Assembly (NCBI GenBank): GCA_015664425.1
Contig: DQQH01000258.1
Coordinates: forward strand, 9,359 to 73,358
DNA length: 64,000 nucleotides
Direction: 5' to 3'
Source of the DNA: Planctomycetota bacterium
GTDB lineage: Bacteria; Planctomycetota; UBA8108; UBA1146
Positions 1-64,000 of the stretch are shown here, one piece after another. The translations under genes were made by a program, and so were the position numbers. Each line of letters begins with the position of its first letter. Position 1 is the first letter of the stretch. The notes under the pieces were generated by a model. That model was given only the letters and a program-made list of their open reading frames with translations, did not search any database and had not been told where the DNA came from.

Positions 1-2
1 GC

Positions 3-659
3 GGATTCGCCGCACGGGTACGGGCGATCGCCTTCTCGCCAGAGCGTACCGCACCGAAAGAATTACCAGGGTCCCTCGAGGAACTGGTCGATAGTCGCTG
101 GCGTGGCATGGTGGCGATCGCCGACCCACGTTTCGGGACCACCTCGAGTCACCTGGCAGCACTGCGATCGGTCTGGGGTGCTGACCGCTACCGCGACTGG
201 CTTCGCCAGCTCAGGGCAAACGATGTCCAGGTGGTCGCGTCCAATTCAGCGACACGCGATCGAGTGCTCTCGGGGGAGGCTTCCCTGGGGCTCACCGACA
301 CCGACGACATCGAGGTGGTCCGCCGACGGGGGGAGTCGATCTCCGCGAGTTTCTTTCCCGAGGGAGGCACCTTCCTGATGCCCAACACCGTCGCCGTCGT
401 CAGTGGCGCACCTCATCTCGAAAGAGCGAAAGTACTGGTCGACTATCTCCTCTCTGTCGAGGTCGAGGAACAACTCGCGGCCGGTCCTTCACGCCAGATC
501 CCTCTTCGTCGAGATGTTCGGGTTCCCCCAGGAGGTCTGTCACTCGACGCCCTGGTGCTCCTGGAAGTTTCCCTCGAGGAAGCGGCATCGGCCCTCCCCG
601 AGGCTGTCGATGAGGCGGAGAGGGCGCTGATCGATCCTCCCGACGGCGAGACTCGATGA
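3..659 (+). CDS. Fe3+-type ABC transporter periplasmic substrate-binding protein, C-terminal part (gene begins upstream of the window)
   Basis: The frame is open from the window edge. The C-terminal sequence (...WRGMVAIADPRFGTTSSHLAAL...ASNSATRDRVLSGEASLGLTDTDD...) resembles FbpA/AfuA-like binding proteins. The stop overlaps the start of the downstream permease (ATGA at 656-659). Confidence 0.55.
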   Translation, partial: GFAARVRAIAFSPERTAPKELPGSLEELVDSRWRGMVAIADPRFGTTSSHLAALRSVWGADRYRDWLRQLRANDVQVVASNSATRDRVLSGEASLGLTDTDDIEVVRRRGESISASFFPEGGTFLMPNTVAVVSGAPHLERAKVLVDYLLSVEVEEQLAAGPSRQIPLRRDVRVPPGGLSLDALVLLEVSLEEAASALPEAVDEAERALIDPPDGETR

Positions 660-2026
660 CAGCGATCGAGGTGGCCCTGCTCCTCGATACTCTTCTCCTG
701 GCGTGCCTTTCCGCGGCGCTGGCGACGATCGTGGGGGGCAGTTTTGCCCTTCTTCTCACCTCCTACAGGGTGCCCGCTCCTCGACTCCTGCAGCTGCTCC
801 TCTCCCTTCCCTTCCTGCTGCCTGCGGTGGTCCTGACCACGGAATTGCAGGCCCTGCTGGGAGCAACGGCCCTGCAGCCTCTCCTGCGCGGGATGACAGG
901 GGTGGTCTTCATCGAGGGAATGCGCTGGGCGCCACTGGTGATGTGGGGCGCCCTGGCGGCGATATCGGCGCTCCCCGCAGAGGAGGAGAGAGCGTTGCGC
1001 CTGCTTCCACCCGGGAGTGCTGCCCTGCGCACCCGGGCAGCCCGTGTTCGCGGGGTATTGCTCAGGATGGGAGCGCTGGTGGCGATCTTCTCGATGACGA
1101 TGACGGAGGTTGCCGGCTATGCCTCGGTGGAGACGATCGGCACCCGGATCGTCGCACGGATGACACTCGGCGAGGATCTCCAGGCGTGGTGGCTGGCGTG
1201 CGGGCTGGTGGTGGTGTCGCTGCCATTGTTGCTGGTGGTCGTAAGCAAGCTGCTGCAGCCGGGGGCTCTCGCCGTGCCGACGGTGGATGGCCGCGCTGGG
1301 CTCGCCACCGACAGCAGGGTGAACTTCTTGCTGTGGGTCTTCGGGAGTTTTCCCGCCCTGCTTCTCATCGCCATCGCAGTGACCGCAGTTCCGGAAGCGA
1401 GCACATCTCGTGAGGCGCTGGTCGAAATGGGTCGTTCCCTCGGTGGTGTCGCCATCGAATTTCCCAGAGTGCTCCTCGTCGGTGCCCTCGTCACCCTCAT
1501 CGGCTGGCGGCTGGCCGACGGCGGGCACTTGTGGTTCGCTGCTCTGTTGTTGATCCCCGCTCTCCTCCCTGCGAGTGTCGTTGGCATCGTCCTCGTCGAA
1601 CGGGTCCAGCCCCTCTTGCCCGCATCTCTCGACCGCTGGCCGATCCTGATGACCCTCGCCGGGATTCTCCGTTTCGCGGCGGTCGGAGTGGTGGTCGGCT
1701 TCATCGCCAGGGTGAGTCTTCCTGCCGCCGAGGAAAACGCTGCTCGGTTGCTGAAGCCGGCCGCTGGTCGCTGGTGTGTCCGGGGCCCGCGGGCGTTTAC
1801 TCTGCTGGCGGCTGGAGTGCTGATCGTCGCCCTGCTGGCCCTCGGTGAGGTGGAGAGTGGTTTGCTGTTGATCCCCGCCGGACACCCCTCACCCGCCCTC
1901 GAGTTGCACCAGCTGCTGCACTTCAGGCAGGATGAGCAGGCTGGGCGACTTTCTCTGGCCCTCGCCATCGGCGGTGGGGGGTTGGCGCTGGTCCTGGTGC
2001 CACTGGCATCGAGGAGGAAGAGATGA
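656..2026 (+). CDS. ABC transporter permease (two-module, iron(III)/FbpB-like)
   Basis: 456-aa polytopic hydrophobic protein. It lies between the binding protein and the ATPase and has 4-nt overlaps at both ends. Confidence 0.6.
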   Translation: MTAIEVALLLDTLLLACLSAALATIVGGSFALLLTSYRVPAPRLLQLLLSLPFLLPAVVLTTELQALLGATALQPLLRGMTGVVFIEGMRWAPLVMWGALAAISALPAEEERALRLLPPGSAALRTRAARVRGVLLRMGALVAIFSMTMTEVAGYASVETIGTRIVARMTLGEDLQAWWLACGLVVVSLPLLLVVVSKLLQPGALAVPTVDGRAGLATDSRVNFLLWVFGSFPALLLIAIAVTAVPEASTSREALVEMGRSLGGVAIEFPRVLLVGALVTLIGWRLADGGHLWFAALLLIPALLPASVVGIVLVERVQPLLPASLDRWPILMTLAGILRFAAVGVVVGFIARVSLPAAEENAARLLKPAAGRWCVRGPRAFTLLAAGVLIVALLALGEVESGLLLIPAGHPSPALELHQLLHFRQDEQAGRLSLALAIGGGGLALVLVPLASRRKR

Positions 2027-2679
2027 CAGCGGAGCGCCTGGCCGTGAAGGGGCTCATCGTCCGGCGCGGCAATTTCATCGTTGGCCCCGTCGATCTCCAT
2101 CTGACGGCGGGAACTGTCGGTGTGGTGGTCGGCGACAATGGCAGCGGCAAGTCGACGCTGCTGCTCGCCCTGGCGGGGCTCATCACCGTCGAGGAGGGGA
2201 TCGTTACCCTCGATGGCAGCATCGTCGAGGGCGCGGGGAGTCGCGTCGATCCCTGGCGCAGAGGGATCGCCATCCTGCAGCAGAGCAGTGGCCTGTGGCC
2301 GCACCTCTCCCTGCGTCAGCAGTGCCGACTGGTCGCCGGAAGTGACGGCTTCGACGGGGCTGGAATCACCGCCTGCGCCGACAGGCTGGCCCTCGTCGAT
2401 CTTCTCGATCGAAAGCCGACCGACCTCTCGGGAGGAGAAGCGCAGAGGGGGGAACTGCTGCGGACCCTCGCCTCGGGGGCGAGGTTGATCCTCGCTGATG
2501 AGCCTTTCAGTGGCCAGCACCCCGCTGGGGTCGAGAAGATGGAGGATGAGTTCCGTCGAGCCACTGCGGCAGGTCGCAGCGTGTTGATCGCTTCTCACCG
2601 GGATGATGGCGATCGGGTCCTGCTCCGCCTCGGAGGTCCTCGACGGCAGGATCGCGAGTTCAGTTCTCCTGGTCCTTGA
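2023..2679 (+). CDS. ABC transporter ATP-binding protein
   Basis: Walker A GDNGSGKST, signature LSGGEAQR, and Walker B LILADEPF. Confidence 0.75.
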   Translation: MTAERLAVKGLIVRRGNFIVGPVDLHLTAGTVGVVVGDNGSGKSTLLLALAGLITVEEGIVTLDGSIVEGAGSRVDPWRRGIAILQQSSGLWPHLSLRQQCRLVAGSDGFDGAGITACADRLALVDLLDRKPTDLSGGEAQRGELLRTLASGARLILADEPFSGQHPAGVEKMEDEFRRATAAGRSVLIASHRDDGDRVLLRLGGPRRQDREFSSPGP

Positions 2680-3385
2680 CGAAGCGGCCGTCGACCATCG
2701 TCAGCCGGCGGTCGGCGCGAGCGGCCAGGTAGGGATCATGGGTGACCGTCAGGATCGTTGTTCCGAGGGTCTTGCTGAGGGTTTTGAAGAGTCGATGAAT
2801 CTTCTCGCTCGTCACCGAGTCGAGGTTGCCGCTCGGTTCATCGCAGAGCAGCAATGCCGGGTCGTTCATCAGGCCCCGAGCGATGGCGACCCGCTGCCGC
2901 TCACCCCCGGAGAGTGTGTTGGGGGCCTGCTTCTCCCGGCCCGTGAGGCCGACATGTTCGATCAACTCCCTGGCCCGTGCCTCCAGCTGCCTTCGTTCCC
3001 TGCGGAAATCGGAGGAGGAGCGGGAGACCATCGCCGGAAGAAGAACATTTTCGAGCAGATCGAGATCGGGCAGGAGGTGGAAGAACTGGAAAACAAAACC
3101 GATGAATCGACTTCTGAGAGCCGCCCGTTCGTTTTCCGTCAGGGTGCTCGCCTCGATGACACGATCTTCTGTGTGGTAGAAGATCTTCCCCGCCGAAGGG
3201 GTGTCGAGGAGGCCGAGGAGATTCAGCAGGGTGCTCTTGCCGACACCCGAGAGGCCGAGAACGGCGACCATCTCGCCTTTCTCGACGTGCAGATCGATGC
3301 CCCGGAGGACCTTCAGCTCGACACCCTGGCTGCTGAAGTGGCGGTGCAGCCCGGTTGCCTCGATGACGGTGGGTTTCTCATTCAT
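2660..3385 (-). CDS. lolD: LolD/MacB-type ABC ATP-binding protein
   Basis: Walker A GLSGVGKSTLL, signature LSGGERQRVAIARGL, and Walker B LLLCDEPSGNLD. It is coupled to the upstream FtsX-type permease by an 8-nt overlap. Confidence 0.8.
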   Translation of the reverse strand: MNEKPTVIEATGLHRHFSSQGVELKVLRGIDLHVEKGEMVAVLGLSGVGKSTLLNLLGLLDTPSAGKIFYHTEDRVIEASTLTENERAALRSRFIGFVFQFFHLLPDLDLLENVLLPAMVSRSSSDFRRERRQLEARARELIEHVGLTGREKQAPNTLSGGERQRVAIARGLMNDPALLLCDEPSGNLDSVTSEKIHRLFKTLSKTLGTTILTVTHDPYLAARADRRLTMVDGRFVKDQEN

Positions 3386-4799
3386 GGTGCAACGCCTCGA
3401 TCGGGTCTCGCTTTGCTGCCCACATCGCAGGAATTATGCTGCCGAGGAATCCAAAGGAGAGGGTCGGCACCAGCACCAGCAGGTAGTCCTGCCATGAGAG
3501 AACGGCGGGGATTTTGCTGAGATAGTAGACGTCGGGTGGGAAGAGCCGCCGGCCGGTCAAGTCGTAGATCCCGTCGTGGACGGCGTTGATGTTCTCGACC
3601 AGCAACCAGCCCAGGGTCGATCCGAGGAGGACGCCACTGACGCACAGCAGCAGCCCCTGCCCGAGAAAGAGCCGGATGACGCCGTTGCGTGTCGCCCCCA
3701 GCGATCGAAGAACGCCGATGTCACGGGTCTTCTCGATTCCCATCAGGGTCAGGATGAGGAAGATCATGCCGCTGGCAAAGGCGATCACCAGCATCATCAT
3801 CGTCGCGACGATGCGTTTCTCGATGTCGACCGCCTGCAGGAGCGTCGATCGTTGCTGCTCCCATGTCATGACGAGGATTGGCCGGTCGGGAAGTATCTCT
3901 GCCCCCGGGTTATCACGGTCATCGGCGATTCTCTTCCGGATCCTCTTGTCGATCAGATCACTGACCCCAGAGGCGTTGCGGTAGTCATCGATCTTGACCG
4001 CGATCCCCGAGATTCGAGAATCGCCCGTCTCGTCCTCCCACAGATCGAGGAACTCCTGGACCGCACGGATGTCGGCGTAGATCCAGCGCAGGTCCTGTTC
4101 GTAGGTGCCGCTCTGGAAGGCACCGGTGACGATGAAGTTCTGGACCACAGGCTCCAGGGTGACGGGGGAGTAGGAGGAGAGCTGAACCACCTCACCGAGT
4201 TGCAGTCGGTAGTGGCGTAGGGCTTCGATGCCAACGATCAGAGCCTGCGGGGGGGACTCGCCGGAGAATCCACTTTCGTCTGTCCCGTTGCCCAGTCGGC
4301 GGAGCATTTGCCGTCTGCGGTGGATGGAGAAGAACTCGCTGACCTCCGAGGAGAGCATCGGCTCGCGGTCGTCGGGCAACGAGGCGAAGGAATTGGCACG
4401 CAGATTCCTGATTTCGCTGTCGCGAAGAACGTAACGCTGGAATTCCCCCACCTCGCACTCCAGTTCCGGGACGATCCCGCGCAACTGGCAGTAGTCGAGG
4501 CCCTGGGACTTGTAGATGGCGAGGCTCTCGATGAAGGGCGCCGAGGCCTCGACGTGATCGACCGCTCCGATCTCATCGAGGAGCAGATCCTCGCCAACCA
4601 TTCCCTGTTGGGGACCACCGACCACCGTGATGTGGGAGAGGGAACCACGAATCCGTTCGCGCATCTCGTCCTTGAATCCTCCCATCACCGCCAGAACGGA
4701 GATCAGCGCGAAGACACCGAAAGCGACACCGAGTACCGCGGCGTATGGGATCACGCGCCTTAACAGGTACCTACGGGTGAGGAATGGGTGGTATCGCAC
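3378..4799 (-). CDS. LolC/LolE-family (MacB/FtsX) lipoprotein-release-type permease
   Basis: N-terminal TM helix, large periplasmic domain, and a C-terminal FtsX-like 3-TM bundle (...IGVLRSLGATRNGVIRLFLGQG...). Confidence 0.7.
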   Translation of the reverse strand: MRYHPFLTRRYLLRRVIPYAAVLGVAFGVFALISVLAVMGGFKDEMRERIRGSLSHITVVGGPQQGMVGEDLLLDEIGAVDHVEASAPFIESLAIYKSQGLDYCQLRGIVPELECEVGEFQRYVLRDSEIRNLRANSFASLPDDREPMLSSEVSEFFSIHRRRQMLRRLGNGTDESGFSGESPPQALIVGIEALRHYRLQLGEVVQLSSYSPVTLEPVVQNFIVTGAFQSGTYEQDLRWIYADIRAVQEFLDLWEDETGDSRISGIAVKIDDYRNASGVSDLIDKRIRKRIADDRDNPGAEILPDRPILVMTWEQQRSTLLQAVDIEKRIVATMMMLVIAFASGMIFLILTLMGIEKTRDIGVLRSLGATRNGVIRLFLGQGLLLCVSGVLLGSTLGWLLVENINAVHDGIYDLTGRRLFPPDVYYLSKIPAVLSWQDYLLVLVPTLSFGFLGSIIPAMWAAKRDPIEALHHE

Positions 4800-5198
4800 A
4801 ATCGTTCCGATCTGGGTGGACGTGGATCCGACTGGAGAGTGTACCTATCCTCAATGGTGTGAGGATGCAAGGATTGACAACTCCCCCTTCGGGGTCGCGG
4901 TATTCTCACAACCCATTTATTCTCACGAACTTGGGGGAGTGCTTATTTTCCTGTCATTCCGTTGAGAGGTTGCGCCTGAGTTACGGAATCGCTGTCGAAA
5001 GTAGGGATCCCTCGATAAAATAGGGGCGCCGGGTCGAGAGAACTGGCCAGCGAGTCCACGGTCCCAGAAGTTTTTGATCCCGATCGAAAGATCCGGCCTT
5101 CCAGGCCCTTGAAGCCTCTTCAGAACAAGGGCTTTCGAGTCGATGCCTGCCTGGACTGAACCCCTTTTTAGACCCGAATCACGGGAGAGGGAGTGCCG

Positions 5199-6287
5199 AT
5201 GCAAATCCGAGAGATTTCCGTCGAAGACTACGAGAAGGTTGTCGTCGCAGAGGACAAACCCTCCGGCCTGCACGCCATCATCGCGATTCACGACACCACT
5301 CTCGGCCCTGCTCTCGGGGGTCTGAGGATGTGGAATTACGCCGATGAGGAAGAGGCGCTCAACGACGTCCTGCGCCTGGCCAAGGGGATGACCTACAAGA
5401 GCGCCTGTGCGAACACCGGCCTGGGCGGCGGCAAGGCGGTGATCATCGGGGATCCCAACAACGACAAAACAGAGGAGAGATTTCGCGCCATGGGGCGCTT
5501 TGTCGAGAGCCTTGGCGGCAAGTACATCACTGCAGAGGATGTGGGGGTTCGAATCGAGGAACTCGAGTGGATCCGCTCCGAGACGCGCTACGTGACCGGA
5601 CTCTCTCGCAAGTCCGGATCGAGCGGGAATCCGTCTCCCTTCACCGCCAGAGGCGTCATGAGGGGGTTGCGGGCCTGCGTCGAGGAGGCGTTCGGAACCA
5701 GCCGCCTCGACAACTTCCACTACGCGGTCCAGGGTCTCGGCCAGGTGGGCGGCGACGTCGCCCGGGGGCTCTCGATGCTCGGTGCCTGGGTCACCGTCAC
5801 CGACATCGATGAGAATAAACTCGAGGAGTACACCGCCCTGCCAGGGATCGAGAGTGTCCCTCTCGATGAGATCTACGATGTCGATTGCGATGTTTTCATG
5901 CCCTGCGCCCTCGGGGGTATTCTCGATGGGGAGACGATCCCCCGCCTGAAAGCCAAGGTCGTCGCCGGTTGTGCCAACAACCAGCTCCTCGGGTCCGAGG
6001 ATGGGGATCATCTCCATAAACGGGGCATCCTCTACGCCCCTGATTTCGTGATCAACGCCGGTGGAATTATCAACGTCTCGATGGAAATCCGTCCGAACGG
6101 GTACGACGAGCGACTGGCAGTGGCCCAGATCGAGAACATCTACACCGCGCTCAAGGTGATTTTCGAAACCTCCCGTCGCGATGAAGTGACGCCGACGATT
6201 GCTGCTGAGAGAGTTGCCGAAAAACGCCTGAGGGAAGCACGCGAGCGCAACGGCAAACCGGTGGCAGATTCGGCCCCGACGCCGTGA
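5199..6287 (+). CDS. ldh: Leucine (Glu/Leu/Phe/Val-family) dehydrogenase
   Basis: GGLRMWNY...KGMTYKSACANTGLGGGKAVIIGDP and the Rossmann motif VQGLGQVGG. The ATG at 5199 follows a GGGAGAGGGAG RBS; an in-frame GTG at 5193 is also possible. Confidence 0.8.
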   Translation: MQIREISVEDYEKVVVAEDKPSGLHAIIAIHDTTLGPALGGLRMWNYADEEEALNDVLRLAKGMTYKSACANTGLGGGKAVIIGDPNNDKTEERFRAMGRFVESLGGKYITAEDVGVRIEELEWIRSETRYVTGLSRKSGSSGNPSPFTARGVMRGLRACVEEAFGTSRLDNFHYAVQGLGQVGGDVARGLSMLGAWVTVTDIDENKLEEYTALPGIESVPLDEIYDVDCDVFMPCALGGILDGETIPRLKAKVVAGCANNQLLGSEDGDHLHKRGILYAPDFVINAGGIINVSMEIRPNGYDERLAVAQIENIYTALKVIFETSRRDEVTPTIAAERVAEKRLREARERNGKPVADSAPTP

Positions 6288-6682
6288 ACCCGCCGGCGTC
6301 TCCAGCGGGGGAGTCCCTGCCACGTGGGGCCCGGCTGCTCAACAGAAACGACTTCCGGCATGTCTTCCGCGGCGGTCGGAGGTGTCGATCCTCCCACCTT
6401 CATCTGGTTCTTCTGGAGAACTCCCTGGGGTATTCCCGCATCGGGCTGGCGGTCAGCCGCAAGGTCGGCGGGTCGGTCGTTCGAAATCTCATCAAGCGTC
6501 GCCTTCGAGAGCTGTTCAGGAGGAACCGCGAGCTGCTGAAGAAGGGCACCGATGTCGTCGTGATTCCCCAGCCGGGGGTCGATGGTCTGACCTTCCAGCA
6601 ACTCGCCGATGATTTTCTCGGACTGCTCTCGAGGACGTTTGCGGCGGAATCTTCCCACCCCCGGGGGGAGCCCACCCGGTGA
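6284..6682 (+). CDS. rnpA: Ribonuclease P protein component
   Basis: [15 protein letters not shown]...[28 protein letters not shown] is a typical RnpA core. The GTG start overlaps the ldh stop (GTGA). Confidence 0.8.
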
Positions 6683-6930
6683 CCGGGGTTCCGCCGTCGG
6701 TTTCTCTCGCCGCCCGGGCTCTGATCGCCCTTGTCAGCGTCTATCGTCGCTTGATCTCGCCCCTCCTTCCGCCCCTCTGCCGCTTCCAGCCGAGTTGTTC
6801 CGAGTATGCTCTCGAGGCTCTGCGCCTCAGAGGAGCGGGTAAGGGGCTGATCCTGACGATCTGGCGCCTTCTCCGCTGCCACCCTTTCAGCCGCGGCGGC
6901 CACGACCCGGTTCCTCCCCCTCAGCACTGA
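6679..6930 (+). CDS. yidD: Membrane protein insertion efficiency factor YidD
   Basis: [28 protein letters not shown]...[14 protein letters not shown] is the YidD signature. The GTG start overlaps the rnpA stop (GTGA). Confidence 0.85.
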
Positions 6931-6970
6931 ATTTCGTCGCCTTCGGGGAACACGCCATTGCCTGGCTCCG

Positions 6971-6997
6971 TTATGCTATGTAAAGTATAAAGTACAT
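6971..6997 (+). promoter_or_regulatory. AT-rich island with an imperfect palindrome ATGTA-N10-TACAT upstream of the MerR-family gene
   Basis: ttatgctATGTAaagtataaagTACAT is the only strongly AT-rich stretch for several kb. It lies 30-85 nt upstream of the candidate MerR starts. Confidence 0.3.
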
Positions 6998-7028
6998 CAG
7001 CGGAGACGCCCGCACGAGAGGTCGGAAA

Positions 7029-7355
7029 GTGAGAAGGAAAGCATTTTCAGGAGCCCTGCTGGGGGCTGCGCCGGGGGGAGAGATGGCGATGGTTCCGGAG
7101 AAAGAGGTCGACCGCTCCTCCCCCGTCCCGCGCAAGCTCTACAAGACCGGGGAGATCATGGCTCACACCGGGATTTCCCGGCAGACCCTCCACAACTACA
7201 CCCTCTTTGGCCTGATCAGGGAAGAGGAGCGGACCCCTTCGGGGCATCGTCTCTACGCTGAGGAGGTCTTCATCCGTCTGGCGAAGATCAACGACCTGAA
7301 GGAAAAACTCAGCCTCAGGGAGATCAAAGAGATGGTCGAGAAGGGGAGAATCTGA
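7029..7355 (+). CDS. Short MerR-family HTH transcriptional regulator (true start may be the ATG at 7083)
   Basis: YKTGEIMAHTGISRQTLHNYTLFGLIREEERTPSGHRLY is a MerR-type winged HTH. Only a short helix follows it, with no effector domain. Confidence 0.7.
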   Translation: MRRKAFSGALLGAAPGGEMAMVPEKEVDRSSPVPRKLYKTGEIMAHTGISRQTLHNYTLFGLIREEERTPSGHRLYAEEVFIRLAKINDLKEKLSLREIKEMVEKGRI

Positions 7356-7519
7356 TGGAAATACTCGACTCAGGCTTGACCACGCTTCTTCTCATCCTCG
7401 CCCTTCTGTGCTTCCTGATCCCGCAACGCAATCGCAGAAAAAGCCCCGTCCAGGGGGTCTCCACCCCTCGTTCTCCTGGCTTCGGAGTCAGACGAGACAG
7501 CGAATCGAGGGGGAGTTGA
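7355..7519 (+). CDS. Candidate 54-aa single-TM mini-protein translationally coupled to the MerR gene
   Basis: The ATG overlaps the MerR stop (TGATG). Hand translation: MEILDSGLTTLLLILALLCFLIPQRNRRKSPVQGVSTPRSPGFGVRRDSESRGS, a hydrophobic helix followed by a basic tail. It falls below the ORF-track length cut-off. Confidence 0.3.
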   Translation: MEILDSGLTTLLLILALLCFLIPQRNRRKSPVQGVSTPRSPGFGVRRDSESRGS

Positions 7520-7580
7520 CCCTCACCACTTCTTCCCCTCGCAAGCCGTGGGGGTTTTCAGCAATTGAAGGAGACGGACG

Positions 7581-8030
7581 ATGACGACAATCGACCCGCG
7601 TGATGATGCGAGAAGGCTCCGCGACGGATTGCGGCGCCAGAGAGAGATCTACAGCGAACTCTACAACCTCTTCGAACAGACGCTCCTGGAGGGCGCCGAT
7701 GACCTCTTGAACTGGGTGTTCGCCAGCGAGGACGTGGTCAATCGGGCAGCAGTCGTCGACGCAGAGATCGACGAGGTCAAGGAGCGCTGGGAGACCCAGA
7801 GGAAAGATGTTCCCGACGCCCTCATCGCCGAGGTCCGTCTCGAGCGCGACCTTCTCCACCAGAACCTCCAGGACCTCCAGCGGATGCAAGAAAAGCAGTT
7901 GCAGCGCATATCGATGGGTTTCGAGGAGAAGAGCGAGAGGGTCAGAAAGGCCGAGGGACAGCGTCGGATCCAGGAGGTCTACGGTGCCTCTCCGGCGGTT
8001 TCAAACCGGTTCAGCGGCCACCTCGACTGA
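7581..8030 (+). CDS. Hypothetical coiled-coil protein (149 aa)
   Basis: A GGAGACGG RBS precedes the ATG. The sequence is charged and helical, and I recognise no family motif. Confidence 0.45.
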   Translation: MTTIDPRDDARRLRDGLRRQREIYSELYNLFEQTLLEGADDLLNWVFASEDVVNRAAVVDAEIDEVKERWETQRKDVPDALIAEVRLERDLLHQNLQDLQRMQEKQLQRISMGFEEKSERVRKAEGQRRIQEVYGASPAVSNRFSGHLD

Positions 8031-8171
8031 GTCCGTGGGAACCAGGGTGTGGCTGCCAACCCCGGAGTATCTTGCAAATGCCAGTGTGCTACCCTTCCCA
8101 GCCTGACTGACTCGCATGGCTCGACCTGGCACTGGACCTGCCAGAGGTTTCGCGGGAAGGAAGTTCTCGAA

Positions 8172-11054
8172 ATGAGCGTTGAACCCAATCCCGGAGATAA
8201 CCTCTGGGAATCGATGGGCAAGGTCGGGTTCAGGAGCGGTCCCGACGCGGCTTCTTCCGGGCCAGATCTCGAGATTCTCCCCGACGGCGGGTCCCTCGAG
8301 GGCCATCCCTACCGCAGTTTTCTCCATCGCCTTGAACGGCCGGCGAGATACACGGGGGGAGAGCTCGGAGCGGTCGAGAAGGACCGCGCCGATCTCTCGT
8401 TCCTGCTGGCGTTCCCGGACGTCTACGAGATTGGCATGAGCCACCTCGGGTTCAAGATCCTCTATAGCCATCTCAACCAGGCCGAGGGGGTTCGGGCAGA
8501 ACGGATGTATGCTCCCTGGCTCGATCTCGAGCAGGAACTCCGTTCGCGCCAATTGCCCCTCGTCAGCCTCGAGAGCTGGAGCCCGATGACAGCCTTCGAT
8601 GTGGTCGGTTTTTCCCTCCAGTACGAGCTCACCTTCACCAACGTGCTGACGATGCTTGACCTCGGCGGAGTCCCCCTCAGGAGCGCTGACCGCGATGAAG
8701 ATGCCCCGCTTGTGATGGCTGGCGGGCCATCAGCATTCCAGCCGGAGCCGATCGCTCCCTTCATCGACGCCTTCCTCATCGGCGATGGAGAGGGGTATTT
8801 CCTGGAGACGGTCCGGGAGTGGAAGCGCCTCGAGAATGAAGGTCTGTCACGTCGGGAACGCCTCATCGCCATCAGCCAGCTCGATGGTATTTACGTCCCG
8901 GCTCTCTACAGTCTGCGCCTCGAAGAGCTCACCGGCGTGCAGGTGGTCGACCGTCCCGTCGATGAGAGAGTGCCGGAGAGGATCGCGAGAGCTCATGTTG
9001 CCGACATCAACGATTTCCCTTTCCCCACCGATGGTCCCGTCCCCAACACCGAAGTCGTCTTCGACCGCTCCTCGATAGAGATTGCACGGGGTTGCACCGA
9101 GGGCTGCCGCTTCTGTCAGGCGGGAATGATCTATCGGCCGGTCCGGGAACGGAATCCCGAGGATATCAAGACGGCAGTGCGCGACTCGCTCAAGTGCGGA
9201 GGCTTCGATGAGGTCTCATTGACCAGCCTCTCGACAGCAGACTACTCGGCGATCCAGCCGCTGGTGAGCGACATCATGCCGGAATTGAGGGACCAGCGCG
9301 TGGCGCTATCGGTCTCTTCTCTCCGGGCCTACGGTCTCACCGATAAGATGCTCGATGAGATGGCTTCGGTCAGGAACACGTCTCTCACCTTCGCACCGGA
9401 GGCGGGAACTCAGCGGATGAGAGACGTCGTCAACAAGAACATCTCGGAGGAGGATATCGCCAAGAGCGCCCACCGCATCTTCTCGCGCGGTTGGCGGAAG
9501 ATGAAACTCTACTTCATGATCGGTCTGCCGTCAGAAACGGATGAAGATGTCATCGGAATTGCCGATCTCGGCAAGCGGATGCTCGACATCGCTCTCGAAT
9601 ACCTTCCCCGCGGCAGAGCGAAGGTGACCATCTCCGTTTCCAGCCACGTCCCCAAACCATTCACGCCCTTCCAGTGGGCAGCTCAGGACAACAGCGAGGA
9701 GATCGAACGCAAGCACGACATCCTCCGCCGCACGACGCGAGTCAAGGGGTTGGAACTGCGCTGGCACGATCCGAACACCTCCTTCCTCGAAGGGGTTCTC
9801 GGGCGAGGTGACAGGGTCCTCGCCGATGTGATCGAACTGGCCTGGAGAAAAGGGTGTCGATTCGATGGGTGGTCCGATCGCCTTCGTTTCGAACTCTGGC
9901 TCGAGGCGCTCGAGGAGTGCGGTATCGAGTACGAAAAATACCTTGGAACCATCCCGGTCGATGCGAGGCTTCCATGGGACCACATCGACTGCGGAGTGGA
10001 GATGGGTTTCCTTCTCAAGGAGTACCGCAGGTCACTCAAGGATCGCACCAGCCCTCCCTGCGGAAAGCCGTTCAGAAAACTGACCCACCACACCACGCTG
10101 GAGGACGCTCTCGAGGAGAAGAAGCGTCTCGTATGCTTCGACTGCGGAATCTCTTGCGACATGACCCGGATGAAAGAGGAACGCATCGGTTTCCTCGAAA
10201 AACTCGGGTCCCATCGCTCGGGGGATCGATCCAGGACGATTACCGAGGATACCCTCGACGATGTCCGCGCGGCTGGCCACAACCGCCGGAACGAGAGAGG
10301 GACCGGAGGCAAAGCGGTTCCCTCCCACGTGGACTTCCAGGATCGTCCCTACTTCAGGTACCGCCTGAGGTTCGCAAAGTTCGGGCAGGGGCGATTCATC
10401 AGCCATCTCGACCTCAACCGGATGGTGCCTCGAGCCCTCAGGCGAGCGGGGTTCGCCCCCGCATACTCCCAGGGGTTTCATCCGATTCCCAAGCTCTCCT
10501 TCGGTCCTCCCTTAAAACTTGGGCTGGCCGGATTCTCCGAAATGGTCGAGGTCAGAATCCACGATCAGGTCGATCCATCCCAGCTGGTCGAGGCGCTCAA
10601 CAGAAATCTACCCGAAGGAATCCTGATCCGTGGAGCGCACTCTGTCGGTGAGGCGGCGCCGAAACTCTCCCGCATCACCTCGTGGGCGGACTACCTCGCC
10701 TTCATTCCCGCAGACCTCGCTTCACGGATCGGCGACGATGCTCTCGGGGAGTTGCTTGCTCTCGGGGAGATCTTGATCGAGAGAACCGACAAGAAGGGAC
10801 GACTGAAAAAGGTCGATTTACGTCCAGGTATTTCGGAAATTCGCTGGCTCGACGGTATGCCTGCAGATCTCGAAGACCTCGCCGAACTGGGGAAAGATCG
10901 AAGGTTGTTGCAACTTCGCCTGGCCCTGGAGGGAATGCTGCTGGCGCGACCACAAGAGGTGCTGGCTCTTTTCCTCGACGCCCCCCTCTGCGAGGGGATA
11001 GAAATCGTAAGGCGAAGGCTGATGCCCGCTCCTGCTGCTATCGAGGTGACCTAG
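8172..11054 (+). CDS. Radical SAM protein (B12-binding-like N-domain, TIGR03960-like) fused to a DUF2344/TIGR03936-like C-terminal domain
   Basis: ERPARYTGGELGAV near the N-terminus, a CxxxCxxC cluster (GCTEGCRFCQAG), and a C-terminal RYRLRFAKFGQGRFISHLDLNRMVPRALRRAGFAPAYSQGFHPIPKLSF. The ATG at 8172 was chosen over the upstream alternative start at 8049. Confidence 0.75.
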   Translation: MSVEPNPGDNLWESMGKVGFRSGPDAASSGPDLEILPDGGSLEGHPYRSFLHRLERPARYTGGELGAVEKDRADLSFLLAFPDVYEIGMSHLGFKILYSHLNQAEGVRAERMYAPWLDLEQELRSRQLPLVSLESWSPMTAFDVVGFSLQYELTFTNVLTMLDLGGVPLRSADRDEDAPLVMAGGPSAFQPEPIAPFIDAFLIGDGEGYFLETVREWKRLENEGLSRRERLIAISQLDGIYVPALYSLRLEELTGVQVVDRPVDERVPERIARAHVADINDFPFPTDGPVPNTEVVFDRSSIEIARGCTEGCRFCQAGMIYRPVRERNPEDIKTAVRDSLKCGGFDEVSLTSLSTADYSAIQPLVSDIMPELRDQRVALSVSSLRAYGLTDKMLDEMASVRNTSLTFAPEAGTQRMRDVVNKNISEEDIAKSAHRIFSRGWRKMKLYFMIGLPSETDEDVIGIADLGKRMLDIALEYLPRGRAKVTISVSSHVPKPFTPFQWAAQDNSEEIERKHDILRRTTRVKGLELRWHDPNTSFLEGVLGRGDRVLADVIELAWRKGCRFDGWSDRLRFELWLEALEECGIEYEKYLGTIPVDARLPWDHIDCGVEMGFLLKEYRRSLKDRTSPPCGKPFRKLTHHTTLEDALEEKKRLVCFDCGISCDMTRMKEERIGFLEKLGSHRSGDRSRTITEDTLDDVRAAGHNRRNERGTGGKAVPSHVDFQDRPYFRYRLRFAKFGQGRFISHLDLNRMVPRALRRAGFAPAYSQGFHPIPKLSFGPPLKLGLAGFSEMVEVRIHDQVDPSQLVEALNRNLPEGILIRGAHSVGEAAPKLSRITSWADYLAFIPADLASRIGDDALGELLALGEILIERTDKKGRLKKVDLRPGISEIRWLDGMPADLEDLAELGKDRRLLQLRLALEGMLLARPQEVLALFLDAPLCEGIEIVRRRLMPAPAAIEVT

Positions 11055-11077
11055 AGGCCCGAATCTACAGGAGGATA

Positions 11078-11314
11078 TTACCCGCAATCATTTCCGATCG
11101 CTTCGACGGGACATTCCTCCATCGCCTGTTCGCAGAGCTCTTCTTCCTCAGGATTTTTGGGCTGCTTGAAAACGTATGAATAACCCTCGTCCTCGTTCGC
11201 TCGGAAATTGTCGGGCGCGGTCGTGCGACAGAGGTCGCAATCGATGCATTCATGGTCCACGTACCATTTACCCTCGACATTTGATTCGACCTTGTTTTCA
11301 GGATCAGCCATCAT
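11078..11314 (-). CDS. Small ferredoxin (78 aa)
   Basis: CIDCDLC...CPVEAI motif. The internal ATGATG start at 11314 was chosen; the 205-aa ORF upstream of it has no coding character. Confidence 0.7.
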   Translation of the reverse strand: MMADPENKVESNVEGKWYVDHECIDCDLCRTTAPDNFRANEDEGYSYVFKQPKNPEEEELCEQAMEECPVEAIGNDCG

Positions 11315-11567
11315 GATTCTCCCGGAGTTGTCGACAGTCCGTGGCCCTCTCTGCAGCGATCTCTCCTCGCGGGCGATTGCCAGGAGGTCCGAGATAGAGA
11401 ACCAGGTGGTCGAGAGTATAGAGGGGGATGACCATCTGGCAAGGGCTGCAAGGAAGGGAATCGGTTCCCATCGGTTGGTCTCGGTGGCGGACAGTTCCTC
11501 CCTTGGGTATCTTCGCACCTCGCGCTCGAATTGGGACCGGTTCAAAGGTCGATAGAGAAGGACTCCG

Positions 11568-12398
11568 ATGAAGGTCACCATCGCACATAGCCCCGATTCC
11601 GATGACGCGTTCATGCACTTCGCCATCGGCGAGGGAAAAATCGATACCGGCGAATACCAGTTCGAACATCTGCTGAAGGACATCGAATCCCTCAACCTCG
11701 CGGCTCGGGAGGGAATCTACGAGGTCACTGCGATCTCGATTCATGCTTATGCCCATCTTGCCGACCGTTACGCGCTTCTCAACCACGGAGCGAGTATGGG
11801 TGAGGGGTACGGCCCCGTGGTGGTGGCGTCTCGACCCTTGACTCGCGATGATCTCGAGGGGCGAACGATTGCCATCCCCGGGGAGTGGACCAGCGCTGCC
11901 CTGTGCCTGAAGTTGTGGCTTCCGGAGGCGAAGACGATTCCTGTTGCCTTCGATGAGATCATTCCGACGATTCAGCGGGGGGACGTCGATGCTGGGGTGA
12001 TCATCCACGAGAGCCAGCTCACCTACGGAGATGAGGGCATGCACGCGATCGTTGACCTGGGAGTCTGGTGGGCAGAGGGGAACGAGGGCCTACCTCTCCC
12101 CCTGGGAGGAAATGCGATCCGTCGCGATCTCGGGGAGCACCACATCGGTAACATCTCGAGGATTTTGCGCGAGTCGATCGTCTATGCCCTCGAGCATCGG
12201 GATGAAGCCCTCGAGTACGCAGAGTGTTTCAACCGTGGGCTCACCCGGGAGCAGACGGATCGTTTCGTTGGCATGTATGTGAACCGACGGACCCTCGACT
12301 ATCGGGAAGACGGTCGCGAGGCTGTGCGTCGTTTCCTTCGCCTAGGTGTTGCCCAGGGACTGGTCCCGGAAGTGGCGGCACCGGAGTTCATCGACTAG
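11568..12398 (+). CDS. MqnA/MqnD-family (futalosine-pathway menaquinone biosynthesis-like, periplasmic-binding-fold) protein
   Basis: N-terminal IAHSPDSDDAFMHFAI...LKDIESLN...YEVTAISIHAY...LLNHGASMGEGYGPVVVA matches my recollection of the PF02621 pattern. Confidence 0.55.
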   Translation: MKVTIAHSPDSDDAFMHFAIGEGKIDTGEYQFEHLLKDIESLNLAAREGIYEVTAISIHAYAHLADRYALLNHGASMGEGYGPVVVASRPLTRDDLEGRTIAIPGEWTSAALCLKLWLPEAKTIPVAFDEIIPTIQRGDVDAGVIIHESQLTYGDEGMHAIVDLGVWWAEGNEGLPLPLGGNAIRRDLGEHHIGNISRILRESIVYALEHRDEALEYAECFNRGLTREQTDRFVGMYVNRRTLDYREDGREAVRRFLRLGVAQGLVPEVAAPEFID

Positions 12399-12424
12399 CA
12401 CGTCCCTTGTGCTGGAGAGGCCCG

Positions 12425-13792
12425 ATGGCTGAGAGTGAGCCTCCCCCGACCGGCTGCACGACCACCTTCTGGGGGTGGGGTGGAGTCTCCCGTGGGGAGA
12501 GTTTCTTTCATGACCAGCTGGCAGCGGAAGTCCTCTGCCAGCTGGTGAGGGAAGTGCCCACTGCCAGTTGGTTGCCGCGAGGCGCAGGGTGTAGTTACGG
12601 CGATGCAGCCCTCAACAGTTCCGGCACCCTCCTTCGTCTCCTGGGCAGCGAGAGAATCGAACTCGACAGCGATGCCGGGCAGGTTCGCGTCGGGGCGGGA
12701 ATGCGCCTCGGAGATCTCCTTTCCCGGTTGGTCCCCCTCGGCTGGTGGGTCGGAGGGGTTCCCGGGTTTCTCGACGTCACAGTCGGCGGGATCGCTGCCG
12801 CCGACGCCCACGGCAAGGATCATCTCGGTTCCGGTTCCTTCGGTGACCAGATCGAGGAGATCGATCTGGTCACCGCCGATGGCTCCCGGAGTCGAATCAG
12901 TCGAAATCGCGATGGCGAGCTCTTCGCTGCGACGATCGGCGGGATGGGGCTCACTGGCCAGATCACCCGGCTTCTCCTGCGCCTCCAGAAGTTGCCTTCT
13001 GCCTGGATGGTGCAGACGAAGAGGAGGACGGAGACCCTGACGGAGACCTTCGACAGGCTCGAAGAGATGCTCGCTGAACACAGCCATGTCGCCGCGTGGA
13101 TCGATGGGATGGAGAGGGGTAAAAATCTCGGAAGGGGGGTCGTCTCCGGGGCCAATTTTGCAGAACGGTCGCTGCTCTCCTCGATCGGTTCAGCACGCCA
13201 TTTCAGGTGGCAGCCGACTCGACCGTTCCCGCTGGTCCCCGCCCTCTCGAGTGTGTTCACGGCACGAACGGTCCGCTGTTTCAATTCCCTCAGATGGAGT
13301 TTCTCTCCATCCGAAAAGAGAGAGGGTCTCCGCCCCATCGCCCAGGCTCTCTTCCCTCTCGAGTCCCTCAAGAGATGGAACCGACTCTACGGAGAGGCGG
13401 GCTTGTTCCAGCACCAGTGTGTTTTACCGAGGGAGGTCGCCCCAGAGGGGGTCGAGGAGATCCTGCGCACCCTTCATGAGAGCAAAAACCCGCCTTTCCT
13501 GGTGGTTCTGAAGCGTCTTGGTACCGGCACCTTCCCCCTCTCCTTCCCCCTCGATGGCTGGACTCTCAGCTGTGATCTTGCCGCCTCTCCTTCGAGCGAG
13601 GCAGTGCTCCGAGTTCTCGATGAAAGGGTTGCCGCCCTGGGAGGAAGGGTCTATCTCGCCAAGGACTCGACACTGACTCCCGCACTTCTGGAGAGGATGT
13701 ACCCTCGCCTCGGAGAGTTGCGTGAGGTCAGGAGAAGGGTCGATCCCGAGGGGAGGCTCGCCAGCGACCTCTCCCGCAGGCTGCGAATCTGA
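12425..13792 (+). CDS. FAD-binding oxidoreductase, DprE1-like
   Basis: RGAGCSYGDAALN and GGVPGFLDVTVGGIAAADAHGKDH are FAD_binding_4-type motifs. The ATG at 12425 was chosen because the ORF 5' extension overlaps the upstream gene. Confidence 0.6.
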   Translation: MAESEPPPTGCTTTFWGWGGVSRGESFFHDQLAAEVLCQLVREVPTASWLPRGAGCSYGDAALNSSGTLLRLLGSERIELDSDAGQVRVGAGMRLGDLLSRLVPLGWWVGGVPGFLDVTVGGIAAADAHGKDHLGSGSFGDQIEEIDLVTADGSRSRISRNRDGELFAATIGGMGLTGQITRLLLRLQKLPSAWMVQTKRRTETLTETFDRLEEMLAEHSHVAAWIDGMERGKNLGRGVVSGANFAERSLLSSIGSARHFRWQPTRPFPLVPALSSVFTARTVRCFNSLRWSFSPSEKREGLRPIAQALFPLESLKRWNRLYGEAGLFQHQCVLPREVAPEGVEEILRTLHESKNPPFLVVLKRLGTGTFPLSFPLDGWTLSCDLAASPSSEAVLRVLDERVAALGGRVYLAKDSTLTPALLERMYPRLGELREVRRRVDPEGRLASDLSRRLRI

Positions 13793-13817
13793 GGTCGAAA
13801 CAGCCGAACCCCCGGGG

Positions 13818-14621
13818 TCAGAAAGTCACCGAGACTCCGAAGAAATGACCGTCGAGGTCGAGGTCGACCCTTGCCGGGGAGTTTTCGACCACCCCATCGA
13901 AGAACAGACCGATGCGCCGCGTGCCGATGATGAGTTCGCTGTTTTCGTTGATGCTCCATTGGGCGGTGAGTTCCACGTCGACCAAGCCGATCTCGTAGTC
14001 GGTCACGCTGTCGAGAACGGGAATGGAGACCTCTGCCCCGACTCGGGTTCCCAGCGGCAGATCGATGTCTCCCCTGGCTCCGATGACAGGAACGGGCAGC
14101 AACTCATCAAGTTCACGAAACGCATCGGATCCGGTGGTGTCATCGACGCGCAGATTGACGAGGAAGGTGTTCAACCCAACGACGACCGCAACGCGGACAT
14201 GTTCGCTGCTGAGGAGATCGAAGCCGAGTGTTCCCCGGATGCTTCTGAGGTCGAGATCCGAAGCGATATCCCCGGTGAACTCTGTTCCCAGGAAATTTCC
14301 GGTGAAGGAGCCCGGGGAACTGGTGTTGTAGTCGAAGGCGGTCAGGCGCAATTCGAGTGGCGCGATTCCAGCGGAGAATTTCAGGTAGGGGAGGTTCTTG
14401 TTGCCCGTAATCCCACCTTCATTTCCGAAGTGGAAAACACTGCTGATGGGCAAAGTGGAAGTGGCCTCGGTGTCGGCAGTTCCCTCGAAGTTGAAGTGGG
14501 AGTGGACAACGGCTGCCTCGGCGTGGAGCCCGATCCAGGGGGAGTCGCCAGGTAGGCTGCAGGAGCAACAGAGGAACGGCAGGAAGATGATCGCCAGCAG
14601 CGGAAAACGCCTGGTTTTCAT
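13818..14621 (-). CDS. Putative outer-membrane beta-barrel/lipoprotein (hypothetical)
   Basis: Signal peptide MKTRRFPLLAIIFLPFLCCSC, alternating beta-strand-like sequence, and a C-terminal ...GVSVTF aromatic end. Confidence 0.5.
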   Translation of the reverse strand: MKTRRFPLLAIIFLPFLCCSCSLPGDSPWIGLHAEAAVVHSHFNFEGTADTEATSTLPISSVFHFGNEGGITGNKNLPYLKFSAGIAPLELRLTAFDYNTSSPGSFTGNFLGTEFTGDIASDLDLRSIRGTLGFDLLSSEHVRVAVVVGLNTFLVNLRVDDTTGSDAFRELDELLPVPVIGARGDIDLPLGTRVGAEVSIPVLDSVTDYEIGLVDVELTAQWSINENSELIIGTRRIGLFFDGVVENSPARVDLDLDGHFFGVSVTF

Positions 14622-14770
14622 CGAACCTCCCGGGTGTTGGATCGCGAATCGAGGGAGCGCTCCTTCTAACCCAGGGAAGCGCCAAACGCCACCTCCCAGG
14701 GTGCTGGGCGGTGGCCTCGAGAACGCCAAGGGGCTAGGATGAGTGGATACCAAGGGGAGGATCGCCGTCG

Positions 14771-17700
14771 ATGATTCAACAGGCTGAATTCGGGCCCGCC
14801 AGCCTGTGGGCAGGCCTCCTTATCCTCAACTTCCTGGTCACGCCGAACTCGATCGATGCTGGCGAGGAACAATACGAACAATTCGAGCGCGAAGTGCGCC
14901 CCCTCTTCGTCGAGCATTGTTACCGCTGTCACAGCCTCAGCTCCGGAAAGCAGAAGGGGGGATTGCTCCTCGATTCCCGCGATTCCCTCCGCAACGGAGG
15001 AGACAGCGGTTCTGCCATCGTCGAAGGAGACCCCGCCGCCAGTCTGCTGATCAAGGCGGTCAAGCAGTTGGACCCGGACCTGTCGATGCCTCCTGAAGCC
15101 AAACTTGCCCCATCTGAAATCGTCGCGCTGGAACGCTGGATTCTCTCCGGTGCTCCTGATCCGCGGGACGAGTCAGCGGCAGTGGTGGTGAAGAAGGAGA
15201 TCGACTGGCAAAAGGCTCGCGAGCACTGGGCTTTCCAGAAGATGGCAGACCCCCAGCCGCCGTCCCTCGCCGCCGACGAATGGTCCCGTGACGCTATCGA
15301 TCAGTTCGTTCTCGCACGGCTGAGAGAAAAGGGACTTGCTCCTGCTCCGGGTGCCAATCGGCGGACCTTGATCCGCAGGGCGACCTTTGATCTGGCGGGG
15401 CTGCCTCCAACTCCCGAGGAGATCGATCATTTCCTCGCAGATGACCAGCCTGGAGCGTTCGAGCGCATCGTCGACCGCCTGCTCGCTTCTCCCCGCTACG
15501 GCGAGCGCTGGGCGCGCCTCTGGCTCGATGTAGTCCGCTACGCAGATTCCAACGGCCTCGACGAGAACCTCGCTTATGGCAACGCCTGGAGGTACCGGGA
15601 CTACGTCATCAACGCCTTCTCCAGCGATATTCCCTTCGACCGATTGGTGCTGGAGCAACTCGCAGGAGACCTTCTGCCGGTTCCCGATGACATCGAACGC
15701 TGGAAGGGTCAGCTGATTGCGACCGGGTTTCTCGCCATGGGCCCGAAAATGCTCGCAGAACAGGACAAGGAAAAGTTAGCCATCGACATCGTCGATGAGC
15801 AACTCGACGTGACGGCGACAGCATTCCTCGGCATGACTGTCGGATGCGCTCGTTGCCATGATCACAAATATGATCCGATTCCGACCCGTGACTACTACGC
15901 TCTCGCCGGTATCTTTCGCTCTACCAGCACGATGGAGAACTTCAACCACGTCTCGCGCTGGCGGGAACTCTCCCTGGCGACGGCGGATGAGGTCGAGGTG
16001 CGCAAGAAGTGGCAAGTCGAGATCGATGTCGCCCGCAAGAGAGCCAAGGAAATCGAAGCGGACCTGGCGGCAGGACAGCTGGGGCGCTGGCGCAAGCATG
16101 CCGCTCAGGACCTGCTCGCTGCCTCGAAGGGACGCAAGAGCGCGGTTTACTTCGAGGCGGAGAGTGCAGAGAAGACAAACCTTCACATCGATTCGAGCCA
16201 CTGGGGTTCACCGGAAGTCACCATTCTTCACACCACCAAGGGGGGTGAGCAGTTTGCCCGCTGGTCGGTGGAGATCCCCCACTCGCGGCGCTGGCGCCTC
16301 GATATTCGCTATGCATCCAAGGAGAGTCGCCCGATGCGCCTGTTCATCGATGGCGAGCAGATTGGTGATCCGGTTCTGGGGTCGAAGACAGGAGATTTCT
16401 TTCCCAAGGGTCAGCGCTGGGAGCAGGTCGCGACACTCGACCTCAGCAGCGGTATCCACCAGCTGGAATTGAAGGGAACAGGGGCTTCGATACCCCATCT
16501 CGATCGCCTCCGGTTCGTCCCCGCCGGCGAGAAGGACGCCACGACCTGGCTCCCTTCTGACACCGGCTCCAGCCCGCCGGCGGTTGTGGCGGGCTGGATC
16601 GATTTCCTCGATCGATCCTCACGCCAGAAGGACCCGCTCTTTGGCACCTGGTTGCGCTTCCTGCAGCTGGAAGAGGGTGGATTCGTCGATGGGGCTCGGG
16701 AAATCTGTGACGATGTCTCCGCCGAGCTGGCGGCTGGCAGCGATGGGGTCTCTCCCCTTCTTCGGCTGGTCGTCGATGGCCTGCCTCCCGAGAGCCTGCG
16801 AGAGGCCGCGGGGCGCTTTCAGGGGGTCCTCTCTGCCCTCGACCTGGCCTCGGAGAAGCGGCCAGTTGGCAAGGATGGAAAGAAGGCAGCAACCCTTCAG
16901 GACCCCGAACTGGAACGACTGAACGGCCAATTAATCGCGCCAGGGGGTCCCTTCGGGGAACCTCTCGCCCTCGGAGAGAAGGCGATCCCGGCTGAGATGA
17001 GGCAACCGCTCGAAGAGGTGCGTGGGGAGATCACTCTTCTGGAAGAATCGGAGCCCGATCCCATCTCGACGGCGCTCGGGGTTGCCGACGGTAAGGTTGG
17101 CGACCTGCCGGTGCACATTCGTGGGAACCACTTGAACCTGGCGAAGGAAGTGACGCCGCGGGGTGTGCTCGAGATTATCTCCCACTGCGTCCCCACACCG
17201 GTCTTCGGAGGGGAGGAGAGCGGTCGACTGGAACTTGCTAGATGGATAGTTCACGAGGAGAACCCCCTGACCGCCAGAGTCATCGTCAACCGGATCTGGC
17301 AGGGCCATTTCGGCACCGGAATCGTCGAGACTCCATCGAACTTCGGATTCCGTGGTGGGACCCCCAGCCACCCGCTCCTTCTCGATCGCCTCGCTCGCGA
17401 TTTCATCTCCGATGGTTGGTCCCTCAAGAGACTGCACAGGAGGATCTTGCTCTCTGCCACGTGGCAGCAGGAGACTCGGGTGAACGAGCGCGCCAGAGAA
17501 ATCGACCCCGGGAACCGTCTCCTCTGGAGCCAGAATCGTCGTCGACTCGAGGCGGAACTGGTTCGTGACGCGCTGCTCGCCATCACTGGTGACCTCGATC
17601 TGGCGATGGGCGGCACTCTCCTGCCAACAGCCAATCGTGGCTACGTCACAAACGATCAGTCGGGAAACCAGGCCAGGTACGACGCCCCCCGAAGGGCGAT

Positions 17701-18103
17701 CTACTTGCCGATCATTCGCAACGCCATGTTCGACCTCTTCAGTTCCTTCGATTTCAATGACCCATCCGCGCCGATGGCACGTCGCCCCTCCACCATCATC
17801 GCCCACCAGGCGCTCTTCTTCCTCAACAGTCCTCTGGTCCTCAGTACCAGCGAACGTCTCGCGAAGGAATTGCTCGGCCTGGAAATTTTGGACGCAGCCG
17901 AGCGCATCGATTGGCTCTCGGAAAGATTGCTCGGGAGGCGAGCGACGGCAGAAGAAAAGCAACGGGCCGAACTGTATCTCGCGGCTGCGAGAGCGGCCCT
18001 TCTCGGTGAGGCAGGCGAAGAGGAGGAGAAAGTGGATCTCTCTCTCTGGCAGAGTTACTGCCAGGCGGTCCTCGCTTCCAATGAGTTCATCTACTTCGAC
18101 TGA
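14771..18103 (+). CDS. PSCyt/PSD-family protein (planctomycete cytochrome c domain + DUF1549 + DUF1553)
   Basis: N-terminal haem-binding CYRCH. WSRDAIDQFVLARL...PEEIDHFLAD...RLLASPRYGERWARLWLDVVRYADSNG is DUF1549-like. C-terminal ...ARWIVHEENPLTARVIVNRIWQGHFG is DUF1553-like. Confidence 0.85.
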   Translation: MIQQAEFGPASLWAGLLILNFLVTPNSIDAGEEQYEQFEREVRPLFVEHCYRCHSLSSGKQKGGLLLDSRDSLRNGGDSGSAIVEGDPAASLLIKAVKQLDPDLSMPPEAKLAPSEIVALERWILSGAPDPRDESAAVVVKKEIDWQKAREHWAFQKMADPQPPSLAADEWSRDAIDQFVLARLREKGLAPAPGANRRTLIRRATFDLAGLPPTPEEIDHFLADDQPGAFERIVDRLLASPRYGERWARLWLDVVRYADSNGLDENLAYGNAWRYRDYVINAFSSDIPFDRLVLEQLAGDLLPVPDDIERWKGQLIATGFLAMGPKMLAEQDKEKLAIDIVDEQLDVTATAFLGMTVGCARCHDHKYDPIPTRDYYALAGIFRSTSTMENFNHVSRWRELSLATADEVEVRKKWQVEIDVARKRAKEIEADLAAGQLGRWRKHAAQDLLAASKGRKSAVYFEAESAEKTNLHIDSSHWGSPEVTILHTTKGGEQFARWSVEIPHSRRWRLDIRYASKESRPMRLFIDGEQIGDPVLGSKTGDFFPKGQRWEQVATLDLSSGIHQLELKGTGASIPHLDRLRFVPAGEKDATTWLPSDTGSSPPAVVAGWIDFLDRSSRQKDPLFGTWLRFLQLEEGGFVDGAREICDDVSAELAAGSDGVSPLLRLVVDGLPPESLREAAGRFQGVLSALDLASEKRPVGKDGKKAATLQDPELERLNGQLIAPGGPFGEPLALGEKAIPAEMRQPLEEVRGEITLLEESEPDPISTALGVADGKVGDLPVHIRGNHLNLAKEVTPRGVLEIISHCVPTPVFGGEESGRLELARWIVHEENPLTARVIVNRIWQGHFGTGIVETPSNFGFRGGTPSHPLLLDRLARDFISDGWSLKRLHRRILLSATWQQETRVNERAREIDPGNRLLWSQNRRRLEAELVRDALLAITGDLDLAMGGTLLPTANRGYVTNDQSGNQARYDAPRRAIYLPIIRNAMFDLFSSFDFNDPSAPMARRPSTIIAHQALFFLNSPLVLSTSERLAKELLGLEILDAAERIDWLSERLLGRRATAEEKQRAELYLAAARAALLGEAGEEEEKVDLSLWQSYCQAVLASNEFIYFD

Positions 18104-18107
18104 TTGG

Positions 18108-19517
18108 ATGTGTTCAGTGCCAGGACAGTCCTGCGGGTGTGAAATCAGCCGAAGAGAACTTCTCCGCAGGGGGAGCGCGGGCTTCGGGATGCTCGCTCTC
18201 TCTGGCCTCATCGGGGAAAGCATGCTCGCCGATGAGGGACTGATCTCTCCCCCCCATCACCCGGCGAGGGCGAAGAGGGTGATCTTCCTCTTCATGCATG
18301 GCGGGCCGTCCCAGGTCGATACCTTCGACTACAAACCCCTCCTCGAGCGGGACAACGGCAAGCCCCTGCCATTCTCCAAGCCGCGGGTCACCTTTGCCAA
18401 GACCGGAAACCTGCTGAAATCTCCTTGGGAATTCCGTCAGTACGGTGAATCGGGAATGTGGGTGAGCGACCTCTTCCCCAACGTCGCCACCTGTGTCGAT
18501 GACATTTGTTTCCTCAAGAGTCTTCATGGCACCAACGATGCCCACGGTGGAGCTTTGCTCGCCCTGCACACCGGTTCGGATACCTTCGTTCGCCCAAGCA
18601 TGGGGTCCTGGGCCATCTACGGTCTCGGAAGCGAGAATGAAAACCTCCCCGGTTTCATCACCATCTGCCCGACTCTGGGGCATGGCGGGGTCAACAACTG
18701 GTCTTCCGCCTTCCTCCCCGCGAGTTTCCAGGGGACGCCGATCGGGCATGCTGGTATTCCCGCAAGGAACGCAACCATCAACCATCTGAGCAACAAGCAC
18801 TGGCATCCGGATGTCCAGAAACTCCAGCTGGGCCTGATGCAGGACATCAATCTGGAACACCTCGGGAGCAAGGGGACAGATGACGCCCTCGAGGCTCGCA
18901 TCCGTTCCTTCGAGATGGCTTTCCGGATGCAGGCAGAGGCTCCGATGGTGATGGATCTGTCTGGCGAGACGAAGGAAACACTGGAACTCTACGGAATCGA
19001 TGATTCGAAGACCGAGAATTTCGGGCGGCAGTGCTTGATGGCCCGTCGCTTCGCCGAATCAGGGGTGCGTTTTATTCAATGCACTCACAGTTACAAGTGG
19101 GACCAGCACTCCAACCTCAAGAGCGGACATCAGAACAACGCTCTCGAAGTGGACAGGCCGATCGCGGGCCTGCTCAAGGATCTCAAGTCCCGTGGCCTCC
19201 TCGAAGACACCCTCGTTCTGTGGGGAGGGGAGTTTGGTCGAACTCCGACCGCTCAGGACGGCAACGGACGTGATCACAACCCCCATGGGTTCACGATGTG
19301 GATGGCTGGAGGCGGGGTTCGTGGAGGTAATAGTTACGGAGAGACCGACGACTACGGTTATTATGCTTCGAGAGACAAGGTGCACGTCAACGACCTCCAC
19401 GCGACTCTTCTGCATCTGCTTGGAATCGATCATGAGAAACTGACCTTCCGTCACGCTGGCCGGGATTTCCGGCTTACCGACGTTGCCGGGGAAGTTGTTC
19501 ACGACATCATCGCTTGA
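18108..19517 (+). CDS. DUF1501 (sulfatase-fold) protein with a Tat signal
   Basis: Twin-arginine leader SRRELLRRGSAGFGMLAL, then FLFMHGGPSQVDTFDYKP and a C-terminal GRDHNPHGFTMWMAGGG. The ORF-track start at 17565 is read-through inside the upstream gene. Confidence 0.85.
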   Translation: MCSVPGQSCGCEISRRELLRRGSAGFGMLALSGLIGESMLADEGLISPPHHPARAKRVIFLFMHGGPSQVDTFDYKPLLERDNGKPLPFSKPRVTFAKTGNLLKSPWEFRQYGESGMWVSDLFPNVATCVDDICFLKSLHGTNDAHGGALLALHTGSDTFVRPSMGSWAIYGLGSENENLPGFITICPTLGHGGVNNWSSAFLPASFQGTPIGHAGIPARNATINHLSNKHWHPDVQKLQLGLMQDINLEHLGSKGTDDALEARIRSFEMAFRMQAEAPMVMDLSGETKETLELYGIDDSKTENFGRQCLMARRFAESGVRFIQCTHSYKWDQHSNLKSGHQNNALEVDRPIAGLLKDLKSRGLLEDTLVLWGGEFGRTPTAQDGNGRDHNPHGFTMWMAGGGVRGGNSYGETDDYGYYASRDKVHVNDLHATLLHLLGIDHEKLTFRHAGRDFRLTDVAGEVVHDIIA

Positions 19518-19548
19518 TCGTGGAGATCAAGGGTATGAAACGGAATCG

Positions 19549-22017
19549 ATGAGAACACAGGAGGCGAAAAACGAGTGCGGGAGAGTCCAGGCATTCTCTT
19601 GTGCCCTGCTGGTAGCCATGGCGATGAGCGGAAGTGCTCAGGCCGGGCAACCCGAGGTAGATGGTCCCAATCTCCAGCCTGGTCTCATCTACGAGGGCTA
19701 CAACATCGGTGAGGAGCTGACTCGTCTTCCCCGCCTCATCCCGGGGCAGAAACCCAATACCGCCAGGATCGTTTCCACCGTCAACTTCCTCGGAGCGGAA
19801 GATGGCAATAACTTCAAACCTCTCATCGACAAGTTGTTCAACCGGGTGTACGGATTCATGAAAATCCGCCGCACTGGGAATGTCATCTTTCGTCTGAAGT
19901 GCGATGACGGCGGGATCCTGTTCGTCGATGGGGAGATGATTGTCAACAACGATGGTAAGCACGACTCCCAGGGCGTCGATGGGGTGCTTTCCCTGCGTCG
20001 TGGAGTTCACGAAATTCGAATCGAGCACTTCGATGGGGAGGGCGAGGATTCCCTGATCCTGGAGTGGCAACCTCCCGGTGCGAAGGCGTTTCAGATCGCT
20101 CCTGCGGGGCTGTTCTTCCACGACGGGGACGTGGACCTGAGCACCGAAGTGGGACTGAAGAAGGTCGAGAAGATAAACCCGACCGAGGGGTTCTCGAGGG
20201 AAGAGGCGGTCGAGTACGCCATCGAATTGGGGGTCCAGTACCTCCTCTCCGAAGAGGCCCGCTCCATCGGCCCCGCCGAGGGACGTCATCGCCTCGGCCA
20301 CCCCGCCGTCGAGACCTACGCTCTGATCGTTTCCGGGGTGTCTGCGGGCCACCCACAGATCCTGGCGAATTTCGCCTACCTCGACCGGTTTCTGAAGAGT
20401 GACCCCCACACCTATGCCCTCGCCTGCACCATCATGGCCTATGACGCAGCGATCGCTCAGCTGGAGCAGGACCGGATTCTGATGAATCCCCAGGGGGATC
20501 CAGCGGATTGGCTGGGGAACGTCAATCTCGCCCGGTCTCATTACAAGCAGATCGGGGATATCGGCAAGCTCCTCCTCAACAACCAGAACCCCGGAGGGGG
20601 CTGGCGTTACGCTCCCAGGGAGGGTGGAGGTGACATCTCCTGCACTCAATTCGCAGTTCTCGGCCTCGCCGCCGCCTCCAAACGAGGATTCAAGGTCCCC
20701 TTCAAGACCTGGGAAGAGGTCGCGGGTTTCATTTCGAGAATGCAGATCGACAGCGGCCCCGCCACCAGCAAAAGGGTCAGACTGGAGAAGATCGCCGAGC
20801 GAGCAGACTCGAAGAAAGCCGGAGCCCCCGGGTCGCGAAAGGCTGGCCGCAGAGGCGGGACAACCATCGCGCCTGAAGAGGTTCCCTCCCAGGTTCCCAT
20901 CGCGGGTGTCGGCGAGGTGCTGTCGCGGCGTTACGGCTACACCGGGCCTCAGAAGACAAACGATGGTGTGCGGAGCTGGAACCGGACATGTGCGGGTGTT
21001 TCCAGCCTTGCTATCATCGACCATCTCGTCGGCGCTCGATTCGACATCGAAGTGAGGAAGAAGCTCGCCAAAGCCTCTCGTGATGGTTGTGGCTGGATGA
21101 TGGAGAACTGGGCTCCTTTTGGTTGCTACTACGGGATCTACAGCCTCGAGAAGGTCGGCGACACTGGCGGAATCAGGCTCTTCAACGGAATCGATTGGTA
21201 CCACGAAGCGGTCGACTGGCTCCTCGAGAAACAGGAACCCCGGGGTAACTGGACCTCGACATCGATGTGGGGTGAGAACGAGAGAACCACCACGGCTCTG
21301 GCGCTTCTGGTACTCAATCGCGCCACCTCCTATCTGACCCGCAATCCCGCCGACAGAATTATCGCGACAGGTCAGCAGCGCAGAGAGGGTTCAGCGGACC
21401 GCCTGTGGGTCTACATGGAGGAGTTCGACCGGAGCATCTTTGTTCCACAGCTTCTCCGTACCCTCCGTTACCGCCCGCAGAAGAAGATCATGGAGTTCTT
21501 CGCTCGGGTTTGCTCCAGTTATCCGGAGTATTGGCGCCCTGAACTGGTCGAGCCCCTGCTCAGGTTGCGCGTCTCCTGCGATGACAAGCAGATGGCCGCG
21601 ATCATCCAGGACCTTCTCGACTTCGTTTGCGGGGTCGATCTCGGCTCCGACAAGAACTATCGCGAGTGGCTCAGGATGTGGGTGCGGGCGAAGGAGATCG
21701 GGGATATGGAGGATCTCTACGCTCACGCCGAACTCCTCGACATCTATTCTGCCGCTGCTGACTCCGGGCCGTTGAAAGCTGCAACGGTTCGTTCTGCACT
21801 GAGAGTCAATTCCCGCGAGATTCTTCCCCTGCTGCTCGAGGATCTGCTCTCCCCTGTGGCTGAGATTCGCGTGGTTGCTGCCAGGGGAGTGGATGGCCTC
21901 TTTGTAGATCCCGCTCCCTTTTTTGACTGGGCCCTCGAAGTTTCCGAGTTGCAGGAGGCCGCAGCGATGCTGAAACGCTGGGCACTCGAGCAGTCGAAAA
22001 AGGTTTCGAGCGAGTGA
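19549..22017 (+). CDS. Secreted PA14-domain protein with prenyltransferase/squalene-cyclase-like alpha/alpha-toroid repeats
   Basis: Signal peptide ...LLVAMAMSGSAQA. PA14-like region GLIYEGYNIG...FRLKCDDGGILFVDGEMIVNNDG...ILEWQPPG. Toroid repeat NQNPGGGWRY...DISCTQFAVLGL. Confidence 0.65.
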   Translation: MRTQEAKNECGRVQAFSCALLVAMAMSGSAQAGQPEVDGPNLQPGLIYEGYNIGEELTRLPRLIPGQKPNTARIVSTVNFLGAEDGNNFKPLIDKLFNRVYGFMKIRRTGNVIFRLKCDDGGILFVDGEMIVNNDGKHDSQGVDGVLSLRRGVHEIRIEHFDGEGEDSLILEWQPPGAKAFQIAPAGLFFHDGDVDLSTEVGLKKVEKINPTEGFSREEAVEYAIELGVQYLLSEEARSIGPAEGRHRLGHPAVETYALIVSGVSAGHPQILANFAYLDRFLKSDPHTYALACTIMAYDAAIAQLEQDRILMNPQGDPADWLGNVNLARSHYKQIGDIGKLLLNNQNPGGGWRYAPREGGGDISCTQFAVLGLAAASKRGFKVPFKTWEEVAGFISRMQIDSGPATSKRVRLEKIAERADSKKAGAPGSRKAGRRGGTTIAPEEVPSQVPIAGVGEVLSRRYGYTGPQKTNDGVRSWNRTCAGVSSLAIIDHLVGARFDIEVRKKLAKASRDGCGWMMENWAPFGCYYGIYSLEKVGDTGGIRLFNGIDWYHEAVDWLLEKQEPRGNWTSTSMWGENERTTTALALLVLNRATSYLTRNPADRIIATGQQRREGSADRLWVYMEEFDRSIFVPQLLRTLRYRPQKKIMEFFARVCSSYPEYWRPELVEPLLRLRVSCDDKQMAAIIQDLLDFVCGVDLGSDKNYREWLRMWVRAKEIGDMEDLYAHAELLDIYSAAADSGPLKAATVRSALRVNSREILPLLLEDLLSPVAEIRVVAARGVDGLFVDPAPFFDWALEVSELQEAAAMLKRWALEQSKKVSSE

Positions 22018-22045
22018 GCCCAGCGGCAAGGAATGGTAGTTGCTG

Positions 22046-24145
22046 ATGTCCCCCGTCTTCCTGTGTGTGGTGCTGCTCTTCCCTCCAGTTGCTGTCGATC
22101 CCCCGGAACCGATCGAGCCGTTGCCGTCTGCAAATCAACTGGCCTGGCAAGCGATGGATTACAACGCTTTCGTCCACTTCAACATCAACACCTTTACCGA
22201 TCTGGAGTGGGGGCACGGAACCGAGGACCCCGACACATTTGCTCCACAATCACTCGACTGCCGGCAGTGGTGTCGCATCTTCAAGGAGGCGGGGATGAAA
22301 GGGGTGATCATCACGGCGAAGCACCACGATGGTTTCTGCCTGTGGCCCTCTGAATATTCCGAGCACACCGTGGCCAGGAGTCCCTGGCGAGATGGCAAGG
22401 GGGATCTCCTCCAGGAACTCTCCGATGCCTGCAGTGAGTTCGGTCTGAAGTTTGGGGTCTACCTCTCCCCATGGGATCGTAATCACCCGGCATACGGCGA
22501 TTCTCCCCGGTACAACGAGGTGTTCCGGAACCAGTTGGAAGAGGTCCTCAGCCGCTACGGGGAGGTCTTCGAGGTGTGGTTCGACGGCGCCTGTGGTGAA
22601 GGCCCCAATGGCAAGAGGCAGGTTTACGACTGGCCGTCGTTTCACGAGGTGGTCAAGAGGCTCCAGCCGGGGGCTGTGATCTTCAGCGATGCCGGGCCCG
22701 GGTGCCGATGGGTGGGGAACGAACGCGGCTTCGCTGGTGAGACGAACTGGTCGATGCTGAGGAGAGATGAGTTCTTCCCCGGAACACCGCGCTACCGGGA
22801 GTTGACAGAGGGGCACAGGGACGGCACCCACTGGCTCCCCGCTGAGTGCGATGTTTCGATTCGACCGGGATGGTATTACCACCAGGAGCAGGATGAAAAG
22901 GTCAAGAGTCTCGAGGAACTGATCGAGATCTGGTTCGGGTCGGTCGGTCGTAATGGGTTGTTGCTGCTCAACATTCCCGTCGATCGTCGCGGCCTCGTCC
23001 ACGAGAACGATGCGGTACGGCTTCAGGAATTTCGAGACGCCAGGGAGGCCATATTCGAAAACCGGGCCGCTGGCGCCTCGGTCAGGGCAAGCAATGTGCG
23101 GGGAAAGTCTCCACGCTTCTCAGAAAAAATGATGATAGATGGCGATCCCGAGACTTACTGGGCGACCGATGATGATCTGGAGCGAGCCCAGGTGATGGTG
23201 GAGCTTCCTGCTCCTTCTCTGGTCAGCATGGTCACCATCCGTGAGCCGATCGCCCTCGGACAGAGGATTGCAAGCTTCCTGATCGACGTTCGTGAATCAG
23301 GCACCCTCGTCCGAGTGGCGAGTGGGACGACGGTGGGGAACAGGCGGATCATCCGCTTTCCTCCACGGGTAACGGATGCGATCCGGCTCACCATCGTCGA
23401 GTCCCGGGGGTGCCCTGCGATCTCCGAGATAGAGGTGGGAGCCCTACCGCCACGGGTCGAGATCGTGACCGGGGCCACCCATCTTTCCTCGCCCACCGAG
23501 GTGACCCTGCGATCGGAGACTCCTGGAGCCCGGATTCGCTATACCGTGGATGGCAGCGAGCCGGGAACCGCCTCCCCCCTCTACGAGAGCCCGCTGGTCA
23601 TCGATGGTGATCTGGAGCTGAGAGCGGTCGCTTTCCATCAAGGCCGCCGGGGCATCTTCGAGGCGAGGCAGCGCTTCGAATTTTACAACCAGGATGAATT
23701 TCTTCCGGCGATCCGGTTCATCCGGGCTCCCGAGAGAGGCCTCAACTGGCAGGCCTTCGAAGGAGAGTTCCGCAGCGTTTCGGAACTGGCAGATCGGGAA
23801 CCAGTTGCCACCGGAGAGTGCGAGAAGCCGGAACTCTCGGTGGCCCCACGGTCCGAGCACTTCGGGCTCGTCTTCGGTGGTTTCCTTGAGGTGCCACGGG
23901 ATGGTATCTATGCCTTCGAACTTTCGAGTGACGATGGGAGTCGACTCTGGCTCCACGATCGGCTGCTGGTCGATGGAGATGGATTGCACGGACCCGAGGT
24001 CAGGGGGGGCGCAGTCGGTCTTCGTGCCGGCTGGCACCCGCTACGCATCGCTTATTTCAATGCAACGGGCGAAGCGACCCTCGAACTGAGGTGGAACGGT
24101 CCAGGCCTCAGAGGCAAGGTCCCTTCGCGTTTCTTCGGGCGTTGA
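22046..24145 (+). CDS. GH29 alpha-L-fucosidase with F5/8-type-C-like and C-terminal PA14-like domains
   Basis: ITAKHHDGFCLWPS...FGVYLSPWDRN...VWFDGACGEG is the GH29 core. C-terminal GLNWQAFEGEF...ELSSDDGSRLWLHDRLLVDGDG...ELRWNGPG is PA14-like. Confidence 0.8.
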   Translation: MSPVFLCVVLLFPPVAVDPPEPIEPLPSANQLAWQAMDYNAFVHFNINTFTDLEWGHGTEDPDTFAPQSLDCRQWCRIFKEAGMKGVIITAKHHDGFCLWPSEYSEHTVARSPWRDGKGDLLQELSDACSEFGLKFGVYLSPWDRNHPAYGDSPRYNEVFRNQLEEVLSRYGEVFEVWFDGACGEGPNGKRQVYDWPSFHEVVKRLQPGAVIFSDAGPGCRWVGNERGFAGETNWSMLRRDEFFPGTPRYRELTEGHRDGTHWLPAECDVSIRPGWYYHQEQDEKVKSLEELIEIWFGSVGRNGLLLLNIPVDRRGLVHENDAVRLQEFRDAREAIFENRAAGASVRASNVRGKSPRFSEKMMIDGDPETYWATDDDLERAQVMVELPAPSLVSMVTIREPIALGQRIASFLIDVRESGTLVRVASGTTVGNRRIIRFPPRVTDAIRLTIVESRGCPAISEIEVGALPPRVEIVTGATHLSSPTEVTLRSETPGARIRYTVDGSEPGTASPLYESPLVIDGDLELRAVAFHQGRRGIFEARQRFEFYNQDEFLPAIRFIRAPERGLNWQAFEGEFRSVSELADREPVATGECEKPELSVAPRSEHFGLVFGGFLEVPRDGIYAFELSSDDGSRLWLHDRLLVDGDGLHGPEVRGGAVGLRAGWHPLRIAYFNATGEATLELRWNGPGLRGKVPSRFFGR

Positions 24146-24179
24146 ATCCCTGATCCACCCCGGGGGGTCGGTGCATCGC

Positions 24180-25601
24180 TCAGACGAAGATAAATGCCAG
24201 GATTTTGTAGAAGAACATCGCAAGGAATGCCCCCGCGGGAACGGTGATGACCCATGAGACGCCGATGTCCCTGACGGTGTGGAGGTTGAGGGCCCCCATT
24301 CCACGGGCGAGACCGACCCCGACAACCGCCCCGACCAGGGTGTGAGTGGTCGAGATCGGCAGGCCGAGTTTCGTTGCCAGGACGATGGTTGCTGCCGCCG
24401 AGAATTCTGCGGTAAACCCCCTTGATGGCGTCAACTCGGTGATCTTGCGGCCGATCGTTTCCATGACACGCCAGCCCCAGGTCGCCAGCCCGGCGACGAT
24501 TCCCAGCCCGCCGAGGGCGAGAGCCCACAGCGGCACCGCCGACTGCATATCGACCGTACCCTCTCTCACTGTCTGGACGACGGCGGAGAGAGGGCCGATG
24601 GCGTTGGCCACATCGTTGGATCCGTGGGCGAAGGCGACGAAACAAGCGCTCAGGATCTGCAGGTAAACGAAGATGCGTTCCACCTTGTTGAGGGCTGGAC
24701 TGTCGGTCGGTCCCTTCTCGGCGGCGAGCTGGGCGCCGAGATTCTCGGTGTGCTTCAAGAGCTCGGAGACCTCGGCCTGGACCTCGCCATCGGAGACCGC
24801 TTGTACCCGTCTCAGGTGCTTTTTGGCCCTGGCAAGGGAAGACGCCAGGTACTGGCTCCTCATCGCGTTTCCAGTCGGTGTGTCATCGTCGACCTGGATC
24901 CTTCGGACCAGGAACCGGGTAACGATGGCGGCAACGAGCCCGACAGGAATGGCTATGGCGAGAGCATTGAAGAAAGAGAGGTCCAGATGCCAGTTCTTCA
25001 GTCCCTTGAAAACCATCGTCAGCGTCAAGATGGTCAAGACGATGAAGGCGAGCACAGGCGCCAGCTGCTTGGTTGCCTTGAGCGGATTGGGTTGGTAAAA
25101 GATTTTTCTGAGGAGCAGACGGAACGTGAAGTAGGCGATGGTTGCGCTCAAGAGCGGGGAGATCAGCCAGCTCGACAGAATCTCACCTACCTTGGGCCAG
25201 TGGACCGCATCGAGGCCGCCGTAGAGGACTCCGAATCCGATGATGGCACCGACGATGGAGTGGGTGGTCGATACCGGCCAGCCGAAGTAGGAGGCGATCT
25301 GGAGCCATGCGCCGGCGGCGAGAAGGGCAGCGAGCATGCCACAGACAAAGGCGGTCGGATCCCCGGCGAAGAGGCTGGAATCGACGATCCCCTTGCGAAC
25401 CGTCTCGGAGACGGGCGAGCCGGCCATGAATGCCCCGCCAAATTCGAGGACAGCGGCGACCAGGACCGCTCTTCTGAGGGTCAGAGCGCCCGATCCCACC
25501 GAGGTTCCCATGGCGTTGGCGACGTCGTTGGCACCGATGTTCCAGGCCATGTAGAAGCCGAAGATACCCGCGAGTGTTAATAGAATGGTTCCGTCGGCCA
25601 T
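24180..25601 (-). CDS. Inorganic phosphate transporter, PiT family
   Basis: Duplicated GANDVANAMGTSVG and GSNDVANAIGP PHO4 motifs. The ATG at 25601 lies directly after the stop of the upstream DUF47 gene. Confidence 0.85.
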   Translation of the reverse strand: MADGTILLTLAGIFGFYMAWNIGANDVANAMGTSVGSGALTLRRAVLVAAVLEFGGAFMAGSPVSETVRKGIVDSSLFAGDPTAFVCGMLAALLAAGAWLQIASYFGWPVSTTHSIVGAIIGFGVLYGGLDAVHWPKVGEILSSWLISPLLSATIAYFTFRLLLRKIFYQPNPLKATKQLAPVLAFIVLTILTLTMVFKGLKNWHLDLSFFNALAIAIPVGLVAAIVTRFLVRRIQVDDDTPTGNAMRSQYLASSLARAKKHLRRVQAVSDGEVQAEVSELLKHTENLGAQLAAEKGPTDSPALNKVERIFVYLQILSACFVAFAHGSNDVANAIGPLSAVVQTVREGTVDMQSAVPLWALALGGLGIVAGLATWGWRVMETIGRKITELTPSRGFTAEFSAAATIVLATKLGLPISTTHTLVGAVVGVGLARGMGALNLHTVRDIGVSWVITVPAGAFLAMFFYKILAFIFV

Positions 25602-25603
25602 GA

Positions 25604-26281
25604 TTATTTCAACTCGAGAGTTGTGCGAACCTTGTCTGCCAGGTTCTCGCTGAGATCGGAGATCTGGGCTATCTCGGCAAGGATTCCGAGCCACAGGTGG
25701 AACTCGCTATACGGCAATTGGTCCTCGAGATTGAAAATGACGCGCAGCAAGCTGCGCTGGCAAAGGTCGACCTCATGTTCCTTGACGGCGACCTCGTGGA
25801 CGATCTCCCGGACTCTTTCTGCTTCTGCGCCTCCAAAGCCGCTCTCCAGAAGTTCATCGAGTTCCTCGATGATTCTGGAGGTGAGCTGGAAACAATCTGT
25901 GCTCTTGGCGCAAAATTCGTTGAACAAGTCCTTCATCGGTTCGGGGACGGTGAGGTTTTTCAGAGTGCAGAGAACCGCCACGTTTTCGGCGGTGTCTGCA
26001 ATTTCATCCTGGGTGGAGAGAATCTCGAGAATCTTCCCGCGGTCTACGGCAAGGAAGAGTCCTCTCGGCAGATGGTTTCTGATGTCGTTTTTGACCAGAT
26101 CTGCTTCGTGTTCGGACTTGGAAATTTTTCGGGCGAGTTCGGCGATCATCGGATGGTCGCCTGCGAGGAACGCCTTGAACAATCCACCCAGTTCATCTAC
26201 GCATTCTCCCACTTTCCGCATGTGGGACTGAAGCGGCACGAAAGGTGATTTTCCGAACAGGCTTGCAAAGGTGCGCATCAA
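25604..26281 (-). CDS. PhoU-like DUF47/TIGR00153-family phosphate-transport regulator
   Basis: 225-aa helical protein immediately upstream of PiT in the canonical pairing. N-terminal FGKSPFVPLQSHMRKVGECV resembles the family. Confidence 0.7.
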   Translation of the reverse strand: MMRTFASLFGKSPFVPLQSHMRKVGECVDELGGLFKAFLAGDHPMIAELARKISKSEHEADLVKNDIRNHLPRGLFLAVDRGKILEILSTQDEIADTAENVAVLCTLKNLTVPEPMKDLFNEFCAKSTDCFQLTSRIIEELDELLESGFGGAEAERVREIVHEVAVKEHEVDLCQRSLLRVIFNLEDQLPYSEFHLWLGILAEIAQISDLSENLADKVRTTLELK

Positions 26282-26476
26282 TTTTCCTCTGGTTCTTCTC
26301 GAGATTCATTCCCGGGCCTGGATCAATTCGGCTACTCACCATTCGCCGGGAAGGATGGCAATTTATCAAAATATGTGAAGGTATTTCTTTTTCCCTGAAT
26401 CCCTCGAGGGCAGCGAATGCGAATAGGGGGCTAGAAAGGCATTTCAGGGGGGGCGCCCCGGAGAATCGACATCCGG

Positions 26477-26518
26477 AAAATTAAAAGAGCGCCCCGCGGG
26501 ATTCCCGCAGGGCGCTCT
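26477..26518 (-). terminator. Rho-independent terminator downstream of the OMP gene
   Basis: 15-bp stem with 14 pairs (AGAGCGCCCCGCGGG/CCCGCAGGGCGCTCT). On the minus strand it is followed by TTTAATTTT. Confidence 0.7.
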
Positions 26519-26544
26519 TCTGGGGGGCGAAAAAACCGCTGCTT

Positions 26545-27120
26545 CTACCAGTTCCAGCCTAGAGAGATTCCGACCGACTGGCGGTCGAAAGCCTTGTCGT
26601 CGTAAATACAGCTGCGGTAATCGAAACCGATGTGAGCATTGTCCCCGAGATGGATGTAGCCGCCACCGTGGAAATAGAAACCCGTTTCCGATGCATCGAC
26701 TCCGTTGTTGGTCGAGTCGAGCAGAGCGATTCCACCACCGCCAAAAGCTGAGAAGGGAGTGAAGGGGAAGTTGGCGGTGACCCGTCCACCCGCGACGAAC
26801 TCAGCGAAGCGTAGTTCGATCGGCCCATCCTTTTCCCCGACCACGTTCACTCCCACCTCAGGGGCGAGGTACCATTCGCTCTTGCGAGCGCTGACCATCA
26901 CGCCACCACCATCGACCGACTTGTAAATGTTCAGATCCGAATTGGTGCCATAGTCATAGACTGCGCTGTGGAAACTCACTGTCCCGCTGTAGGGGGACAG
27001 GTTCGGCTGTTCGACGCCGGAGAAGGGCGATTTTGCTTCCGGGCGGAAGCGCACGAAATCTTCGTCAACGGCACAACCCGCGCAGAGGAGCAACAGGCAG
27101 AGCATCAATGGGACTCGCAT
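26545..27120 (-). CDS. Small outer-membrane beta-barrel-like lipoprotein (hypothetical)
   Basis: Signal/lipobox-like MRVPLMLCLLLLCAGC, Gly/aromatic-rich alternating strands, and a C-terminal ...GISLGWNW. Confidence 0.5.
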   Translation of the reverse strand: MRVPLMLCLLLLCAGCAVDEDFVRFRPEAKSPFSGVEQPNLSPYSGTVSFHSAVYDYGTNSDLNIYKSVDGGGVMVSARKSEWYLAPEVGVNVVGEKDGPIELRFAEFVAGGRVTANFPFTPFSAFGGGGIALLDSTNNGVDASETGFYFHGGGYIHLGDNAHIGFDYRSCIYDDKAFDRQSVGISLGWNW

Positions 27121-27167
27121 CGTCCGCTGGCCTTTCTCAGGGTTCACCTTCCGATGAACCGTTGGAA

Positions 27168-27594
27168 TGGGGGAAGCGGGAGAATCGAACTCCCGCTGGC
27201 CGGTGGTGCCGATCCCACCCTCGACAGCAGTGTCGGGAGGGAAGAAACGGGTGCACCCCAGGCACGCTTCATTCTTTCACCGAGTCGGGATTCTAGTCAG
27301 GACAGCCCGCCGCGGCAAGGTAGCCGCTGAGGTCCGCGGGGGACCCGGTTCCACTCCGACCCGCCCTCTTCCCGGTCCCAAGCCTCGGTTCGGGGGCTTC
27401 CTCGGATCGAGCACTGGGTTCCCTTGAGAGGGGATCGGCGAATTCGAGCTCGAGTTGCGGCCCTCGAGGAGGGTCTGGCCAGCGGACGGTCCCAAGGGAG
27501 AGCGAGCCCCTTCCCGGGTGAATTCCCACCATCCTCGCCGACTGAGTTCGCAGAATGATTCAGTTTCTTCCGGTTGAAGCCTGATCTTCACCCC
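27168..27594 (-). ncRNA. ssrA: Candidate tmRNA (ssrA), atypical
   Basis: On the minus strand the 5' end reads GGGGUGAAGAUCAGGCUUCAACCGG (compare the tmRNA consensus GGGGnUGA...GGnUUCGAC). The 3' end is a tRNA-like T-arm, GGGAG-UUCGAUU-CUCCC, followed by CUUCCCCC-A. A long-range P2-like pairing joins 5' GGAAGAAAC and UCAUUCU to 3' AGAAUGA and GUUUCUUCC. No tag reading frame could be identified by eye. Confidence 0.5.
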
Positions 27595-27795
27595 GATGAT
27601 GGGGACCACGGCGGTGGTTGTCCTCCTCTACTGGCGGTCCCACGGGGGCGGCCAATGCCACCGGGGGGATCCTGGCAAATGGGGCCACCCGAGGGGGCCG
27701 AAGGGGCGGACGGCTGATCCTGAAGCGCTGTCGCAAGCGTCACTCCCTGGTGGACTTCCGCTGACAAAAGGGGGCAAATGAGGGCTGCCCATCCC

Positions 27796-27823
27796 TTGAC
27801 ACCGATGGGGTATCGCGTAGGAT
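27796..27823 (+). promoter_or_regulatory. Sigma70-like promoter candidate (TTGACA-16-TAGGAT)
   Basis: Exact -35 hexamer TTGACA at 27796-27801, a 16-nt spacer, and TAGGAT at 27818-27823. It lies about 510 nt upstream of the first ATPase start. Confidence 0.2.
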
Positions 27824-28070
27824 TTCATCGTCCTCTTCCTTCAAGGAGAGGGTGAAGCAAGAGTCTGTATTCACGGCTCCCTGGGTCGGTTCAGCTGTCG
27901 GGAGTCGTGGTGTCGGGGAGAATCGCAGGTCGCCCCCATTTCCAGTTCTCCTGATCGTCTCCTGCGTCCGATACAGCAGATCGGGGTCCGGAAAGAGACA
28001 TTCTGCGAGCGCTCCTCCTGTTAGGTCGGGTGTTCAGGGGAAGTCTGAAGAAAAGACTGTCGAGCGCCTG

Positions 28071-28160
28071 GGAATTCGTGTTCCCGGGGGTTCGTGCTTT
28101 TCCGGGAACTCATGTTTCCGGGGAACCAAATTCGGGGATCAGATTCATGGAATTCGGCAG
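28071..28160 (+). repeat. Periodic (~17 bp) direct-repeat array TTC(G/A)TG-N(0-4)-TT(T)CCGGGG(A)A
   Basis: TTCGTGTTCCCGGGGG (28075), TTCGTGCTTTTCCGGGAAC (28091), CTCATGTTTCCGGGGAAC (28109), TTCGGGGA (28131), and TTCATGGAATTCGG (28144). Confidence 0.6.
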
Positions 28161-28334
28161 GCACCTGTCGCGGGGAGTTCCGGCCCAGCCAGCGCCCGAC
28201 GTTCATTCAGTACCTGCTCACCCCGAGAGGTCAGTTACGCGTGCCGGGGTTTTGCCCAGATCTCGAAGTGCAATGTCTCGAGATTGTGTCCCGGAACTGT
28301 CCTGGTACAGACAGCCGGATCGGAGGTACAGGGC

Positions 28335-30026
28335 GTGAGCAAGTCGATCGGCCAAATCCTGAAGGAAAAGGGTTGGGTCACCGAAGAGGGGATCCAGAAG
28401 GGCCTCGAGTATCAGAACGCGAACTCCTGCAAACTCGGTGACGCCCTGGTGAGACTCGGCATCTGCAGCCAGGAGCAGGTGACTCGATCGCTGGCGCTCC
28501 ATTTTCAGATGCCGTTCGCCAACCTGTCGAAACACGCAATCCCTCAGGAATTGATCGACATGGTGCCGAAGGATGTCGCCCTCGAGCACAAGATTGTTCC
28601 TGTCGCCAAGAAGGGTCGAAGCCTGGTGATCGCTCTCAGCGATCCCCTCGATTTCTTCACGATGGACAACCTCAGATTCATCCTCTCGACCGAGGTGGAG
28701 CCCGCCCTGGCGACACCAGCGGCGGTGGACGAGGCCCTCGACGAGTACTACCGTCTCACCGGCGGCTACGACTCCGTTCTGGGCGGTGATGCGGCCGAGG
28801 CCGACGTCGAGTTCGGCCGCGGAGATTACTCCGGAGATGACGCTGAGGCCAACGATGCGCCGGTGATCAAACTGGTGCACATGCTCATCGCCAACGCCCT
28901 CAAGGAGCGCGCCTCCGATATCCACATCGAACCGATGGAGAAGGAACTCCAGGTCCGGTACCGGGTCGACGGCATCTTGCACATCAAGGACTCGCCGCCG
29001 AAGAAACTCCAGGGCCCGGTGATCTCGAGGATCAAGATCATGTCCCAGATGGACATGGCAGAGAAACGTCGCCCGCAGGATGGCCGCATCAAGTTGCGCC
29101 TGCACGGCAGGGAGATCGACCTCCGTGTTTCGATCCTGCCATCGGTGCATGGCGAGAGCGTCGTAATGAGGATTCTCGACAAGGAGAAGGGGCTCGTCGA
29201 TCTGGAGGTCCTCGGCTTCCATGAATCCGACCTCGATCGGTTCAACCGAATCATCAAGCGGCCCAACGGAATCTTCCTCGTCACCGGCCCAACCGGTAGC
29301 GGAAAGACGACCACCCTCTACGCCGCTCTCAAGACGTTGAACCAGCCGAACGTGAAAATCATCACCGCCGAGAACCCCATCGAATACAACATCACCGGAA
29401 TCAACCAGTCGGAAGTGAGACACGGGATCGGTCTCGACTTCTCGCGGATTTTGCGTGCGATGATGCGTCAGGCACCCAACATCATCCTGGTTGGAGAAAT
29501 TCGTGACCGTGAAACAGCGGACATCGCCGTTCAAGCGGCGCTTACGGGGCACCTCGTCTTCTCCACCCTTCACACCAACGATGCACCATCTGCACTGACG
29601 CGTTTGATCGACATGGGCGTCAAGCCGTTCCTGGTTGCTTCGGCTGTGATGGCGATCATGGGCCAGCGCCTGCTGAGAACCCTGTGCTCGAATTGCAAGG
29701 AACCATACGATCCGACAGACACCGAACTCCGCCAGATTGGCCTGACGCGGGGAGATCTGGGAGAATCGAACGTCTGCCGTCCAGTCGGCTGCAACCAGTG
29801 CAGCGAAGGATACTTCGGTCGACGCGGAATCTACGAACTCCTGGAAATGTCCGGCGATCTCCGGGAACTGACTTTCAATAAGACCCCGACGAAGGACATC
29901 CGAACTAAGGCGATCAACGAGGGTATGGTCACGCTACAACAGGACGCGGTTCGAAAGCTCCTGGCTGGCCAGACCACGATCGAAGAAATCCTGCGGGTGA
30001 CCCACTCGTCCGAATTCGCAAATTAG
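28335..30026 (+). CDS. GspE/PilB-family secretion ATPase (paralogue 1) with an MshEN/T2SSE_N-type N-domain
   Basis: Walker A GPTGSGKTTT, Asp/His boxes, and the C-terminal Zn motif CxxC...CxxC (CSNCK...CNQC). The GTG at 28335 follows a GGAGG RBS and aligns with the paralogue N-terminus. The ORF-track start at 27852 adds 161 low-complexity residues. Confidence 0.85.
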   Translation: MSKSIGQILKEKGWVTEEGIQKGLEYQNANSCKLGDALVRLGICSQEQVTRSLALHFQMPFANLSKHAIPQELIDMVPKDVALEHKIVPVAKKGRSLVIALSDPLDFFTMDNLRFILSTEVEPALATPAAVDEALDEYYRLTGGYDSVLGGDAAEADVEFGRGDYSGDDAEANDAPVIKLVHMLIANALKERASDIHIEPMEKELQVRYRVDGILHIKDSPPKKLQGPVISRIKIMSQMDMAEKRRPQDGRIKLRLHGREIDLRVSILPSVHGESVVMRILDKEKGLVDLEVLGFHESDLDRFNRIIKRPNGIFLVTGPTGSGKTTTLYAALKTLNQPNVKIITAENPIEYNITGINQSEVRHGIGLDFSRILRAMMRQAPNIILVGEIRDRETADIAVQAALTGHLVFSTLHTNDAPSALTRLIDMGVKPFLVASAVMAIMGQRLLRTLCSNCKEPYDPTDTELRQIGLTRGDLGESNVCRPVGCNQCSEGYFGRRGIYELLEMSGDLRELTFNKTPTKDIRTKAINEGMVTLQQDAVRKLLAGQTTIEEILRVTHSSEFAN

Positions 30027-30072
30027 ACGACCATTTCTCCGGGTGCAGGCCCGGATCAAGGTGAGGTGAACG

Positions 30073-31782
30073 ATGATCCTGACCGGCCAACCACTCGGTC
30101 AGATCCTGAAGGAGATGGAACTGGTGTCGGAGTTCGACATCCAGGAGGCTCTTCAGGTACAGAAGGAAAAAGGCGGAGCGATCGGCCGGATCCTCGTCGA
30201 AAAAGGACTGATCAGCGAGAAAGATCTCACCTCGGCGATTGGTCGCCAGGCCGGCATGGATTCTGTGGATCTCGAGACCGCCACAATCACATCGGAACTG
30301 ATCGATATGGTCCCGGTGAACATCGCCGAGACCTACCAGGTGGTTCCTGTCGAGTTCGACGGAAGCACGCTAACTCTGGCTCTGTCCGACCCCCAGAACA
30401 TCAGCGTCCTCGACGATCTGAAGTTCATGCTAAACCTCGAGGTCAAGGGTGCTCTCGCCGACCGTGATCAGCTCGAGAAGACCCTGGAGGCACACTACGC
30501 CGGCAAGTCTGAGTCGATGGAGTCGATCATCGGGTCGATGAAGGGCGATGACTTCGAAATCGTCGATGATGGCCGTGAGAAGATGATGGACATGGAGCAG
30601 CTGGAGAAGGATGTGAACGCAGCTCCGGTGGTGAAGCTGCTGAACATGGTCCTGCTGACCGCCATCAAAGACAGAGGCTCCGACATTCACCTCGAGCCGT
30701 TCGAGAACGAGTTCAAGATCCGATACCGGGTTGACGGCGTCCTCTACGAGATGATGCCGCCCCCCATCCAGCTCGCCCGAGCCGTCATCTCCAGGGTGAA
30801 AGTGATGGCGAACCTCGACATCGCCGAGACAAGGCTTCCGCAGGACGGTCGTATCGAGCTGAACATCGGCGGTCGCCCCGTCGATCTTCGCGTCTCGACC
30901 CTTCCGACGATGTACGGCGAGTCTGTTGTGATGAGGGTGCTCGATCGCGCCAACGTCTCCCTCGATCTGGAGCAGGTGGGGTTGAGAGCAAATGACCTCG
31001 AAATTGTCCGCGCCATGATCGCCAAGCCCAACGGCATCGTCCTGGTCACCGGGCCGACGGGCTCGGGAAAAACCACCACCCTTTACTCGTGCCTCAACGA
31101 GGCGAACAACCCCGAGATCAAGATCATCACCACAGAGGATCCGGTCGAATACAACCTCCACGGCATCGTCCAGGTGCCGATCAGCGAGGAAATCGGGGTC
31201 ACCTTTGCGGCTTGCCTCAGGAGCATCCTCCGTCAGGACCCCGACAAGATTCTGGTCGGGGAAATCCGTGACCTCGAGACGGCGCAGATCGCAGTGGAAG
31301 CGAGTCTCACCGGCCACGTCGTCTTCACCACCCTTCACACCAACGACGCGCCCTCTTCAGTCATCCGTTTGGTCGACCTGGGCCTCGAGCCCTTCCTGAT
31401 CACCGCCACCCTCGAAGCGGTCATCGCCCAGCGACTGGTGCGCAGGATTTGCCTCGACTGCAAGGTCGAGTACGAACCGACCGATGAGATGTTGATGGAA
31501 CTGGAACTCTCTAGGTCCGAGGTTGCGGGGCGGGTCTTTTACTACGGCAAGGGCTGCAAGAAGTGCAACGGATCGGGGTACAAGGGGCGAATAGCCCTCT
31601 TCGAAATCATGGTGCTGAGCGACCGAATGAGGGACAAGATCATGACCGGGTCTTCCACCCAGGAGCTGAGGGCCGGCGCCAGGGAGGATGGAATGCGAAC
31701 ATTGCGGGATTCTGGCCTCTTGCACATTTTCGATGGTGTTACCACCATCGAGGAAGTCGTCAAAGAGACGATCGTTTCCTGA
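30073..31782 (+). CDS. GspE/PilB-family secretion ATPase (paralogue 2) with an MshEN/T2SSE_N-type N-domain
   Basis: Walker A GPTGSGKTTT, LVGEIRDLETA, TGHVVFTTLHTNDA, and CLDCK...CKKCNGSGYKGR. Confidence 0.85.
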   Translation: MILTGQPLGQILKEMELVSEFDIQEALQVQKEKGGAIGRILVEKGLISEKDLTSAIGRQAGMDSVDLETATITSELIDMVPVNIAETYQVVPVEFDGSTLTLALSDPQNISVLDDLKFMLNLEVKGALADRDQLEKTLEAHYAGKSESMESIIGSMKGDDFEIVDDGREKMMDMEQLEKDVNAAPVVKLLNMVLLTAIKDRGSDIHLEPFENEFKIRYRVDGVLYEMMPPPIQLARAVISRVKVMANLDIAETRLPQDGRIELNIGGRPVDLRVSTLPTMYGESVVMRVLDRANVSLDLEQVGLRANDLEIVRAMIAKPNGIVLVTGPTGSGKTTTLYSCLNEANNPEIKIITTEDPVEYNLHGIVQVPISEEIGVTFAACLRSILRQDPDKILVGEIRDLETAQIAVEASLTGHVVFTTLHTNDAPSSVIRLVDLGLEPFLITATLEAVIAQRLVRRICLDCKVEYEPTDEMLMELELSRSEVAGRVFYYGKGCKKCNGSGYKGRIALFEIMVLSDRMRDKIMTGSSTQELRAGAREDGMRTLRDSGLLHIFDGVTTIEEVVKETIVS

Positions 31783-31871
31783 CGAAACGAACCGGGGGGA
31801 ACTCCCGGTAACGAGCGACAGCTAGCCACACTAATGAGAGGTGTGGGTTAGCGAGGACCGAAGGAGCCGAG

Positions 31872-33113
31872 ATGGCTGTTTTCGAGTATGAAGCGATCAC
31901 TCCGAGCGGCAGCAAGGTTCGCCGTTCTGTCGAAGCTGATAATCAGCAGGATGCCCTCAAGAAGATTCGTGGTCAGGGGATGCGTCCCACGAAGATGAAA
32001 GAGAAGAAGGGTGCCGCTGGGATCGCTGGCGCCGGTGGAGACATCGAGAAGAAGAAATTCCGGATTGGGGCAATCTTCGACCGCATCAAACAACAGGACA
32101 TTGTTCAATTCACCCAACAGATGGCGACACTCCAGGATGCAGGACTCCCCATCGTCCGGTCATTGAAGATCCTCTCCGGTCAGATGAGGCAAGGCAGGTT
32201 CCGCTCCCAACTCGAAAAGGTCACCGATGACGTCGAAAGTGGTAGCACCTTTTCCGAGGCGCTCGCGAAGTTCCCGAGGACTTTCAACAACCTCTTTGTC
32301 GCCATGATCAAAGCCGGGGAAGCCGGCGGTGTCCTTGATCTGATTCTGCAGCGGCTCTCTGATTTCCAGGAGAAATCGATGAAGTTGAGGAAGAAGGTCA
32401 AGGGCGCGATGGTGTACCCGATTGCGGTCATCTGCGTCGCTGCCGGAATCCTGGGCTTCATCATGACCACGGTCATCCCCCAGTTTCAGAAGATGTTCGA
32501 CGACATGGGAACGACCCTTCCTGCGCCGACCCAGGCACTGCTCGCATTCTCCAATGCCATCTCCACTTACTGGTATCTTGCACCTCTGGTCGTCTTCGGG
32601 GTGGTTGGTTTGATCAAGGCGCTGGCTAGAACCGAGAAGGGGGGGCTTGCTCTCGATCGGTTCAAGTTGACCGCACCCATCTTCGGGCAGATCGTCAAGA
32701 AATCGACGATTTCGCGCTTCTGCCGGACTCTGGGGACCCTGATCTCTTCTGGCGTACCGATCCTCGAGGCGCTGGACATCGTCCGGCAGGCCGTCGGAAA
32801 CAAGGTGATCGCCAACGCCATCTCCGATGTTCACGGGTCGATACGAGAAGGGGAGACGATCGCTGAACCTCTCGGCCAGTCGGGGGTCTTCGACCCGCTG
32901 CTGGTGAACATGATCGACGTCGGCGAGGAAACGGGCGAACTGGACAAGATGCTCTCGAAGATCGCAGACAACTACGATCTCGATGTCGACGTTCTGGTCG
33001 ATTCGCTGTCGAGCCTGCTCGAGCCTGTTCTGATCGTGGGTATGGGAATCGCGGTCGGCTTCATCGTCATCGCGCTCTTCATGCCGCTACTCTCGATCAT
33101 TACCAGCATCTAG
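31872..33113 (+). CDS. GspF/PilC-family inner-membrane platform protein
   Basis: MAVFEYEAITPSGSKV... N-terminus and two T2SSF repeats (...FSEALAKFPRTFNNLFVAMIKAGEAGG... and ...IAEPLGQSGVFDPLLVNMIDVGEETG...). Confidence 0.85.
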   Translation: MAVFEYEAITPSGSKVRRSVEADNQQDALKKIRGQGMRPTKMKEKKGAAGIAGAGGDIEKKKFRIGAIFDRIKQQDIVQFTQQMATLQDAGLPIVRSLKILSGQMRQGRFRSQLEKVTDDVESGSTFSEALAKFPRTFNNLFVAMIKAGEAGGVLDLILQRLSDFQEKSMKLRKKVKGAMVYPIAVICVAAGILGFIMTTVIPQFQKMFDDMGTTLPAPTQALLAFSNAISTYWYLAPLVVFGVVGLIKALARTEKGGLALDRFKLTAPIFGQIVKKSTISRFCRTLGTLISSGVPILEALDIVRQAVGNKVIANAISDVHGSIREGETIAEPLGQSGVFDPLLVNMIDVGEETGELDKMLSKIADNYDLDVDVLVDSLSSLLEPVLIVGMGIAVGFIVIALFMPLLSIITSI

Positions 33114-33208
33114 GCGGACCACAATCGGCCGAACCAGGGAAGAGTCAATACGCACTCAGAGAAGAGATCGGCAGCAGGGGACGCCCCCGAACTTCCGGTC
33201 TCTTTTCG

Positions 33209-35554
33209 TTGCCGCCCTGCCGTCAGACTTTGAGAGGCTATTTTTTGCAATCCGATCGTAGTTACGAGCTGGAAAAACAACTTCGCACCTTCTTCAGTGG
33301 GAGAGATTACCGCCCAGTTCAGATTCCAGAGTTACTTGAGGTCATCGGCGCCAAGGAGAAGGAGCGCTCCGATCTCGAGGCGATCCTCGATCGTCTCGAA
33401 GAGCAGGGGGTTGTGGTCCCTCTCGAGGGGCGTGGTTGGTTCAGTACGAAGGGTGAGGGTTGGGCGGTGGGCACCCTCACCATCGCCCGTGGAGGATTCG
33501 GATTCGTCCGGTCGCTGGTGGAGGATCCTCTCGGCGATGTCTTTGTCCCCGAGAGGAAGATCAGCGATGGCCACCACGGTGACCGTGTCGTCGTCAAGCT
33601 GATGAAGCCAAGGAGCGGAGCTCCGCGCAGTGCCCGCGAGGGGCGCCATGGGCGGATTGTCACGGTTCTCCAGAGGAGCCCCCGGGTTTTCCTCGGGATT
33701 CTTCGCGACGGCCATGGCAACTTCTCGACCGTCGAGCCCCTGCTCCACGAGAGTGTCCGGGAGGTTCACATCTCTACCGATCAGCGAGCGGGTGCTGTAG
33801 ACGGTGATCGGGTCCTGGCACAGCTCCTCGAGGGCCCCACCGTCGGTGGCCTCCCCCCTGGAAGGGTGATCGAGGTCGCCGAGGAGGAGGGATCCTGGAA
33901 GGGCGATCTGCAGCGAGTAGCAGCGGAGCACGGACTTCCACGGAATTTTTCCGAAGCTGCCCAGGAGCAGGCGGTCGCCTTTTCCCGCGAGATCTCCGAG
34001 AAGGAGATCTCACGCCGTAGCGATCTGCGCGACCTGCCCTTTTTCACCATCGATCCGGCAGATGCCAAGGACTTCGACGATGCGGTGATGCTCGAGGGGA
34101 AGGGTGATGGGAGCTGGCGTGTTGCTGTTGCGATTGCCGACGTCAGCCATTTCGTCGCCGAGGGGAGCGAGATCGATCTCGAGGCCCACCGTCGTGGGAC
34201 CTCGGTTTATCTGCCGGGGCTGACGATCCCGATGCTTCCCGAGAGGCTTTCCTGTGACCTCTGTTCGTTGAGGCCCGGGGAGGATCGGCTGGCGATGGTG
34301 GTCTGGATGGATATCGACGAGGCAGGTGAACTCACCTCCTGGAAGGTGGAGAAGGCGGTGATCCGAAGCGTCCGGCGCTTCCAGTACTCGGAAGTCCAGG
34401 CGATTCTCGATGGTGAGGGAGAAGTGGCGGAGGAAGATCCTCTCGCCTCGACTCTCGATGGGCTGAATGAGTTGCGCGACCGTCTCAGGAGGATGCGGAT
34501 CCGCCGGGGATCTCTCGACCTCGACCTCGAGGAGATGCAACTGATCCTCGACGATCACGGCGAAGTCCTCGACGTCCGTGGTCGCTCCCGTGACGTCGCC
34601 CACAACCTGATCGAGGAGTTGATGCTGATCGCCAACGAAGCGGTTGCGCGAACCGCCAGCGAGGCGTCGATCGCTGTGCTCCGGCGGATCCACGATCAGC
34701 CTGCGACCGAGGACATCGACCGTTTCATCCGCTTCTGTCGCGTCATCGCTCCCTGGGCGCAGGTGGGCGGCGTCGACCACCTCCAGGGCGTGGTCGAGGC
34801 GGTCAAGGGCTCACCGGTGGAAGCGGTGATCAACTACGCGCTGCTTCGCACTTTGACCCAGGCGCGATACCAGGTTGGAAAATCACTCCATTTCGCCCTC
34901 GCCACCGACGAGTACTGCCACTTCACGTCGCCGATCAGGCGCTATCCCGATCTCCAGGTCCACCGCGCTCTCGATCGGTTCCTCTTCGCTGACGCCAGAG
35001 ATCTCCCCGAGTCGATGGAGGTACGGTCCGCCAGTCTCCAGGAACTGGCCGAGCACTGCTCCACGAAGGAGCGGGAGGCTGAGGACGCCGAGCGCGAGAT
35101 GAAAAAGTTGCGGGCAATCTCGTGGCTCTGCCAGCGGGTCGGGGAACGCTTCACCGGGCTGATCAGTTCAGTCAGCGATCATGGTTTCTTCGTTCGCCTC
35201 GACGGTTGTCTCATCGAAGGAATGGTCCATGTCCGGAGCCTCAGGGATGACCTCTACATCCACAACGAGGAGCAATTTGCCCTCAGAGGGCGAAACAAGG
35301 GCAGGACCTTCCGGCTCGGAGACCCTGTCGAAGTCCTCCTCGAGGGAGCAGATTCCCTCCACCGTCATATCGATCTGCGATACCTTCACCATCGTCAGGG
35401 AGGGGAAGCCCCACTCGGTGGTGGCAGCGGCCCTCTCAGGAGGGTCTTGCAGAAGAAACCTCGCAAGAAGGTCAGCACATCGGCCGGATCCCCCGGAAAG
35501 AGGTCGAAAGGACGCCGCCGGGGCAAGGGGCCTCGTCGGGGCAGGAGGAGATGA
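33209..35554 (+). CDS. rnr: Ribonuclease R (start uncertain: TTG at 33209 or 33245)
   Basis: The RNB catalytic region (FTIDPADAKDFDDAV...YLPGLTIPMLPE) and HFALATDEYCHFTSPIRRYPDL are present. A C-terminal S1 domain (FTGLISSVSDHGFFVRL) is followed by a Lys/Arg-rich tail. Confidence 0.85.
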   Translation: MPPCRQTLRGYFLQSDRSYELEKQLRTFFSGRDYRPVQIPELLEVIGAKEKERSDLEAILDRLEEQGVVVPLEGRGWFSTKGEGWAVGTLTIARGGFGFVRSLVEDPLGDVFVPERKISDGHHGDRVVVKLMKPRSGAPRSAREGRHGRIVTVLQRSPRVFLGILRDGHGNFSTVEPLLHESVREVHISTDQRAGAVDGDRVLAQLLEGPTVGGLPPGRVIEVAEEEGSWKGDLQRVAAEHGLPRNFSEAAQEQAVAFSREISEKEISRRSDLRDLPFFTIDPADAKDFDDAVMLEGKGDGSWRVAVAIADVSHFVAEGSEIDLEAHRRGTSVYLPGLTIPMLPERLSCDLCSLRPGEDRLAMVVWMDIDEAGELTSWKVEKAVIRSVRRFQYSEVQAILDGEGEVAEEDPLASTLDGLNELRDRLRRMRIRRGSLDLDLEEMQLILDDHGEVLDVRGRSRDVAHNLIEELMLIANEAVARTASEASIAVLRRIHDQPATEDIDRFIRFCRVIAPWAQVGGVDHLQGVVEAVKGSPVEAVINYALLRTLTQARYQVGKSLHFALATDEYCHFTSPIRRYPDLQVHRALDRFLFADARDLPESMEVRSASLQELAEHCSTKEREAEDAEREMKKLRAISWLCQRVGERFTGLISSVSDHGFFVRLDGCLIEGMVHVRSLRDDLYIHNEEQFALRGRNKGRTFRLGDPVEVLLEGADSLHRHIDLRYLHHRQGGEAPLGGGSGPLRRVLQKKPRKKVSTSAGSPGKRSKGRRRGKGPRRGRRR

Positions 35555-36000
35555 TGATCGAGGTCTACACCGATGGGGCCTGCCGGGGCAATCCTGGACC
35601 GGGAGGCTGGGCAGCAGTCGTTCGTGACGCAGATGGGTCCCGCGAGTTGACGGGCTTCGATCCCTCGACCACCAACAACCGGATGGAACTGACTGCGGCG
35701 ATCGAGGCTCTCGCCACCTTGCCGCCTGACTCCCAAGTCCGTGTGCTCTCCGATTCGAAGTATGTCATCGATGGAATCACCAACTGGTGCTCAGCCTGGA
35801 TTCGAAGGGGCTGGCGAAAGTCCGATGGCAAGCCGGTCCTGAACCGTGAGTTGTGGCAGCGGCTGATCGAAGAAACGAGCCGCATGAAGGTGGATTGGCG
35901 CTGGGTTGAAGGTCACTCCGGCCAGGAGGAGAATGAGCGCTGCGATCTCCTGGCCAACATGGCGATCGATCACGCCGGGCCGGTCCCGGGTAACAACTGA
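35551..36000 (+). CDS. rnhA: Ribonuclease HI
   Basis: [21 protein letters not shown]...[14 protein letters not shown]...[10 protein letters not shown]...[18 protein letters not shown]. The ATGA overlaps the rnr stop. Confidence 0.9.
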
Positions 36001-36043
36001 TCACGGGCCCTGTCGGGGGCCCGGGCGAGAGAGAGGATGGACG

Positions 36044-36739
36044 ATGTCCAGCTGGAATCGAGGGTTCTCGGCGACGATTTGCGCCTGTTGTCTTGTTGGA
36101 GGGATGGCACTGGGAGCTTCGGCACTCCAGGACTACTCCAGCCTTCCTCCCGAGCCGGCCGTTGTCCACGCGCGGCTCAACTCTTCAGCAGTGACCCTTC
36201 TCGATGCGATCAAGGTCGCCGAGGAAACCACGGGAGGCCTCAGTGCCATGGCGTCAGCCTCTTCCGGTGGCGATCTCGCCTACGAGGTGGTCTGCTACAA
36301 CAAGGTCCGGGGAACGAAGGTGATCATCGACAAGGAAGGACTCGTCGTGAGCATGGAAGAGATGGTGCGATTCCCGGGAGACCCCTTCACTAGTGAGATT
36401 CAGACGACCGAAAGCGGATTGCAGTACGCCGAGATCGTCGAGGGAACCGGCGAATCGCCGGAGCCGACCCAAACCGTCATGGTTCATTACAGCGGCTGGC
36501 TGGTCGACGGCACTCAGTTCGACAGTTCCGTGAAGCGCGGAAACCCTACGACCTTCCCTCTCGACCAGGTGATTCCTGGCTGGACCGAAGGTGTTGGGGG
36601 GATGAAGGTGGGAGGCAAACGCAAGCTGATCATCCCGTACCAGCTGGCATACGGCGAAAGAGGGAGACCACCGTCGATCCCCGCCAAGGCGACCCTGATC
36701 TTCGATGTGGAACTGCTCGAGGTCGTCCCCAAGAACTGA
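36044..36739 (+). CDS. FKBP-type peptidyl-prolyl cis-trans isomerase (secreted)
   Basis: Signal-like N-terminus, then [16 protein letters not shown]...[37 protein letters not shown]...[10 protein letters not shown]. Confidence 0.85.
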
Positions 36740-36885
36740 CGGGGAGGCCAGTTCCTGGGTGGAATCGCTGCTGATGGGGTTCCTGACCGGCCCATTGGGG
36801 TCGTCGGCTCTCTTCCTGGCATCGTATCCTCAAGGGAGAGCCCGGTTTCTCCCCCCCAGGCTGTGATCGCCTGGCTGGGGGAAGG

Positions 36886-36914
36886 TTGCCCCGGAGGGGC
36901 GCCCTGCCTAGAAT
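36886..36914 (+). promoter_or_regulatory. Sigma70-like promoter candidate (TTGCCC-17-TAGAAT)
   Basis: The hexamers are spaced 17 nt apart, about 75 nt upstream of the ATG at 36990. Confidence 0.3.
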
Positions 36915-36989
36915 CCCGGGACCGTCAGGAAATGCCCCTGACAGAAGGGGTTGCGCTAAAACAAGAGACCTTTTCCGGGGAGACGAGAG

Positions 36990-38852
36990 ATGGCAAAAGG
37001 GTTTTTCAAAGACAATGAAAAAGTGCTGATGACGCTGCTCTTGCTGTTCATCGCTCCGACCTTTGCGCTCACCGGGCTGACGACCTGGTGGCTCGGCTAC
37101 GCAGGGGGTGACGCCGCCTACGAGATCTTCGGGGAGAGCGTCAGTTACGCCCAGGTTCTCGAGAAGCGCACCGAACTTGCCAACACCCTCTGGCTTCAGG
37201 GAGTGCTGCAGTACGGTTGGTACGGCGCGAGGCAGCCTCGGCGGGCAAGCGATGAGGATGTCCTGCAGGCGTTCATGTTCGAACATGAACTCGAGGAGCT
37301 CGATCTCGAACTGAGTGACGGTGAGTATCAAGAAGCCTTGCGCCAGGCGGCGCTCTCGATGATCGCCTGGCATCAGGTGCTGGAAAATACAGGGGGGTTC
37401 GGGGCATTCCAGGATAACTTCACCCTGTACAACAGCATTCGACCGTCGGTGACATTCAATGGTGATCGATACCTCCGGGCCATCCAGGATCCCGACATGG
37501 GATTGGGACTCAGCATTCAGGAGTTCGAAGCGGGGGTGATCAAGGCCAACCGCACCGCCAAGCTGATCGAATCTGTCACATCCGCTGCAATTGTCACCGA
37601 GAAGGAAATTTACGACGAATTCCTCCTGGGCCAGCAGAAGCGAGTCTTCGAGATCGTCAGTATTGGCGATCAGCAATTTTCAGCGGAGGCGCTCGAACAA
37701 CTGGATCAGGACTACTTCCGGCAGGTTTACGACAACTCACCCGAGGACTACAAATCGCCGACTCGAATCCAGCTCGAGGTTGCCCGTGTGGTGCTGGCAA
37801 ACCTGAGAGATGATGACTACCAGCCGGCTACTGAAGAGATCGAGGCTTTCTACGAGGCGAACAAGGACCCCGCATGGAGAATCAAGCGCCCGGTGAACTA
37901 TGTTCCTCCCGAAAACGCCCAGCCTGAAGACGACTTCCGTCCGATCACCGATGTCTTCGAGGGGATCATCTCCAGGATTCGCCAGGAGAGAGCCAAGGCA
38001 AGGGAGGGCGAGATTCTCGAGGCGGCCCTCGCCGAAGGCCAGGCGAAGAGTGCTGCCGGTGGAAACTTCGAGATGCCAGATCTCTTCGGGGATGCCAAGG
38101 AGTTCGTCGAGGTCCACACTACCGAGCCCTTCGGCAACACCGAGTACTCCAGGATCGAGCCATGGATGCGGAATGCTGCTCACCTGTCGCCCCTCTTCGT
38201 TGACCTTCGCCTCGATCCAGAGTTGTTCAAGCCCGGAACGATGTCCAAGGCGATCGTTCCGGGGACCCAGGGAAGTTACATCTACCGCCTGGTGGAAGTA
38301 TTCCCCGAGTCGACGATGACCTTCGAGGAGGCACTCGACAAGGTGATGGAAAAGGCAGAGAAGGAGAAGGCGAAAGAACTCGCCTCCAAATTCATCAGCG
38401 ACTGGATCACGAGCGCTACAGAGGAGGAGCCCGTCTCTCTGGAGTCATTTGCCTCGGAGCAGAACCTCACTGTCCACACCAGTGATGCTGTCGGTCGGAA
38501 CGAGGCCTGGAGGCTGCGCCTCGATACCAGAGCTCCACTTGCAAACCTGGAAATTCTTAGCGAAGGATTCGCATTGCTCGAGGAAGGGCAGGTCGGCGGC
38601 CCGGTGACCAACGACAGGGATACCAACGTCTACGCCCTCAGCCTCAAGACGATCGAATCTCCGGAAATAATCCTCTTCAACATCTACCGCAATTCGATCG
38701 ACGCGCAGATTCGACGGAACAAGCAGCAGGCCATCCTCGAACAGTACAGGGCAGATCTCAGCCGCAAGGCGGATGTCCGGGTCTACACCAGCCGATCTTC
38801 CGATCCGTCGCCGCTTCCGGAGTTTGGAGCGACGAGTCAGCCGGCGAGTTAG
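36990..38852 (+). CDS. PpiD/SurA-N-like membrane-anchored periplasmic chaperone (no clear rotamase motif seen)
   Basis: N-terminal anchor VLMTLLLLFIAPTFALTGL followed by a long acidic/helical periplasmic region. The call rests on architecture and the FKBP neighbour rather than on a strong motif. Confidence 0.45.
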   Translation: MAKGFFKDNEKVLMTLLLLFIAPTFALTGLTTWWLGYAGGDAAYEIFGESVSYAQVLEKRTELANTLWLQGVLQYGWYGARQPRRASDEDVLQAFMFEHELEELDLELSDGEYQEALRQAALSMIAWHQVLENTGGFGAFQDNFTLYNSIRPSVTFNGDRYLRAIQDPDMGLGLSIQEFEAGVIKANRTAKLIESVTSAAIVTEKEIYDEFLLGQQKRVFEIVSIGDQQFSAEALEQLDQDYFRQVYDNSPEDYKSPTRIQLEVARVVLANLRDDDYQPATEEIEAFYEANKDPAWRIKRPVNYVPPENAQPEDDFRPITDVFEGIISRIRQERAKAREGEILEAALAEGQAKSAAGGNFEMPDLFGDAKEFVEVHTTEPFGNTEYSRIEPWMRNAAHLSPLFVDLRLDPELFKPGTMSKAIVPGTQGSYIYRLVEVFPESTMTFEEALDKVMEKAEKEKAKELASKFISDWITSATEEEPVSLESFASEQNLTVHTSDAVGRNEAWRLRLDTRAPLANLEILSEGFALLEEGQVGGPVTNDRDTNVYALSLKTIESPEIILFNIYRNSIDAQIRRNKQQAILEQYRADLSRKADVRVYTSRSSDPSPLPEFGATSQPAS

Positions 38853-38879
38853 AGACGGCTCGGGATCAGAGGTTGAAAT

Positions 38880-38916
38880 CAGCGGGGCCGGGGTCGATCA
38901 GACCCCGGCCCCGCTG
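38880..38916. terminator. Bidirectional terminator hairpin between convergent genes
   Basis: Perfect 16-bp stem CAGCGGGGCCGGGGTC-GATCA-GACCCCGGCCCCGCTG. It is flanked by GAAAT on the left and TGAATTT on the right. Confidence 0.65.
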
Positions 38917-38941
38917 TGAATTTGGCTGCCAGGGAGAGTGA

Positions 38942-39385
38942 TCACCCCTCGCTCGGAGTCCGATCGATTTTTTCTACTCGTCGACGGTGGCGGCCGCCCT
39001 CGAACTCGGTATCGAGGAAAACTCCCAGCAATTCGATCGCTTTTTCGGTGCCGATCACTCTCTCTCCGAAGCAGGCGAGGTTGGCGTCGTTGTGGGCACG
39101 GGCCATCTTGCAGGTGAACTCGTCGGTGACAACCGCAGCCCTGATGCCGAGGTGACGATTGGCGGCCATCGCCATCCCCTGGCCGGTCCCACAGATCAGC
39201 ACTCCAACACTTGCCGCACCTGAAGCCACGTCGGCGGCTACTCGGTGGGAGATATCGGGATAGTCTACAGATTCCGCATCTGCCGGGCCGTGTTCCTCGA
39301 CCTCGAATCCCCGTTCGCGAAGCAGCGACGCGGCAGCGGCCCGTGTCTCGACTCCGGCATGGTCCGATCCGATAGTTGCCCTCAT
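38942..39385 (-). CDS. rpiB: Ribose-5-phosphate isomerase B
   Basis: IGSDHAG...YPDISHRVA...GVLICGTGQGMAMAANR...NDANLACFGERV. The ATG at 39385 forms an ATGA overlap with the upstream gene's stop. Confidence 0.85.
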   Translation of the reverse strand: MRATIGSDHAGVETRAAAASLLRERGFEVEEHGPADAESVDYPDISHRVAADVASGAASVGVLICGTGQGMAMAANRHLGIRAAVVTDEFTCKMARAHNDANLACFGERVIGTEKAIELLGVFLDTEFEGGRHRRRVEKIDRTPSEG

Positions 39386-40452
39386 CGGTTCAAGATCCTT
39401 TCCAGCCATTGCTCGACGACTGCGCTCTCGATTTCATCAGCACAGCGACGATACGTATCCATGTCCCCTCCTATGGGATCGCTGATCCCGGTATCATTGA
39501 TCAGGAAGACTCTGCCCTCCAGGGTTCCGTTCCATTCCAGGATCTGCGAACGATGGCTCTCACTCATGGCGATGATCAGATCAGAAATCCCGGATACCTC
39601 CTGGCTGATCGGATTTGACTGGTGTTCCGCCAGTGATCCGCCGAGTTCCTCGATCGTCAGCCTTGCGTTTTCGCTGGCGAATCCACCACAGAAGGCAGCA
39701 ATTCCGGCGGAGCGAACGACGTAGCCGCGCTCGGGGAGTTCGTCGACTTCACACTGAAGTCGCTGGGCGAGATGCCGTTTCAACAGCGCCTCTGCCATCG
39801 GGCTGCGACAGGAGTTCCCTGTGCAGACGAAAAGAATCTGTTTTTTTCCGAGGGCAATCGAGATCATCTCCTCGCTGATCGATCCTTCCCGTAGAATTTC
39901 CAGGTTGTCGCCCTCACCGAGTCTGACGATCGTCGATGCCTGCCCCCCGACCGCCATTCCGCTATCGATGACCCCATCGATCCTGTCCTGAAAAGAGGAG
40001 AGAACTTCACCGGCGTCGATGGCCGGTGCTTCGCCACTGATGTTGGCGCTCGAAGCGAAGACGGGAGCCCCACTCCTGGCGATCAATTCCCTGGCGACCG
40101 GATGGGAAGGGAATCGGACTCCCGTTGGAGCACCGTCTCCGGGAAAGATGATCGTCAATGGTCCGGGCCAGAATGATGAGATCAATTTCTGGGCGGAGGG
40201 TGGCACCTCGGTCACCCACTCCTGGAACTGGGCCAGCGAAGCGACGTGCAGGGTGAATGGTTTTCCCTCGGGCCTGCCCTTCAATTCCCCGAGGCGGGCG
40301 ATCGCCTCCGGTTTGCTGACGCTGGCTGCGATCCCGTAGACGGTTTCTGTGGGGAACGCGACCAGCCCTCCTTCGGCGATCATCTGGGCCGCATCGGCGA
40401 CCTCTTCAGGTTGAAAGGAGCCAGCGTCGATGGGGAAGACGCGAGTCTTCAA
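39382..40452 (-). CDS. Fusion of a Sua5/YrdC/YwlC-family threonylcarbamoyl-AMP synthase domain and a low-molecular-weight phosphatase (YwlE-like) domain
   Basis: The N-terminal half has GGLVAFPTETVYGIAA...FWPGPLTII...SSANISGE. The C-terminal half has the CX5R P-loop ILFVCTGNSCRSPMAEAL and ...DPIGGD. Confidence 0.8.
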   Translation of the reverse strand: MKTRVFPIDAGSFQPEEVADAAQMIAEGGLVAFPTETVYGIAASVSKPEAIARLGELKGRPEGKPFTLHVASLAQFQEWVTEVPPSAQKLISSFWPGPLTIIFPGDGAPTGVRFPSHPVARELIARSGAPVFASSANISGEAPAIDAGEVLSSFQDRIDGVIDSGMAVGGQASTIVRLGEGDNLEILREGSISEEMISIALGKKQILFVCTGNSCRSPMAEALLKRHLAQRLQCEVDELPERGYVVRSAGIAAFCGGFASENARLTIEELGGSLAEHQSNPISQEVSGISDLIIAMSESHRSQILEWNGTLEGRVFLINDTGISDPIGGDMDTYRRCADEIESAVVEQWLERILNR

Positions 40453-40607
40453 GGTTCCTCCTGAAACTGTCTTTCAGATGATGCTGTCGAAGCGGGACGA
40501 CCCCGGTTGAGGAGGGATCACTTCACGCGAGGTTGCGATAGTTTTCCCTTCCACGGCGGTCATGATGCCTCCCTCTTCTGGACGGGTCAAACCGTGGATC
40601 GGGCCTG

Positions 40608-41513
40608 TCAAACGGAGGCATGGTAGGAGGATCGAACCAGAGGTCCTGATTCCACCTTTTCGAAGCCCAGTTCCCTGGCAAATGCCCCGAGAGCATCGAA
40701 TTCCCGGGGAGGGTAGTACTTCTTCACCGGGATGTGCTTCTCGCTGGGAGCGAGGTACTGGCCGAGGTTCAGCCTTCTGACCCCGATGCGGTACAGATCC
40801 GCGATCGCCACCTCGAGTTCCTCCTTCCTCTCACCGAGCCCGAGGATGAGGCTACTCTTGACCCGTGATCCGCCAATTTGGACCACAGCTCCTTCCAGCA
40901 GGGAGAGGGAGAGGTCGTAGTCGGAGCCGGGTCTGGCGGCAGGGTAGAGGCGTCTGACTGTTTCCAGATTGTGGGAGAAGATGGTTGGATCGGCGGCGAG
41001 GACAATCCCGAGGGCAGTGTCGGGGTCTGGCCTGAAGTCGGGAACAAGGACTTCAGTGGTGGTCTCAGGAACCAAGGATCGCAGAGCCTCGATACAGCGG
41101 GAGAATTGCCGGGCACCTCCATCGCTGAGGTCATCTCTGTCGACCGAAGTGATCACGACATGCTGCAATCCCAGTTCGGAAACCGTGCTGGCGAGTTGCT
41201 GTGGCTCATCGGGGTCAACGGGGGTCGGGATCCCCTTGCTGACGGCGCAGAAGCCACACTTCCGGGTGCAGATTTCACCGAGAATCAGAAAGGTGGCGGT
41301 CCCCATCGCCCAGCATTCGTGGATGTTGGGGCAATGGGCCTCCTGGCACACGGTGTGCAGTCCACCGCGGTCCATCAACTGGGTGACCTTTTGCAGCGCG
41401 TCCCCGGAGGGAACCCTGATGCGCAGCCACTGGGGTCTGGGGAGTGGCTCCTTACCCCTGGTCCCTCCTCGTGCTCCGCCGTTGACGGGCTGTTTCTGTG
41501 CTTTGATGGTCAT
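40608..41513 (-). CDS. lipA: Lipoyl synthase
   Basis: LHTVCQEAHCPNIHECW and the radical SAM CTRKCGFCAV motif. The ATG at 41513 directly follows the lipB stop; the ORF-track start is at 41573. Confidence 0.9.
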   Translation of the reverse strand: MTIKAQKQPVNGGARGGTRGKEPLPRPQWLRIRVPSGDALQKVTQLMDRGGLHTVCQEAHCPNIHECWAMGTATFLILGEICTRKCGFCAVSKGIPTPVDPDEPQQLASTVSELGLQHVVITSVDRDDLSDGGARQFSRCIEALRSLVPETTTEVLVPDFRPDPDTALGIVLAADPTIFSHNLETVRRLYPAARPGSDYDLSLSLLEGAVVQIGGSRVKSSLILGLGERKEELEVAIADLYRIGVRRLNLGQYLAPSEKHIPVKKYYPPREFDALGAFARELGFEKVESGPLVRSSYHASV

Positions 41514-42232
41514 CGTTTCAACTCTCTGGAGAATCGCCTCGCCAACTCCCGAGCGATCTCCTCCTCGATCCACTCGCGGTCAGGGACCTCCGCCAGTTCC
41601 CTTTCGATGGAGGTCACCGGGCATCCCCGGATTCCGCACGGGATGATCCACTCAAAGGGGGTCAGGTCACCCTCGACGATGAGTGCAAAACCATGGCCGC
41701 TGACCCAGCGTCTGACCGAGATTCCGATCGATGCGATCTTCCGATCTTCCACCCAGACTCCGGTGCGCCCCTTTTCCCGGTGTCCGTCGATGCCGAGCTG
41801 GGAGAGGACCTCGATCAGACTCTCCTCTATCGCCCTGGGGAGCAGGTGGAGGTCTCTCTCCTCCTCGCCGAGGCGAAGGAGCAGGTAGCCGACCACTTGC
41901 CCAGGACCGTGATAGGTGGCCTCTCCGCCGCGGTCGACCTTACGGACAGAAACATCTCGCTTCTCCAGTTCCCGGCGGGAAAGGAGCAGCGCTGCCTCCT
42001 GGCTGGCACTGCCAAGAGTGACCGTTTTATCGGGTTCGAAGAGGATCAGATGTTCGAGGGATTCTGTCGGTTCCGAGGCGAGCCGCTTCTGCAGATCGAG
42101 CATTCTCCGGTGGGCGTTACCGAAGGACGTCCGGCCGAGACGTTCGAGGAGCAACACACCCTCACAGGTGCCGGGGCCCTCTACCTCGGGCAGTGGTGCG
42201 GCTTTCTCGAGCCTAGGAAAGGGTGGTGTCAT
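41510..42232 (-). CDS. lipB: Octanoyltransferase LipB
   Basis: LFEPDKTVTLG...VDRGGEATYHGPGQVVGY...KIASIGISVRRWVSGHGFALIV...PCGI. Confidence 0.85.
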   Translation of the reverse strand: MTPPFPRLEKAAPLPEVEGPGTCEGVLLLERLGRTSFGNAHRRMLDLQKRLASEPTESLEHLILFEPDKTVTLGSASQEAALLLSRRELEKRDVSVRKVDRGGEATYHGPGQVVGYLLLRLGEEERDLHLLPRAIEESLIEVLSQLGIDGHREKGRTGVWVEDRKIASIGISVRRWVSGHGFALIVEGDLTPFEWIIPCGIRGCPVTSIERELAEVPDREWIEEEIARELARRFSRELKR

Positions 42233-43505
42233 CCCACTTCTCGAGGTTTAGTTTCACCTGGGCCATGAACTGATCGGCGAGAGCTCCATCGACGAGTCGA
42301 TGGTCGTAAGAGAGGCACATGTAGACCATGTCGCGAATGGCGATGGAATCGCCATTGACGACCACCGGTCGTTTCTCTATTCCGCCGATTCCAAGGATTG
42401 CCACCTGAGGCTGATTGATGATGGGAATTCCGAAGAGGCCTCCGAACTGTCCCGGGTTTGTGATGGTGAAGGTGCCACCGGCAACCTCGTCGGGAAGCAA
42501 GCCCTTGCTCCGGGAGCGATTGGCGAGATCAGTGACCGATTTCTGTAGGCCGAGAAGGTTCTTTTCCTCGGCGTTTCTCACCACAGGGACGATCAGACCA
42601 TTTTCAAGGGCAACTGCGATTCCGATGTTTACGGACCGATGGAGGATGATCTGGTCGCCGTCGAGTGAGGCGTTGACGTAGGGGAATTTGCGCAGGGCAT
42701 CGACGCAAGCCTTGATGAAGAAAGGCATGAAGGTGAGTTTCAGCCCGTTCTGTTCCTCGAAGTCCTTCTTATTGCTCTCGCGAATTTCAACAATCCGCGA
42801 CATGTCAACCTCGAAGACCGAGTTGACATGAGCCGATGTATTCCGCGAGTGGATCATGTGTTCGGCGATCTTCTTGCGCATCACCGACATCTGCTCGACG
42901 TCGACTCCCTCCCGAGAGATCCCAATGGTCGGGAGAGCATCGACAGCTCCGCTGGCGGGACTCGGGACAGCGGGAGGGCCGCTCTTGCCCTCGATGTAGG
43001 CGACGATGTCTCTCTTGGTGACGCGACCTCCTGCCCCGCTACCGGCGATCACAGAGAGGTCGGTGATCCCGTTTTCGCGGGCGATTCTGCGGACGAGGGG
43101 GGAAGACCGGACCTTGCTGGCGTCCTCTACGGGAGGGGCGGCGGCGACGATCGGCTCTGGCGAGGCAGGTGTCGGCGCAGGATCGGAGGGGGCACTTGAA
43201 GGAGCGGCGGGGGCTTCTGGCTCCTCTGTTTCCTTCGCCTTCTTTTCTGGGGGAGGAGCGGCGTCCTGGGAGCTGGCGAGGAGAGCGACGACGGTGTTCA
43301 CCTCGACGGTCATCCCTTCTTCGATGAGGATCTCCTGAAGCACACCGTCAGCAGGTGCAGGGATCTCGGCGTCGACCTTGTCGGTAGAGATTTCGAAGAG
43401 GGGCTCGTCTCGCTCGACAGTATCCCCCGGTTTCTTGAACCAGCGAGTCAGGGTGCCTTCTGCAATTGACTCGCCCATCTGAGGCATCTTGACCTCGGTC
43501 GGCAT
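42213..43505 (-). CDS. Dihydrolipoamide acyltransferase (E2) of a 2-oxoacid dehydrogenase complex
   Basis: Lipoyl domain (VKMPQMGESIAEGTLTRWFKKPGD...EISTDKVDAEIPAP), Ala/Pro linker, E3-binding domain (SPLVRRIARENGIDL-like), and catalytic DHRLVDGA. Confidence 0.9.
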   Translation of the reverse strand: MPTEVKMPQMGESIAEGTLTRWFKKPGDTVERDEPLFEISTDKVDAEIPAPADGVLQEILIEEGMTVEVNTVVALLASSQDAAPPPEKKAKETEEPEAPAAPSSAPSDPAPTPASPEPIVAAAPPVEDASKVRSSPLVRRIARENGITDLSVIAGSGAGGRVTKRDIVAYIEGKSGPPAVPSPASGAVDALPTIGISREGVDVEQMSVMRKKIAEHMIHSRNTSAHVNSVFEVDMSRIVEIRESNKKDFEEQNGLKLTFMPFFIKACVDALRKFPYVNASLDGDQIILHRSVNIGIAVALENGLIVPVVRNAEEKNLLGLQKSVTDLANRSRSKGLLPDEVAGGTFTITNPGQFGGLFGIPIINQPQVAILGIGGIEKRPVVVNGDSIAIRDMVYMCLSYDHRLVDGALADQFMAQVKLNLEKWDDTTLS

Positions 43506-43620
43506 CGTTCCTGCTCCTTCAGCGATCTATTCAAAGGGGGCTCTCGACAGGACTTGCCCTCCAGAGCGACATCGAGTCTACCCCAGCGTTGATGAGGGGG
43601 GAAGCAAACCTGCAATGGCC

Positions 43621-44604
43621 CTACCAGGCGGCCAGTTGGTGCGCTGCTTCGGTGATGTCCTGGACCTGGGGAAGTGCGGCATTCTCCAGGATCCCCGAGT
43701 ATGGAATGGGAACATCAAGTGCTGCAAGGCGCCGGACTGGCGCGTCGAGGTCCTCGAAACCGTGCTCGGCGATGAAGGCGGCGATCTCGCCGCCGGCTCC
43801 ACCCGTCAGGTTGTCCTCGTGGATGACCAGGATCTTGCCGGTCTTTCTTGTGGTTTCGAGGATGGCACTGCGGTCGAGTGGATTGAGTGACCGCAAGTCG
43901 AGCACATCGCATTCGACACCTTCTCCGGAGAGGACTTCCGCCGCTTCGAGGACTCGATGGACCATCGCACCGTAGCTGATCATCGAGACGTTCTGACCTT
44001 CACGTCGCAACGCTGCAATACCCGGTGGAAGGGAAGAGACACTCTCGTCGAGCGGGGCTTTGAGGGTGCGGTAGAGGCTCTTCTGTTCGAAAAAGAGAAC
44101 GGGGTCGGGATCCTCGATGGCTCCGAGGATCATCCGGTAGACATCTTCCACGGTCGCCGGGATGACGATCTTGAGGCCGGGTGTGTTGAGGAAGTGTGAT
44201 TCGACGTTCTGGGAGTGGAAGGGGCCTGCATGGACGCCTCCGCCCGATGGCCCTCGAACCACGATCGGCACCCCGGCACCCCAGCGGAAGTGGCAGGTTG
44301 CAGCGAAGTTGGTCAACTGATTGAAAGCACAGGAGATGAAGTCGATGAACTGAATCTCGACGACAGGGCGCATCCCGGCCATCGCCGCGCCGATTGCGGC
44401 GCCGATGAGACCGGTTTCGACGATGGGGGTGTCGATGATCCGCTCCTCGCCGAACTCCCCGGCGAATCCCTCGGTCAGTTTGAAGGCGCCGCCGTAACGG
44501 CCGATGTCCTGTCCGAGGAGGAAAACTCGCTCATTTTCGCCCAGGGCCCGGGAAAGACCCCTGCGCAGAGCTTCCAGATAGGTGATCGTCTCGGCCATGT
44601 GCAA
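43621..44604 (-). CDS. 2-oxoacid dehydrogenase E1 component, beta subunit (stand-alone)
   Basis: ITYLEALRRGL...FLLGQDIGRYGGAFKLTEGF...RIIDTPIVETGLIGAAIGAAMAGMRPVVEIQFIDF. Confidence 0.85.
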   Translation of the reverse strand: MHMAETITYLEALRRGLSRALGENERVFLLGQDIGRYGGAFKLTEGFAGEFGEERIIDTPIVETGLIGAAIGAAMAGMRPVVEIQFIDFISCAFNQLTNFAATCHFRWGAGVPIVVRGPSGGGVHAGPFHSQNVESHFLNTPGLKIVIPATVEDVYRMILGAIEDPDPVLFFEQKSLYRTLKAPLDESVSSLPPGIAALRREGQNVSMISYGAMVHRVLEAAEVLSGEGVECDVLDLRSLNPLDRSAILETTRKTGKILVIHEDNLTGGAGGEIAAFIAEHGFEDLDAPVRRLAALDVPIPYSGILENAALPQVQDITEAAHQLAAW

Positions 44605-44613
44605 CTCCTCCAG

Positions 44614-46089
44614 TCACATGTGGATGGGGCTGCCGACCAGACCGTGGGCTGCTTCCATCATTCCCTCTCCCAGGCTCGGGTGGGGGTGGATGATGTGGGC
44701 GAGGTCAGCAGCGGTTCCCTCGAGACCGAGGATGGCACAGCCCTCGCTGATTAGGTCTGTCGCGTGGGGACCGATGATATGGACGCCGAGGATCTCACCG
44801 TACTTCTCGTCGGCGATGATCTTGAAGAACCCGGGGACCGCCTTGCCGATGATGCCAGATTTCCCGAGAGCCGAGAGAGGGAACTTCGAGACCTTCACAT
44901 CGAGCCCCTCCTCCTTCGCGGCCTCTTCGGTGAGGCCAACGGAGGCGACCTCTGGATGGCAATAGGTCGCATTGGGGACCCTGTCGTTGCGGATCGGTTG
45001 GGGCGTCATGCCGGCTACCGCTTCGACGGCGATGATCCCCTCGGCACTGGCCACGTGAGCCAGCTGGGGGCTGCTTGCGACGATGTCCCCGATGGCGAAG
45101 ACGTTGGGTCTGACGGTGCTCTGGTCGGGATTGACGGCCACGAATCCATTTTCTGTGTGGATCCCGACCTTCTCGAGGCCGAGCCCATCGGTGACCGGTT
45201 TGCGGCCGACGGCACAGAGAAGAATGTCGGTCTGGACCTTTTCAGCCGCTCCTTTCTCGGTGGCGAGGAGGACCTCGATGCCATCCTTGCCAGGTTCGGC
45301 TTTCTCCAACTTGGTCGAGATGCGCGACTCGATGCCGCGTTTCTTGAATGAACGGAACAGTTCGGCGGAGCAATCCCCATCTTCGACGGGAAGGAGGCGG
45401 TCGAGGAGTTCGACGAGAAGAACTTCCGATCCGAAGGAGCGAAAGATCGACGCGAACTCGCAGCCGACTGCTCCAGCTCCCAGGATGGTTACATGACGGG
45501 GGATCTCGTCGAGGCGCAGTGCCTCATCGCTGGTGATGATTCGAGAATCCTTGAAATCGAGGAACCCTGGCCTGGCGGGAACGGAACCGGTCGCCAGAAC
45601 GATGTTGTCAGCGTCGACCACCACCTCGGTCTCTTCGGGAGTGATCACCCGCACCTGTGTCGGTCCATCGAGCCGGCCGGTCCCCTCGACCATCTCGACC
45701 TTGTTCTTCTTGAGGAGGAGCTGGACTCCCTTTGCGTTCCTGTCGACCACCTTCTTCTGGAAACTGAGCACGCCGTCGAGGTCGACCTGGGGATTCTCGA
45801 TCTGGATCCCGAAATAGGAACTCTCCCTGGCGAGATCGATCACGTGAGCGCTCTGAAGCAGCGCCTTTGTCGGGATGCAGCCCCGGTGCAAGCAGGTGCC
45901 CCCTGGCGCCGGGTCCTTCTCGATGAGTACCGTCTTCAACCCGAGTTGGGAGGCGCGGATCGCCGCGACATAGCCCCCGGGTCCACCACCGATTATTGCG
46001 ACATCGAATTTGCCGATCTTCTCTACCACTGAGGGGTCCTTCCCTGTCCAGGCCTTCAACTGGGAACTGGCCCGAGGGTCCGGGTGCAA
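44614..46089 (-). CDS. lpdA: Dihydrolipoyl dehydrogenase (E3); the true start may be the GTG at 46029
   Basis: [16 protein letters not shown], the redox disulfide [13 protein letters not shown], and a C-terminal HPHPSLGE. Confidence 0.9.
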
Positions 46090-46408
46090 GGGGACGAAGC
46101 ACGGAAACCGCCGCGCGAAGCGGCGCCCGGGTCAGGCTTCTGCGGAGGAAAGGAGGGCCCCCTCGCGACGCTTCTCCGCTGCGGACGATACCCCGCCCAT
46201 GGCGCCAAATCCAGCGAAGCAGGGCCCTACCCGGCTACAGAAGTTGCGCACTCCCTCGGCCCTCCATTACAATGCCCCTCCGCAGCGACGCCCCTCCCTC
46301 GAGGGAAGCGTCGCGGTCTCGGTGCGGATCAGGAGGAACCGCCCCAGTGGCCCAGACGCACGCACTTCGAGACCTCACCCGACGACCAAACCATGGCAGG
46401 ATTCCGAG

Positions 46409-48664
46409 ATGACGACGCGCAGCCGCAAGCCTTCCAGAAACACCTCCAAGGGGAGTGAGAAGAGAAAAACCAGCAAGAAGCCGGTGGCCACGGGGAAGCG
46501 CAAGGGATCGGCGAGCCGCAGCAAATCTGCTTACCCTTCGAAAGCGAGCGGCAAGAAAACCAGCGCTGCTTCCAAGGCTGGTCTCGACCGGGATCAACTC
46601 CTGGCCATCTACCGCAACATGTTTCTCAGCAGGGAGATCGATGAGGAGGAGATCCGCCTCAAGGCGAAGGGGCAGATCTTCTTCCAGATCAACGGCTGCG
46701 GTCACGAGGCGGTGTGCACTGCAGCGGCGATGGCGTTACGGCCAGGCTACGACTGGTTCTTTCCCTACTATCGAGACCGGGCACTGGTTCTTCAGCTTGG
46801 CCTCACGCCGACCGAGATGTTCAAGACTGGGACTGCTGCCGCTGATGAACCTGCAGGGGCTGGTCGCCAGATGCCGAGCCACTGGGGGAGTGTAGCGCTC
46901 AACATCGTCAATCAATCGAGCTGTACCGGTAGTCAGGTCCTCCATGCAGTCGGTTGCGCAGAAGCCTGGAGCAAGGGGCACCAGATCCCCGAACTGCAGG
47001 AGAAGATCCGGGGCTGGAGGAAGGATGAGATCGCCTACGTTTCCATCGGAGATGGGGGTACCAGCGAGGGGGAGGTGTGGGAGGCGTTGAGTTCCGCCTG
47101 CATCTTGCGCTTGCCGGTTCTCTTCCTGGTCGAGGACAACGACTACGCCATCAGCGTACCCGTCGAGGTGAACACCCCTGGTGGGTCGATTTCGAACCTG
47201 CTCGAGGGGTACCACGGTCTCACCGTTCACGAGGTGGACGGCTGTGACCCGGTCGCCAGTTACCAGTTATTCAGTGAGGTGGTCGAGGGGCTTCGCTCCG
47301 GGGGTGGTCCGGTCCTCGTCCATGCCCATGTTGTCAGACCATACTCCCATTCCCTCTCCGATGATGAGCGCGCCTACCGAACCGAGAAGGAACGTCAGGA
47401 AGAATTCCGGAGGGATCCTCTCGCCTCCTTCCCGAAACGTCTCATCGAGGAAAAATACGCCACAGAGGAGGAACTCGAAGCGATCCGGGGGGAGGTTCGT
47501 GCGCAAGTGAGGGAGGCGAGCGAAGTGGCAGTGGTTGCCATCCAGCCCGATCCCAGCACAGTCCTGGAGAACATCTACTCCCCTGATTTCGACCCCACCG
47601 ATCGGTCCCTCGAGTCGGTGGCTGAACCTCGCGGGGAGGCTCAGCAGGCAACCATGGTGGACCTGATCAACTCCTGTCTGCGCGAGGAGATGCGGCGCGA
47701 TCCAGAGATCGTCATCTTCGGTGAGGATGTCGCTGATGCCAGCCGCGAAGACGCACTCGAAGAGTGCAAGGGCAAGGGGGGTGTCTTCAAGGTTACCCAT
47801 GGATTGCAAAGGGAGTTCGGCAACCACCGTGTTTACAACTCGCCGCTGGCGGAAGCCAATATCGTCGGTCGGGCGATAGGGATGGCATTGCGTGGAATGA
47901 AACCGGTGGTCGAGGTGCAGTTTCTCGATTACATCTGGCCCGCCTACCATCAGATTCGTTCGGAACTGGCCCTGATGAGGTGGCGATCGAATGGGGCTAA
48001 CAGTTGCCCGACGGTGATTCGAGTCGCATGTGGTGGGTACCTCAGAGGTGGCTCGATTTACCACAGCCAGTCTGCAGAGAGTCTCTTCACTCACATTCCC
48101 GGACTTCGAGTGGTGATGCCGTCGAATGCCGTCGATGCCAATGGGCTGTTGCGTACGGCGATCCGCTGCGACGATCCCGTCATATTCATGGAGCACAAGC
48201 ACCTCTACAGGCAGACCTACAACAAGGGGACAGACCCGGGTCCTGAATTCACCGTGCCCTTCGGCAAGGCGGCCACGGTCCGGCAAGGAGATGCCCTCAC
48301 CATCATCACCTATGGGGCCCTCGTCCAGCGTTCTCTCATCGCCGCCAAGGCGCTTGCAAAGGAGGGGATCGAGGTGGAGATTCTCGATCTCCGGTCCCTG
48401 TCTCCCTACGACTGGGAATCGATCGAGGAGAGTGTCTTGAGGACCAGCAAGGCGATCGTCGTCCATGAAGACTCGGTCTCGTGGGGATACGGTGCCGAAA
48501 TTGCTGCAAGAATTTCCGATGAACTCTTCGCACATTTGGACGCGCCCGTTCGCCGCCTGGGAGCACTCGATTGCTTCGTCGCATACGCCCCTGATCTCGA
48601 GGAGGCGATCCTCCCGCAATCACAGCAGGTACAGGAGGCTGTCAGGCAACTTGCCAGCTATTGA
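46409..48664 (+). CDS. Fused E1 alpha-beta 2-oxoacid dehydrogenase component with a Lys/Ser-rich N-terminal extension
   Basis: The alpha part has the TPP motif [14 protein letters not shown]...[14 protein letters not shown]. The beta part has IFGEDV...[50 protein letters not shown]. The ATG at 46409 was chosen; the ORF-track start at 46010 adds non-coding-like sequence. Confidence 0.8.
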
Positions 48665-48787
48665 GGTGGCAGATCTTCCTCCGGGAACCGTTCTTCCTGC
48701 TGCTTCGTTCGTGTACTCTGGGGGAGGACCGCCGCTTACGGTCACCTCCCTGCGAGGCCCTGAAGCCGTTGAAAGTACAAGGAGAAG

Positions 48788-50845
48788 ATGGAAGAGAGAC
48801 CGAAAGACCACCACGACGGGGACAGCGAAGGCCCTCCTGAAGCACCCCGCTGGACCCAGCGCCCCTGGTTCTGGTTCATGGTTCTGTTGCTGCTCGTCAT
48901 GACAGTGATGAACTACATCGGCAGCGATATCGAGAGGTCCTCTTCTGAGGGAAATTTCACCCTCCTGGTCGAGCAGATCCGTAACGGAAACGTCGAGCAG
49001 ATCAAGGAACTGGAGTCGAGCTACTTCCTGGCGAAGTTGCGTCAGGAGATACAGATTCCCGTTCAGGGTGATTTCGACGGGGAGGAACTCATTTCAGCGA
49101 GTTCGATTCGGGTGGTGATCAAGGGAGACGCCCTGCTCGAGAAGATCTCGAATGCCTGCGATGAGAAGAATACCCCTCTCGAATTACGGAGCACTGCCAG
49201 CGAATTCTGGGCGGTGATCTTTGGCAGTCTCCTGCCGATCCTTATCCTTGTTCTCTTCTTCTGGTTCATTAGCAGCCGGGTCCGCAGGCAGATGGGGCCG
49301 GGGATCTTCGGGAAGTTCTCAGGGAACCGAGCGAAGAGATTCGACGCCGACGGGGATCTGGTCACCTTTGAAGAGGTTGCTGGATTGCGCAACGTCAAGA
49401 AGGAACTCCAGGAGATTGTTGACTTCCTCCGGACCCCGGAAAAATACACCCGATTGGGGGCGAAGATTCCCAAGGGGGTGTTGCTGATCGGACCACCGGG
49501 GACTGGGAAGACACTTCTCGCCCGGGCCGTTGCAGGAGAAGCGGGGGTTCCCTTCTTTTCCATATCGGGATCGGAGTTCATCGAACTGTTCGTTGGCGTC
49601 GGTGCCTCTCGAGTCAGAGAACTCTTCGAGGAGGCGAAGAAGAACGCTCCCTGCATTATCTTCATCGATGAGATCGATGCTGTTGGAAGGTCGAGAGGTG
49701 CGGGTCTCGGTGGCGGTCACGACGAACGTGAGCAGACTCTCAACCAGATACTTTCGGAGATGGATGGTTTCGAGACCCATCAGGCGGTGATCGTACTGGC
49801 GGCGACCAATCGCCCCGATGTCCTCGATGCTGCTCTTGTCAGACCTGGCCGATTCGACCGTCAAGTGGTTGTCGAACGCCCGCAAAAAGAGGGCCGCCGT
49901 GCGATTCTGAAGGTCCACACCCGCCAGATTCCTCTCCATGATGACGTCGACCTGGAAGCGGTTGCCAGGGGGACGATTGGATTCTCGGGGGCAGACCTCG
50001 AGAACCTTGCCAATGAAGCGGCGCTGAATGCAGCCCGAGAAAACAAGAACATCATCACCAAGGAAGATTTCGACACGGCGAAGGACAAGATTCTCCTCGG
50101 GACCCTTCGCGATGAGACTCTCAGCGAGAAGGAACGCAAACTCACCGCCTTCCACGAGGCGGGGCATGCGCTCCTCGCCATGCTTCTGCCAGGCGCTGAC
50201 CCTGTTCATTCAGTCACCATCGTCCCACGAGGGCGGGCGCTCGGGGTAACTCAGCAACTTCCAGCCGAGGAGATCCACAGTTATTCGCGGACCTATCTGA
50301 TGAATCGGATCGTAATTCTCCTCGGAGGCCGTGCTGCGGAGGAGATCGTCTTCAATGAGTCGACCACCGGTGCCGAGAACGATCTCGAGCAAGCAACGAA
50401 GCTGATCGAGCGGATGATCTGCCGCTGGGGCATGAGTGAGAAGGTCGGTCCCATCTCCTATCGCCGTGGGGAGGAGCAGGTCTTCCTCGGCCGGGAGATC
50501 GGCGAGGGGCGGCATCTCAGCGAGCAAACATCGAACCTGATCGATGAGGAGATTCGCGCTTTCATGGAGAAAGGGCACCAGGAGGCGCTGAAATTGCTGC
50601 GAGGGGAACGAGAGCGCCTCGACAAGCTGGCGAACGAGCTCCTCGAAAAAGAGGTCCTCACCGACAGGGAGATCTACCAACTCCTCGAGATCGAGTTGCC
50701 TCCATCTCTGGCAGAGGAAGAGGGGGAAGGGTCTCCATCAACAGAGGGTGGCAAATCCACGGAATCCTCGGCTGAAAAGGAGGTTGACCCCTCCGCTGCC
50801 GACGAGGGGCTCGATCCGGGCATGCTGGGCCTCGAGGGGGCATAG
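48788..50845 (+). CDS. ftsH: ATP-dependent zinc metalloprotease FtsH
   Basis: Two TM helices, Walker [12 protein letters not shown], and the Zn motif HEAGHAL. Confidence 0.95.
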
Positions 50846-51092
50846 AGGGGAGACCCCCTTTTCATATGGGCGCTCCTGTTGTCACAATGGCGGCGGGAGA
50901 GGCAGGGCCGTGGCGACGGTTGTTGCGGATCCGCCTCGGGGTGACATGATCGGCCGATTCTCACCTCTACCGGATGGCGAGCGACCACGATCTCACGTGG
51001 CCCCAAGCCGCCGAACCGGCTCGTTTTCCGAAGACGATCCGCCTTCACCGTCTCAACAACGAGATTCAGATTGCAGGCGTCGTTGCCTCGGG

Positions 51093-52718
51093 ATGATGAA
51101 ACTCGATGGACTCCTCCAACAAAGGGCCCTGGGAGAAGTCAACCCGACCGAGAGCATTTCTCTGCTCAGATGCCTCGACCGCCTCGGCACGGAGCCTGTC
51201 GATGGGTGGTCCTTGCTCCTCCCGGGAGGGGTTCATTCCCTGTTGCGTGGATTCGTTCGCCTGACCCATCTGCTCTCGAGCCTCCACGCAGGTGGGGTAC
51301 CGGTGGTCGCACTTCTCCCGCGAGCGGTCAGGGTTCGTTCGGGAGGTGAACTCGATCTTGACGCCGAACAGCTGGAGAGGGTGATTCCGAGGGACCTCGA
51401 TCAGGCGGCACCCTCCCTCGCGCCGGAGGTCCTTCTCGATCCTCGGGGGGGACATCTCGGAGAACCCCAGGCGGTCTATGCCGTCGCTGCGTTGCTCCAC
51501 CGTTGTCTCGCAGGAACTCCACCCTGGGGGGGACGGAATGCGGCGGAAGTCGCCGATCGAATTCTCACCGGGTCTCCACCCAGCGATTCCTTTTCCGCAG
51601 GCAATCTCCCCCCGGGCCTGGGCCCATTGCTCAGGGATGCGTTGCACCTCGACCCTGCTGCCCGACCGGCAACCCTGCGCGGCTTTGCATCGATGCTCGA
51701 ATCGGTGACGATGGGAGGTCGACCACGGGCGGAGGTCGCCCGTCGCCTGACGAACCAGCGCCAGCCCCACGCTCCCTGGGGTCCGATCCTGCTCGTGGCG
51801 GCGATCCTCATCTTCGCTCTGGCAGCCTTTCGCCGCTCATCTGTCGAGGATGAGATCCACCGGGTTGCCGACCGGCTGTGGTCGGTGATGGCTGTCCGGC
51901 CCCTGCCGATGCTGGGAGAAGATCCTCCGACCCATGCCCTGGCCGGAGTGGTTCTGCGCTCCGAAGAACACCATATCGGGGCTCTCGGCGATGATCCCCG
52001 CCTGCTCCTCTCTCTCGCCTGGGCGCAGATCAGGGCTGGGCACTACGAGAGCGCCGTCAGGAGCGCCCGACGTGTTCTCCTCTACGGCCCACGGGCTGCC
52101 GGAGCCTGGGTGACCATCGGAATCGCTCGCCTGGAGATGGGGGATGAGGGTGGGTTGATGGAGTTGAGGCGAGGTCTGGGCATGACCGCAGAGGGCGAGG
52201 AGCAGCGCTGGTTGCAGGTCGCGGGGCACTTCTACCTTCTCGAGTTCGATGCTGCTGCAGCGGGCTTCGAGCGCTGGACCCGCGACCACCCGAGGGACTT
52301 TTCCGGCTGGCTCCACCTTGCACTCTCGACCTATCGAGCGGGGAGGGTGGAGAGCGCCAGCAAGGCTCTGACCCAAGCGCAGCGCCTGCGTCCCCATGAC
52401 CCCTGGGTTGAGTGGTTGAGGGCGGAGATCCTCCTGGCCACCGGCGATGCGCCAGGGGCCATCCTGGTGGTCGATCGCAGCAAGACAGCCTGGGTCCGGC
52501 AACCCGCGCTTCTCCTGCGAGGTGGGGACCTCCTTCGCCGTCTCGGGGAGGAGGAGGGGGGAGAGGACTGGATTCAGCGTGCTATCGAGGAGTACGGAGA
52601 TCCCGAAGCAAGCCACTGGTTGGAGGAAAAAGCCTCGAAACCGCCGTTTTCTGCGCCCTCTCCCCCTCTCGAAGAAGTTCCTGAACATCCGGCGAATAGA
52701 AGCGTCTCGGATCCGTAG
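51093..52718 (+). CDS. Membrane protein with a degenerate protein-kinase C-lobe-like N-domain (pseudokinase), one TM helix and C-terminal TPR repeats (start uncertain; alternative ATG at 50946)
   Basis: APE-like SLAPEVLL...AVYAVAALLHRCLAGTPPW...DALHLDPAARP resembles kinase subdomains VIII-XI. I see no Gly-loop, VAIK or HRD motifs. The TM helix is ILLVAAILIFALAAF, followed by TPR-like helical repeats. Confidence 0.5.
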   Translation: MMKLDGLLQQRALGEVNPTESISLLRCLDRLGTEPVDGWSLLLPGGVHSLLRGFVRLTHLLSSLHAGGVPVVALLPRAVRVRSGGELDLDAEQLERVIPRDLDQAAPSLAPEVLLDPRGGHLGEPQAVYAVAALLHRCLAGTPPWGGRNAAEVADRILTGSPPSDSFSAGNLPPGLGPLLRDALHLDPAARPATLRGFASMLESVTMGGRPRAEVARRLTNQRQPHAPWGPILLVAAILIFALAAFRRSSVEDEIHRVADRLWSVMAVRPLPMLGEDPPTHALAGVVLRSEEHHIGALGDDPRLLLSLAWAQIRAGHYESAVRSARRVLLYGPRAAGAWVTIGIARLEMGDEGGLMELRRGLGMTAEGEEQRWLQVAGHFYLLEFDAAAAGFERWTRDHPRDFSGWLHLALSTYRAGRVESASKALTQAQRLRPHDPWVEWLRAEILLATGDAPGAILVVDRSKTAWVRQPALLLRGGDLLRRLGEEEGGEDWIQRAIEEYGDPEASHWLEEKASKPPFSAPSPPLEEVPEHPANRSVSDP

Positions 52719-52788
52719 GTTGAGTTGAGGGACGGGGACGACCGCGCGGCGTCCTGGACTGTCCCTCCTCGACAGAAAGGAAACCGAG

Positions 52789-53412
52789 ATGAAATTCCTG
52801 AGAACCCTGTTCCTTCTCGTTTCTGGTGGCCTGCTGGTCACCGCCCCGGGCACCGTCGAAGGCGCTCCTGGGAACTCGGCGGGGCGAGACAAAAAGGCCG
52901 CTGTGGAAAAGGTGTCCCTGTTGCGGAGCGTCAGGGGGGTGACTCCTCTGCGCACGACCGCTGTGACCCGGAACAAGCGGGCGGTGACCCCCCGGCGCGT
53001 GGTGACGAAGACGCGCTCCAAGAGGACCGTTGTTCCGCTCTCGACGAGGCATTTCCGAGGCAGTATCGATCGTGTTGGCACGGTTCGCTGCAGGCGTAAC
53101 AATCACGTACATGAGTTCCTGCAGGGTGTCAGATTCTTCAATCGTGGCCTCCAGTGCTTCCGAAGGCTCTCCTGCGGGCGGGTGGAGTTTTATCTGCCCG
53201 GCCACTACGAGATGGTTTCGCGGGAAATCATCGAGCCTGGTCGCTGGAAGTACCTGAATACCCGGGTTGCTTTGCCGGTATTCGGCTGTTTCCCGGGCCT
53301 TCTGCGGACACAGCGAAATAGGGTCTGGATCGCGCCGAGAATCCGTGTGGTGACCGAACGCTGCTGGGTTCCGGGAGCCTGGGTCGAAACCCACTCCCTC
53401 CATGTTTCCTGA
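52789..53412 (+). CDS. Secreted basic Cys-containing hypothetical protein (weak WxxGxW-repeat resemblance)
   Basis: Signal peptide MKFLRTLFLLVSGGLLVTAPGTVEGA, an Arg/Lys/Thr/Val-rich repeat region (VTPLRTTAVTRNKRAVTPRRVVTKTRSKRTVVP), and a C-terminal CWVPGAWVE. Confidence 0.5.
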   Translation: MKFLRTLFLLVSGGLLVTAPGTVEGAPGNSAGRDKKAAVEKVSLLRSVRGVTPLRTTAVTRNKRAVTPRRVVTKTRSKRTVVPLSTRHFRGSIDRVGTVRCRRNNHVHEFLQGVRFFNRGLQCFRRLSCGRVEFYLPGHYEMVSREIIEPGRWKYLNTRVALPVFGCFPGLLRTQRNRVWIAPRIRVVTERCWVPGAWVETHSLHVS

Positions 53413-53415
53413 GAA

Positions 53416-53456
53416 GCTGGGGCCGTGTCTCCTGTGCGCGCGGCCCCAGCCCTTTT
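53416..53456 (+). terminator. Rho-independent terminator after the secreted-protein gene
   Basis: GCTGGGGCCG-N15-CGGCCCCAGC followed by CCTTTTG, starting 4 nt after the stop. Confidence 0.6.
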
Positions 53457-53825
53457 GCAGAAGCCCTTGATCCAGATCATGGGATCTCATAGGCTGCCGA
53501 CGCAACGCGGGGCGCCAGGCCGAAGTACGCCGCCTGTCTGGGGTCTCGAAAGGGGAATGGGTCTCGGGTTCTCCGCACCTTGTTGTTCCACCTCGCCTCT
53601 CGTGGATCCGAAATCACCGAAAATCTGAATTCAGGCAGCGCCTCAGTTTTGCGTGTTGCCTCAAGTGGTGCATCCTGGCCAGGGGGGAATGGGGATGGCA
53701 GGAGACCCGATCTGGACCGCTCCCACCCCGTCCACAATTGAAATCAAGGAGCCAATGGCCTGTCCGTCCCTACGCTTTCCATGGGCAGGTTCCTCCATTT
53801 CCTCGTTTATTTCAGACCCAAACTC

Positions 53826-53858
53826 CTCCTCACCGAGTAGGGACGGTGAGGAGATTTT
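53826..53858 (+). terminator. Orphan terminator-like hairpin inside a ~650-bp ORF-poor spacer (possible sRNA 3' end or leader attenuator)
   Basis: CTCCTCACCG-AGTAGGGA-CGGTGAGGAG, a perfect 10-bp stem followed by ATTTT. Confidence 0.4.
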
Positions 53859-54064
53859 CGTAGGCAATAGGGGCCGTTCGGCAGTCAGCTGGGGAGACCG
53901 TCCAGGCGCCCTCGGCGGCGTTACAACGCTCCCTCGCCTCAGGACAGCGCCTCTTCCGTAACCTCTCCCCTTCCCGCAACTTTTCTTTACACCCCCAATT
54001 GGCCGCGCTAGTATTACCGTCACGAATCAATACGGTTTATTGGAAGTGAGGAGGTTTCGTGGGG

Positions 54065-57000
54065 ATGACCCGTGAGGAACCGATCGACATGACACCGCAG
54101 GATGCTGAGGATCGGGGCCTCTCACCCGACCGGAACGAGATCCTCGATGAACTCGAGGATCTGATCCGCTGCGCTCTCCTCGCCGAGAGAGGCCAGGGAA
54201 GCGGCGTTGCCCTTGTCCTGGTTCGTGGTGCCAGTGGCCAGGGGAAAAGCCGCCTCGTCGAGGACCTCCTCGAACGCCTCGGAGATGAACGTCCTCTCTT
54301 CCAGGAGGTGGAGTGTCACGAGCGCCAGGGGATTCCCTTCCTGCCGGTGCTCCGTTTGATCAAGAACCTCATCGTATCCAGTCTCGCCCCGCGGGAGTTG
54401 TGGAGAAAATACGCTCACGTTCTGACCCGGGTATTCCCTGAACTGGTGGAGCAACTCGGAGGAGCCATGCCCCCCGATCCTCTGCCCGGGGAGGATGGTC
54501 GGATCCAGTTCCATCAGGCTCTCACCAGTATCCTCCTCGAGTTGGCTGCGGAGAGACCGCTTCTACTGGCGATCCACGACATCCATCGCTGTGATCGGGG
54601 GACGATCGAGTTCATCACATTTCTCGCTCGCAACGTGTTCCTCTCGACCGGCGGCCAACGCTCCGAGGTCGATGCGTCCGCTGGTTCAGAGGAGGGTTCC
54701 CGGGAGTGGAAGCAAATTCACACCCGTGAAGGTCGCGATGGGAAATCGGTCTCGGAGTTCCTCGAATCGGATGAGGGCTCCACCTCCGAGGGGTCTCCGG
54801 GTGCCAGGATCCAGATCGTCGTCAATTACACCTCAAAGGACAGCGCTGCTCGCCTCGCCGGGGAAACGGACGAGGTCCTCGCCTCCCTCGGGCGCCTGGC
54901 AAAGGAGCCCTTCTCGCGGCATTTTGATCTGCCTCCCCTGATGCCTGGCGATCTGGCACAGATGGTCGAGACGGAGGTCGAAGCCCGCTGCGAGCCGGGA
55001 CAGATCGAGAGGGTGTACGAGGCCACCGGAGGCAACCCGCTGCGCGCCCTCGACCTCTGTCGTCTGGTGTCGGAGAGTGGCGGGAACTGGCGGCTTCTCG
55101 ACGACATCTTGCCGGCGATACTCCCGAAAGGAGCGAGTTCTGCTCAGGAGCAGCTGGGGCGTGGCGTCTTCATGAGGCGTCTTGCCTCCTTGCCTGCCCT
55201 ACAGGTGATGGTGCTTCGTTACCTGGCGCTTCTCCGTCGCCCCGCCGATGCCGTCTTCATCGGTGAGGCCTGTCAAAGTGACCCCCAGATCCTCGATGAA
55301 GCCTTGCTGGAACTGACCGATCGAGGGTTCATCCGCTCGCGTCAGGTTCGCAACCTGTCTCGCTTTCACATCGGACATGAGGACCATCTGCGCTGGATTC
55401 GCAGAGGGATCGAGCCCTCCGAAGCCCGACGCTTACAGGGAGATCTGGGACGGATTCTGGCGGAAGATCCACGCGCGAGTGAGCCGGTCAGATCGTTCGA
55501 GATCTACGAGCAGTTGCGGGCTGCAGGTCAACTCGAGGAGTGTAGGGGCCATGGGTTTTCGGCGTTCCGCTTCTTCTCCAGCGCTTACGCCGAGCACCTC
55601 GCAATCCGGGTTGGCCGTGAACTGATCGACTCCCTCGGGGCCGACGGTGATCCGGAGATGCGTCACGACGTGCTGATGGAACTCATCGAGCTGGAGATGG
55701 GGACCGGCCAGCAGGAACTTGCCAAGGCCCACGCCAAGTCCCTCATCGAGGATCCAGAACTGCCGGCTGGCCCGCGTCTCGAGGGGCTGCTCCTCCTCGC
55801 CGAGATTTACTGCCAGCTGGGTGAACCCCTCAAGGGGATCAAGGCCCTCAACCGAGTGCCACGGGAGACGGTGGCGACGGTGGGGGGGCTCTCCGAGGCG
55901 CGCATCACAACAAAGCGCGCACGTCTCCGCCTCGAGCGCCGGGATTTCAAGCGTGCGATCAGCCTCTGCCTGCGGGGCCTCAAGGAACTCGAAGGCACCG
56001 CTGAAGAGCCAGTTCATCTCTCATTGCGTGCCGATCTTCTCGAGTTCCTTTCCGAGGCGCACCTTCGTCGAGGAGAGACCGTCTCGGCCCTGAACCACTA
56101 CCAGTCCCTGCTCGAACTGGTCGAGGGGCTCGGAGATGATGTCCGCCTCTCCTCGGTGCTGAGGACCCTGAGCCGGGTCTACTACGATCGAGGAAATCAT
56201 TTCCGCTCCGCTCGATACCTCTTCCGTGCACTCGAGGTGATCGAGCGCACACGCGATTTCCGCGCTCTGGCCTCCACCTACGAACTCCTCGGCAAGGTCT
56301 ACCGGAATTCAGGCGATTTCCCTCGCAGCCTGGAACACTTCCGACTCAGCTTGCGCCTCCGGGAAAAGATTGGTGATGCGAAACTTCTGTCACCGACGCT
56401 CAATTCCATCGGCAGTCTGCATTCCCACAACGGTGATTACGCTCGTGCCATCCGCTATTTCAAGCGCAGCGTGACCAACAGCGAACGGTTCGGCAGCACC
56501 GATGGAATCGTCCGCTCCTTCCTCCATCTTGGCTGGGTCTTTCACGAGTTGGGCGAACGCAAGCAACTGGAGAGTCTTTGCCGACAGGTGCTGATTCTCT
56601 CCCAGGAGTTCGATCTCCTCGATCTGGAAGCAGAAGGCCACCGGCTCGCAGGAAGCCTCGCCTTCCTCAGGGGGGACTTGAAGAACTCCGAGAAGGAATT
56701 CCGGCGCTCCCTGGAAATCGCCCAGAAGAGAGGAATGACCAAACTCGCAGCTGCCAGCCACCTCGACCTGGCTGCCCTCGAGCAGAAGCGCGAGCGATAC
56801 GAAGCTGCCCTCAAACTGGTCAGCCGGGGAATACTCCAGGCTGAAGAGATCCAGTCGATCCCGTTCCAGGTCAGGGGATTGCTTCTCAAGGGAGAGATTT
56901 CCCGCCATCTCCGCGGTGGCAGCCCAGAACGGACCCGGGAGTGCTACGAGAAGGCGGTCACCCTGGTCTCCGGGGAGACGCTGATGCCGTTGCAGTGGTC

Positions 57001-58429
57001 CCTCTTCTATGCCATGGCTCGCCTCCACCAGACGACGATGGAGGTTGCCGAAGCGCGGCGCTCTTATGACCGTGCGGATCAGATCATCGAACGCATCTCT
57101 TCTCGTCTTCCCGAGGATATGCGGGTCGTCTTCAGAGACGATCGCCGCAGGAAGAACTTCTTCACCGACCTCCAGAGGTTCCGCAAGGAGTCGAGCGAAC
57201 TGGTCACGGTGGAGACCATTTCTCAGGAAGGAAAGGAGGTGACCGGAGAGCGGCCACTCTCTGACTCCGCCGCTGGGCCGGATGGCGATGGCCTCCTCGT
57301 TCGGTTCTTGCCGGTGATCGACCGCCTGGCGATCGCTGAGGATCTGGCGACCTTCTTCCACAGTCTTCTCGAAGAAGCGCGTCGGCTGGTTCCCTCTCCT
57401 CGGGGTTTCATCCTCGAGAGGATCGGTTCGCGCTGGAAGGTGTTTTCCGAGATCGACATGGGTCAGAAGGAGTCGTGGGCGGTCGATGACAGCTTGCCCG
57501 GGGCAATCTCTCTCCTCACCATCGACCGGGATCAGGTGCTTCGTTCCGGTGGCGAGGAGTGGATGAAACTGGTCGAGGACTCCCAGGAAGGGTCCAGTTA
57601 CAAGGGCCGCTCGATGATGGCGATCCCGGTTAAGTTGCCCGACAGGTTTTCAGGGGTTCTTGTTCTGGAGCGTCCCACCGCTGGCAACCCCTTCCAGGAA
57701 GAGGACGGAGATCACCTTCTACAGCTGCTCCGGGTGCTCGGAGGGCAGTTTCGTGCCCTCGTAGCCGGTGACAGTCTCGCTCGCTTCGAGCGGACCTCCA
57801 TCCTCACTCCGAGTGGCTTCGAGGCGAACCTCGGTTACCTCCTCGAGAAGCAGAAGCGCGACAAGGTCCCCCTGGGAGCGATCGAGATGGTGATCCCGGG
57901 GTTGGATCATTTGATACGCCAGCGCACCGGAGAAGAAATCGTCGACAGGTTCAGCGATCTGGCCGGACCTGGTGTCGTTCATTGCCTCCGTCCAGCGGGA
58001 GACCGATACGTCTTCCTTTATCTGGGGCGAAGCCTCGAAGACCTCCAGCAGAAATCCCGGGATCTGGGCCACAGGATCTCCGAACTTCGGGAAGGTGTGG
58101 GTCTGGCCGATCGTTGCGAGATCGACATTTTTGTACACCACATGCCCCTGGACGACAGCGGTCTCGATGGGCTCCGCCGGGCCGGTGCGGGGTATTTCTG
58201 TTCGGGCGAGGTCCCACAGATCGAGAGCGAAGTCGCGACCCTCACCGGCGGGGGTATCTCATTGAAAGAAGCGAAAAGGGCCCTGGAGAAGCGTTACATC
58301 GTCTCCGCCCTGCACAAGAGCGAAGGTAACGTCACCCATGCTGCCGAGGCGTTGGGGATGCACCGCCCGCAGCTTTCCAACCTGTTGAAACGCCATGGCA
58401 TTCGCAGGGAAGACTTCGAGCGCTCCTGA
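54065..58429 (+). CDS. Giant multidomain regulator: AAA_16/STAND-type NTPase + TPR array + GAF-like domain + degenerate GGDEF-like domain + C-terminal Fis-type HTH
   Basis: Walker A GASGQGKS and Walker B LLLAIHDIHRCD are present, followed by many TPR-like repeats (...YYDRGNHFRSARYLFRALEV...). A GAF-like block (RSMMAIPVKLPDRFSGVLVLERP) comes next. The GGDEF-like block has AGDRY in place of GGDEF (HCLRPAGDRYVFLYLG). The HTH_8 motif is EKRYIVSALHKSEGNVTHAAEALGMHRPQLSNLLKRHGI. The ATG at 54065 follows a GAGGAGG RBS. Confidence 0.7.
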   Translation: MTREEPIDMTPQDAEDRGLSPDRNEILDELEDLIRCALLAERGQGSGVALVLVRGASGQGKSRLVEDLLERLGDERPLFQEVECHERQGIPFLPVLRLIKNLIVSSLAPRELWRKYAHVLTRVFPELVEQLGGAMPPDPLPGEDGRIQFHQALTSILLELAAERPLLLAIHDIHRCDRGTIEFITFLARNVFLSTGGQRSEVDASAGSEEGSREWKQIHTREGRDGKSVSEFLESDEGSTSEGSPGARIQIVVNYTSKDSAARLAGETDEVLASLGRLAKEPFSRHFDLPPLMPGDLAQMVETEVEARCEPGQIERVYEATGGNPLRALDLCRLVSESGGNWRLLDDILPAILPKGASSAQEQLGRGVFMRRLASLPALQVMVLRYLALLRRPADAVFIGEACQSDPQILDEALLELTDRGFIRSRQVRNLSRFHIGHEDHLRWIRRGIEPSEARRLQGDLGRILAEDPRASEPVRSFEIYEQLRAAGQLEECRGHGFSAFRFFSSAYAEHLAIRVGRELIDSLGADGDPEMRHDVLMELIELEMGTGQQELAKAHAKSLIEDPELPAGPRLEGLLLLAEIYCQLGEPLKGIKALNRVPRETVATVGGLSEARITTKRARLRLERRDFKRAISLCLRGLKELEGTAEEPVHLSLRADLLEFLSEAHLRRGETVSALNHYQSLLELVEGLGDDVRLSSVLRTLSRVYYDRGNHFRSARYLFRALEVIERTRDFRALASTYELLGKVYRNSGDFPRSLEHFRLSLRLREKIGDAKLLSPTLNSIGSLHSHNGDYARAIRYFKRSVTNSERFGSTDGIVRSFLHLGWVFHELGERKQLESLCRQVLILSQEFDLLDLEAEGHRLAGSLAFLRGDLKNSEKEFRRSLEIAQKRGMTKLAAASHLDLAALEQKRERYEAALKLVSRGILQAEEIQSIPFQVRGLLLKGEISRHLRGGSPERTRECYEKAVTLVSGETLMPLQWSLFYAMARLHQTTMEVAEARRSYDRADQIIERISSRLPEDMRVVFRDDRRRKNFFTDLQRFRKESSELVTVETISQEGKEVTGERPLSDSAAGPDGDGLLVRFLPVIDRLAIAEDLATFFHSLLEEARRLVPSPRGFILERIGSRWKVFSEIDMGQKESWAVDDSLPGAISLLTIDRDQVLRSGGEEWMKLVEDSQEGSSYKGRSMMAIPVKLPDRFSGVLVLERPTAGNPFQEEDGDHLLQLLRVLGGQFRALVAGDSLARFERTSILTPSGFEANLGYLLEKQKRDKVPLGAIEMVIPGLDHLIRQRTGEEIVDRFSDLAGPGVVHCLRPAGDRYVFLYLGRSLEDLQQKSRDLGHRISELREGVGLADRCEIDIFVHHMPLDDSGLDGLRRAGAGYFCSGEVPQIESEVATLTGGGISLKEAKRALEKRYIVSALHKSEGNVTHAAEALGMHRPQLSNLLKRHGIRREDFERS

Positions 58430-58470
58430 GGAACTTCCCAAGAAACCAGGGTGCCCCGAGATGGCCAGAG

Positions 58471-58498
58471 GGCCCGGGTGCGCGCAAGCGCCCGGACC
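58471..58498. terminator. GC-rich hairpin with a GCAA loop between convergent genes
   Basis: GGCCCGGGTGCGC-GCAA-GCGCCCGGACC forms an imperfect stem. It lies between the regulator stop (58429) and the histone-fold gene stop (58529). There is no clear U-tract. Confidence 0.35.
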
Positions 58499-58528
58499 CT
58501 TCAGCCCTGGTCTCAATTTGCCGTCGAG

Positions 58529-58726
58529 TCAGTTGCAGTTGAAATCGTGTGCGCGGACGGTCTTGCGACCGTTGGCGCCGGCACGGCTTGCAGCCTGCTG
58601 GATGTACCAGTGGATGACTTCGTTGAGACCGTCAAGGGCGTCACCACCCACGTTGACCCCGTGACCCTTGAGGGCAGCCTTGGCCTTGCTGCCGACCAGG
58701 AGCATCTCCTTCGTCTGAGTGTTCAT
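58529..58726 (-). CDS. Singlet histone-fold DNA-binding protein (bacterial histone-like, 65 aa)
   Basis: MNTQTKEMLLVGSKAKAALKGHGVNVGGDALDGLNEVIHWYIQQAASRAGANGRKTVRAHDFNCN. The ANGRKTVRAHD block matches the archaeal histone signature (HMfB ...AGRKTIKAEDI...). The helix-loop-long-helix-loop layout and size fit a single histone fold. An alternative start at 58765 adds 13 aa. Confidence 0.65.
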   Translation of the reverse strand: MNTQTKEMLLVGSKAKAALKGHGVNVGGDALDGLNEVIHWYIQQAASRAGANGRKTVRAHDFNCN

Positions 58727-59110
58727 AAGGACAGAATCCTTCCGAAAATCGACTCCCGGACCCAACTCGAGTCCGGCGGAGCGCCCCGTAGCCCTCCAGT
58801 CCTTCGTACCTCGAGGCTGCCTGGCATGGTGCCGCGGTACCTCGGCCCATTACGGGTTCGGGCCAGGAAACGCAGCAGGCGGCCTCTCGGGCTCATGACG
58901 CGTCCGATTGTGACAGTATTACCTCCCAGGGAAAGATCAATTTTGCCCCAGACTGCCCACAGGAGCCCATCAGAGGTGAAACCGTACTCGGTCGGGGAGG
59001 CCTCGGGGTCAGTTTCGAGCAGCCAAGAATGCCTTCTTTATTAGGCCTAAGCCTTTTTGAAGAAATGAGTTAAGGCTATCTCTCCTGGGTTTCTCCCGGT
59101 CCACCTGGGC

Positions 59111-61141
59111 TCAGGAGTGAATGAAGGGAGCAGGATGGCGAGGTCCCTTCTCGAGGAAGTTCTGGATTCCGATATTCATATCTCGAGTGGCGCAGACTTC
59201 GCCGAACATCCGGGCCTCGAATGCGATCCCTTCCTTCAGAGGTAGGCGGCACCCCTCGAGGATCGCCCTCGAGAGGATCCCATCGACCATTCGACTGAGG
59301 TGTCCCAGGTCGACCTCCGGAAGCATCTCGGGAACCTGGATCGGGCCCTTCTGGATCTCTGGAAGCGGAGTTTCTCCCGCCACGGCCGCTCTGACCATGT
59401 CGATCCCGGTCGAGAGCAACTGCTCCTTGCTGCCCGGGACCTCCCGTTCGATCAGGCCGATTCGGAGCGCTTCTGAGCTGGAAACGGGTCGTCCGGTGCG
59501 CATCAACTCGGAAGCCTTCTCGATGCCGACCCAGCGCGGGAGGCGCTGTGTTCCGCCTCCACCTGGGATGATACCGAGGTTTACCTCGGGTTGGCCGGCG
59601 AGGACCTTCAATCCCTCCCGGGCAATCCGGGCATTGCACGCCAGTGCGATCTCGTTCCCACCTCCGAGAGCGAGGCCGTTGAAGGCGCAGACGACAGGTT
59701 TGGGACAGTCCTCGATTGCCTGGATCGAGAGTTGGGAACCGGATGAAGTTTTCTCCCCCATCTCCTTGCTGTCGATTTTTGCAAGGAACCCGACATCTGC
59801 CCCGGAGGCGAAAGCCTTCACCCCGTAGCCGGTCAGGACCGCGCCGATGACGCTGTCATCGGCAGCGATGTCGAGGAAATGCTGCTTAATCTCCTCGAAG
59901 GTGGCTTCATTGAGAGCGTTGAGGGCTCGCGGGCGCCGAATGCAGACGATGGCCACCTCTTCCCGATCCCACCTGAAAACGGTTGCGATGGGAAACGGTT
60001 CACCGAGCCCTGCCTGCTCCACGAGGCAAAGTGGGACCGAGAACCCCGGGTTTTTCGCTGCGTAGTTTTCGACCAGTCCCAGAGATTTCTCGAGGCCGAT
60101 GCGATTCATCAGGCGGAAAGGGGCGTGCATGTCGAGGGCAATCTCAACCGCCATGTCGAGGTCTGCCACGCTGGAGATGCCGCTGTCGACGATTTCACCG
60201 ACGATGCCGAAGTAAGCTCCCAGGAGTGATTCCGAGATCAGTGCGGATCTCTCCGGCTCCACCTCGACCCCTTCTCCCCGAGCCGGGACCTCCCATCGGC
60301 TCTGATTCTTGACGGCATCCTTGAGAATCTGTGGCGAGCGGTACCAGGGCATGATCCTCGATGTGTAGTTCCCAAGCCCGACGTCGGTGATCGGATTTCC
60401 TCCGGTGAGATTCATCGCTGTGAAGGGGCCGACGGTGTATCCGAGAGTCTTGCAGGCGACCGCGTCGACCTCCTTCGATGTACCTTTGCCCTCCTCTACG
60501 AGGAGCGCCGAAGCGAGGAAGAGTCCCTCGAAGATGGGGTCGATCGCGTATCCGTAACGACTTCCCACCTCGATGGGGAACTTGCCGATCTCCTCGTAGA
60601 AACCCATCACCGCCCTCCCCAGGCCCGGGTCGCTTCCCGCCCCAGATACCACCTCAACCACGGGATTGCGCTCCGCCGGGAAGAAGTAGTGCACTACCAG
60701 CGATCGGGAGGGGTCCTCGAGGCCACCGAAGATCACTTCCGGCTCGAGGTGAGAGGAATTCGAGCACAGGATTGCTCCGTCGGAGACGATCGCTGTCAAC
60801 TGATTGAAGATTTTCCCCTTGAGGTTGCTGTCCTCGGTGGCCGCCTCGACCACGAGATCTGTGCCGGCGAGTTGCTGGTAGTCGTCGGTGAAAGTGACGT
60901 TCCCCTTCATCGCCTCGCCGGCATCGACGGTGAACGCACCAGATTCCACACCCTTGTCGACCTTTCTGTCGAGCTTCTTCCTGCCATTCTCGAGCGCCTC
61001 TCGGCTGACGTCGACGACGATGACAGGCACTCCCTGGGGCGTGAAGACCTTGCTGAAATGGAGAGCGATGTCAGGGCCGATCTGGCCTGACCCGATGACC
61101 CCGATCTTGGTGATCGGCCGATCGAGAATTTGCAGCGTCAT
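59111..61141 (-). CDS. Bifunctional 3-hydroxyacyl-CoA dehydrogenase (N-terminal) / enoyl-CoA hydratase (C-terminal), FadN-type order
   Basis: N-terminal Rossmann motif KIGVIGSGQIGPDIA. C-terminal crotonase region RRPRALNALN...FASGADV...AFNGLALGGGNEIALAC. The ATG at 61141 was chosen over the ORF-track start at 61330. Confidence 0.8.
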   Translation of the reverse strand: MTLQILDRPITKIGVIGSGQIGPDIALHFSKVFTPQGVPVIVVDVSREALENGRKKLDRKVDKGVESGAFTVDAGEAMKGNVTFTDDYQQLAGTDLVVEAATEDSNLKGKIFNQLTAIVSDGAILCSNSSHLEPEVIFGGLEDPSRSLVVHYFFPAERNPVVEVVSGAGSDPGLGRAVMGFYEEIGKFPIEVGSRYGYAIDPIFEGLFLASALLVEEGKGTSKEVDAVACKTLGYTVGPFTAMNLTGGNPITDVGLGNYTSRIMPWYRSPQILKDAVKNQSRWEVPARGEGVEVEPERSALISESLLGAYFGIVGEIVDSGISSVADLDMAVEIALDMHAPFRLMNRIGLEKSLGLVENYAAKNPGFSVPLCLVEQAGLGEPFPIATVFRWDREEVAIVCIRRPRALNALNEATFEEIKQHFLDIAADDSVIGAVLTGYGVKAFASGADVGFLAKIDSKEMGEKTSSGSQLSIQAIEDCPKPVVCAFNGLALGGGNEIALACNARIAREGLKVLAGQPEVNLGIIPGGGGTQRLPRWVGIEKASELMRTGRPVSSSEALRIGLIEREVPGSKEQLLSTGIDMVRAAVAGETPLPEIQKGPIQVPEMLPEVDLGHLSRMVDGILSRAILEGCRLPLKEGIAFEARMFGEVCATRDMNIGIQNFLEKGPRHPAPFIHS

Positions 61142-61217
61142 TTCTTTTCTCCACGAGTACTTTCGGTTCCCTGAGACTGGGATTGTAATGGAGCCATTCC
61201 GTGCGGGAAGTCTGCCT

Positions 61218-61958
61218 TCAGGATTTCTCGGCGATGACGAAGAGAATGCGTCCGAAGAGTGCGGCCCCCGACAGGGTCCAGCGACAGTGTTGGCGGTATA
61301 CCTCCCCCTGTTTTCTCGCTTTCTTTCCAATCCCTCGCAGTTTCATCGCCAGCACCAGGAAGGGAAATACAGGCGCTAGCAGGAGTGAGGACAGACGGAG
61401 GTGATTTGTGGCAACTTCTTTGATCTGGCCGCCGTGGCGGCAGACGTAGTACTGAAAGTGCTGGATCCCCAGGCAGTTGAGATGCTGCTCACCGCTTTCC
61501 CTCTGGGGGTCGAATGGGCGCCGTGCGCCGTCGGTCGTCCCGTGGAGGAGATAGTGGGCCCTGGAGGCGAGCCCCTGGATGTTGGGGGTGGTGAAGAGTG
61601 CCCGACCGCCCGGTCTCAGCACCCGGAAGATTTCCTCGAAATATCGGTTGTGATTCTCAATGTGTTCGGCGACTTCGATAGAGACCGTGCAGTCGAAGCT
61701 TGCATCGGGGAAAGGCAATCCCTGGTTCAGGTCACAGCCGTGGAAGGGGACCGTGTCGACCTGGAAGACCTGCTCAGGAAGGTCGCATGCGTTGATGTCG
61801 CGATAGCCTTCATTCAGCATCTTGCGGCAGAAGAAGCCCGAGCCCGCTCCGACGTCGAGAATCCTGGAATCAGGATCGGTCGGCAGGAAAGGCAGGAGCC
61901 TGTTGTAGATGTCGGGTTGAAAGGTATTCCCTTTCAAAACCGCGCTGGTGGTGTTCAA
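61218..61958 (-). CDS. Class I SAM-dependent methyltransferase
   Basis: Motif I ILDVGAGSGFF and post-I/II elements (...FDCTVSIEVAEHI...LRPGGRALFTTPN). The ATGA overlaps the upstream gene's stop. Confidence 0.75.
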   Translation of the reverse strand: MNTTSAVLKGNTFQPDIYNRLLPFLPTDPDSRILDVGAGSGFFCRKMLNEGYRDINACDLPEQVFQVDTVPFHGCDLNQGLPFPDASFDCTVSIEVAEHIENHNRYFEEIFRVLRPGGRALFTTPNIQGLASRAHYLLHGTTDGARRPFDPQRESGEQHLNCLGIQHFQYYVCRHGGQIKEVATNHLRLSSLLLAPVFPFLVLAMKLRGIGKKARKQGEVYRQHCRWTLSGAALFGRILFVIAEKS

Positions 61959-62680
61959 GCCTCGCCTCTCATCGCACTCAACTCCCTGTCAGTGGCCCAC
62001 CGAGCTTCCCCGGATGTGAGACTCCCCAGTTCGATGGCTCCGATCCGAACGCGGACCAGCCACTCTACCTCACTGCCGAGGGACTTCGCCATTCTACGCA
62101 CCTGCCGGTTTCTCCCCTCGCTGATGATGATTCGGATTACTCCACTGCGTCTGGAAATTTTTTCCAGTTCGACCCTCGCCGGGGCGGTCCGGGATTTATC
62201 CCCGATGTCGACCCCAGCGCGCAACTGCTCGATCTGGTCTTCGCTGGGGCAGGGGCGGAACTTTGCCCGGTATTCCTTTTCGACGTGTCGCTCGGGAGAG
62301 AGGATCTGATCGGAGAGATCGTTGTCATCGGTGAGGAGGAGCAAGCCTGCGCTCGCTCGATCGAGTCTTCCGACGGCACGCAATGACGGATCGGTGCGGA
62401 ATTCCTCCGGTAACTGGTCTCCGAGGCAAGGCCTTCCCTCGGGGTCCCTCACGGTGGTAATGACACCGCGTGGTTTGTTGTAGATCAGCAAGCGCGAGTC
62501 GCAACGGGTTACCACTCGATTTCCATCGAGAGTGACCCTGTCGACCTCCGGGTCGATCCATTGCTCTGCGTTTGAGATCACCTCGCCGTTGACGCGGACC
62601 CGTCCCTCCAGGACGAGGCGACGTGCTCCCGTCCGGCTGGCGACCCCGCAACGCGAGAGATAGCGATCGATGGTTCTCAT
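61955..62680 (-). CDS. Pseudouridine synthase, RsuA/RluB/RluE family with an N-terminal S4 domain
   Basis: S4 domain: RTIDRYLSRCGVASRTGARRLVLEGRVRVNG. Catalytic motif: AVGRLDRASAGLLLLTDD. The start at 62680 was chosen because the ORF-track 5' extension (to 63169) overlaps the esterase gene. Confidence 0.85.
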   Translation of the reverse strand: MRTIDRYLSRCGVASRTGARRLVLEGRVRVNGEVISNAEQWIDPEVDRVTLDGNRVVTRCDSRLLIYNKPRGVITTVRDPEGRPCLGDQLPEEFRTDPSLRAVGRLDRASAGLLLLTDDNDLSDQILSPERHVEKEYRAKFRPCPSEDQIEQLRAGVDIGDKSRTAPARVELEKISRRSGVIRIIISEGRNRQVRRMAKSLGSEVEWLVRVRIGAIELGSLTSGEARWATDRELSAMRGEA

Positions 62681-62694
62681 GGGAATGCCAGAGC

Positions 62695-63381
62695 TCAGTG
62701 GGCTTCCTTTCGAAGCCGGGCGGTGAGCCAGCGGCCGATATCGGTGATCTCCTCGGGGTGGACGGAATGGGGGCAGGGGTAACTGTGCCACTGGACCTCG
62801 TGTCCCAGCTCCCTCAATCGGTTTGCCGACGATTCGCCAAGAGCTCGAGGGACGACCGGATCCCAGTCGCCATGGCAGGCGAGTATCGGGGTCTCCCGAT
62901 TGGCATCTGAAGCTTCGGCTTCGATTTTTTCGGGGAGAGGCAGGTAGGCGGAAAGAACGATGATGCCGGCGAGAGGCCGGGGGTACCTGAGCCCGACATG
63001 GCATGCCATTGCGCCACCCTGGGAAAAACCAGCGAGCACGATCGCGTCTTCGGAAATCCCCCCCTTGTGAACCTGATCTTCGATGAGAGTTACGATCATC
63101 TCGGCGCTCGCCAGGATCCCCTTCTCGTCGACGCGGCGGTCGTTGCTGACCTCGAGGATGTCGTACCATGCGGGCATCACCATGCCGTTGTTGATGGTGA
63201 CGGCTCTGGAGGGAGCATGTGGAAATACGAACCTCACCGCCAGATCTTCAGGAAGCCCGAGGTGGGGTACTATCGGCTCGAAGTCGTGGCCATCAGCACC
63301 GAGGCCGTGGAGCCAGATCACAGCACAATCGGGTTCTGCTGCCGTTTCGATCACCACCGCTGGTAGGGGCTGCTGGGTCAT
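62695..63381 (-). CDS. Phospholipase/carboxylesterase-family alpha/beta hydrolase
   Basis: VIWLHGLGADGHDF, nucleophile elbow GFSQGGAM, and C-terminal ...CHGDWDPVVP...H. Confidence 0.8.
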   Translation of the reverse strand: MTQQPLPAVVIETAAEPDCAVIWLHGLGADGHDFEPIVPHLGLPEDLAVRFVFPHAPSRAVTINNGMVMPAWYDILEVSNDRRVDEKGILASAEMIVTLIEDQVHKGGISEDAIVLAGFSQGGAMACHVGLRYPRPLAGIIVLSAYLPLPEKIEAEASDANRETPILACHGDWDPVVPRALGESSANRLRELGHEVQWHSYPCPHSVHPEEITDIGRWLTARLRKEAH

Positions 63382-63385
63382 CGGG

Positions 63386-64000
63386 TCATTTTCTCGACAG
63401 GATCTGGTCGAGTACCAGGAGCAGTTCCCCCAGGTGAGTGATGGTGTGGTCTCCTTCAGGAACGAAGCGCTCCTGCCAGTGCTGTTCCTCGCCATTGTCG
63501 AACCAGACGGTGGTCATCCCTTGTTGCTTTGCCCCGGGGAGTTCTTCGGAGTTGCCATCTCCGACATAAACGCAACTGGATCCGTCGATCTGGAGTTTTT
63601 CCAGGGCGTGTTGATACATCTTCGGATGGGGTTTTCGCACCCCCAGATGCGCGGAGCATGACCGGACAGGAAAGTATTTTCCGAGGGGTGTTTCGTCGAG
63701 GATCGTTGGGGCGAGAGTCGAGCAGTCGGTTATCAGGGCGAGCTGGAACCCTCGCGCCAGAAGTTGATCGAGGAGTTCAGTTGTTCCTGGTCTCGGGATA
63801 ATGGCAGAGCGCAGCAACTCGCGGTGGACCCCGGCTGCGCTGACCGTCGATCCAGAAGGAGGGGTGTGCTGGAGTGCCTCCAGCACCGCTTCGAATTGAC
63901 CTTCCCCGTCGGGGATCTCCCCCTCCATCCGTTGGCGGAAGAAATGTCCCCAGGCGTTGGAAAAACTGACCGGGTCGAGATCGAGATGGCGGGCCATCTC
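63386..64000 (-). CDS. HAD-superfamily hydrolase (5' end probably beyond the window)
   Basis: Motifs II-IV are visible (LALITDCS..., GVRKPHPKMY, VYVGDGNSEELPGAKQQGM). The N-terminal DxDxT motif is absent from the visible part. Confidence 0.6.
   Translation of the reverse strand, partial: EMARHLDLDPVSFSNAWGHFFRQRMEGEIPDGEGQFEAVLEALQHTPPSGSTVSAAGVHRELLRSAIIPRPGTTELLDQLLARGFQLALITDCSTLAPTILDETPLGKYFPVRSCSAHLGVRKPHPKMYQHALEKLQIDGSSCVYVGDGNSEELPGAKQQGMTTVWFDNGEEQHWQERFVPEGDHTITHLGELLLVLDQILSRK

What the first reader, a model, noticed from the sequence alone, without database searches (positions are those of the whole stretch)
54065..58429. 1454-aa STAND NTPase-TPR-GAF-degenerate GGDEF-Fis HTH chimera
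A Fis-type HTH_8 domain normally ends NtrC-like sigma54 activators. Here I see no sigma54-interaction AAA+ domain. Instead there is an AAA_16/STAND P-loop (GASGQGKS...LLLAIHDIHRCD) and a very long TPR array. These are followed by a GAF-like module and a GGDEF-like module whose active site reads AGDRY, so it is presumably inactive and may act as a sensor or receptor. I do not recognise this domain order as a described regulator class. It sits between a pseudokinase/secreted-protein pair and the histone-fold gene.
Basis: partly seen in the sequence, partly recalled or inferred. Interest (0 to 1): 0.6.

Follow-up and report, generated by a model that had tools for sequence, protein, structure and literature searches.

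The report
STAND regulator with dead GGDEF domain
This is a real, intact gene for a very large ATP-switch transcription regulator that carries an inactive copy of a c-di-GMP-making domain where its relatives carry a sigma-54 motor; it belongs to an undescribed family confined to Planctomycetota, and a previously uncatalogued structured RNA always sits just upstream of it.

Summary
Window 54065-58429 (+) is one uninterrupted 1454-aa gene. Its domains are AAA_16/STAND NTPase (GASGQGKS, LAIHDIHRCD, GGNPL), a TPR array, GAF, a GGDEF-fold domain and a Fis-type HTH_8.

Full-length orthologues (40-50% identity) occur in 32 species-level MAGs, nearly all labelled Planctomycetota. They carry only generic names such as "tetratricopeptide repeat protein". 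More distant subfamilies share the architecture. I found no paper describing it.

My best reading is a MalT-like, sigma-54-independent STAND transcription regulator. The GAF plus dead-GGDEF pair would couple the sensor to the HTH.

One extra finding: a ~110-nt structured RNA at 53752-53862 (+) has no Rfam match. It has two covarying hairpins with complementary loops, and the second hairpin looks like a terminator. It lies upstream, on the same strand, of every family member I examined.

Verdict: a new variant of a known kind.

The parts
54065..58429 (+). Gene for the 1454-aa STAND-TPR-GAF-degenerate GGDEF-HTH_8 regulator
   Evidence: Single ORF with an upstream GGAGG. Full-length orthologues of 1436-1491 aa.
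54170..54634 (+). AAA_16 / STAND NTPase domain (residues 36-190). Walker A GASGQGKS is at 54227-54250 and Walker B LAIHDIHRCD at 54566-54595.
   Evidence: Pfam AAA_16, E 2e-16. Motifs verified and conserved across the family as GxxGxGK[ST] and hhhHDLHxxD.
55028..55042 (+). GGNPL motif (residues 322-326), the GxP-type motif that follows the NTPase domain in STAND proteins
   Evidence: G323 and N324 are invariant and P325 and L326 nearly invariant in the 19-sequence alignment. A regex check found it in most family members. Calling it the STAND GxP motif rests on established knowledge of the class.
55787..57094 (+). TPR array (residues about 575-1010), the presumed sensor or scaffold arm
   Evidence: Pfam TPR_12 at E 2e-26 and TPR_MalT at E 3e-11, plus other TPR models. 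This is the most conserved part of the protein.
57341..57748 (+). GAF domain (residues 1093-1228)
   Evidence: Pfam GAF at 22.8-25.8 bits. Eight of 14 orthologues hit GAF, best E 2.4e-12. Foldseek matches isolated GAF domains, for example 3trc with target-normalised TM 0.69.
57791..58204 (+). Degenerate GGDEF-fold domain (residues about 1243-1380). AGDRY at 57995-58009 occupies the GGDEF position.
58280..58393 (+). Fis-type helix-turn-helix (HTH_8, residues 1406-1443)
   Evidence: Pfam HTH_8 at E 2e-8. PDB profile hits to the NtrX (5m7n) and FleQ (8p53) HTH regions. It is the most conserved segment across all subfamilies.
53752..53862 (+). Conserved structured RNA element of about 110 nt. P1 is a hairpin with loop UCCCUAC. 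A conserved linker reads UCCUCGUUUAUUUCAGACCCAAAC. P2 is a hairpin with loop GUAGGGA followed by a U-run (terminator-like, 53826-53853).
   Evidence: The covariance model finds one hit per locus, always co-oriented with the regulator, at 62-124 bits. On the 43-hit alignment 98.9% of cells pair and 13 pairs carry compensatory changes, against 40-50% paired in the slid controls. No Rfam match at E <= 1. Terminator scan.
53986..54014 (+). Sigma-70-like promoter TTTACA-17-TAGTAT, between the RNA element and the regulator's start codon
   Evidence: Consensus scan found 1 site against 0.1 expected. The block CTTTACGG-N17-GATAGCCT is conserved upstream of the orthologues.
54017..54035 (+). Palindrome CCGTCACGAATCAATACGG (CCGT-N11-ACGG), a candidate operator
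   Evidence: In most window-clade loci two such sites lie 43 bp apart and flank the promoter. One copy lies 214 nt upstream of the group C gene in L158. Which protein binds it is inference only.
58529..58726 (-). Convergent neighbour: a 65-aa bacterial histone-fold (DUF1931) protein
   Evidence: PDB 9qt0 at E 4e-10 and 8cmp at E 4e-4. It lies immediately downstream in about 28 of the orthologous loci.

Best explanation
The gene encodes a sigma-54-independent transcription regulator of the STAND (signal-transduction ATPase) type. It resembles MalT but has a different output end. The inferred mechanism is as follows. The N-terminal AAA_16 NTPase holds the protein in a closed, nucleotide-bound state. 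A signal is sensed by the TPR arm, the GAF domain or both. That signal permits nucleotide exchange and self-association. Self-association brings the C-terminal Fis-type HTH domains together on palindromic DNA, where they activate or repress sigma-70-type promoters, probably including the gene's own promoter. The GGDEF-fold domain between GAF and HTH has lost the catalytic signature (AGDRY in place of GGDEF), the guanine-binding segment and the RxxD inhibitory site. It therefore makes no c-di-GMP and probably does not bind it in the known way. I think it serves, together with GAF, as a dimerising signal-coupling module, as GAF-GGDEF pairs do in real cyclases and as the dead GGDEF does in LapD. 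It occupies the position that the sigma-54 AAA+ motor holds in sister proteins. What is shown: the domain architecture, the loss of the catalytic and I-site motifs, the absence of a sigma-54 module, the family distribution, and the linkage to the upstream RNA. What is inferred: ATP-dependent switching, DNA binding, autoregulation, and the coupling role of the dead GGDEF.
For: - **Architecture:**
- **NTPase motifs:** Walker A, Walker B (hhhHDLHxxD) and GNPL are conserved in all subfamilies, so the NTPase is under selection.
- **Tandem fit:** the GAF-GGDEF tandem best matches Dcsbis (4zmu, E 8.5e-10) and also PelD.
- **Residue mapping:** against a true GGDEF, AGDRY aligns to GGDEF, GPGV aligns to the RRSD I-site, and the KSVNDGF segment is deleted. 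Orthologues read GGDHL, GGDSY, GGDRY or AADHL, and more distant subfamilies read WGNPIL, LGDSVV or IGDRVM.
- **No sigma-54 module:** among the long HTH_8 proteins found by the 1.84-billion-protein search, those with the dead-GGDEF domain never have GAFTGA or the sigma-54 Walker A. All but one of the 22 without it have both motifs; P0168 has neither.
- **HTH:** it is nearly invariant across subfamilies that are otherwise about 25% identical, as expected for a DNA-reading head.
- **Promoter region:** a conserved promoter-like block is flanked by CCGT-N11-ACGG palindromes upstream of the gene.
- **Housekeeping character:** there is one locus per genome in 32 species-level MAGs, in a stable housekeeping neighbourhood (FtsH, 2-oxoacid dehydrogenase, FadJ-like). 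This fits a core regulator rather than a mobile defence gene. PADLOC gives no defence-system match.
Against: - No experiment exists on any member, and all members come from uncultured MAGs.
- The N-terminal module was not modelled, so its STAND classification rests on Pfam AAA_16 and motifs only. A single-sequence PDB search of the N-terminal 562 residues found nothing.
- Within the window's own clade the most conserved polar residues of the dead GGDEF are E1274, P1278-G1279, D1281, R1287 and G1312-D1313. They map to the former active-site half. A retained, non-canonical ligand or metal site therefore cannot be excluded.
- The palindromes could bind another protein.
- Whether these genomes encode sigma-54 was not checked.
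Confidence: 0.6

Rival explanations
1. The protein is a c-di-GMP (or other nucleotide) receptor transcription factor. The degenerate GGDEF, alone or with GAF, binds a nucleotide second messenger, and binding gates the HTH, as in PelD or PopA but with a DNA-binding output.
Against: The RxxD I-site that PelD, PopA and cyclases use is absent in every orthologue. The guanine-binding KxxND segment is deleted. The residues at the former signature differ completely between subfamilies (GGDHL, WGNPIL, LGDSVV), so no site is conserved across the whole family.
Confidence: 0.17
2. The protein is an active diguanylate cyclase fused to a DNA-binding domain.
For: GGDEF fold. The third signature residue, Asp1313, is retained.
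Against: The signature reads AGDRY, so the fourth-position Glu is replaced by Arg. The first metal-binding Asp of the DxD motif aligns to Gly. The guanine-binding segment is missing. Pfam GGDEF is not matched at E <= 1.
Confidence: 0.02
3. The protein is a cryptic sigma-54 enhancer-binding protein whose AAA+ core is too diverged for Pfam.
For: The HTH_8 is most similar to those of NtrC-family proteins. Sister proteins with AAA_16-TPR-(GAF)-Sigma54_activat-HTH_8 exist.
Against: Only about 170 residues lie between GAF and HTH, and they fold as GGDEF rather than as an AAA+ domain. There is no GAFTGA and no GESGTGK motif.
Confidence: 0.01
4. The protein is an Avs-like anti-phage STAND defence protein in which the HTH is an effector or sensor.
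For: STAND NTPases with TPR sensors are common in defence systems (established knowledge).
Against: PADLOC gives no defence family beyond a generic TPR hit and an HTH hit. The gene occurs once per genome, at one locus in each of 32 species-level MAGs, and the housekeeping neighbours are conserved in most of them, not in a variable island. No nuclease, protease or other toxic effector domain is present.
Confidence: 0.03

Closest known systems
MalT and the LAL family (large ATP-binding LuxR-type regulators), E. coli and actinomycetes
   Same: An N-terminal STAND/AAA_16 NTPase, a long helical-repeat sensor arm (the Pfam TPR_MalT model matches here) and a C-terminal HTH. The presumed logic is inducer plus ATP driving oligomerisation and then DNA binding.
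   Different: The HTH is Fis-type (HTH_8), not LuxR-type. A GAF plus dead-GGDEF pair is inserted between the sensor arm and the HTH. Walker B reads HD rather than DD.
Uncharacterised (kinase-)AAA_16-TPR-(GAF)-Sigma54_activat-HTH_8 proteins (e.g. P0039, P0102, P0078, P0081, P0093)
   Same: The same N-terminal STAND-TPR(-GAF) part and the same C-terminal HTH_8. Their HTH regions are retrieved by the family profile.
   Different: They carry a sigma-54 AAA+ motor with GAFTGA where this family carries the dead GGDEF. With one exception, which has neither, each long protein checked has one or the other and never both.
PelD (P. aeruginosa), a GAF plus degenerate GGDEF c-di-GMP receptor
   Same: A GAF-GGDEF tandem with an inactive cyclase domain. 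It is a structural match.
   Different: PelD binds c-di-GMP at an intact RxxD I-site, which is absent here. PelD is membrane-anchored and has no NTPase, TPR or HTH.
Dcsbis/PA2771 and other GAF-GGDEF diguanylate cyclases
   Same: It is the best overall structural match to the C-terminal half (4zmu, E 8.5e-10 over 344 columns), with a helical linker between GAF and GGDEF.
   Different: Those proteins are active enzymes with GGEEF/GGDEF and an I-site. This domain has lost both.
LapD and FimX degenerate GGDEF domains
   Different: In LapD and FimX an adjacent EAL domain is the receptor. No EAL domain is present here.
Mycobacterial Rv0386-type cyclase-STAND-TPR-LuxR proteins
   Same: A cyclase-fold domain, a STAND NTPase, TPR repeats and an HTH in one polypeptide. 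Many cyclase-AAA_16-TPR proteins appear among the remote hits.
   Different: There the cyclase is an active class III enzyme at the N-terminus, and the HTH is LuxR-type.

Membership tests
STAND NTPase (AAA_16 / MalT-like) | P-loop Walker A GxxxxGK[ST] | tested here: met
   GASGQGKS at residues 55-62. Conserved in all subfamilies except P0020, where K is replaced by R.
STAND NTPase (AAA_16 / MalT-like) | Walker B acidic residue after a hydrophobic strand | tested here: met
   LAIHDIHRCD. D172 is invariant. The family-wide form is hhhHDLHxxD, so HD replaces the usual DD.
STAND NTPase (AAA_16 / MalT-like) | Pfam AAA_16 above the gathering score | tested here: met
   61.3 bits against a cut-off of 32.6.
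STAND NTPase (AAA_16 / MalT-like) | Helical and winged-helix domains with a GxP motif after the NTPase | tested here: inconclusive
   The GGNPL motif is conserved, and P0121 gives a weak MarR_2 hit at residues 399-448. No structural model of the N-terminal half was made.
STAND NTPase (AAA_16 / MalT-like) | Nucleotide-dependent oligomerisation switch | not testable with these tools
   Needs biochemistry.
GGDEF diguanylate cyclase | GGDEF fold | tested here: met
GGDEF diguanylate cyclase | GG[DE]EF active-site signature | tested here: not met
   AGDRY, aligned to GGDEF by hhalign. No orthologue has the fourth-position Glu.
GGDEF diguanylate cyclase | Metal-binding and guanine-binding residues (DxD...KxxND...D) | tested here: not met
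   The first Asp aligns to Gly1279, and the KSVNDGF segment is deleted.
GGDEF diguanylate cyclase | Pfam PF00990 above the gathering score | tested here: not met
   No hit at E <= 1 for the window protein. Only 2 of 14 orthologues reach E 0.02.
Degenerate-GGDEF c-di-GMP receptors (PelD / PopA type) | RxxD I-site five residues upstream of the signature | tested here: not met
   The position reads GPGV in the window protein and EPNF, QPIH or EPDR in orthologues.
NtrC-type bacterial enhancer-binding proteins | Sigma-54 interaction AAA+ domain (PF00158) with a GAFTGA loop | tested here: not met
   No PF00158 hit. No GAFTGA and no GE[ST]GxGK motif. The intervening segment has a GGDEF fold.
NtrC-type bacterial enhancer-binding proteins | C-terminal Fis-type HTH_8 | tested here: met
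   PF02954 at 34.1 bits against a cut-off of 22.
MalT / LAL regulators | C-terminal LuxR-type (GerE) HTH | tested here: not met
   The HTH is HTH_8, and there is no GerE hit.
Any Rfam RNA family (for the upstream RNA element) | Covariance-model match | tested here: not met
   No match at E <= 1 in 53300-54150 on either strand.

The most novel reading that the evidence does not exclude
The regulator and the upstream RNA form one dedicated, Planctomycetota-wide regulatory module. The roughly 110-nt kissing-loop RNA would be either a new ligand-sensing attenuator of the regulator operon or an sRNA that the regulator controls. The dead GGDEF would keep a non-canonical nucleotide or metal site (E1274, D1281, R1287, D1313). 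Together they would constitute a new class of second-messenger-responsive STAND transcription factor with an RNA partner.
Probability: 0.15. Interest if true: 0.8.

Novelty: new variant of a known kind. Interest (0 to 1): 0.55.

Why it matters
STAND ATPases that regulate transcription are known with LuxR-type heads (MalT, LAL) or SARP heads (AfsR). Fis-type heads are textbook partners of sigma-54 AAA+ motors. This family shows a third arrangement: a STAND switch drives a Fis-type head through a GAF plus dead-GGDEF adaptor. Sister proteins carry the sigma-54 motor at the same position, which makes this a natural example of domain swapping between two ATPase-driven modes of transcription control.

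The family appears to be a core, single-copy regulator of a widespread group of uncultured, largely marine Planctomycetota, whose regulation is almost unstudied. The strictly linked, uncatalogued structured RNA provides a concrete and testable handle. It is a candidate for Rfam and for riboswitch or sRNA screening.

The finding also warns annotators. This degenerate GGDEF domain is invisible to Pfam, so the protein is currently labelled only as a TPR protein.

Tried and rejected
- **Pfam and NCBIfam for GGDEF or sigma-54 domains:** neither was found.
- **Sequence-profile search of PDB with the C-terminal half and with the domain alone:** GGDEF hits were only marginal, E 0.086-1.2, and insufficient on their own.
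- **Single-sequence PDB search of the N-terminal 562 residues:** it returned only chance flavodoxin hits.
- **Foldseek against afdb50:** the library was not available.
- **Protein search with the wide GGDEF+HTH alignment:** it returned mostly short gene fragments and did not help to size the family.
- **Literature searches:** four queries on domain-name combinations found nothing relevant. The two papers I opened (Leptospira Tn-seq and Dickeya CdeR) were unrelated.
- **Metagenome pattern scan for the RNA:** 80 matching stretches were listed and searched with the covariance model. Only 12 were real; the rest were chance matches.
- **P2 arm pairing with the regulator's Shine-Dalgarno region:** I considered whether the 5' arm of the RNA's P2 hairpin pairs with the SD of the regulator gene. 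I dropped the idea because the complementarity does not covary in the L014 clade (by eye).
- **Universal promoter upstream of the RNA:** no motif was conserved across clades. Only a -10-like TAGATAT appeared, in group B.
- **Defence-system reading:** rejected after PADLOC and the synteny analysis.


Full report

Window 54059-58429 (+) is a single open reading frame. The ATG at 54065 has GGAGG about 10 nt upstream and gives a 1454-aa product.

Pfam finds these domains:
- AAA_16 at residues 36-190 (E 2e-16).
- Several TPR models across about 575-1010, including TPR_MalT.
- GAF at 1093-1228, just above the cut-off.
- HTH_8 at 1406-1443 (E 2e-8).

Pfam finds no Sigma54_activat and no GGDEF at E <= 1. 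NCBIfam adds nothing beyond partial matches: the AAA_16 part of the TOMM kinase/cyclase model and the HTH ends of NtrC-family regulators.

The gene is not an assembly or frameshift artefact. Eighteen full-length relatives of 1436-1491 aa align from end to end. A scan of one genome per GTDB species found 32 loci encoding the same protein at 40-50% identity.

**2. The unassigned segment between GAF and the HTH**

By sequence alone the evidence for GGDEF is weak:
- A profile of the C-terminal half hits the GGDEF protein 3ezu at E 0.13. A profile of the domain alone hits it at E 0.086.
- Only 2 of 14 orthologues touch Pfam GGDEF, at E 0.02.

By structure the assignment is clear:
- An AlphaFold model of residues 1070-1454, built on 14 family sequences, has mean pLDDT 83.4.
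- Its best PDB match is the GAF-GGDEF cyclase Dcsbis (4zmu, E 8.5e-10 over 344 columns). Phytochrome-GGDEF cyclases and PelD follow.

A profile-profile alignment to a bona fide GGDEF domain (the N-terminus of P0112, which has RRSD...RYGGDEF) gives E 4.8e-5. It maps the residues as follows:
- LRPAGDRY aligns to YRYGGDEF.
- GPGV sits where the RxxD I-site should be.
- The KSVNDGF segment, which carries the guanine-binding Asn, is deleted.
- Gly1279 aligns to the first metal-binding Asp.

Orthologues read GGDHL, GGDSY, GGDRY, GGDHY, SGDRY or AADHL at the signature. The domain is therefore a catalytically dead GGDEF that also lacks the canonical c-di-GMP inhibitory or receptor site.

**3. The family**

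Named members are all 'MAG... Planctomycetota/Planctomycetes/Planctomycetia bacterium'. A few bins carry other labels. Product names are only 'tetratricopeptide repeat protein' or 'hypothetical protein'.

I searched 1.84 billion representative proteins with a profile of the dead-GGDEF plus HTH module. The whole module was matched in only about nine clusters of 1430-1530-aa proteins.

Many other long proteins were retrieved through the HTH alone. Pfam scans and a local profile search showed that they fall into two classes, with one exception:
- Proteins with AAA_16-TPR-GAF, an unassigned stretch of about 170 aa, then HTH_8. None has GAFTGA or the sigma-54 Walker A. They include group B (P0133, P0142, P0144-P0147, P0154) and group C (P0134, P0137, P0140).
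- Proteins with a sigma-54 AAA+ domain (GAFTGA and GESGTGK present) and no such stretch.
- One long protein, P0168, has neither the unassigned stretch nor the sigma-54 motifs.

The unassigned stretch in groups B and C aligns with the window's dead GGDEF. It starts with a GGDEF-like 'EPLTGFxTPxYF'. It reads WGNPIL, WWNPVL, LGDSVV or IGDRVM at the signature. In P0142 it reaches Pfam GGDEF at E 0.0018.

The architecture is thus shared by several deep subfamilies. Walker A, the unusual Walker B (hhhHDLHxxD) and the HTH (…LKEAKxxLE…GNITxAAxxLGxHRPQLSxLxKK…) are conserved throughout.

**4. Neighbourhood**

In the window clade the gene order is: 2-oxoacid dehydrogenase genes, FtsH, a TPR protein, a small protein, the regulator, a small convergent gene, then a FadJ-like gene. 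This order is kept in most of the loci whose flanks were long enough.

The small convergent gene is a bacterial histone-fold (DUF1931) protein: PDB 9qt0 at E 4e-10 and Bdellovibrio HBb 8cmp at E 4e-4. It stays next to the regulator even where five genes have been inserted upstream. The arrangement is tail to tail, so the two are not co-transcribed. The adjacency may reflect general collinearity.

The upstream 'pseudokinase' is a TPR protein with a single weak partial Pkinase hit (E 0.038).

In groups B and C and in the distant homologue P0020, the upstream neighbour is a divergent ECF sigma plus zf-HC2 anti-sigma pair. In groups B and C the downstream genes are of envelope or exopolysaccharide type: a PEP-CTERM protein, an ABC exporter, an epimerase and glycosyltransferases.

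**5. An unexpected partner: a structured RNA**

A k-mer scan of the regions upstream of 29 orthologues showed non-coding sequence more conserved than the protein. Aligning 22 copies gave two hairpins.

With a loop-loop helix added, 99.6% of cells pair and 10 pairs show compensatory changes. The slid controls pair at only 41-50%.

A covariance model then found exactly one copy in every locus with enough upstream sequence. The copy is always on the regulator's strand. This includes loci that were not used to build the model.

A metagenome pattern scan produced 12 further true copies. Wherever the flank was long enough, these lay upstream of a window-clade regulator or a group B regulator. Group B (L157) and group C (L158) loci fetched through their proteins also carry the element.

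On the 43-hit alignment:
- 98.9% of cells pair and 13 pairs covary.
- P1 covaries at 7 of 9 pairs and P2 at 5 of 9.
- The loop-loop helix UCCCUAC/GUAGGGA is mostly invariant, with one compensatory pair and one G·U.

Conserved G·U pairs fix the strand as +. P2 is followed by a U-run of 7-9 U in group B, and the terminator scan calls it a terminator in the window. Rfam has no match.

The distance from the element to the regulator varies:
- It lies 150-230 nt upstream in most of the window clade and in L157.
- It lies 320 nt upstream in the otherwise non-syntenic P0020 locus.
- Elsewhere a YihY/BrkB-like membrane-protein gene lies in between. L002 has three intervening genes.

In the window a conserved sigma-70-like promoter (53986-54014) lies between the RNA and the ATG. 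The RNA may therefore be a separate small transcript there. Whether it is an attenuating leader or an adjacent sRNA cannot be decided from sequence.

**6. A candidate operator**

In most window-clade loci two CCGT-N11-ACGG palindromes, 43 bp apart, flank the promoter. The window keeps one at 54017-54035. The group C locus has one 214 nt upstream of its gene. A 19-bp palindrome suits a dimeric Fis-type HTH, so autoregulation is a reasonable inference, but it remains untested.

**7. How it most likely works**

The conserved NTPase motifs, the MalT-type repeat arm and the C-terminal HTH point to a MalT-like switch. Signal recognition would license nucleotide exchange and self-association, and that would assemble the DNA-binding heads.

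GAF-GGDEF pairs in real cyclases act as dimers joined by a helical linker. Here the same pair sits directly before a head that must dimerise. Its ex-active site is not conserved between subfamilies. I therefore read the dead GGDEF as a coupling and dimerisation module, not a catalytic or c-di-GMP-sensing one.

It occupies the position of the sigma-54 motor in sister proteins. This implies sigma-54-independent action.

The main rival is a nucleotide-receptor role for the dead GGDEF. It keeps some weight because, within the window clade, the conserved polar residues E1274, D1281, R1287 and D1313 cluster in the old active-site half.

**8. Novelty and verdict**

STAND transcription regulators, degenerate GGDEF adaptors and Fis-type heads are each well known. 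Their combination, the family itself and the linked RNA are not described in the literature I could search or in Pfam, NCBIfam or Rfam.

I rate the finding a new variant of a known kind, of moderate interest. The RNA partner is the most promising lead.

Noticed in passing
window 53752-53862 (+); also L001-L036, L043-L113, L157 and L158 (coordinates): A conserved structured RNA of about 110 nt with no Rfam match. It has two covarying hairpins whose loops (UCCCUAC and GUAGGGA) are complementary, and the second hairpin looks like an intrinsic terminator. It lies upstream of, and co-oriented with, every member of the regulator superfamily I examined.
   Followed up: yes
window 58529-58726 (-): A 65-aa bacterial histone-fold (DUF1931) protein (PDB 9qt0 at E 4e-10; Bdellovibrio HBb 8cmp at E 4e-4). 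It is 71-86% identical across loci and almost always lies immediately downstream of the regulator, convergent with it.
   Followed up: partly
window 53986-54035 (+); orthologous loci about -100 to -40 from the start codon: A conserved promoter-like block, CTTTACGG-N17-GATAGCCT. In most window-clade loci it is flanked by two CCGT-N11-ACGG palindromes 43 bp apart. The window keeps the downstream one, CCGTCACGAATCAATACGG. It is a possible autoregulatory operator.
   Followed up: partly
L020, L027, L028, L034, L035, L002, L043, L062, L067, L113, L158: A YihY/BrkB-family membrane-protein gene (445-522 aa) sits between the RNA element and the regulator on the same strand in several subfamilies. This suggests an ancestral RNA-brkB-regulator unit. 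The window clade lacks the gene at this position.
   Followed up: partly
L004 4897-5999 (-), L157 5630-7072 (-), L158 4633-5718 (-): A divergently oriented ECF sigma factor plus zf-HC2 anti-sigma pair lies upstream of the RNA and regulator in groups B and C and at the P0020 homologue. It is absent at this position in the window clade.
   Followed up: no
window 50748-52718 (+) and 52789-53412 (+): The upstream 'pseudokinase' is a TPR protein with only one weak partial Pkinase hit (E 0.038, C-lobe only). The following 207-aa protein has a signal-peptide-like N-terminus and no Pfam family. The pair is conserved next to FtsH in most loci, and in L002 it is separated from the regulator by five genes.
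   Followed up: partly
L010 about 5665-5710; L019 and L025 about 5690-5750; L016 about 5760-5865: Short tandem DNA repeats lie just upstream of the RNA element: GGATTCCACTGTGC x3 in L010 and AGTTTTTTTGCCAC x3 in L019/L025. L016 has GAGGAACTCAGTGTTT repeats just upstream of the regulator's start codon. They are clade-specific and unexplained.
   Followed up: no
P0020 / L004 7540-11880: A distant homologue (29% identity) keeps AAA_16-TPR-GAF and the dead GGDEF but lacks the Fis HTH, and its Walker A Lys is replaced by Arg. It still has the RNA element 320 nt upstream.
   Followed up: partly

What the first reader, a model, noticed from the sequence alone, without database searches (positions are those of the whole stretch)
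58529..58726. Stand-alone bacterial histone-fold gene
This 65-aa ORF carries ...SRAGANGRKTVRAHDF. That is essentially the loop-2/alpha-3 signature of archaeal histones (I recall HMfB ...KHAGRKTIKAEDIELA). An N-terminal short helix (LLVGSKAKAALK), a loop (GHGVNVGGDA) and a long central helix (LDGLNEVIHWYIQQAASRA) precede it, giving a complete single histone fold with a truncated alpha-3. Bacterial singlet histones (Bdellovibrio and Leptospira type) were only recently shown to be real chromatin proteins and remain poorly surveyed. The gene has its own ~385-bp upstream region and is convergent with a 1454-aa HTH regulator.
Basis: partly seen in the sequence, partly recalled or inferred. Interest (0 to 1): 0.72.

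Follow-up and report, generated by a model that had tools for sequence, protein, structure and literature searches.

The report
Planctomycete face-to-face bacterial histone gene
This 65-residue gene from an uncultured marine Planctomycetota bacterium really does encode a bacterial histone, but it belongs to the already described "face-to-face" subgroup, so it is a correct call and not a new kind of protein.

Summary
The ORF is real: minus strand, 58529-58726, ATG start, 65 aa. dN/dS against syntenic relatives is 0.04-0.11. The identical protein sits on at least 22 hydrothermal-vent and plume contigs. NCBI holds it as 'hypothetical protein [Planctomycetes bacterium]'.

It is a histone-fold protein. 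Its best solved relatives by sequence are the Leptospira perolatii histone HLp (E 4e-10; family profile 6e-17), the Bdellovibrio histone HBb and the archaeal HTkC. An AlphaFold model (pLDDT 90) superposes on HLp at 0.9 Å (TM 0.94).

It carries every residue that defines the face-to-face (FtF) subgroup of alpha3-truncated histones, at the published logo positions: K16, R48, N52, R54, T56 and D61. All are invariant across 44 homologues. The most likely function is a small basic nucleoid protein that forms a torus-shaped tetramer and wraps about 60 bp of DNA without sequence preference, as shown for HLp. The tetramer and DNA binding are inferred, not tested.

Pfam gives no hit at all. The family is no longer poorly surveyed: published surveys already list Planctomycetota, and I found relatives in at least 539 species genomes. 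Verdict: new member of a known kind, moderate to low interest. Side observations: a conserved upstream hairpin with compensatory changes, and a clade-specific C-terminal cysteine.

The parts
58529..58726 (-). Histone CDS: 65 aa, 6.9 kDa, pI 9.4. It is an alpha3-truncated, face-to-face (FtF) type histone fold. Helix alpha1 spans residues 12-20, alpha2 spans 30-51, and a one-turn alpha3 spans 59-61. Key residues are K14/K16/K20 (alpha1 lysines), R48/N52 (dimer-dimer interface), R54-K55-T56 (L2 loop) and D61 (RD clamp).
58737..58743 (-). Shine-Dalgarno-like GGAAGGA, 10 nt upstream of the ATG. Relatives carry AGGAAAGG 5-8 nt upstream of theirs.
   Evidence: sequence reading; function inferred
58727..59110 (-). 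384-bp spacer between the fadB-like stop codon and the histone ATG. Its length (about 340-360 bp) and several sequence blocks are kept in syntenic marine Planctomycetota loci. It is the presumed promoter plus a long 5' UTR. No sigma-70 consensus promoter was found in it.
58844..58864 (-). Conserved hairpin GGCCC-GAACCCGTAAT-GGGCC with a CCGY loop motif. In relatives, 3 of the 5 stem pairs show compensatory C-G to U-A changes. The window has a G-U pair that is only valid on the histone sense strand. A conserved CATGCC follows at 58828-58823. The composite motif occurs once in the 64-kb window.
58469..58500 (-). GC-rich hairpin in the 99-bp gap between the two convergent stop codons. It is probably a bidirectional terminator or a 3' stabiliser, and it has no U-tract. 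Across the 106-nt region the fold z-score is -2.5.
54065..58429 (+). Convergent neighbour: a 1454-aa protein with an AAA_16 (STAND-like) ATPase, TPR repeats and a C-terminal Fis-type HTH_8. The adjacency to the histone is kept in 17 Planctomycetota loci at 39-49% identity. No functional link has been shown.
59111..61141 (-). Upstream same-strand neighbour: a 676-aa FadB-like fusion of 3-hydroxyacyl-CoA dehydrogenase and enoyl-CoA hydratase. It is syntenic in 14 loci and is context only.

Best explanation
The gene encodes a face-to-face (FtF) member of the alpha3-truncated prokaryotic histone family, on the chromosome of an uncultured marine or hydrothermal-plume Planctomycetota bacterium.

Shown here: it is a conserved protein-coding gene under strong purifying selection. 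Its predicted fold is a histone fold with a shortened alpha2 and a one-turn alpha3. Its nearest solved relative is the Leptospira perolatii histone HLp.

Inferred by homology: two chains pair head-to-tail into a histone dimer. Two dimers then join on both sides, through R48, N52, R54 and the C-terminal residues, into a closed torus-shaped tetramer. The tetramer binds DNA phosphates without sequence preference. The contacts would be the alpha1 N-terminus with its lysines (S13, K14, K16, K20) and the L1/L2 'beta-bridge' (G28, K55, T56). About 60 bp would wrap around the tetramer, so the protein acts as an abundant nucleoid-associated chromatin protein.

It is transcribed on its own, from within the 384-bp spacer, with a structured 5' UTR, and it ends at a GC-rich hairpin shared with the convergent gene.
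For: Sequence matches to solved structures:
- phmmer against the PDB gives HLp 9qt0 at E 4.1e-10 over residues 5-62, HBb 8cmp/8fvx at about 4e-4, and HTkC 9f2c at 0.17.
- The family profile gives HLp 5.6e-17, HBb 2e-9, HTkC 1.3e-7, HmvA 9e-5, and then the M. kandleri and Asgard histones. Every hit is a histone.

Predicted structure:
- The AlphaFold2 model has mean pLDDT 90.4.
- The top Foldseek PDB hits are HLp (TM 0.94 on target, rmsd 0.9 Å, 47% identity), HBb and HTkC. Nucleosomal, NF-Y and eukaryotic histones follow.

Defining residues:
- The invariant columns among 44 homologues are S13, K14, K16, N25, L34, N35, Q44, R48, N52, R54, K55, T56, V57 and D61.
- The FtF HMM logo is defined by K16, R48, N52, R54, T56 and D61 (Schwab 2024).
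- HLp tetramer contacts R49, N53, R55 and F63, and the RD clamp R55-D62, map to query R48, N52, R54, F62 and R54-D61.
- HLp DNA contacts S14, K15, K17, K21, G29 and T57 map to identical residues S13, K14, K16, K20, G28 and T56.
- HBb has S and D at the R48 and N52 positions.

Physical properties and selection:
- The protein is 6.9 kDa with pI 9.4.
- dN/dS is 0.04-0.11.
- The histone is 71-88% identical across loci whose neighbouring genes are only 39-68% identical.

Genomic setting:
- The surroundings are chromosomal planctomycete DNA: PSCyt1/PSCyt2/PSD1, DUF1501, FtsH, a 2-oxoacid dehydrogenase complex and RNase R.
- NCBI labels the identical protein as coming from Planctomycetes MAGs.

Published function of the family:
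- HLp is a tetramer that wraps about 60 bp of DNA and reorganises the E. coli nucleoid (PMC12701072).
Against: - No experiment or expression data exist for this protein or for any planctomycetal histone.
- Two HLp interface residues differ: S52 becomes A51 and T61 becomes H60.
- One HLp DNA-contact residue differs: T27 becomes V26.
- The protein has the RKT motif with an invariant K55. That motif is typical of nucleosomal and 'bacterial dimer' histones and not of the FtF logo. A dimer-like or mixed binding mode is therefore not excluded.
- Pfam does not recognise the protein, and NCBIfam scores it below its cut-off.
- Unlike most homologues, it has no basic N-terminal tail.
- Whether it is the main nucleoid protein cannot be judged from a 64-kb window. 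No HU-like gene lies in the window, but that says nothing about the rest of the genome.
Confidence: 0.75

Rival explanations
1. It is an HBb-like 'bacterial dimer' histone. It would stay a dimer and compact DNA by sharp bending (or by end-on coating), rather than forming a DNA-wrapped tetramer.
For: It shares the alpha3-truncated fold with HBb (TM 0.83-0.87, rmsd about 1.0 Å). It has the RKTxxxD motif with an invariant K55, which Schwab 2024 lists for bacterial dimers and says is weak in the FtF logo. Bacterial dimer histones are also reported from Planctomycetota.
Against: Bacterial dimers are defined by the absence of R48 and N52. Both are invariant here, and HBb has S and D at those positions. 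The sequence is much closer to HLp than to HBb: 4e-10 against 4e-4 for the single sequence, and 6e-17 against 2e-9 for the profile.
Confidence: 0.15
2. It is a histone-fold protein that does not organise chromatin globally. It could be a low-abundance specific regulator, or a partner of the conserved neighbouring AAA_16/TPR/HTH_8 protein.
For: The histone-regulator adjacency is kept in 17 loci, although the regulator is only 39-49% identical. Schwab 2024 cautions that not all prokaryotic histone-fold proteins need be genome organisers. No expression data are available.
Against: The two genes are convergent and so are not co-transcribed. The adjacency is confined to one Planctomycetota clade, and other phyla have different neighbours, which fits inherited synteny. 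All DNA-phosphate contact residues of HLp are kept except one. Extreme sequence conservation across phyla is typical of abundant architectural proteins.
Confidence: 0.07
3. It is not a real gene: a chance ORF in GC-rich DNA whose RKT motif is coincidental.
For: The region is full of spurious ORFs of similar length. Pfam finds nothing.
Against: There are 770 homologues, with E-values down to 5e-33, and relatives in at least 539 species genomes. dN/dS is 0.04-0.11 with saturated synonymous sites. The structural model is confident and matches solved histones.
Confidence: 0.01

Closest known systems
HLp, the face-to-face histone of Leptospira perolatii (PDB 9QT0/9QT1/9QT2; Hu et al. 2025, PMC12701072)
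   Same: - It is the same length class (63-65 aa) and the same alpha3-truncated histone fold. The model superposes at 0.9 Å with 47% identity.
- The tetramer-interface residues are the same: R49/N53/R55/F63 in HLp correspond to R48/N52/R54/F62 here.
- The RD clamp is the same.
- The alpha1 S-K-x-K...K DNA-contact pattern is the same.
   Different: - L2 reads RKT here and RTT in HLp, which adds a basic residue at the DNA-facing beta-bridge.
- Interface residues S52 and T61 of HLp are A51 and H60 here. The DNA-contact residue T27 is V26.
- The host phylum differs (Planctomycetota, not Spirochaetota).
- The gene neighbourhood differs: fadB and an AAA_16/TPR/HTH_8 protein here, SMC, MAP and DUF350 in Leptospira.
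- There is a clade-specific C-terminal cysteine.
- Nothing has been measured for this protein.
HBb (Bd0055), the bacterial dimer histone of Bdellovibrio bacteriovorus (PDB 8FVX/8CMP/9EZZ)
   Same: It has the same alpha3-truncated singlet fold (TM about 0.85, rmsd 1.0 Å, 35-37% identity), the RKTV motif, the RD clamp and the conserved S-K motif at the alpha1 N-terminus.
   Different: HBb lacks R48 and N52 (it has S and D there) and is strictly dimeric, bending DNA. The query keeps both residues and is much closer to HLp by E-value.
HTkC, the archaeal FtF histone of Thermococcus kodakarensis (PDB 9F2C)
   Same: It has the same fold (TM 0.79-0.88, rmsd 1.2 Å) and the same FtF logo residues. It has been shown to form a torus-shaped tetramer.
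   Different: Identity is only about 31%. It falls in the archaeal cluster, which is separate from the bacterial FtF cluster.
Nucleosomal archaeal histones (HMfB/HMfA; NCBIfam NF043032; Pfam CBFD_NFYB_HMF)
   Different: The query's alpha3 is one turn long, against about 10 residues in these histones, and its alpha2 is shorter. It does not reach the family thresholds: 19.7 bits against a 50-bit cut-off, and no Pfam hit. The structural match is clearly weaker (TM 0.55-0.6, rmsd 2.5-2.8 Å). The tetramer geometry differs from the four-helix-bundle hypernucleosome.

Membership tests
alpha3-truncated prokaryotic histones (Schwab et al. 2024) | Histone fold: helix - loop - long helix - loop - helix | tested here: met
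   The AF2 model has pLDDT 90.4, with helices at 12-20 and 30-51 and a turn at 59-61. All significant Foldseek PDB hits are histones.
alpha3-truncated prokaryotic histones (Schwab et al. 2024) | alpha3 reduced to 3-4 residues, and alpha2 shorter than in nucleosomal histones | tested here: met
   In the model alpha3 spans residues 59-61 and alpha2 has 22 residues. The model superposes at 0.9-1.2 Å on HLp, HBb and HTkC, against 2.5-2.8 Å on HMfA and HPhA.
alpha3-truncated prokaryotic histones (Schwab et al. 2024) | RxTxxxxD motif (L2 loop plus RD clamp) | tested here: met
   R54, T56 and D61 are present and are invariant in 44 homologues.
Face-to-face (FtF) histones | Conserved dimer-dimer residues R48 and N52 (HLp R49 and N53) | tested here: met
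   Both are present at exactly these positions and are invariant in alignment A1. Their role is described.
Face-to-face (FtF) histones | Conserved alpha1 lysine K16, with further lysines at positions 12, 14 and 20 at lower frequency | tested here: met
   K14, K16 and K20 are present; K14 and K16 are invariant and K20 is at least 90% conserved. Position 12 is G.
Face-to-face (FtF) histones | Closed, torus-shaped homotetramer (the feature that defines the group) | not testable with these tools
   The structure tool predicts single chains only. The tetramer is inferred only from the interface residues.
Face-to-face (FtF) histones | Closer in sequence to FtF members than to other histone groups | tested here: met
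   By profile, HLp scores 5.6e-17, HBb 2.1e-9 and nucleosomal histones 6e-3 or weaker.
Face-to-face (FtF) histones | Non-specific DNA binding and wrapping of about 60 bp | not testable with these tools
   This needs EMSA, MNase or TPM assays. Six of the eight mapped HLp DNA-contact residues are identical; T27 is V26 and T56 is K55.
Bacterial dimer histones (HBb type) | Absence of R48 and N52, with no oligomer beyond the dimer | tested here: not met
   R48 and N52 are present and invariant. HBb has S and D at these positions.
Bacterial dimer histones (HBb type) | RKTxxxD motif | tested here: met
   R54-K55-T56...D61 is present, and K55 is invariant. The feature is shared and does not discriminate between groups.
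Nucleosomal archaeal histones (NCBIfam NF043032 / Pfam CBFD_NFYB_HMF) | Score above the curated family threshold | tested here: not met
   NF043032 scores 19.7 bits against a cut-off of 50. No Pfam family is found at E<=10.
DUF1931 pseudodimeric histones (Pfam PF09123; Aq_328 type) | Two fused histone folds, and a match to the DUF1931 model | tested here: not met
   The protein has a single 65-aa fold and no Pfam hit. The 'DUF1931 domain-containing' label carried by some NCBI homologues and by the 9qt0 entry is a naming legacy. Hu 2025 places DUF1931 in a separate cluster.

The most novel reading that the evidence does not exclude
In this uncultured marine and hydrothermal Planctomycetota clade, the FtF histone would be the principal chromatin protein and would be controlled in two clade-specific ways. 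First, post-transcriptionally, through the conserved 5'-UTR hairpin (CCGY loop followed by CATGCC), which covaries like a functional RNA. Second, at the protein level, through the conserved C-terminal cysteine. That cysteine lies next to the C-terminal residues that form the dimer-dimer contact in FtF tetramers, so oxidation or disulfide formation could lock or alter the tetramer. The result would be a redox-responsive bacterial 'nucleosome'.
Probability: 0.08. Interest if true: 0.6.

Novelty: new member of a known kind. Interest (0 to 1): 0.33.

Why it matters
It corrects a 'hypothetical protein' annotation (HIA28362.1 / HIN81043.1) to a bacterial histone. It also adds a well-supported FtF histone from a deep-sea Planctomycetota lineage. 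That phylum is known for unusually condensed nucleoids, and none of its histones has been studied experimentally.

The result shows that the current Pfam-A models miss this whole branch, even though it occurs in at least 539 species genomes across Planctomycetota, Acidobacteriota, Krumholzibacteriota, Bdellovibrionota, Elusimicrobiota and Myxococcota.

It does not change the picture set by Hocher 2023, Schwab 2024 and Hu 2025, who had already reported such histones in Planctomycetota. The conserved 5'-UTR hairpin and the C-terminal cysteine are small leads that could be tested.

Tried and rejected
- **Pfam-A scan of the protein:** no hit at E<=10.
- **NCBIfam scan:** only a sub-threshold archaea_histone match.
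- **Sigma-70 promoter scan of 58300-59300:** no sites. One weak terminator-like site was found, at chance level.
- **Rfam gathering-threshold scan of the whole window:** no family, so the upstream hairpin is not a known RNA.
- **RNAalifold on the whole 5' region:** the consensus was weak (-5.9 kcal/mol) because MAFFT misaligns the window sequence. MAFFT also placed a gap inside the stem of the short hairpin alignment. I therefore counted the pairs by hand-set register in a script.
- **Search for a second histone copy or an HU gene in the window:** none found.
- **Search for a neighbour gene conserved across phyla:** none found. Neighbourhoods are lineage-specific. The SMC/MAP neighbourhood reported for Leptospira did not appear among the recurrent neighbour clusters I checked.
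- **Longer 78-aa TTG-initiated ORF:** rejected.
- **Mobile-element or phage origin:** rejected, because the window carries housekeeping and planctomycete-specific genes.

Full report
**1. The observation**

It lies on the minus strand from the ATG at 58726 to the TGA at 58531-58529 and encodes 65 aa: MNTQTKEMLLVGSKAKAALKGHGVNVGGDALDGLNEVIHWYIQQAASRAGANGRKTVRAHDFNCN.

The mechanical ORF extends upstream to a TTG at 58765 (78 aa), but the ATG is the better start for three reasons:
- Gene callers on six independent contigs aa.
- The closest homologue begins MSTQTKEM.
- GGAAGGA lies 10 nt upstream, and relatives have AGGAAAGG 5-8 nt before their own ATG.

The context claims also hold. A 384-bp spacer (58727-59110) separates the gene from the stop codon of a same-strand FadB-like gene. 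The gene is convergent with a 1454-aa AAA_16/TPR/HTH_8 protein ending at 58429, with a 99-bp gap between the stops.

Short ORFs are abundant by chance in this 60.4% GC DNA, so the ORF alone means little. Conservation is what makes it real:
- It has 770 homologues, with E-values down to 4.8e-33.
- Pairwise dN/dS against ten relatives is 0.04-0.11, with dS above 1.2.
- The histone core is 77-88% identical in loci whose neighbouring genes are only 39-68% identical.

**2. What it is**

NCBIfam 'archaea_histone' (NF043032) matches at E 8.5e-4 and 19.7 bits, well under its 50-bit cut-off.

*Solved structures, by sequence.* These give a clear answer.
- The single sequence hits HLp of Leptospira perolatii (9qt0) at 4.1e-10 over residues 5-62. 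It hits HBb/Bd0055 of Bdellovibrio (8cmp, 8fvx) at about 4e-4 and HTkC (9f2c) at 0.17.
- A profile of 44 homologues raises these to 5.6e-17, 2e-9 and 1.3e-7. It also adds HmvA, the M. kandleri histone and the Asgard histones. Nothing other than histones is found.

*Predicted structure.* An AlphaFold2 model built on that alignment has mean pLDDT 90.4. It shows helices at 12-20 and 30-51 and a single turn at 59-61. Foldseek against the PDB ranks the hits as follows:

| Target | TM-score | rmsd | Identity |
|---|---|---|---|
| HLp | 0.94 (on target) | 0.9 Å | 47% |
| HBb | about 0.85 | 1.0 Å | 35-37% |
| HTkC | 0.88 | 1.2 Å | about 31% |
| Nucleosomal, NF-Y and eukaryotic histones | 0.4-0.6 | 2.5 Å or more | lower |

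**3. Which kind of bacterial histone**

Schwab et al. 2024 (PMC11390915) divide the alpha3-truncated family into face-to-face (FtF) tetramers, 'bacterial dimers' (HBb type) and minor groups.
- FtF histones are defined by a torus-shaped tetramer. Their most conserved logo positions are K16, R48, N52, R54, T56 and D61.
- Bacterial dimers lack R48 and N52.

The window protein has K16, R48, N52, R54, T56 and D61 at exactly those positions, and all are invariant in the 44-sequence alignment. HBb has S and D at the R48 and N52 positions.

I mapped the protein onto the HLp crystal structures (Hu et al. 2025, PMC12701072). HLp paper numbering is the query number plus one.

| Role in HLp | HLp residue | Query residue | Conserved? 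|
|---|---|---|---|
| Tetramer contact | R49 | R48 | yes |
| Tetramer contact | N53 | N52 | yes |
| Tetramer contact | R55 | R54 | yes |
| Tetramer contact | F63 | F62 | yes |
| Tetramer contact | S52 | A51 | no |
| Tetramer contact | T61 | H60 | no |
| RD clamp | R55-D62 | R54-D61 | yes |
| DNA contact | S14 | S13 | yes |
| DNA contact | K15 | K14 | yes |
| DNA contact | K17 | K16 | yes |
| DNA contact | K21 | K20 | yes |
| DNA contact | G29 | G28 | yes |
| DNA contact | T57 | T56 | yes |
| DNA contact | T27 | V26 | no |
| DNA contact | T56 | K55 | changed to a basic residue |

The K55 change yields the RKT motif of nucleosomal and dimer histones, which the FtF logo conserves only weakly. The protein is small and basic, at 6.9 kDa with pI 9.4.

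The tetramer itself could not be modelled.

**4. Organism and surroundings**

The identical protein is in NCBI as HIA28362.1 and HIN81043.1, 'hypothetical protein [Planctomycetes / Planctomycetota bacterium]'. It also occurs on at least 22 contigs from hydrothermal-vent and plume metagenomes. One of these is the 64,673-bp JGI contig KiloMoana_10000069, which is probably the source of the window.

The window carries planctomycete-typical families (PSCyt1/PSCyt2/PSD1, DUF1501). It also carries housekeeping genes: FtsH, a 2-oxoacid dehydrogenase complex with LipA/LipB-like genes, RNase R, a PiT transporter, T2SS/T4P ATPases, and Sua5. It is ordinary chromosome, not a mobile element. The window holds no second histone copy and no HU-like gene.

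The order 'fadB, about 350-bp spacer, histone, then the convergent AAA_16/TPR/HTH_8 gene' is kept in 14-17 marine Planctomycetota MAG loci. Other phyla have other neighbours. One example is a cyclophilin-FKBP isomerase upstream of the histone in 12 Krumholzibacteriota and Myxococcota loci. The neighbourhood therefore looks like inherited synteny and not a functional module.

**5. Distribution and prior knowledge**

A scan of one genome per species found at least 539 genomes with a relative. They span Planctomycetota, Acidobacteriota, Krumholzibacteriota, Bdellovibrionota, Elusimicrobiota, Myxococcota and others. An exhaustive profile search of 1.84 billion representatives gave 1197 clusters at E<=1e-3 and 154 at E<=1e-10.

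Three published studies already cover this ground:
- Hocher et al. [quoted passage not shown]
- Schwab 2024 lists Planctomycetota among the main bacterial hosts of FtF histones.
- Hu 2025 showed that HLp is a tetramer wrapping about 60 bp.

No paper in the searched library characterises a planctomycetal histone experimentally. The finding is a correct identification of a new member of a known, recently described family.

**6. Mechanism**

The most likely mechanism has three steps:
- Head-to-tail dimers form through the alpha2 helices.
- Two dimers close face to face through R48, N52, R54 and the C-terminal residues.
- The basic rim of the tetramer binds DNA backbone non-specifically and wraps about 60 bp. 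The rim consists of the alpha1 N-terminus with K14, K16 and K20, and the L1/L2 bridge with G28, K55 and T56. The result is an abundant nucleoid protein.

The gene, its fold and its residue conservation are shown here. The oligomeric state, DNA binding, abundance and physiological role are inferred from HLp, HTkC and the L. interrogans histone. The main rival is an HBb-like dimer that bends DNA. It is disfavoured because R48 and N52 are present and because the sequence is much closer to HLp than to HBb.

**7. Side observations in the transcript**

The 384-bp upstream spacer is alignable across relatives whose proteins have diverged to 45-68% identity. It contains a hairpin at window 58864-58844, GGCCC-GAACCCGTAAT-GGGCC, whose loop keeps a CCGY motif.
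- In relatives, three of the five stem pairs show C-G to U-A double changes in different lineages.
- The window has a G-U pair that is only valid on the histone sense strand.
- A conserved CATGCC follows the hairpin.
- The composite motif occurs once in the 64-kb window and once per closely related locus, always upstream of the histone.
- Rfam has no match.

This points to a structured 5' UTR element, but I did not go beyond these counts.

Downstream of the gene, a GC-rich hairpin at 58469-58500 lies between the convergent stop codons. The fold z-score is -2.5. It is a plausible shared terminator, and it has no U-tract.

**8. Verdict**

It is a new member of a known kind, and the interest is moderate to low. 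It would rise only if the clade-specific features (C-terminal cysteine, invariant K55, lack of a basic tail, 5'-UTR hairpin) turn out to have functional consequences.

Noticed in passing
window 58823-58864 (-); also L007 5835-5855, L009 5833-5853, L011 5848-5865, L012 3307-3324, L023 3991-4008: A conserved hairpin lies 100-145 nt upstream of the histone ATG. It has a 5-6 bp stem and a CCGY loop motif and is followed by CATGCC. Three of five stem pairs show compensatory C-G to U-A changes in different lineages, and the window has a G-U pair valid only on the sense strand. The composite motif occurs once per locus. Rfam has no match. It is probably a 5'-UTR element of the histone mRNA.
   Followed up: partly
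window 58532-58537 (-), codons 64-65; relatives L007-L014, L023, L024: A cysteine two residues after the terminal DF is kept throughout the syntenic marine Planctomycetota clade (DFNCN here, DFTC, DFIC or DFVC in relatives). It is present in only 15 of the 120 top homologues. In FtF tetramers the C-terminal residues sit at the dimer-dimer interface, so a redox or disulfide role is conceivable but untested.
   Followed up: partly
proteins P0122-P0128, P0130: The best-scoring 50%-identity representatives are 118-128-aa proteins made of two tandem copies of this same FtF-type fold, each with its own R..ANGRKT motif. These look like natural pseudodimeric doublets of the alpha3/FtF family, distinct from DUF1931 doublets. 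I did not check their genomic origin or whether they have been described.
   Followed up: no
protein P0180 (650 aa): This long protein has its last 60 residues as an FtF-type histone fold. Its N-terminal part contains a sigma-70 region-4-like HTH (…LREVAEETGVSRPMVSKIKRSALEKLR…). It could be a genuine fusion or an over-extended gene call.
   Followed up: no
L019 4500-5669 and 11 other loci (L021, L026, L044, L053, L062, L073, L075, L078, L080, L082, L085): In Krumholzibacteriota and Myxococcota genomes, a cyclophilin-FKBP double peptidyl-prolyl isomerase sits directly upstream of the histone gene in 12 loci from two phyla. The significance is unknown.
   Followed up: partly
window 54065-58429 (+): This 1454-aa protein combines an AAA_16 (STAND-type) ATPase, many TPR repeats, an unassigned region of about 400 aa and a C-terminal Fis-type HTH_8. 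Its convergent adjacency to the histone is kept in 17 Planctomycetota loci, although the protein is only 39-49% identical across them.
   Followed up: partly
window 58727-59110 (-), alignment A2/A3: Compared with relatives, the window's spacer lacks about 11 bp between the conserved 'CTTTCC' block and the 'GGCTATCCT'-like block. It also has about 15 extra bases between the hairpin and CATGCC, and a longer distance from the SD-like motif to the ATG. The promoter was not identified by a sigma-70 consensus scan.
   Followed up: no
window 14771-19517 (+): A gene pair typical of Planctomycetota: PSCyt1-PSCyt2-PSD1 (1110 aa) followed by DUF1501 (sulfatase-like, about 415 aa domain). PA14-domain proteins and an alpha-L-fucosidase lie at 19483-24145. 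This supports the taxonomic assignment.
   Followed up: partly
window 1-7900, 25700-27850 and 36990-38852: Several long ORFs have no Pfam match, or only a sub-threshold one (656-2026, 1117-2598, 2603-3520, 4923-6323; 36990-38852 has only a weak Rotamase_2 hit). Two stretches have no ORF of 230 aa or more. I did not examine them further.
   Followed up: no
whole family: Pfam-A (2025 copy) does not detect this histone branch at all. NCBI labels members variously as 'hypothetical protein' or 'DUF1931 domain-containing', while JGI calls them 'histone H3/H4'. This is an annotation gap for a family present in at least 539 species genomes.
   Followed up: yes
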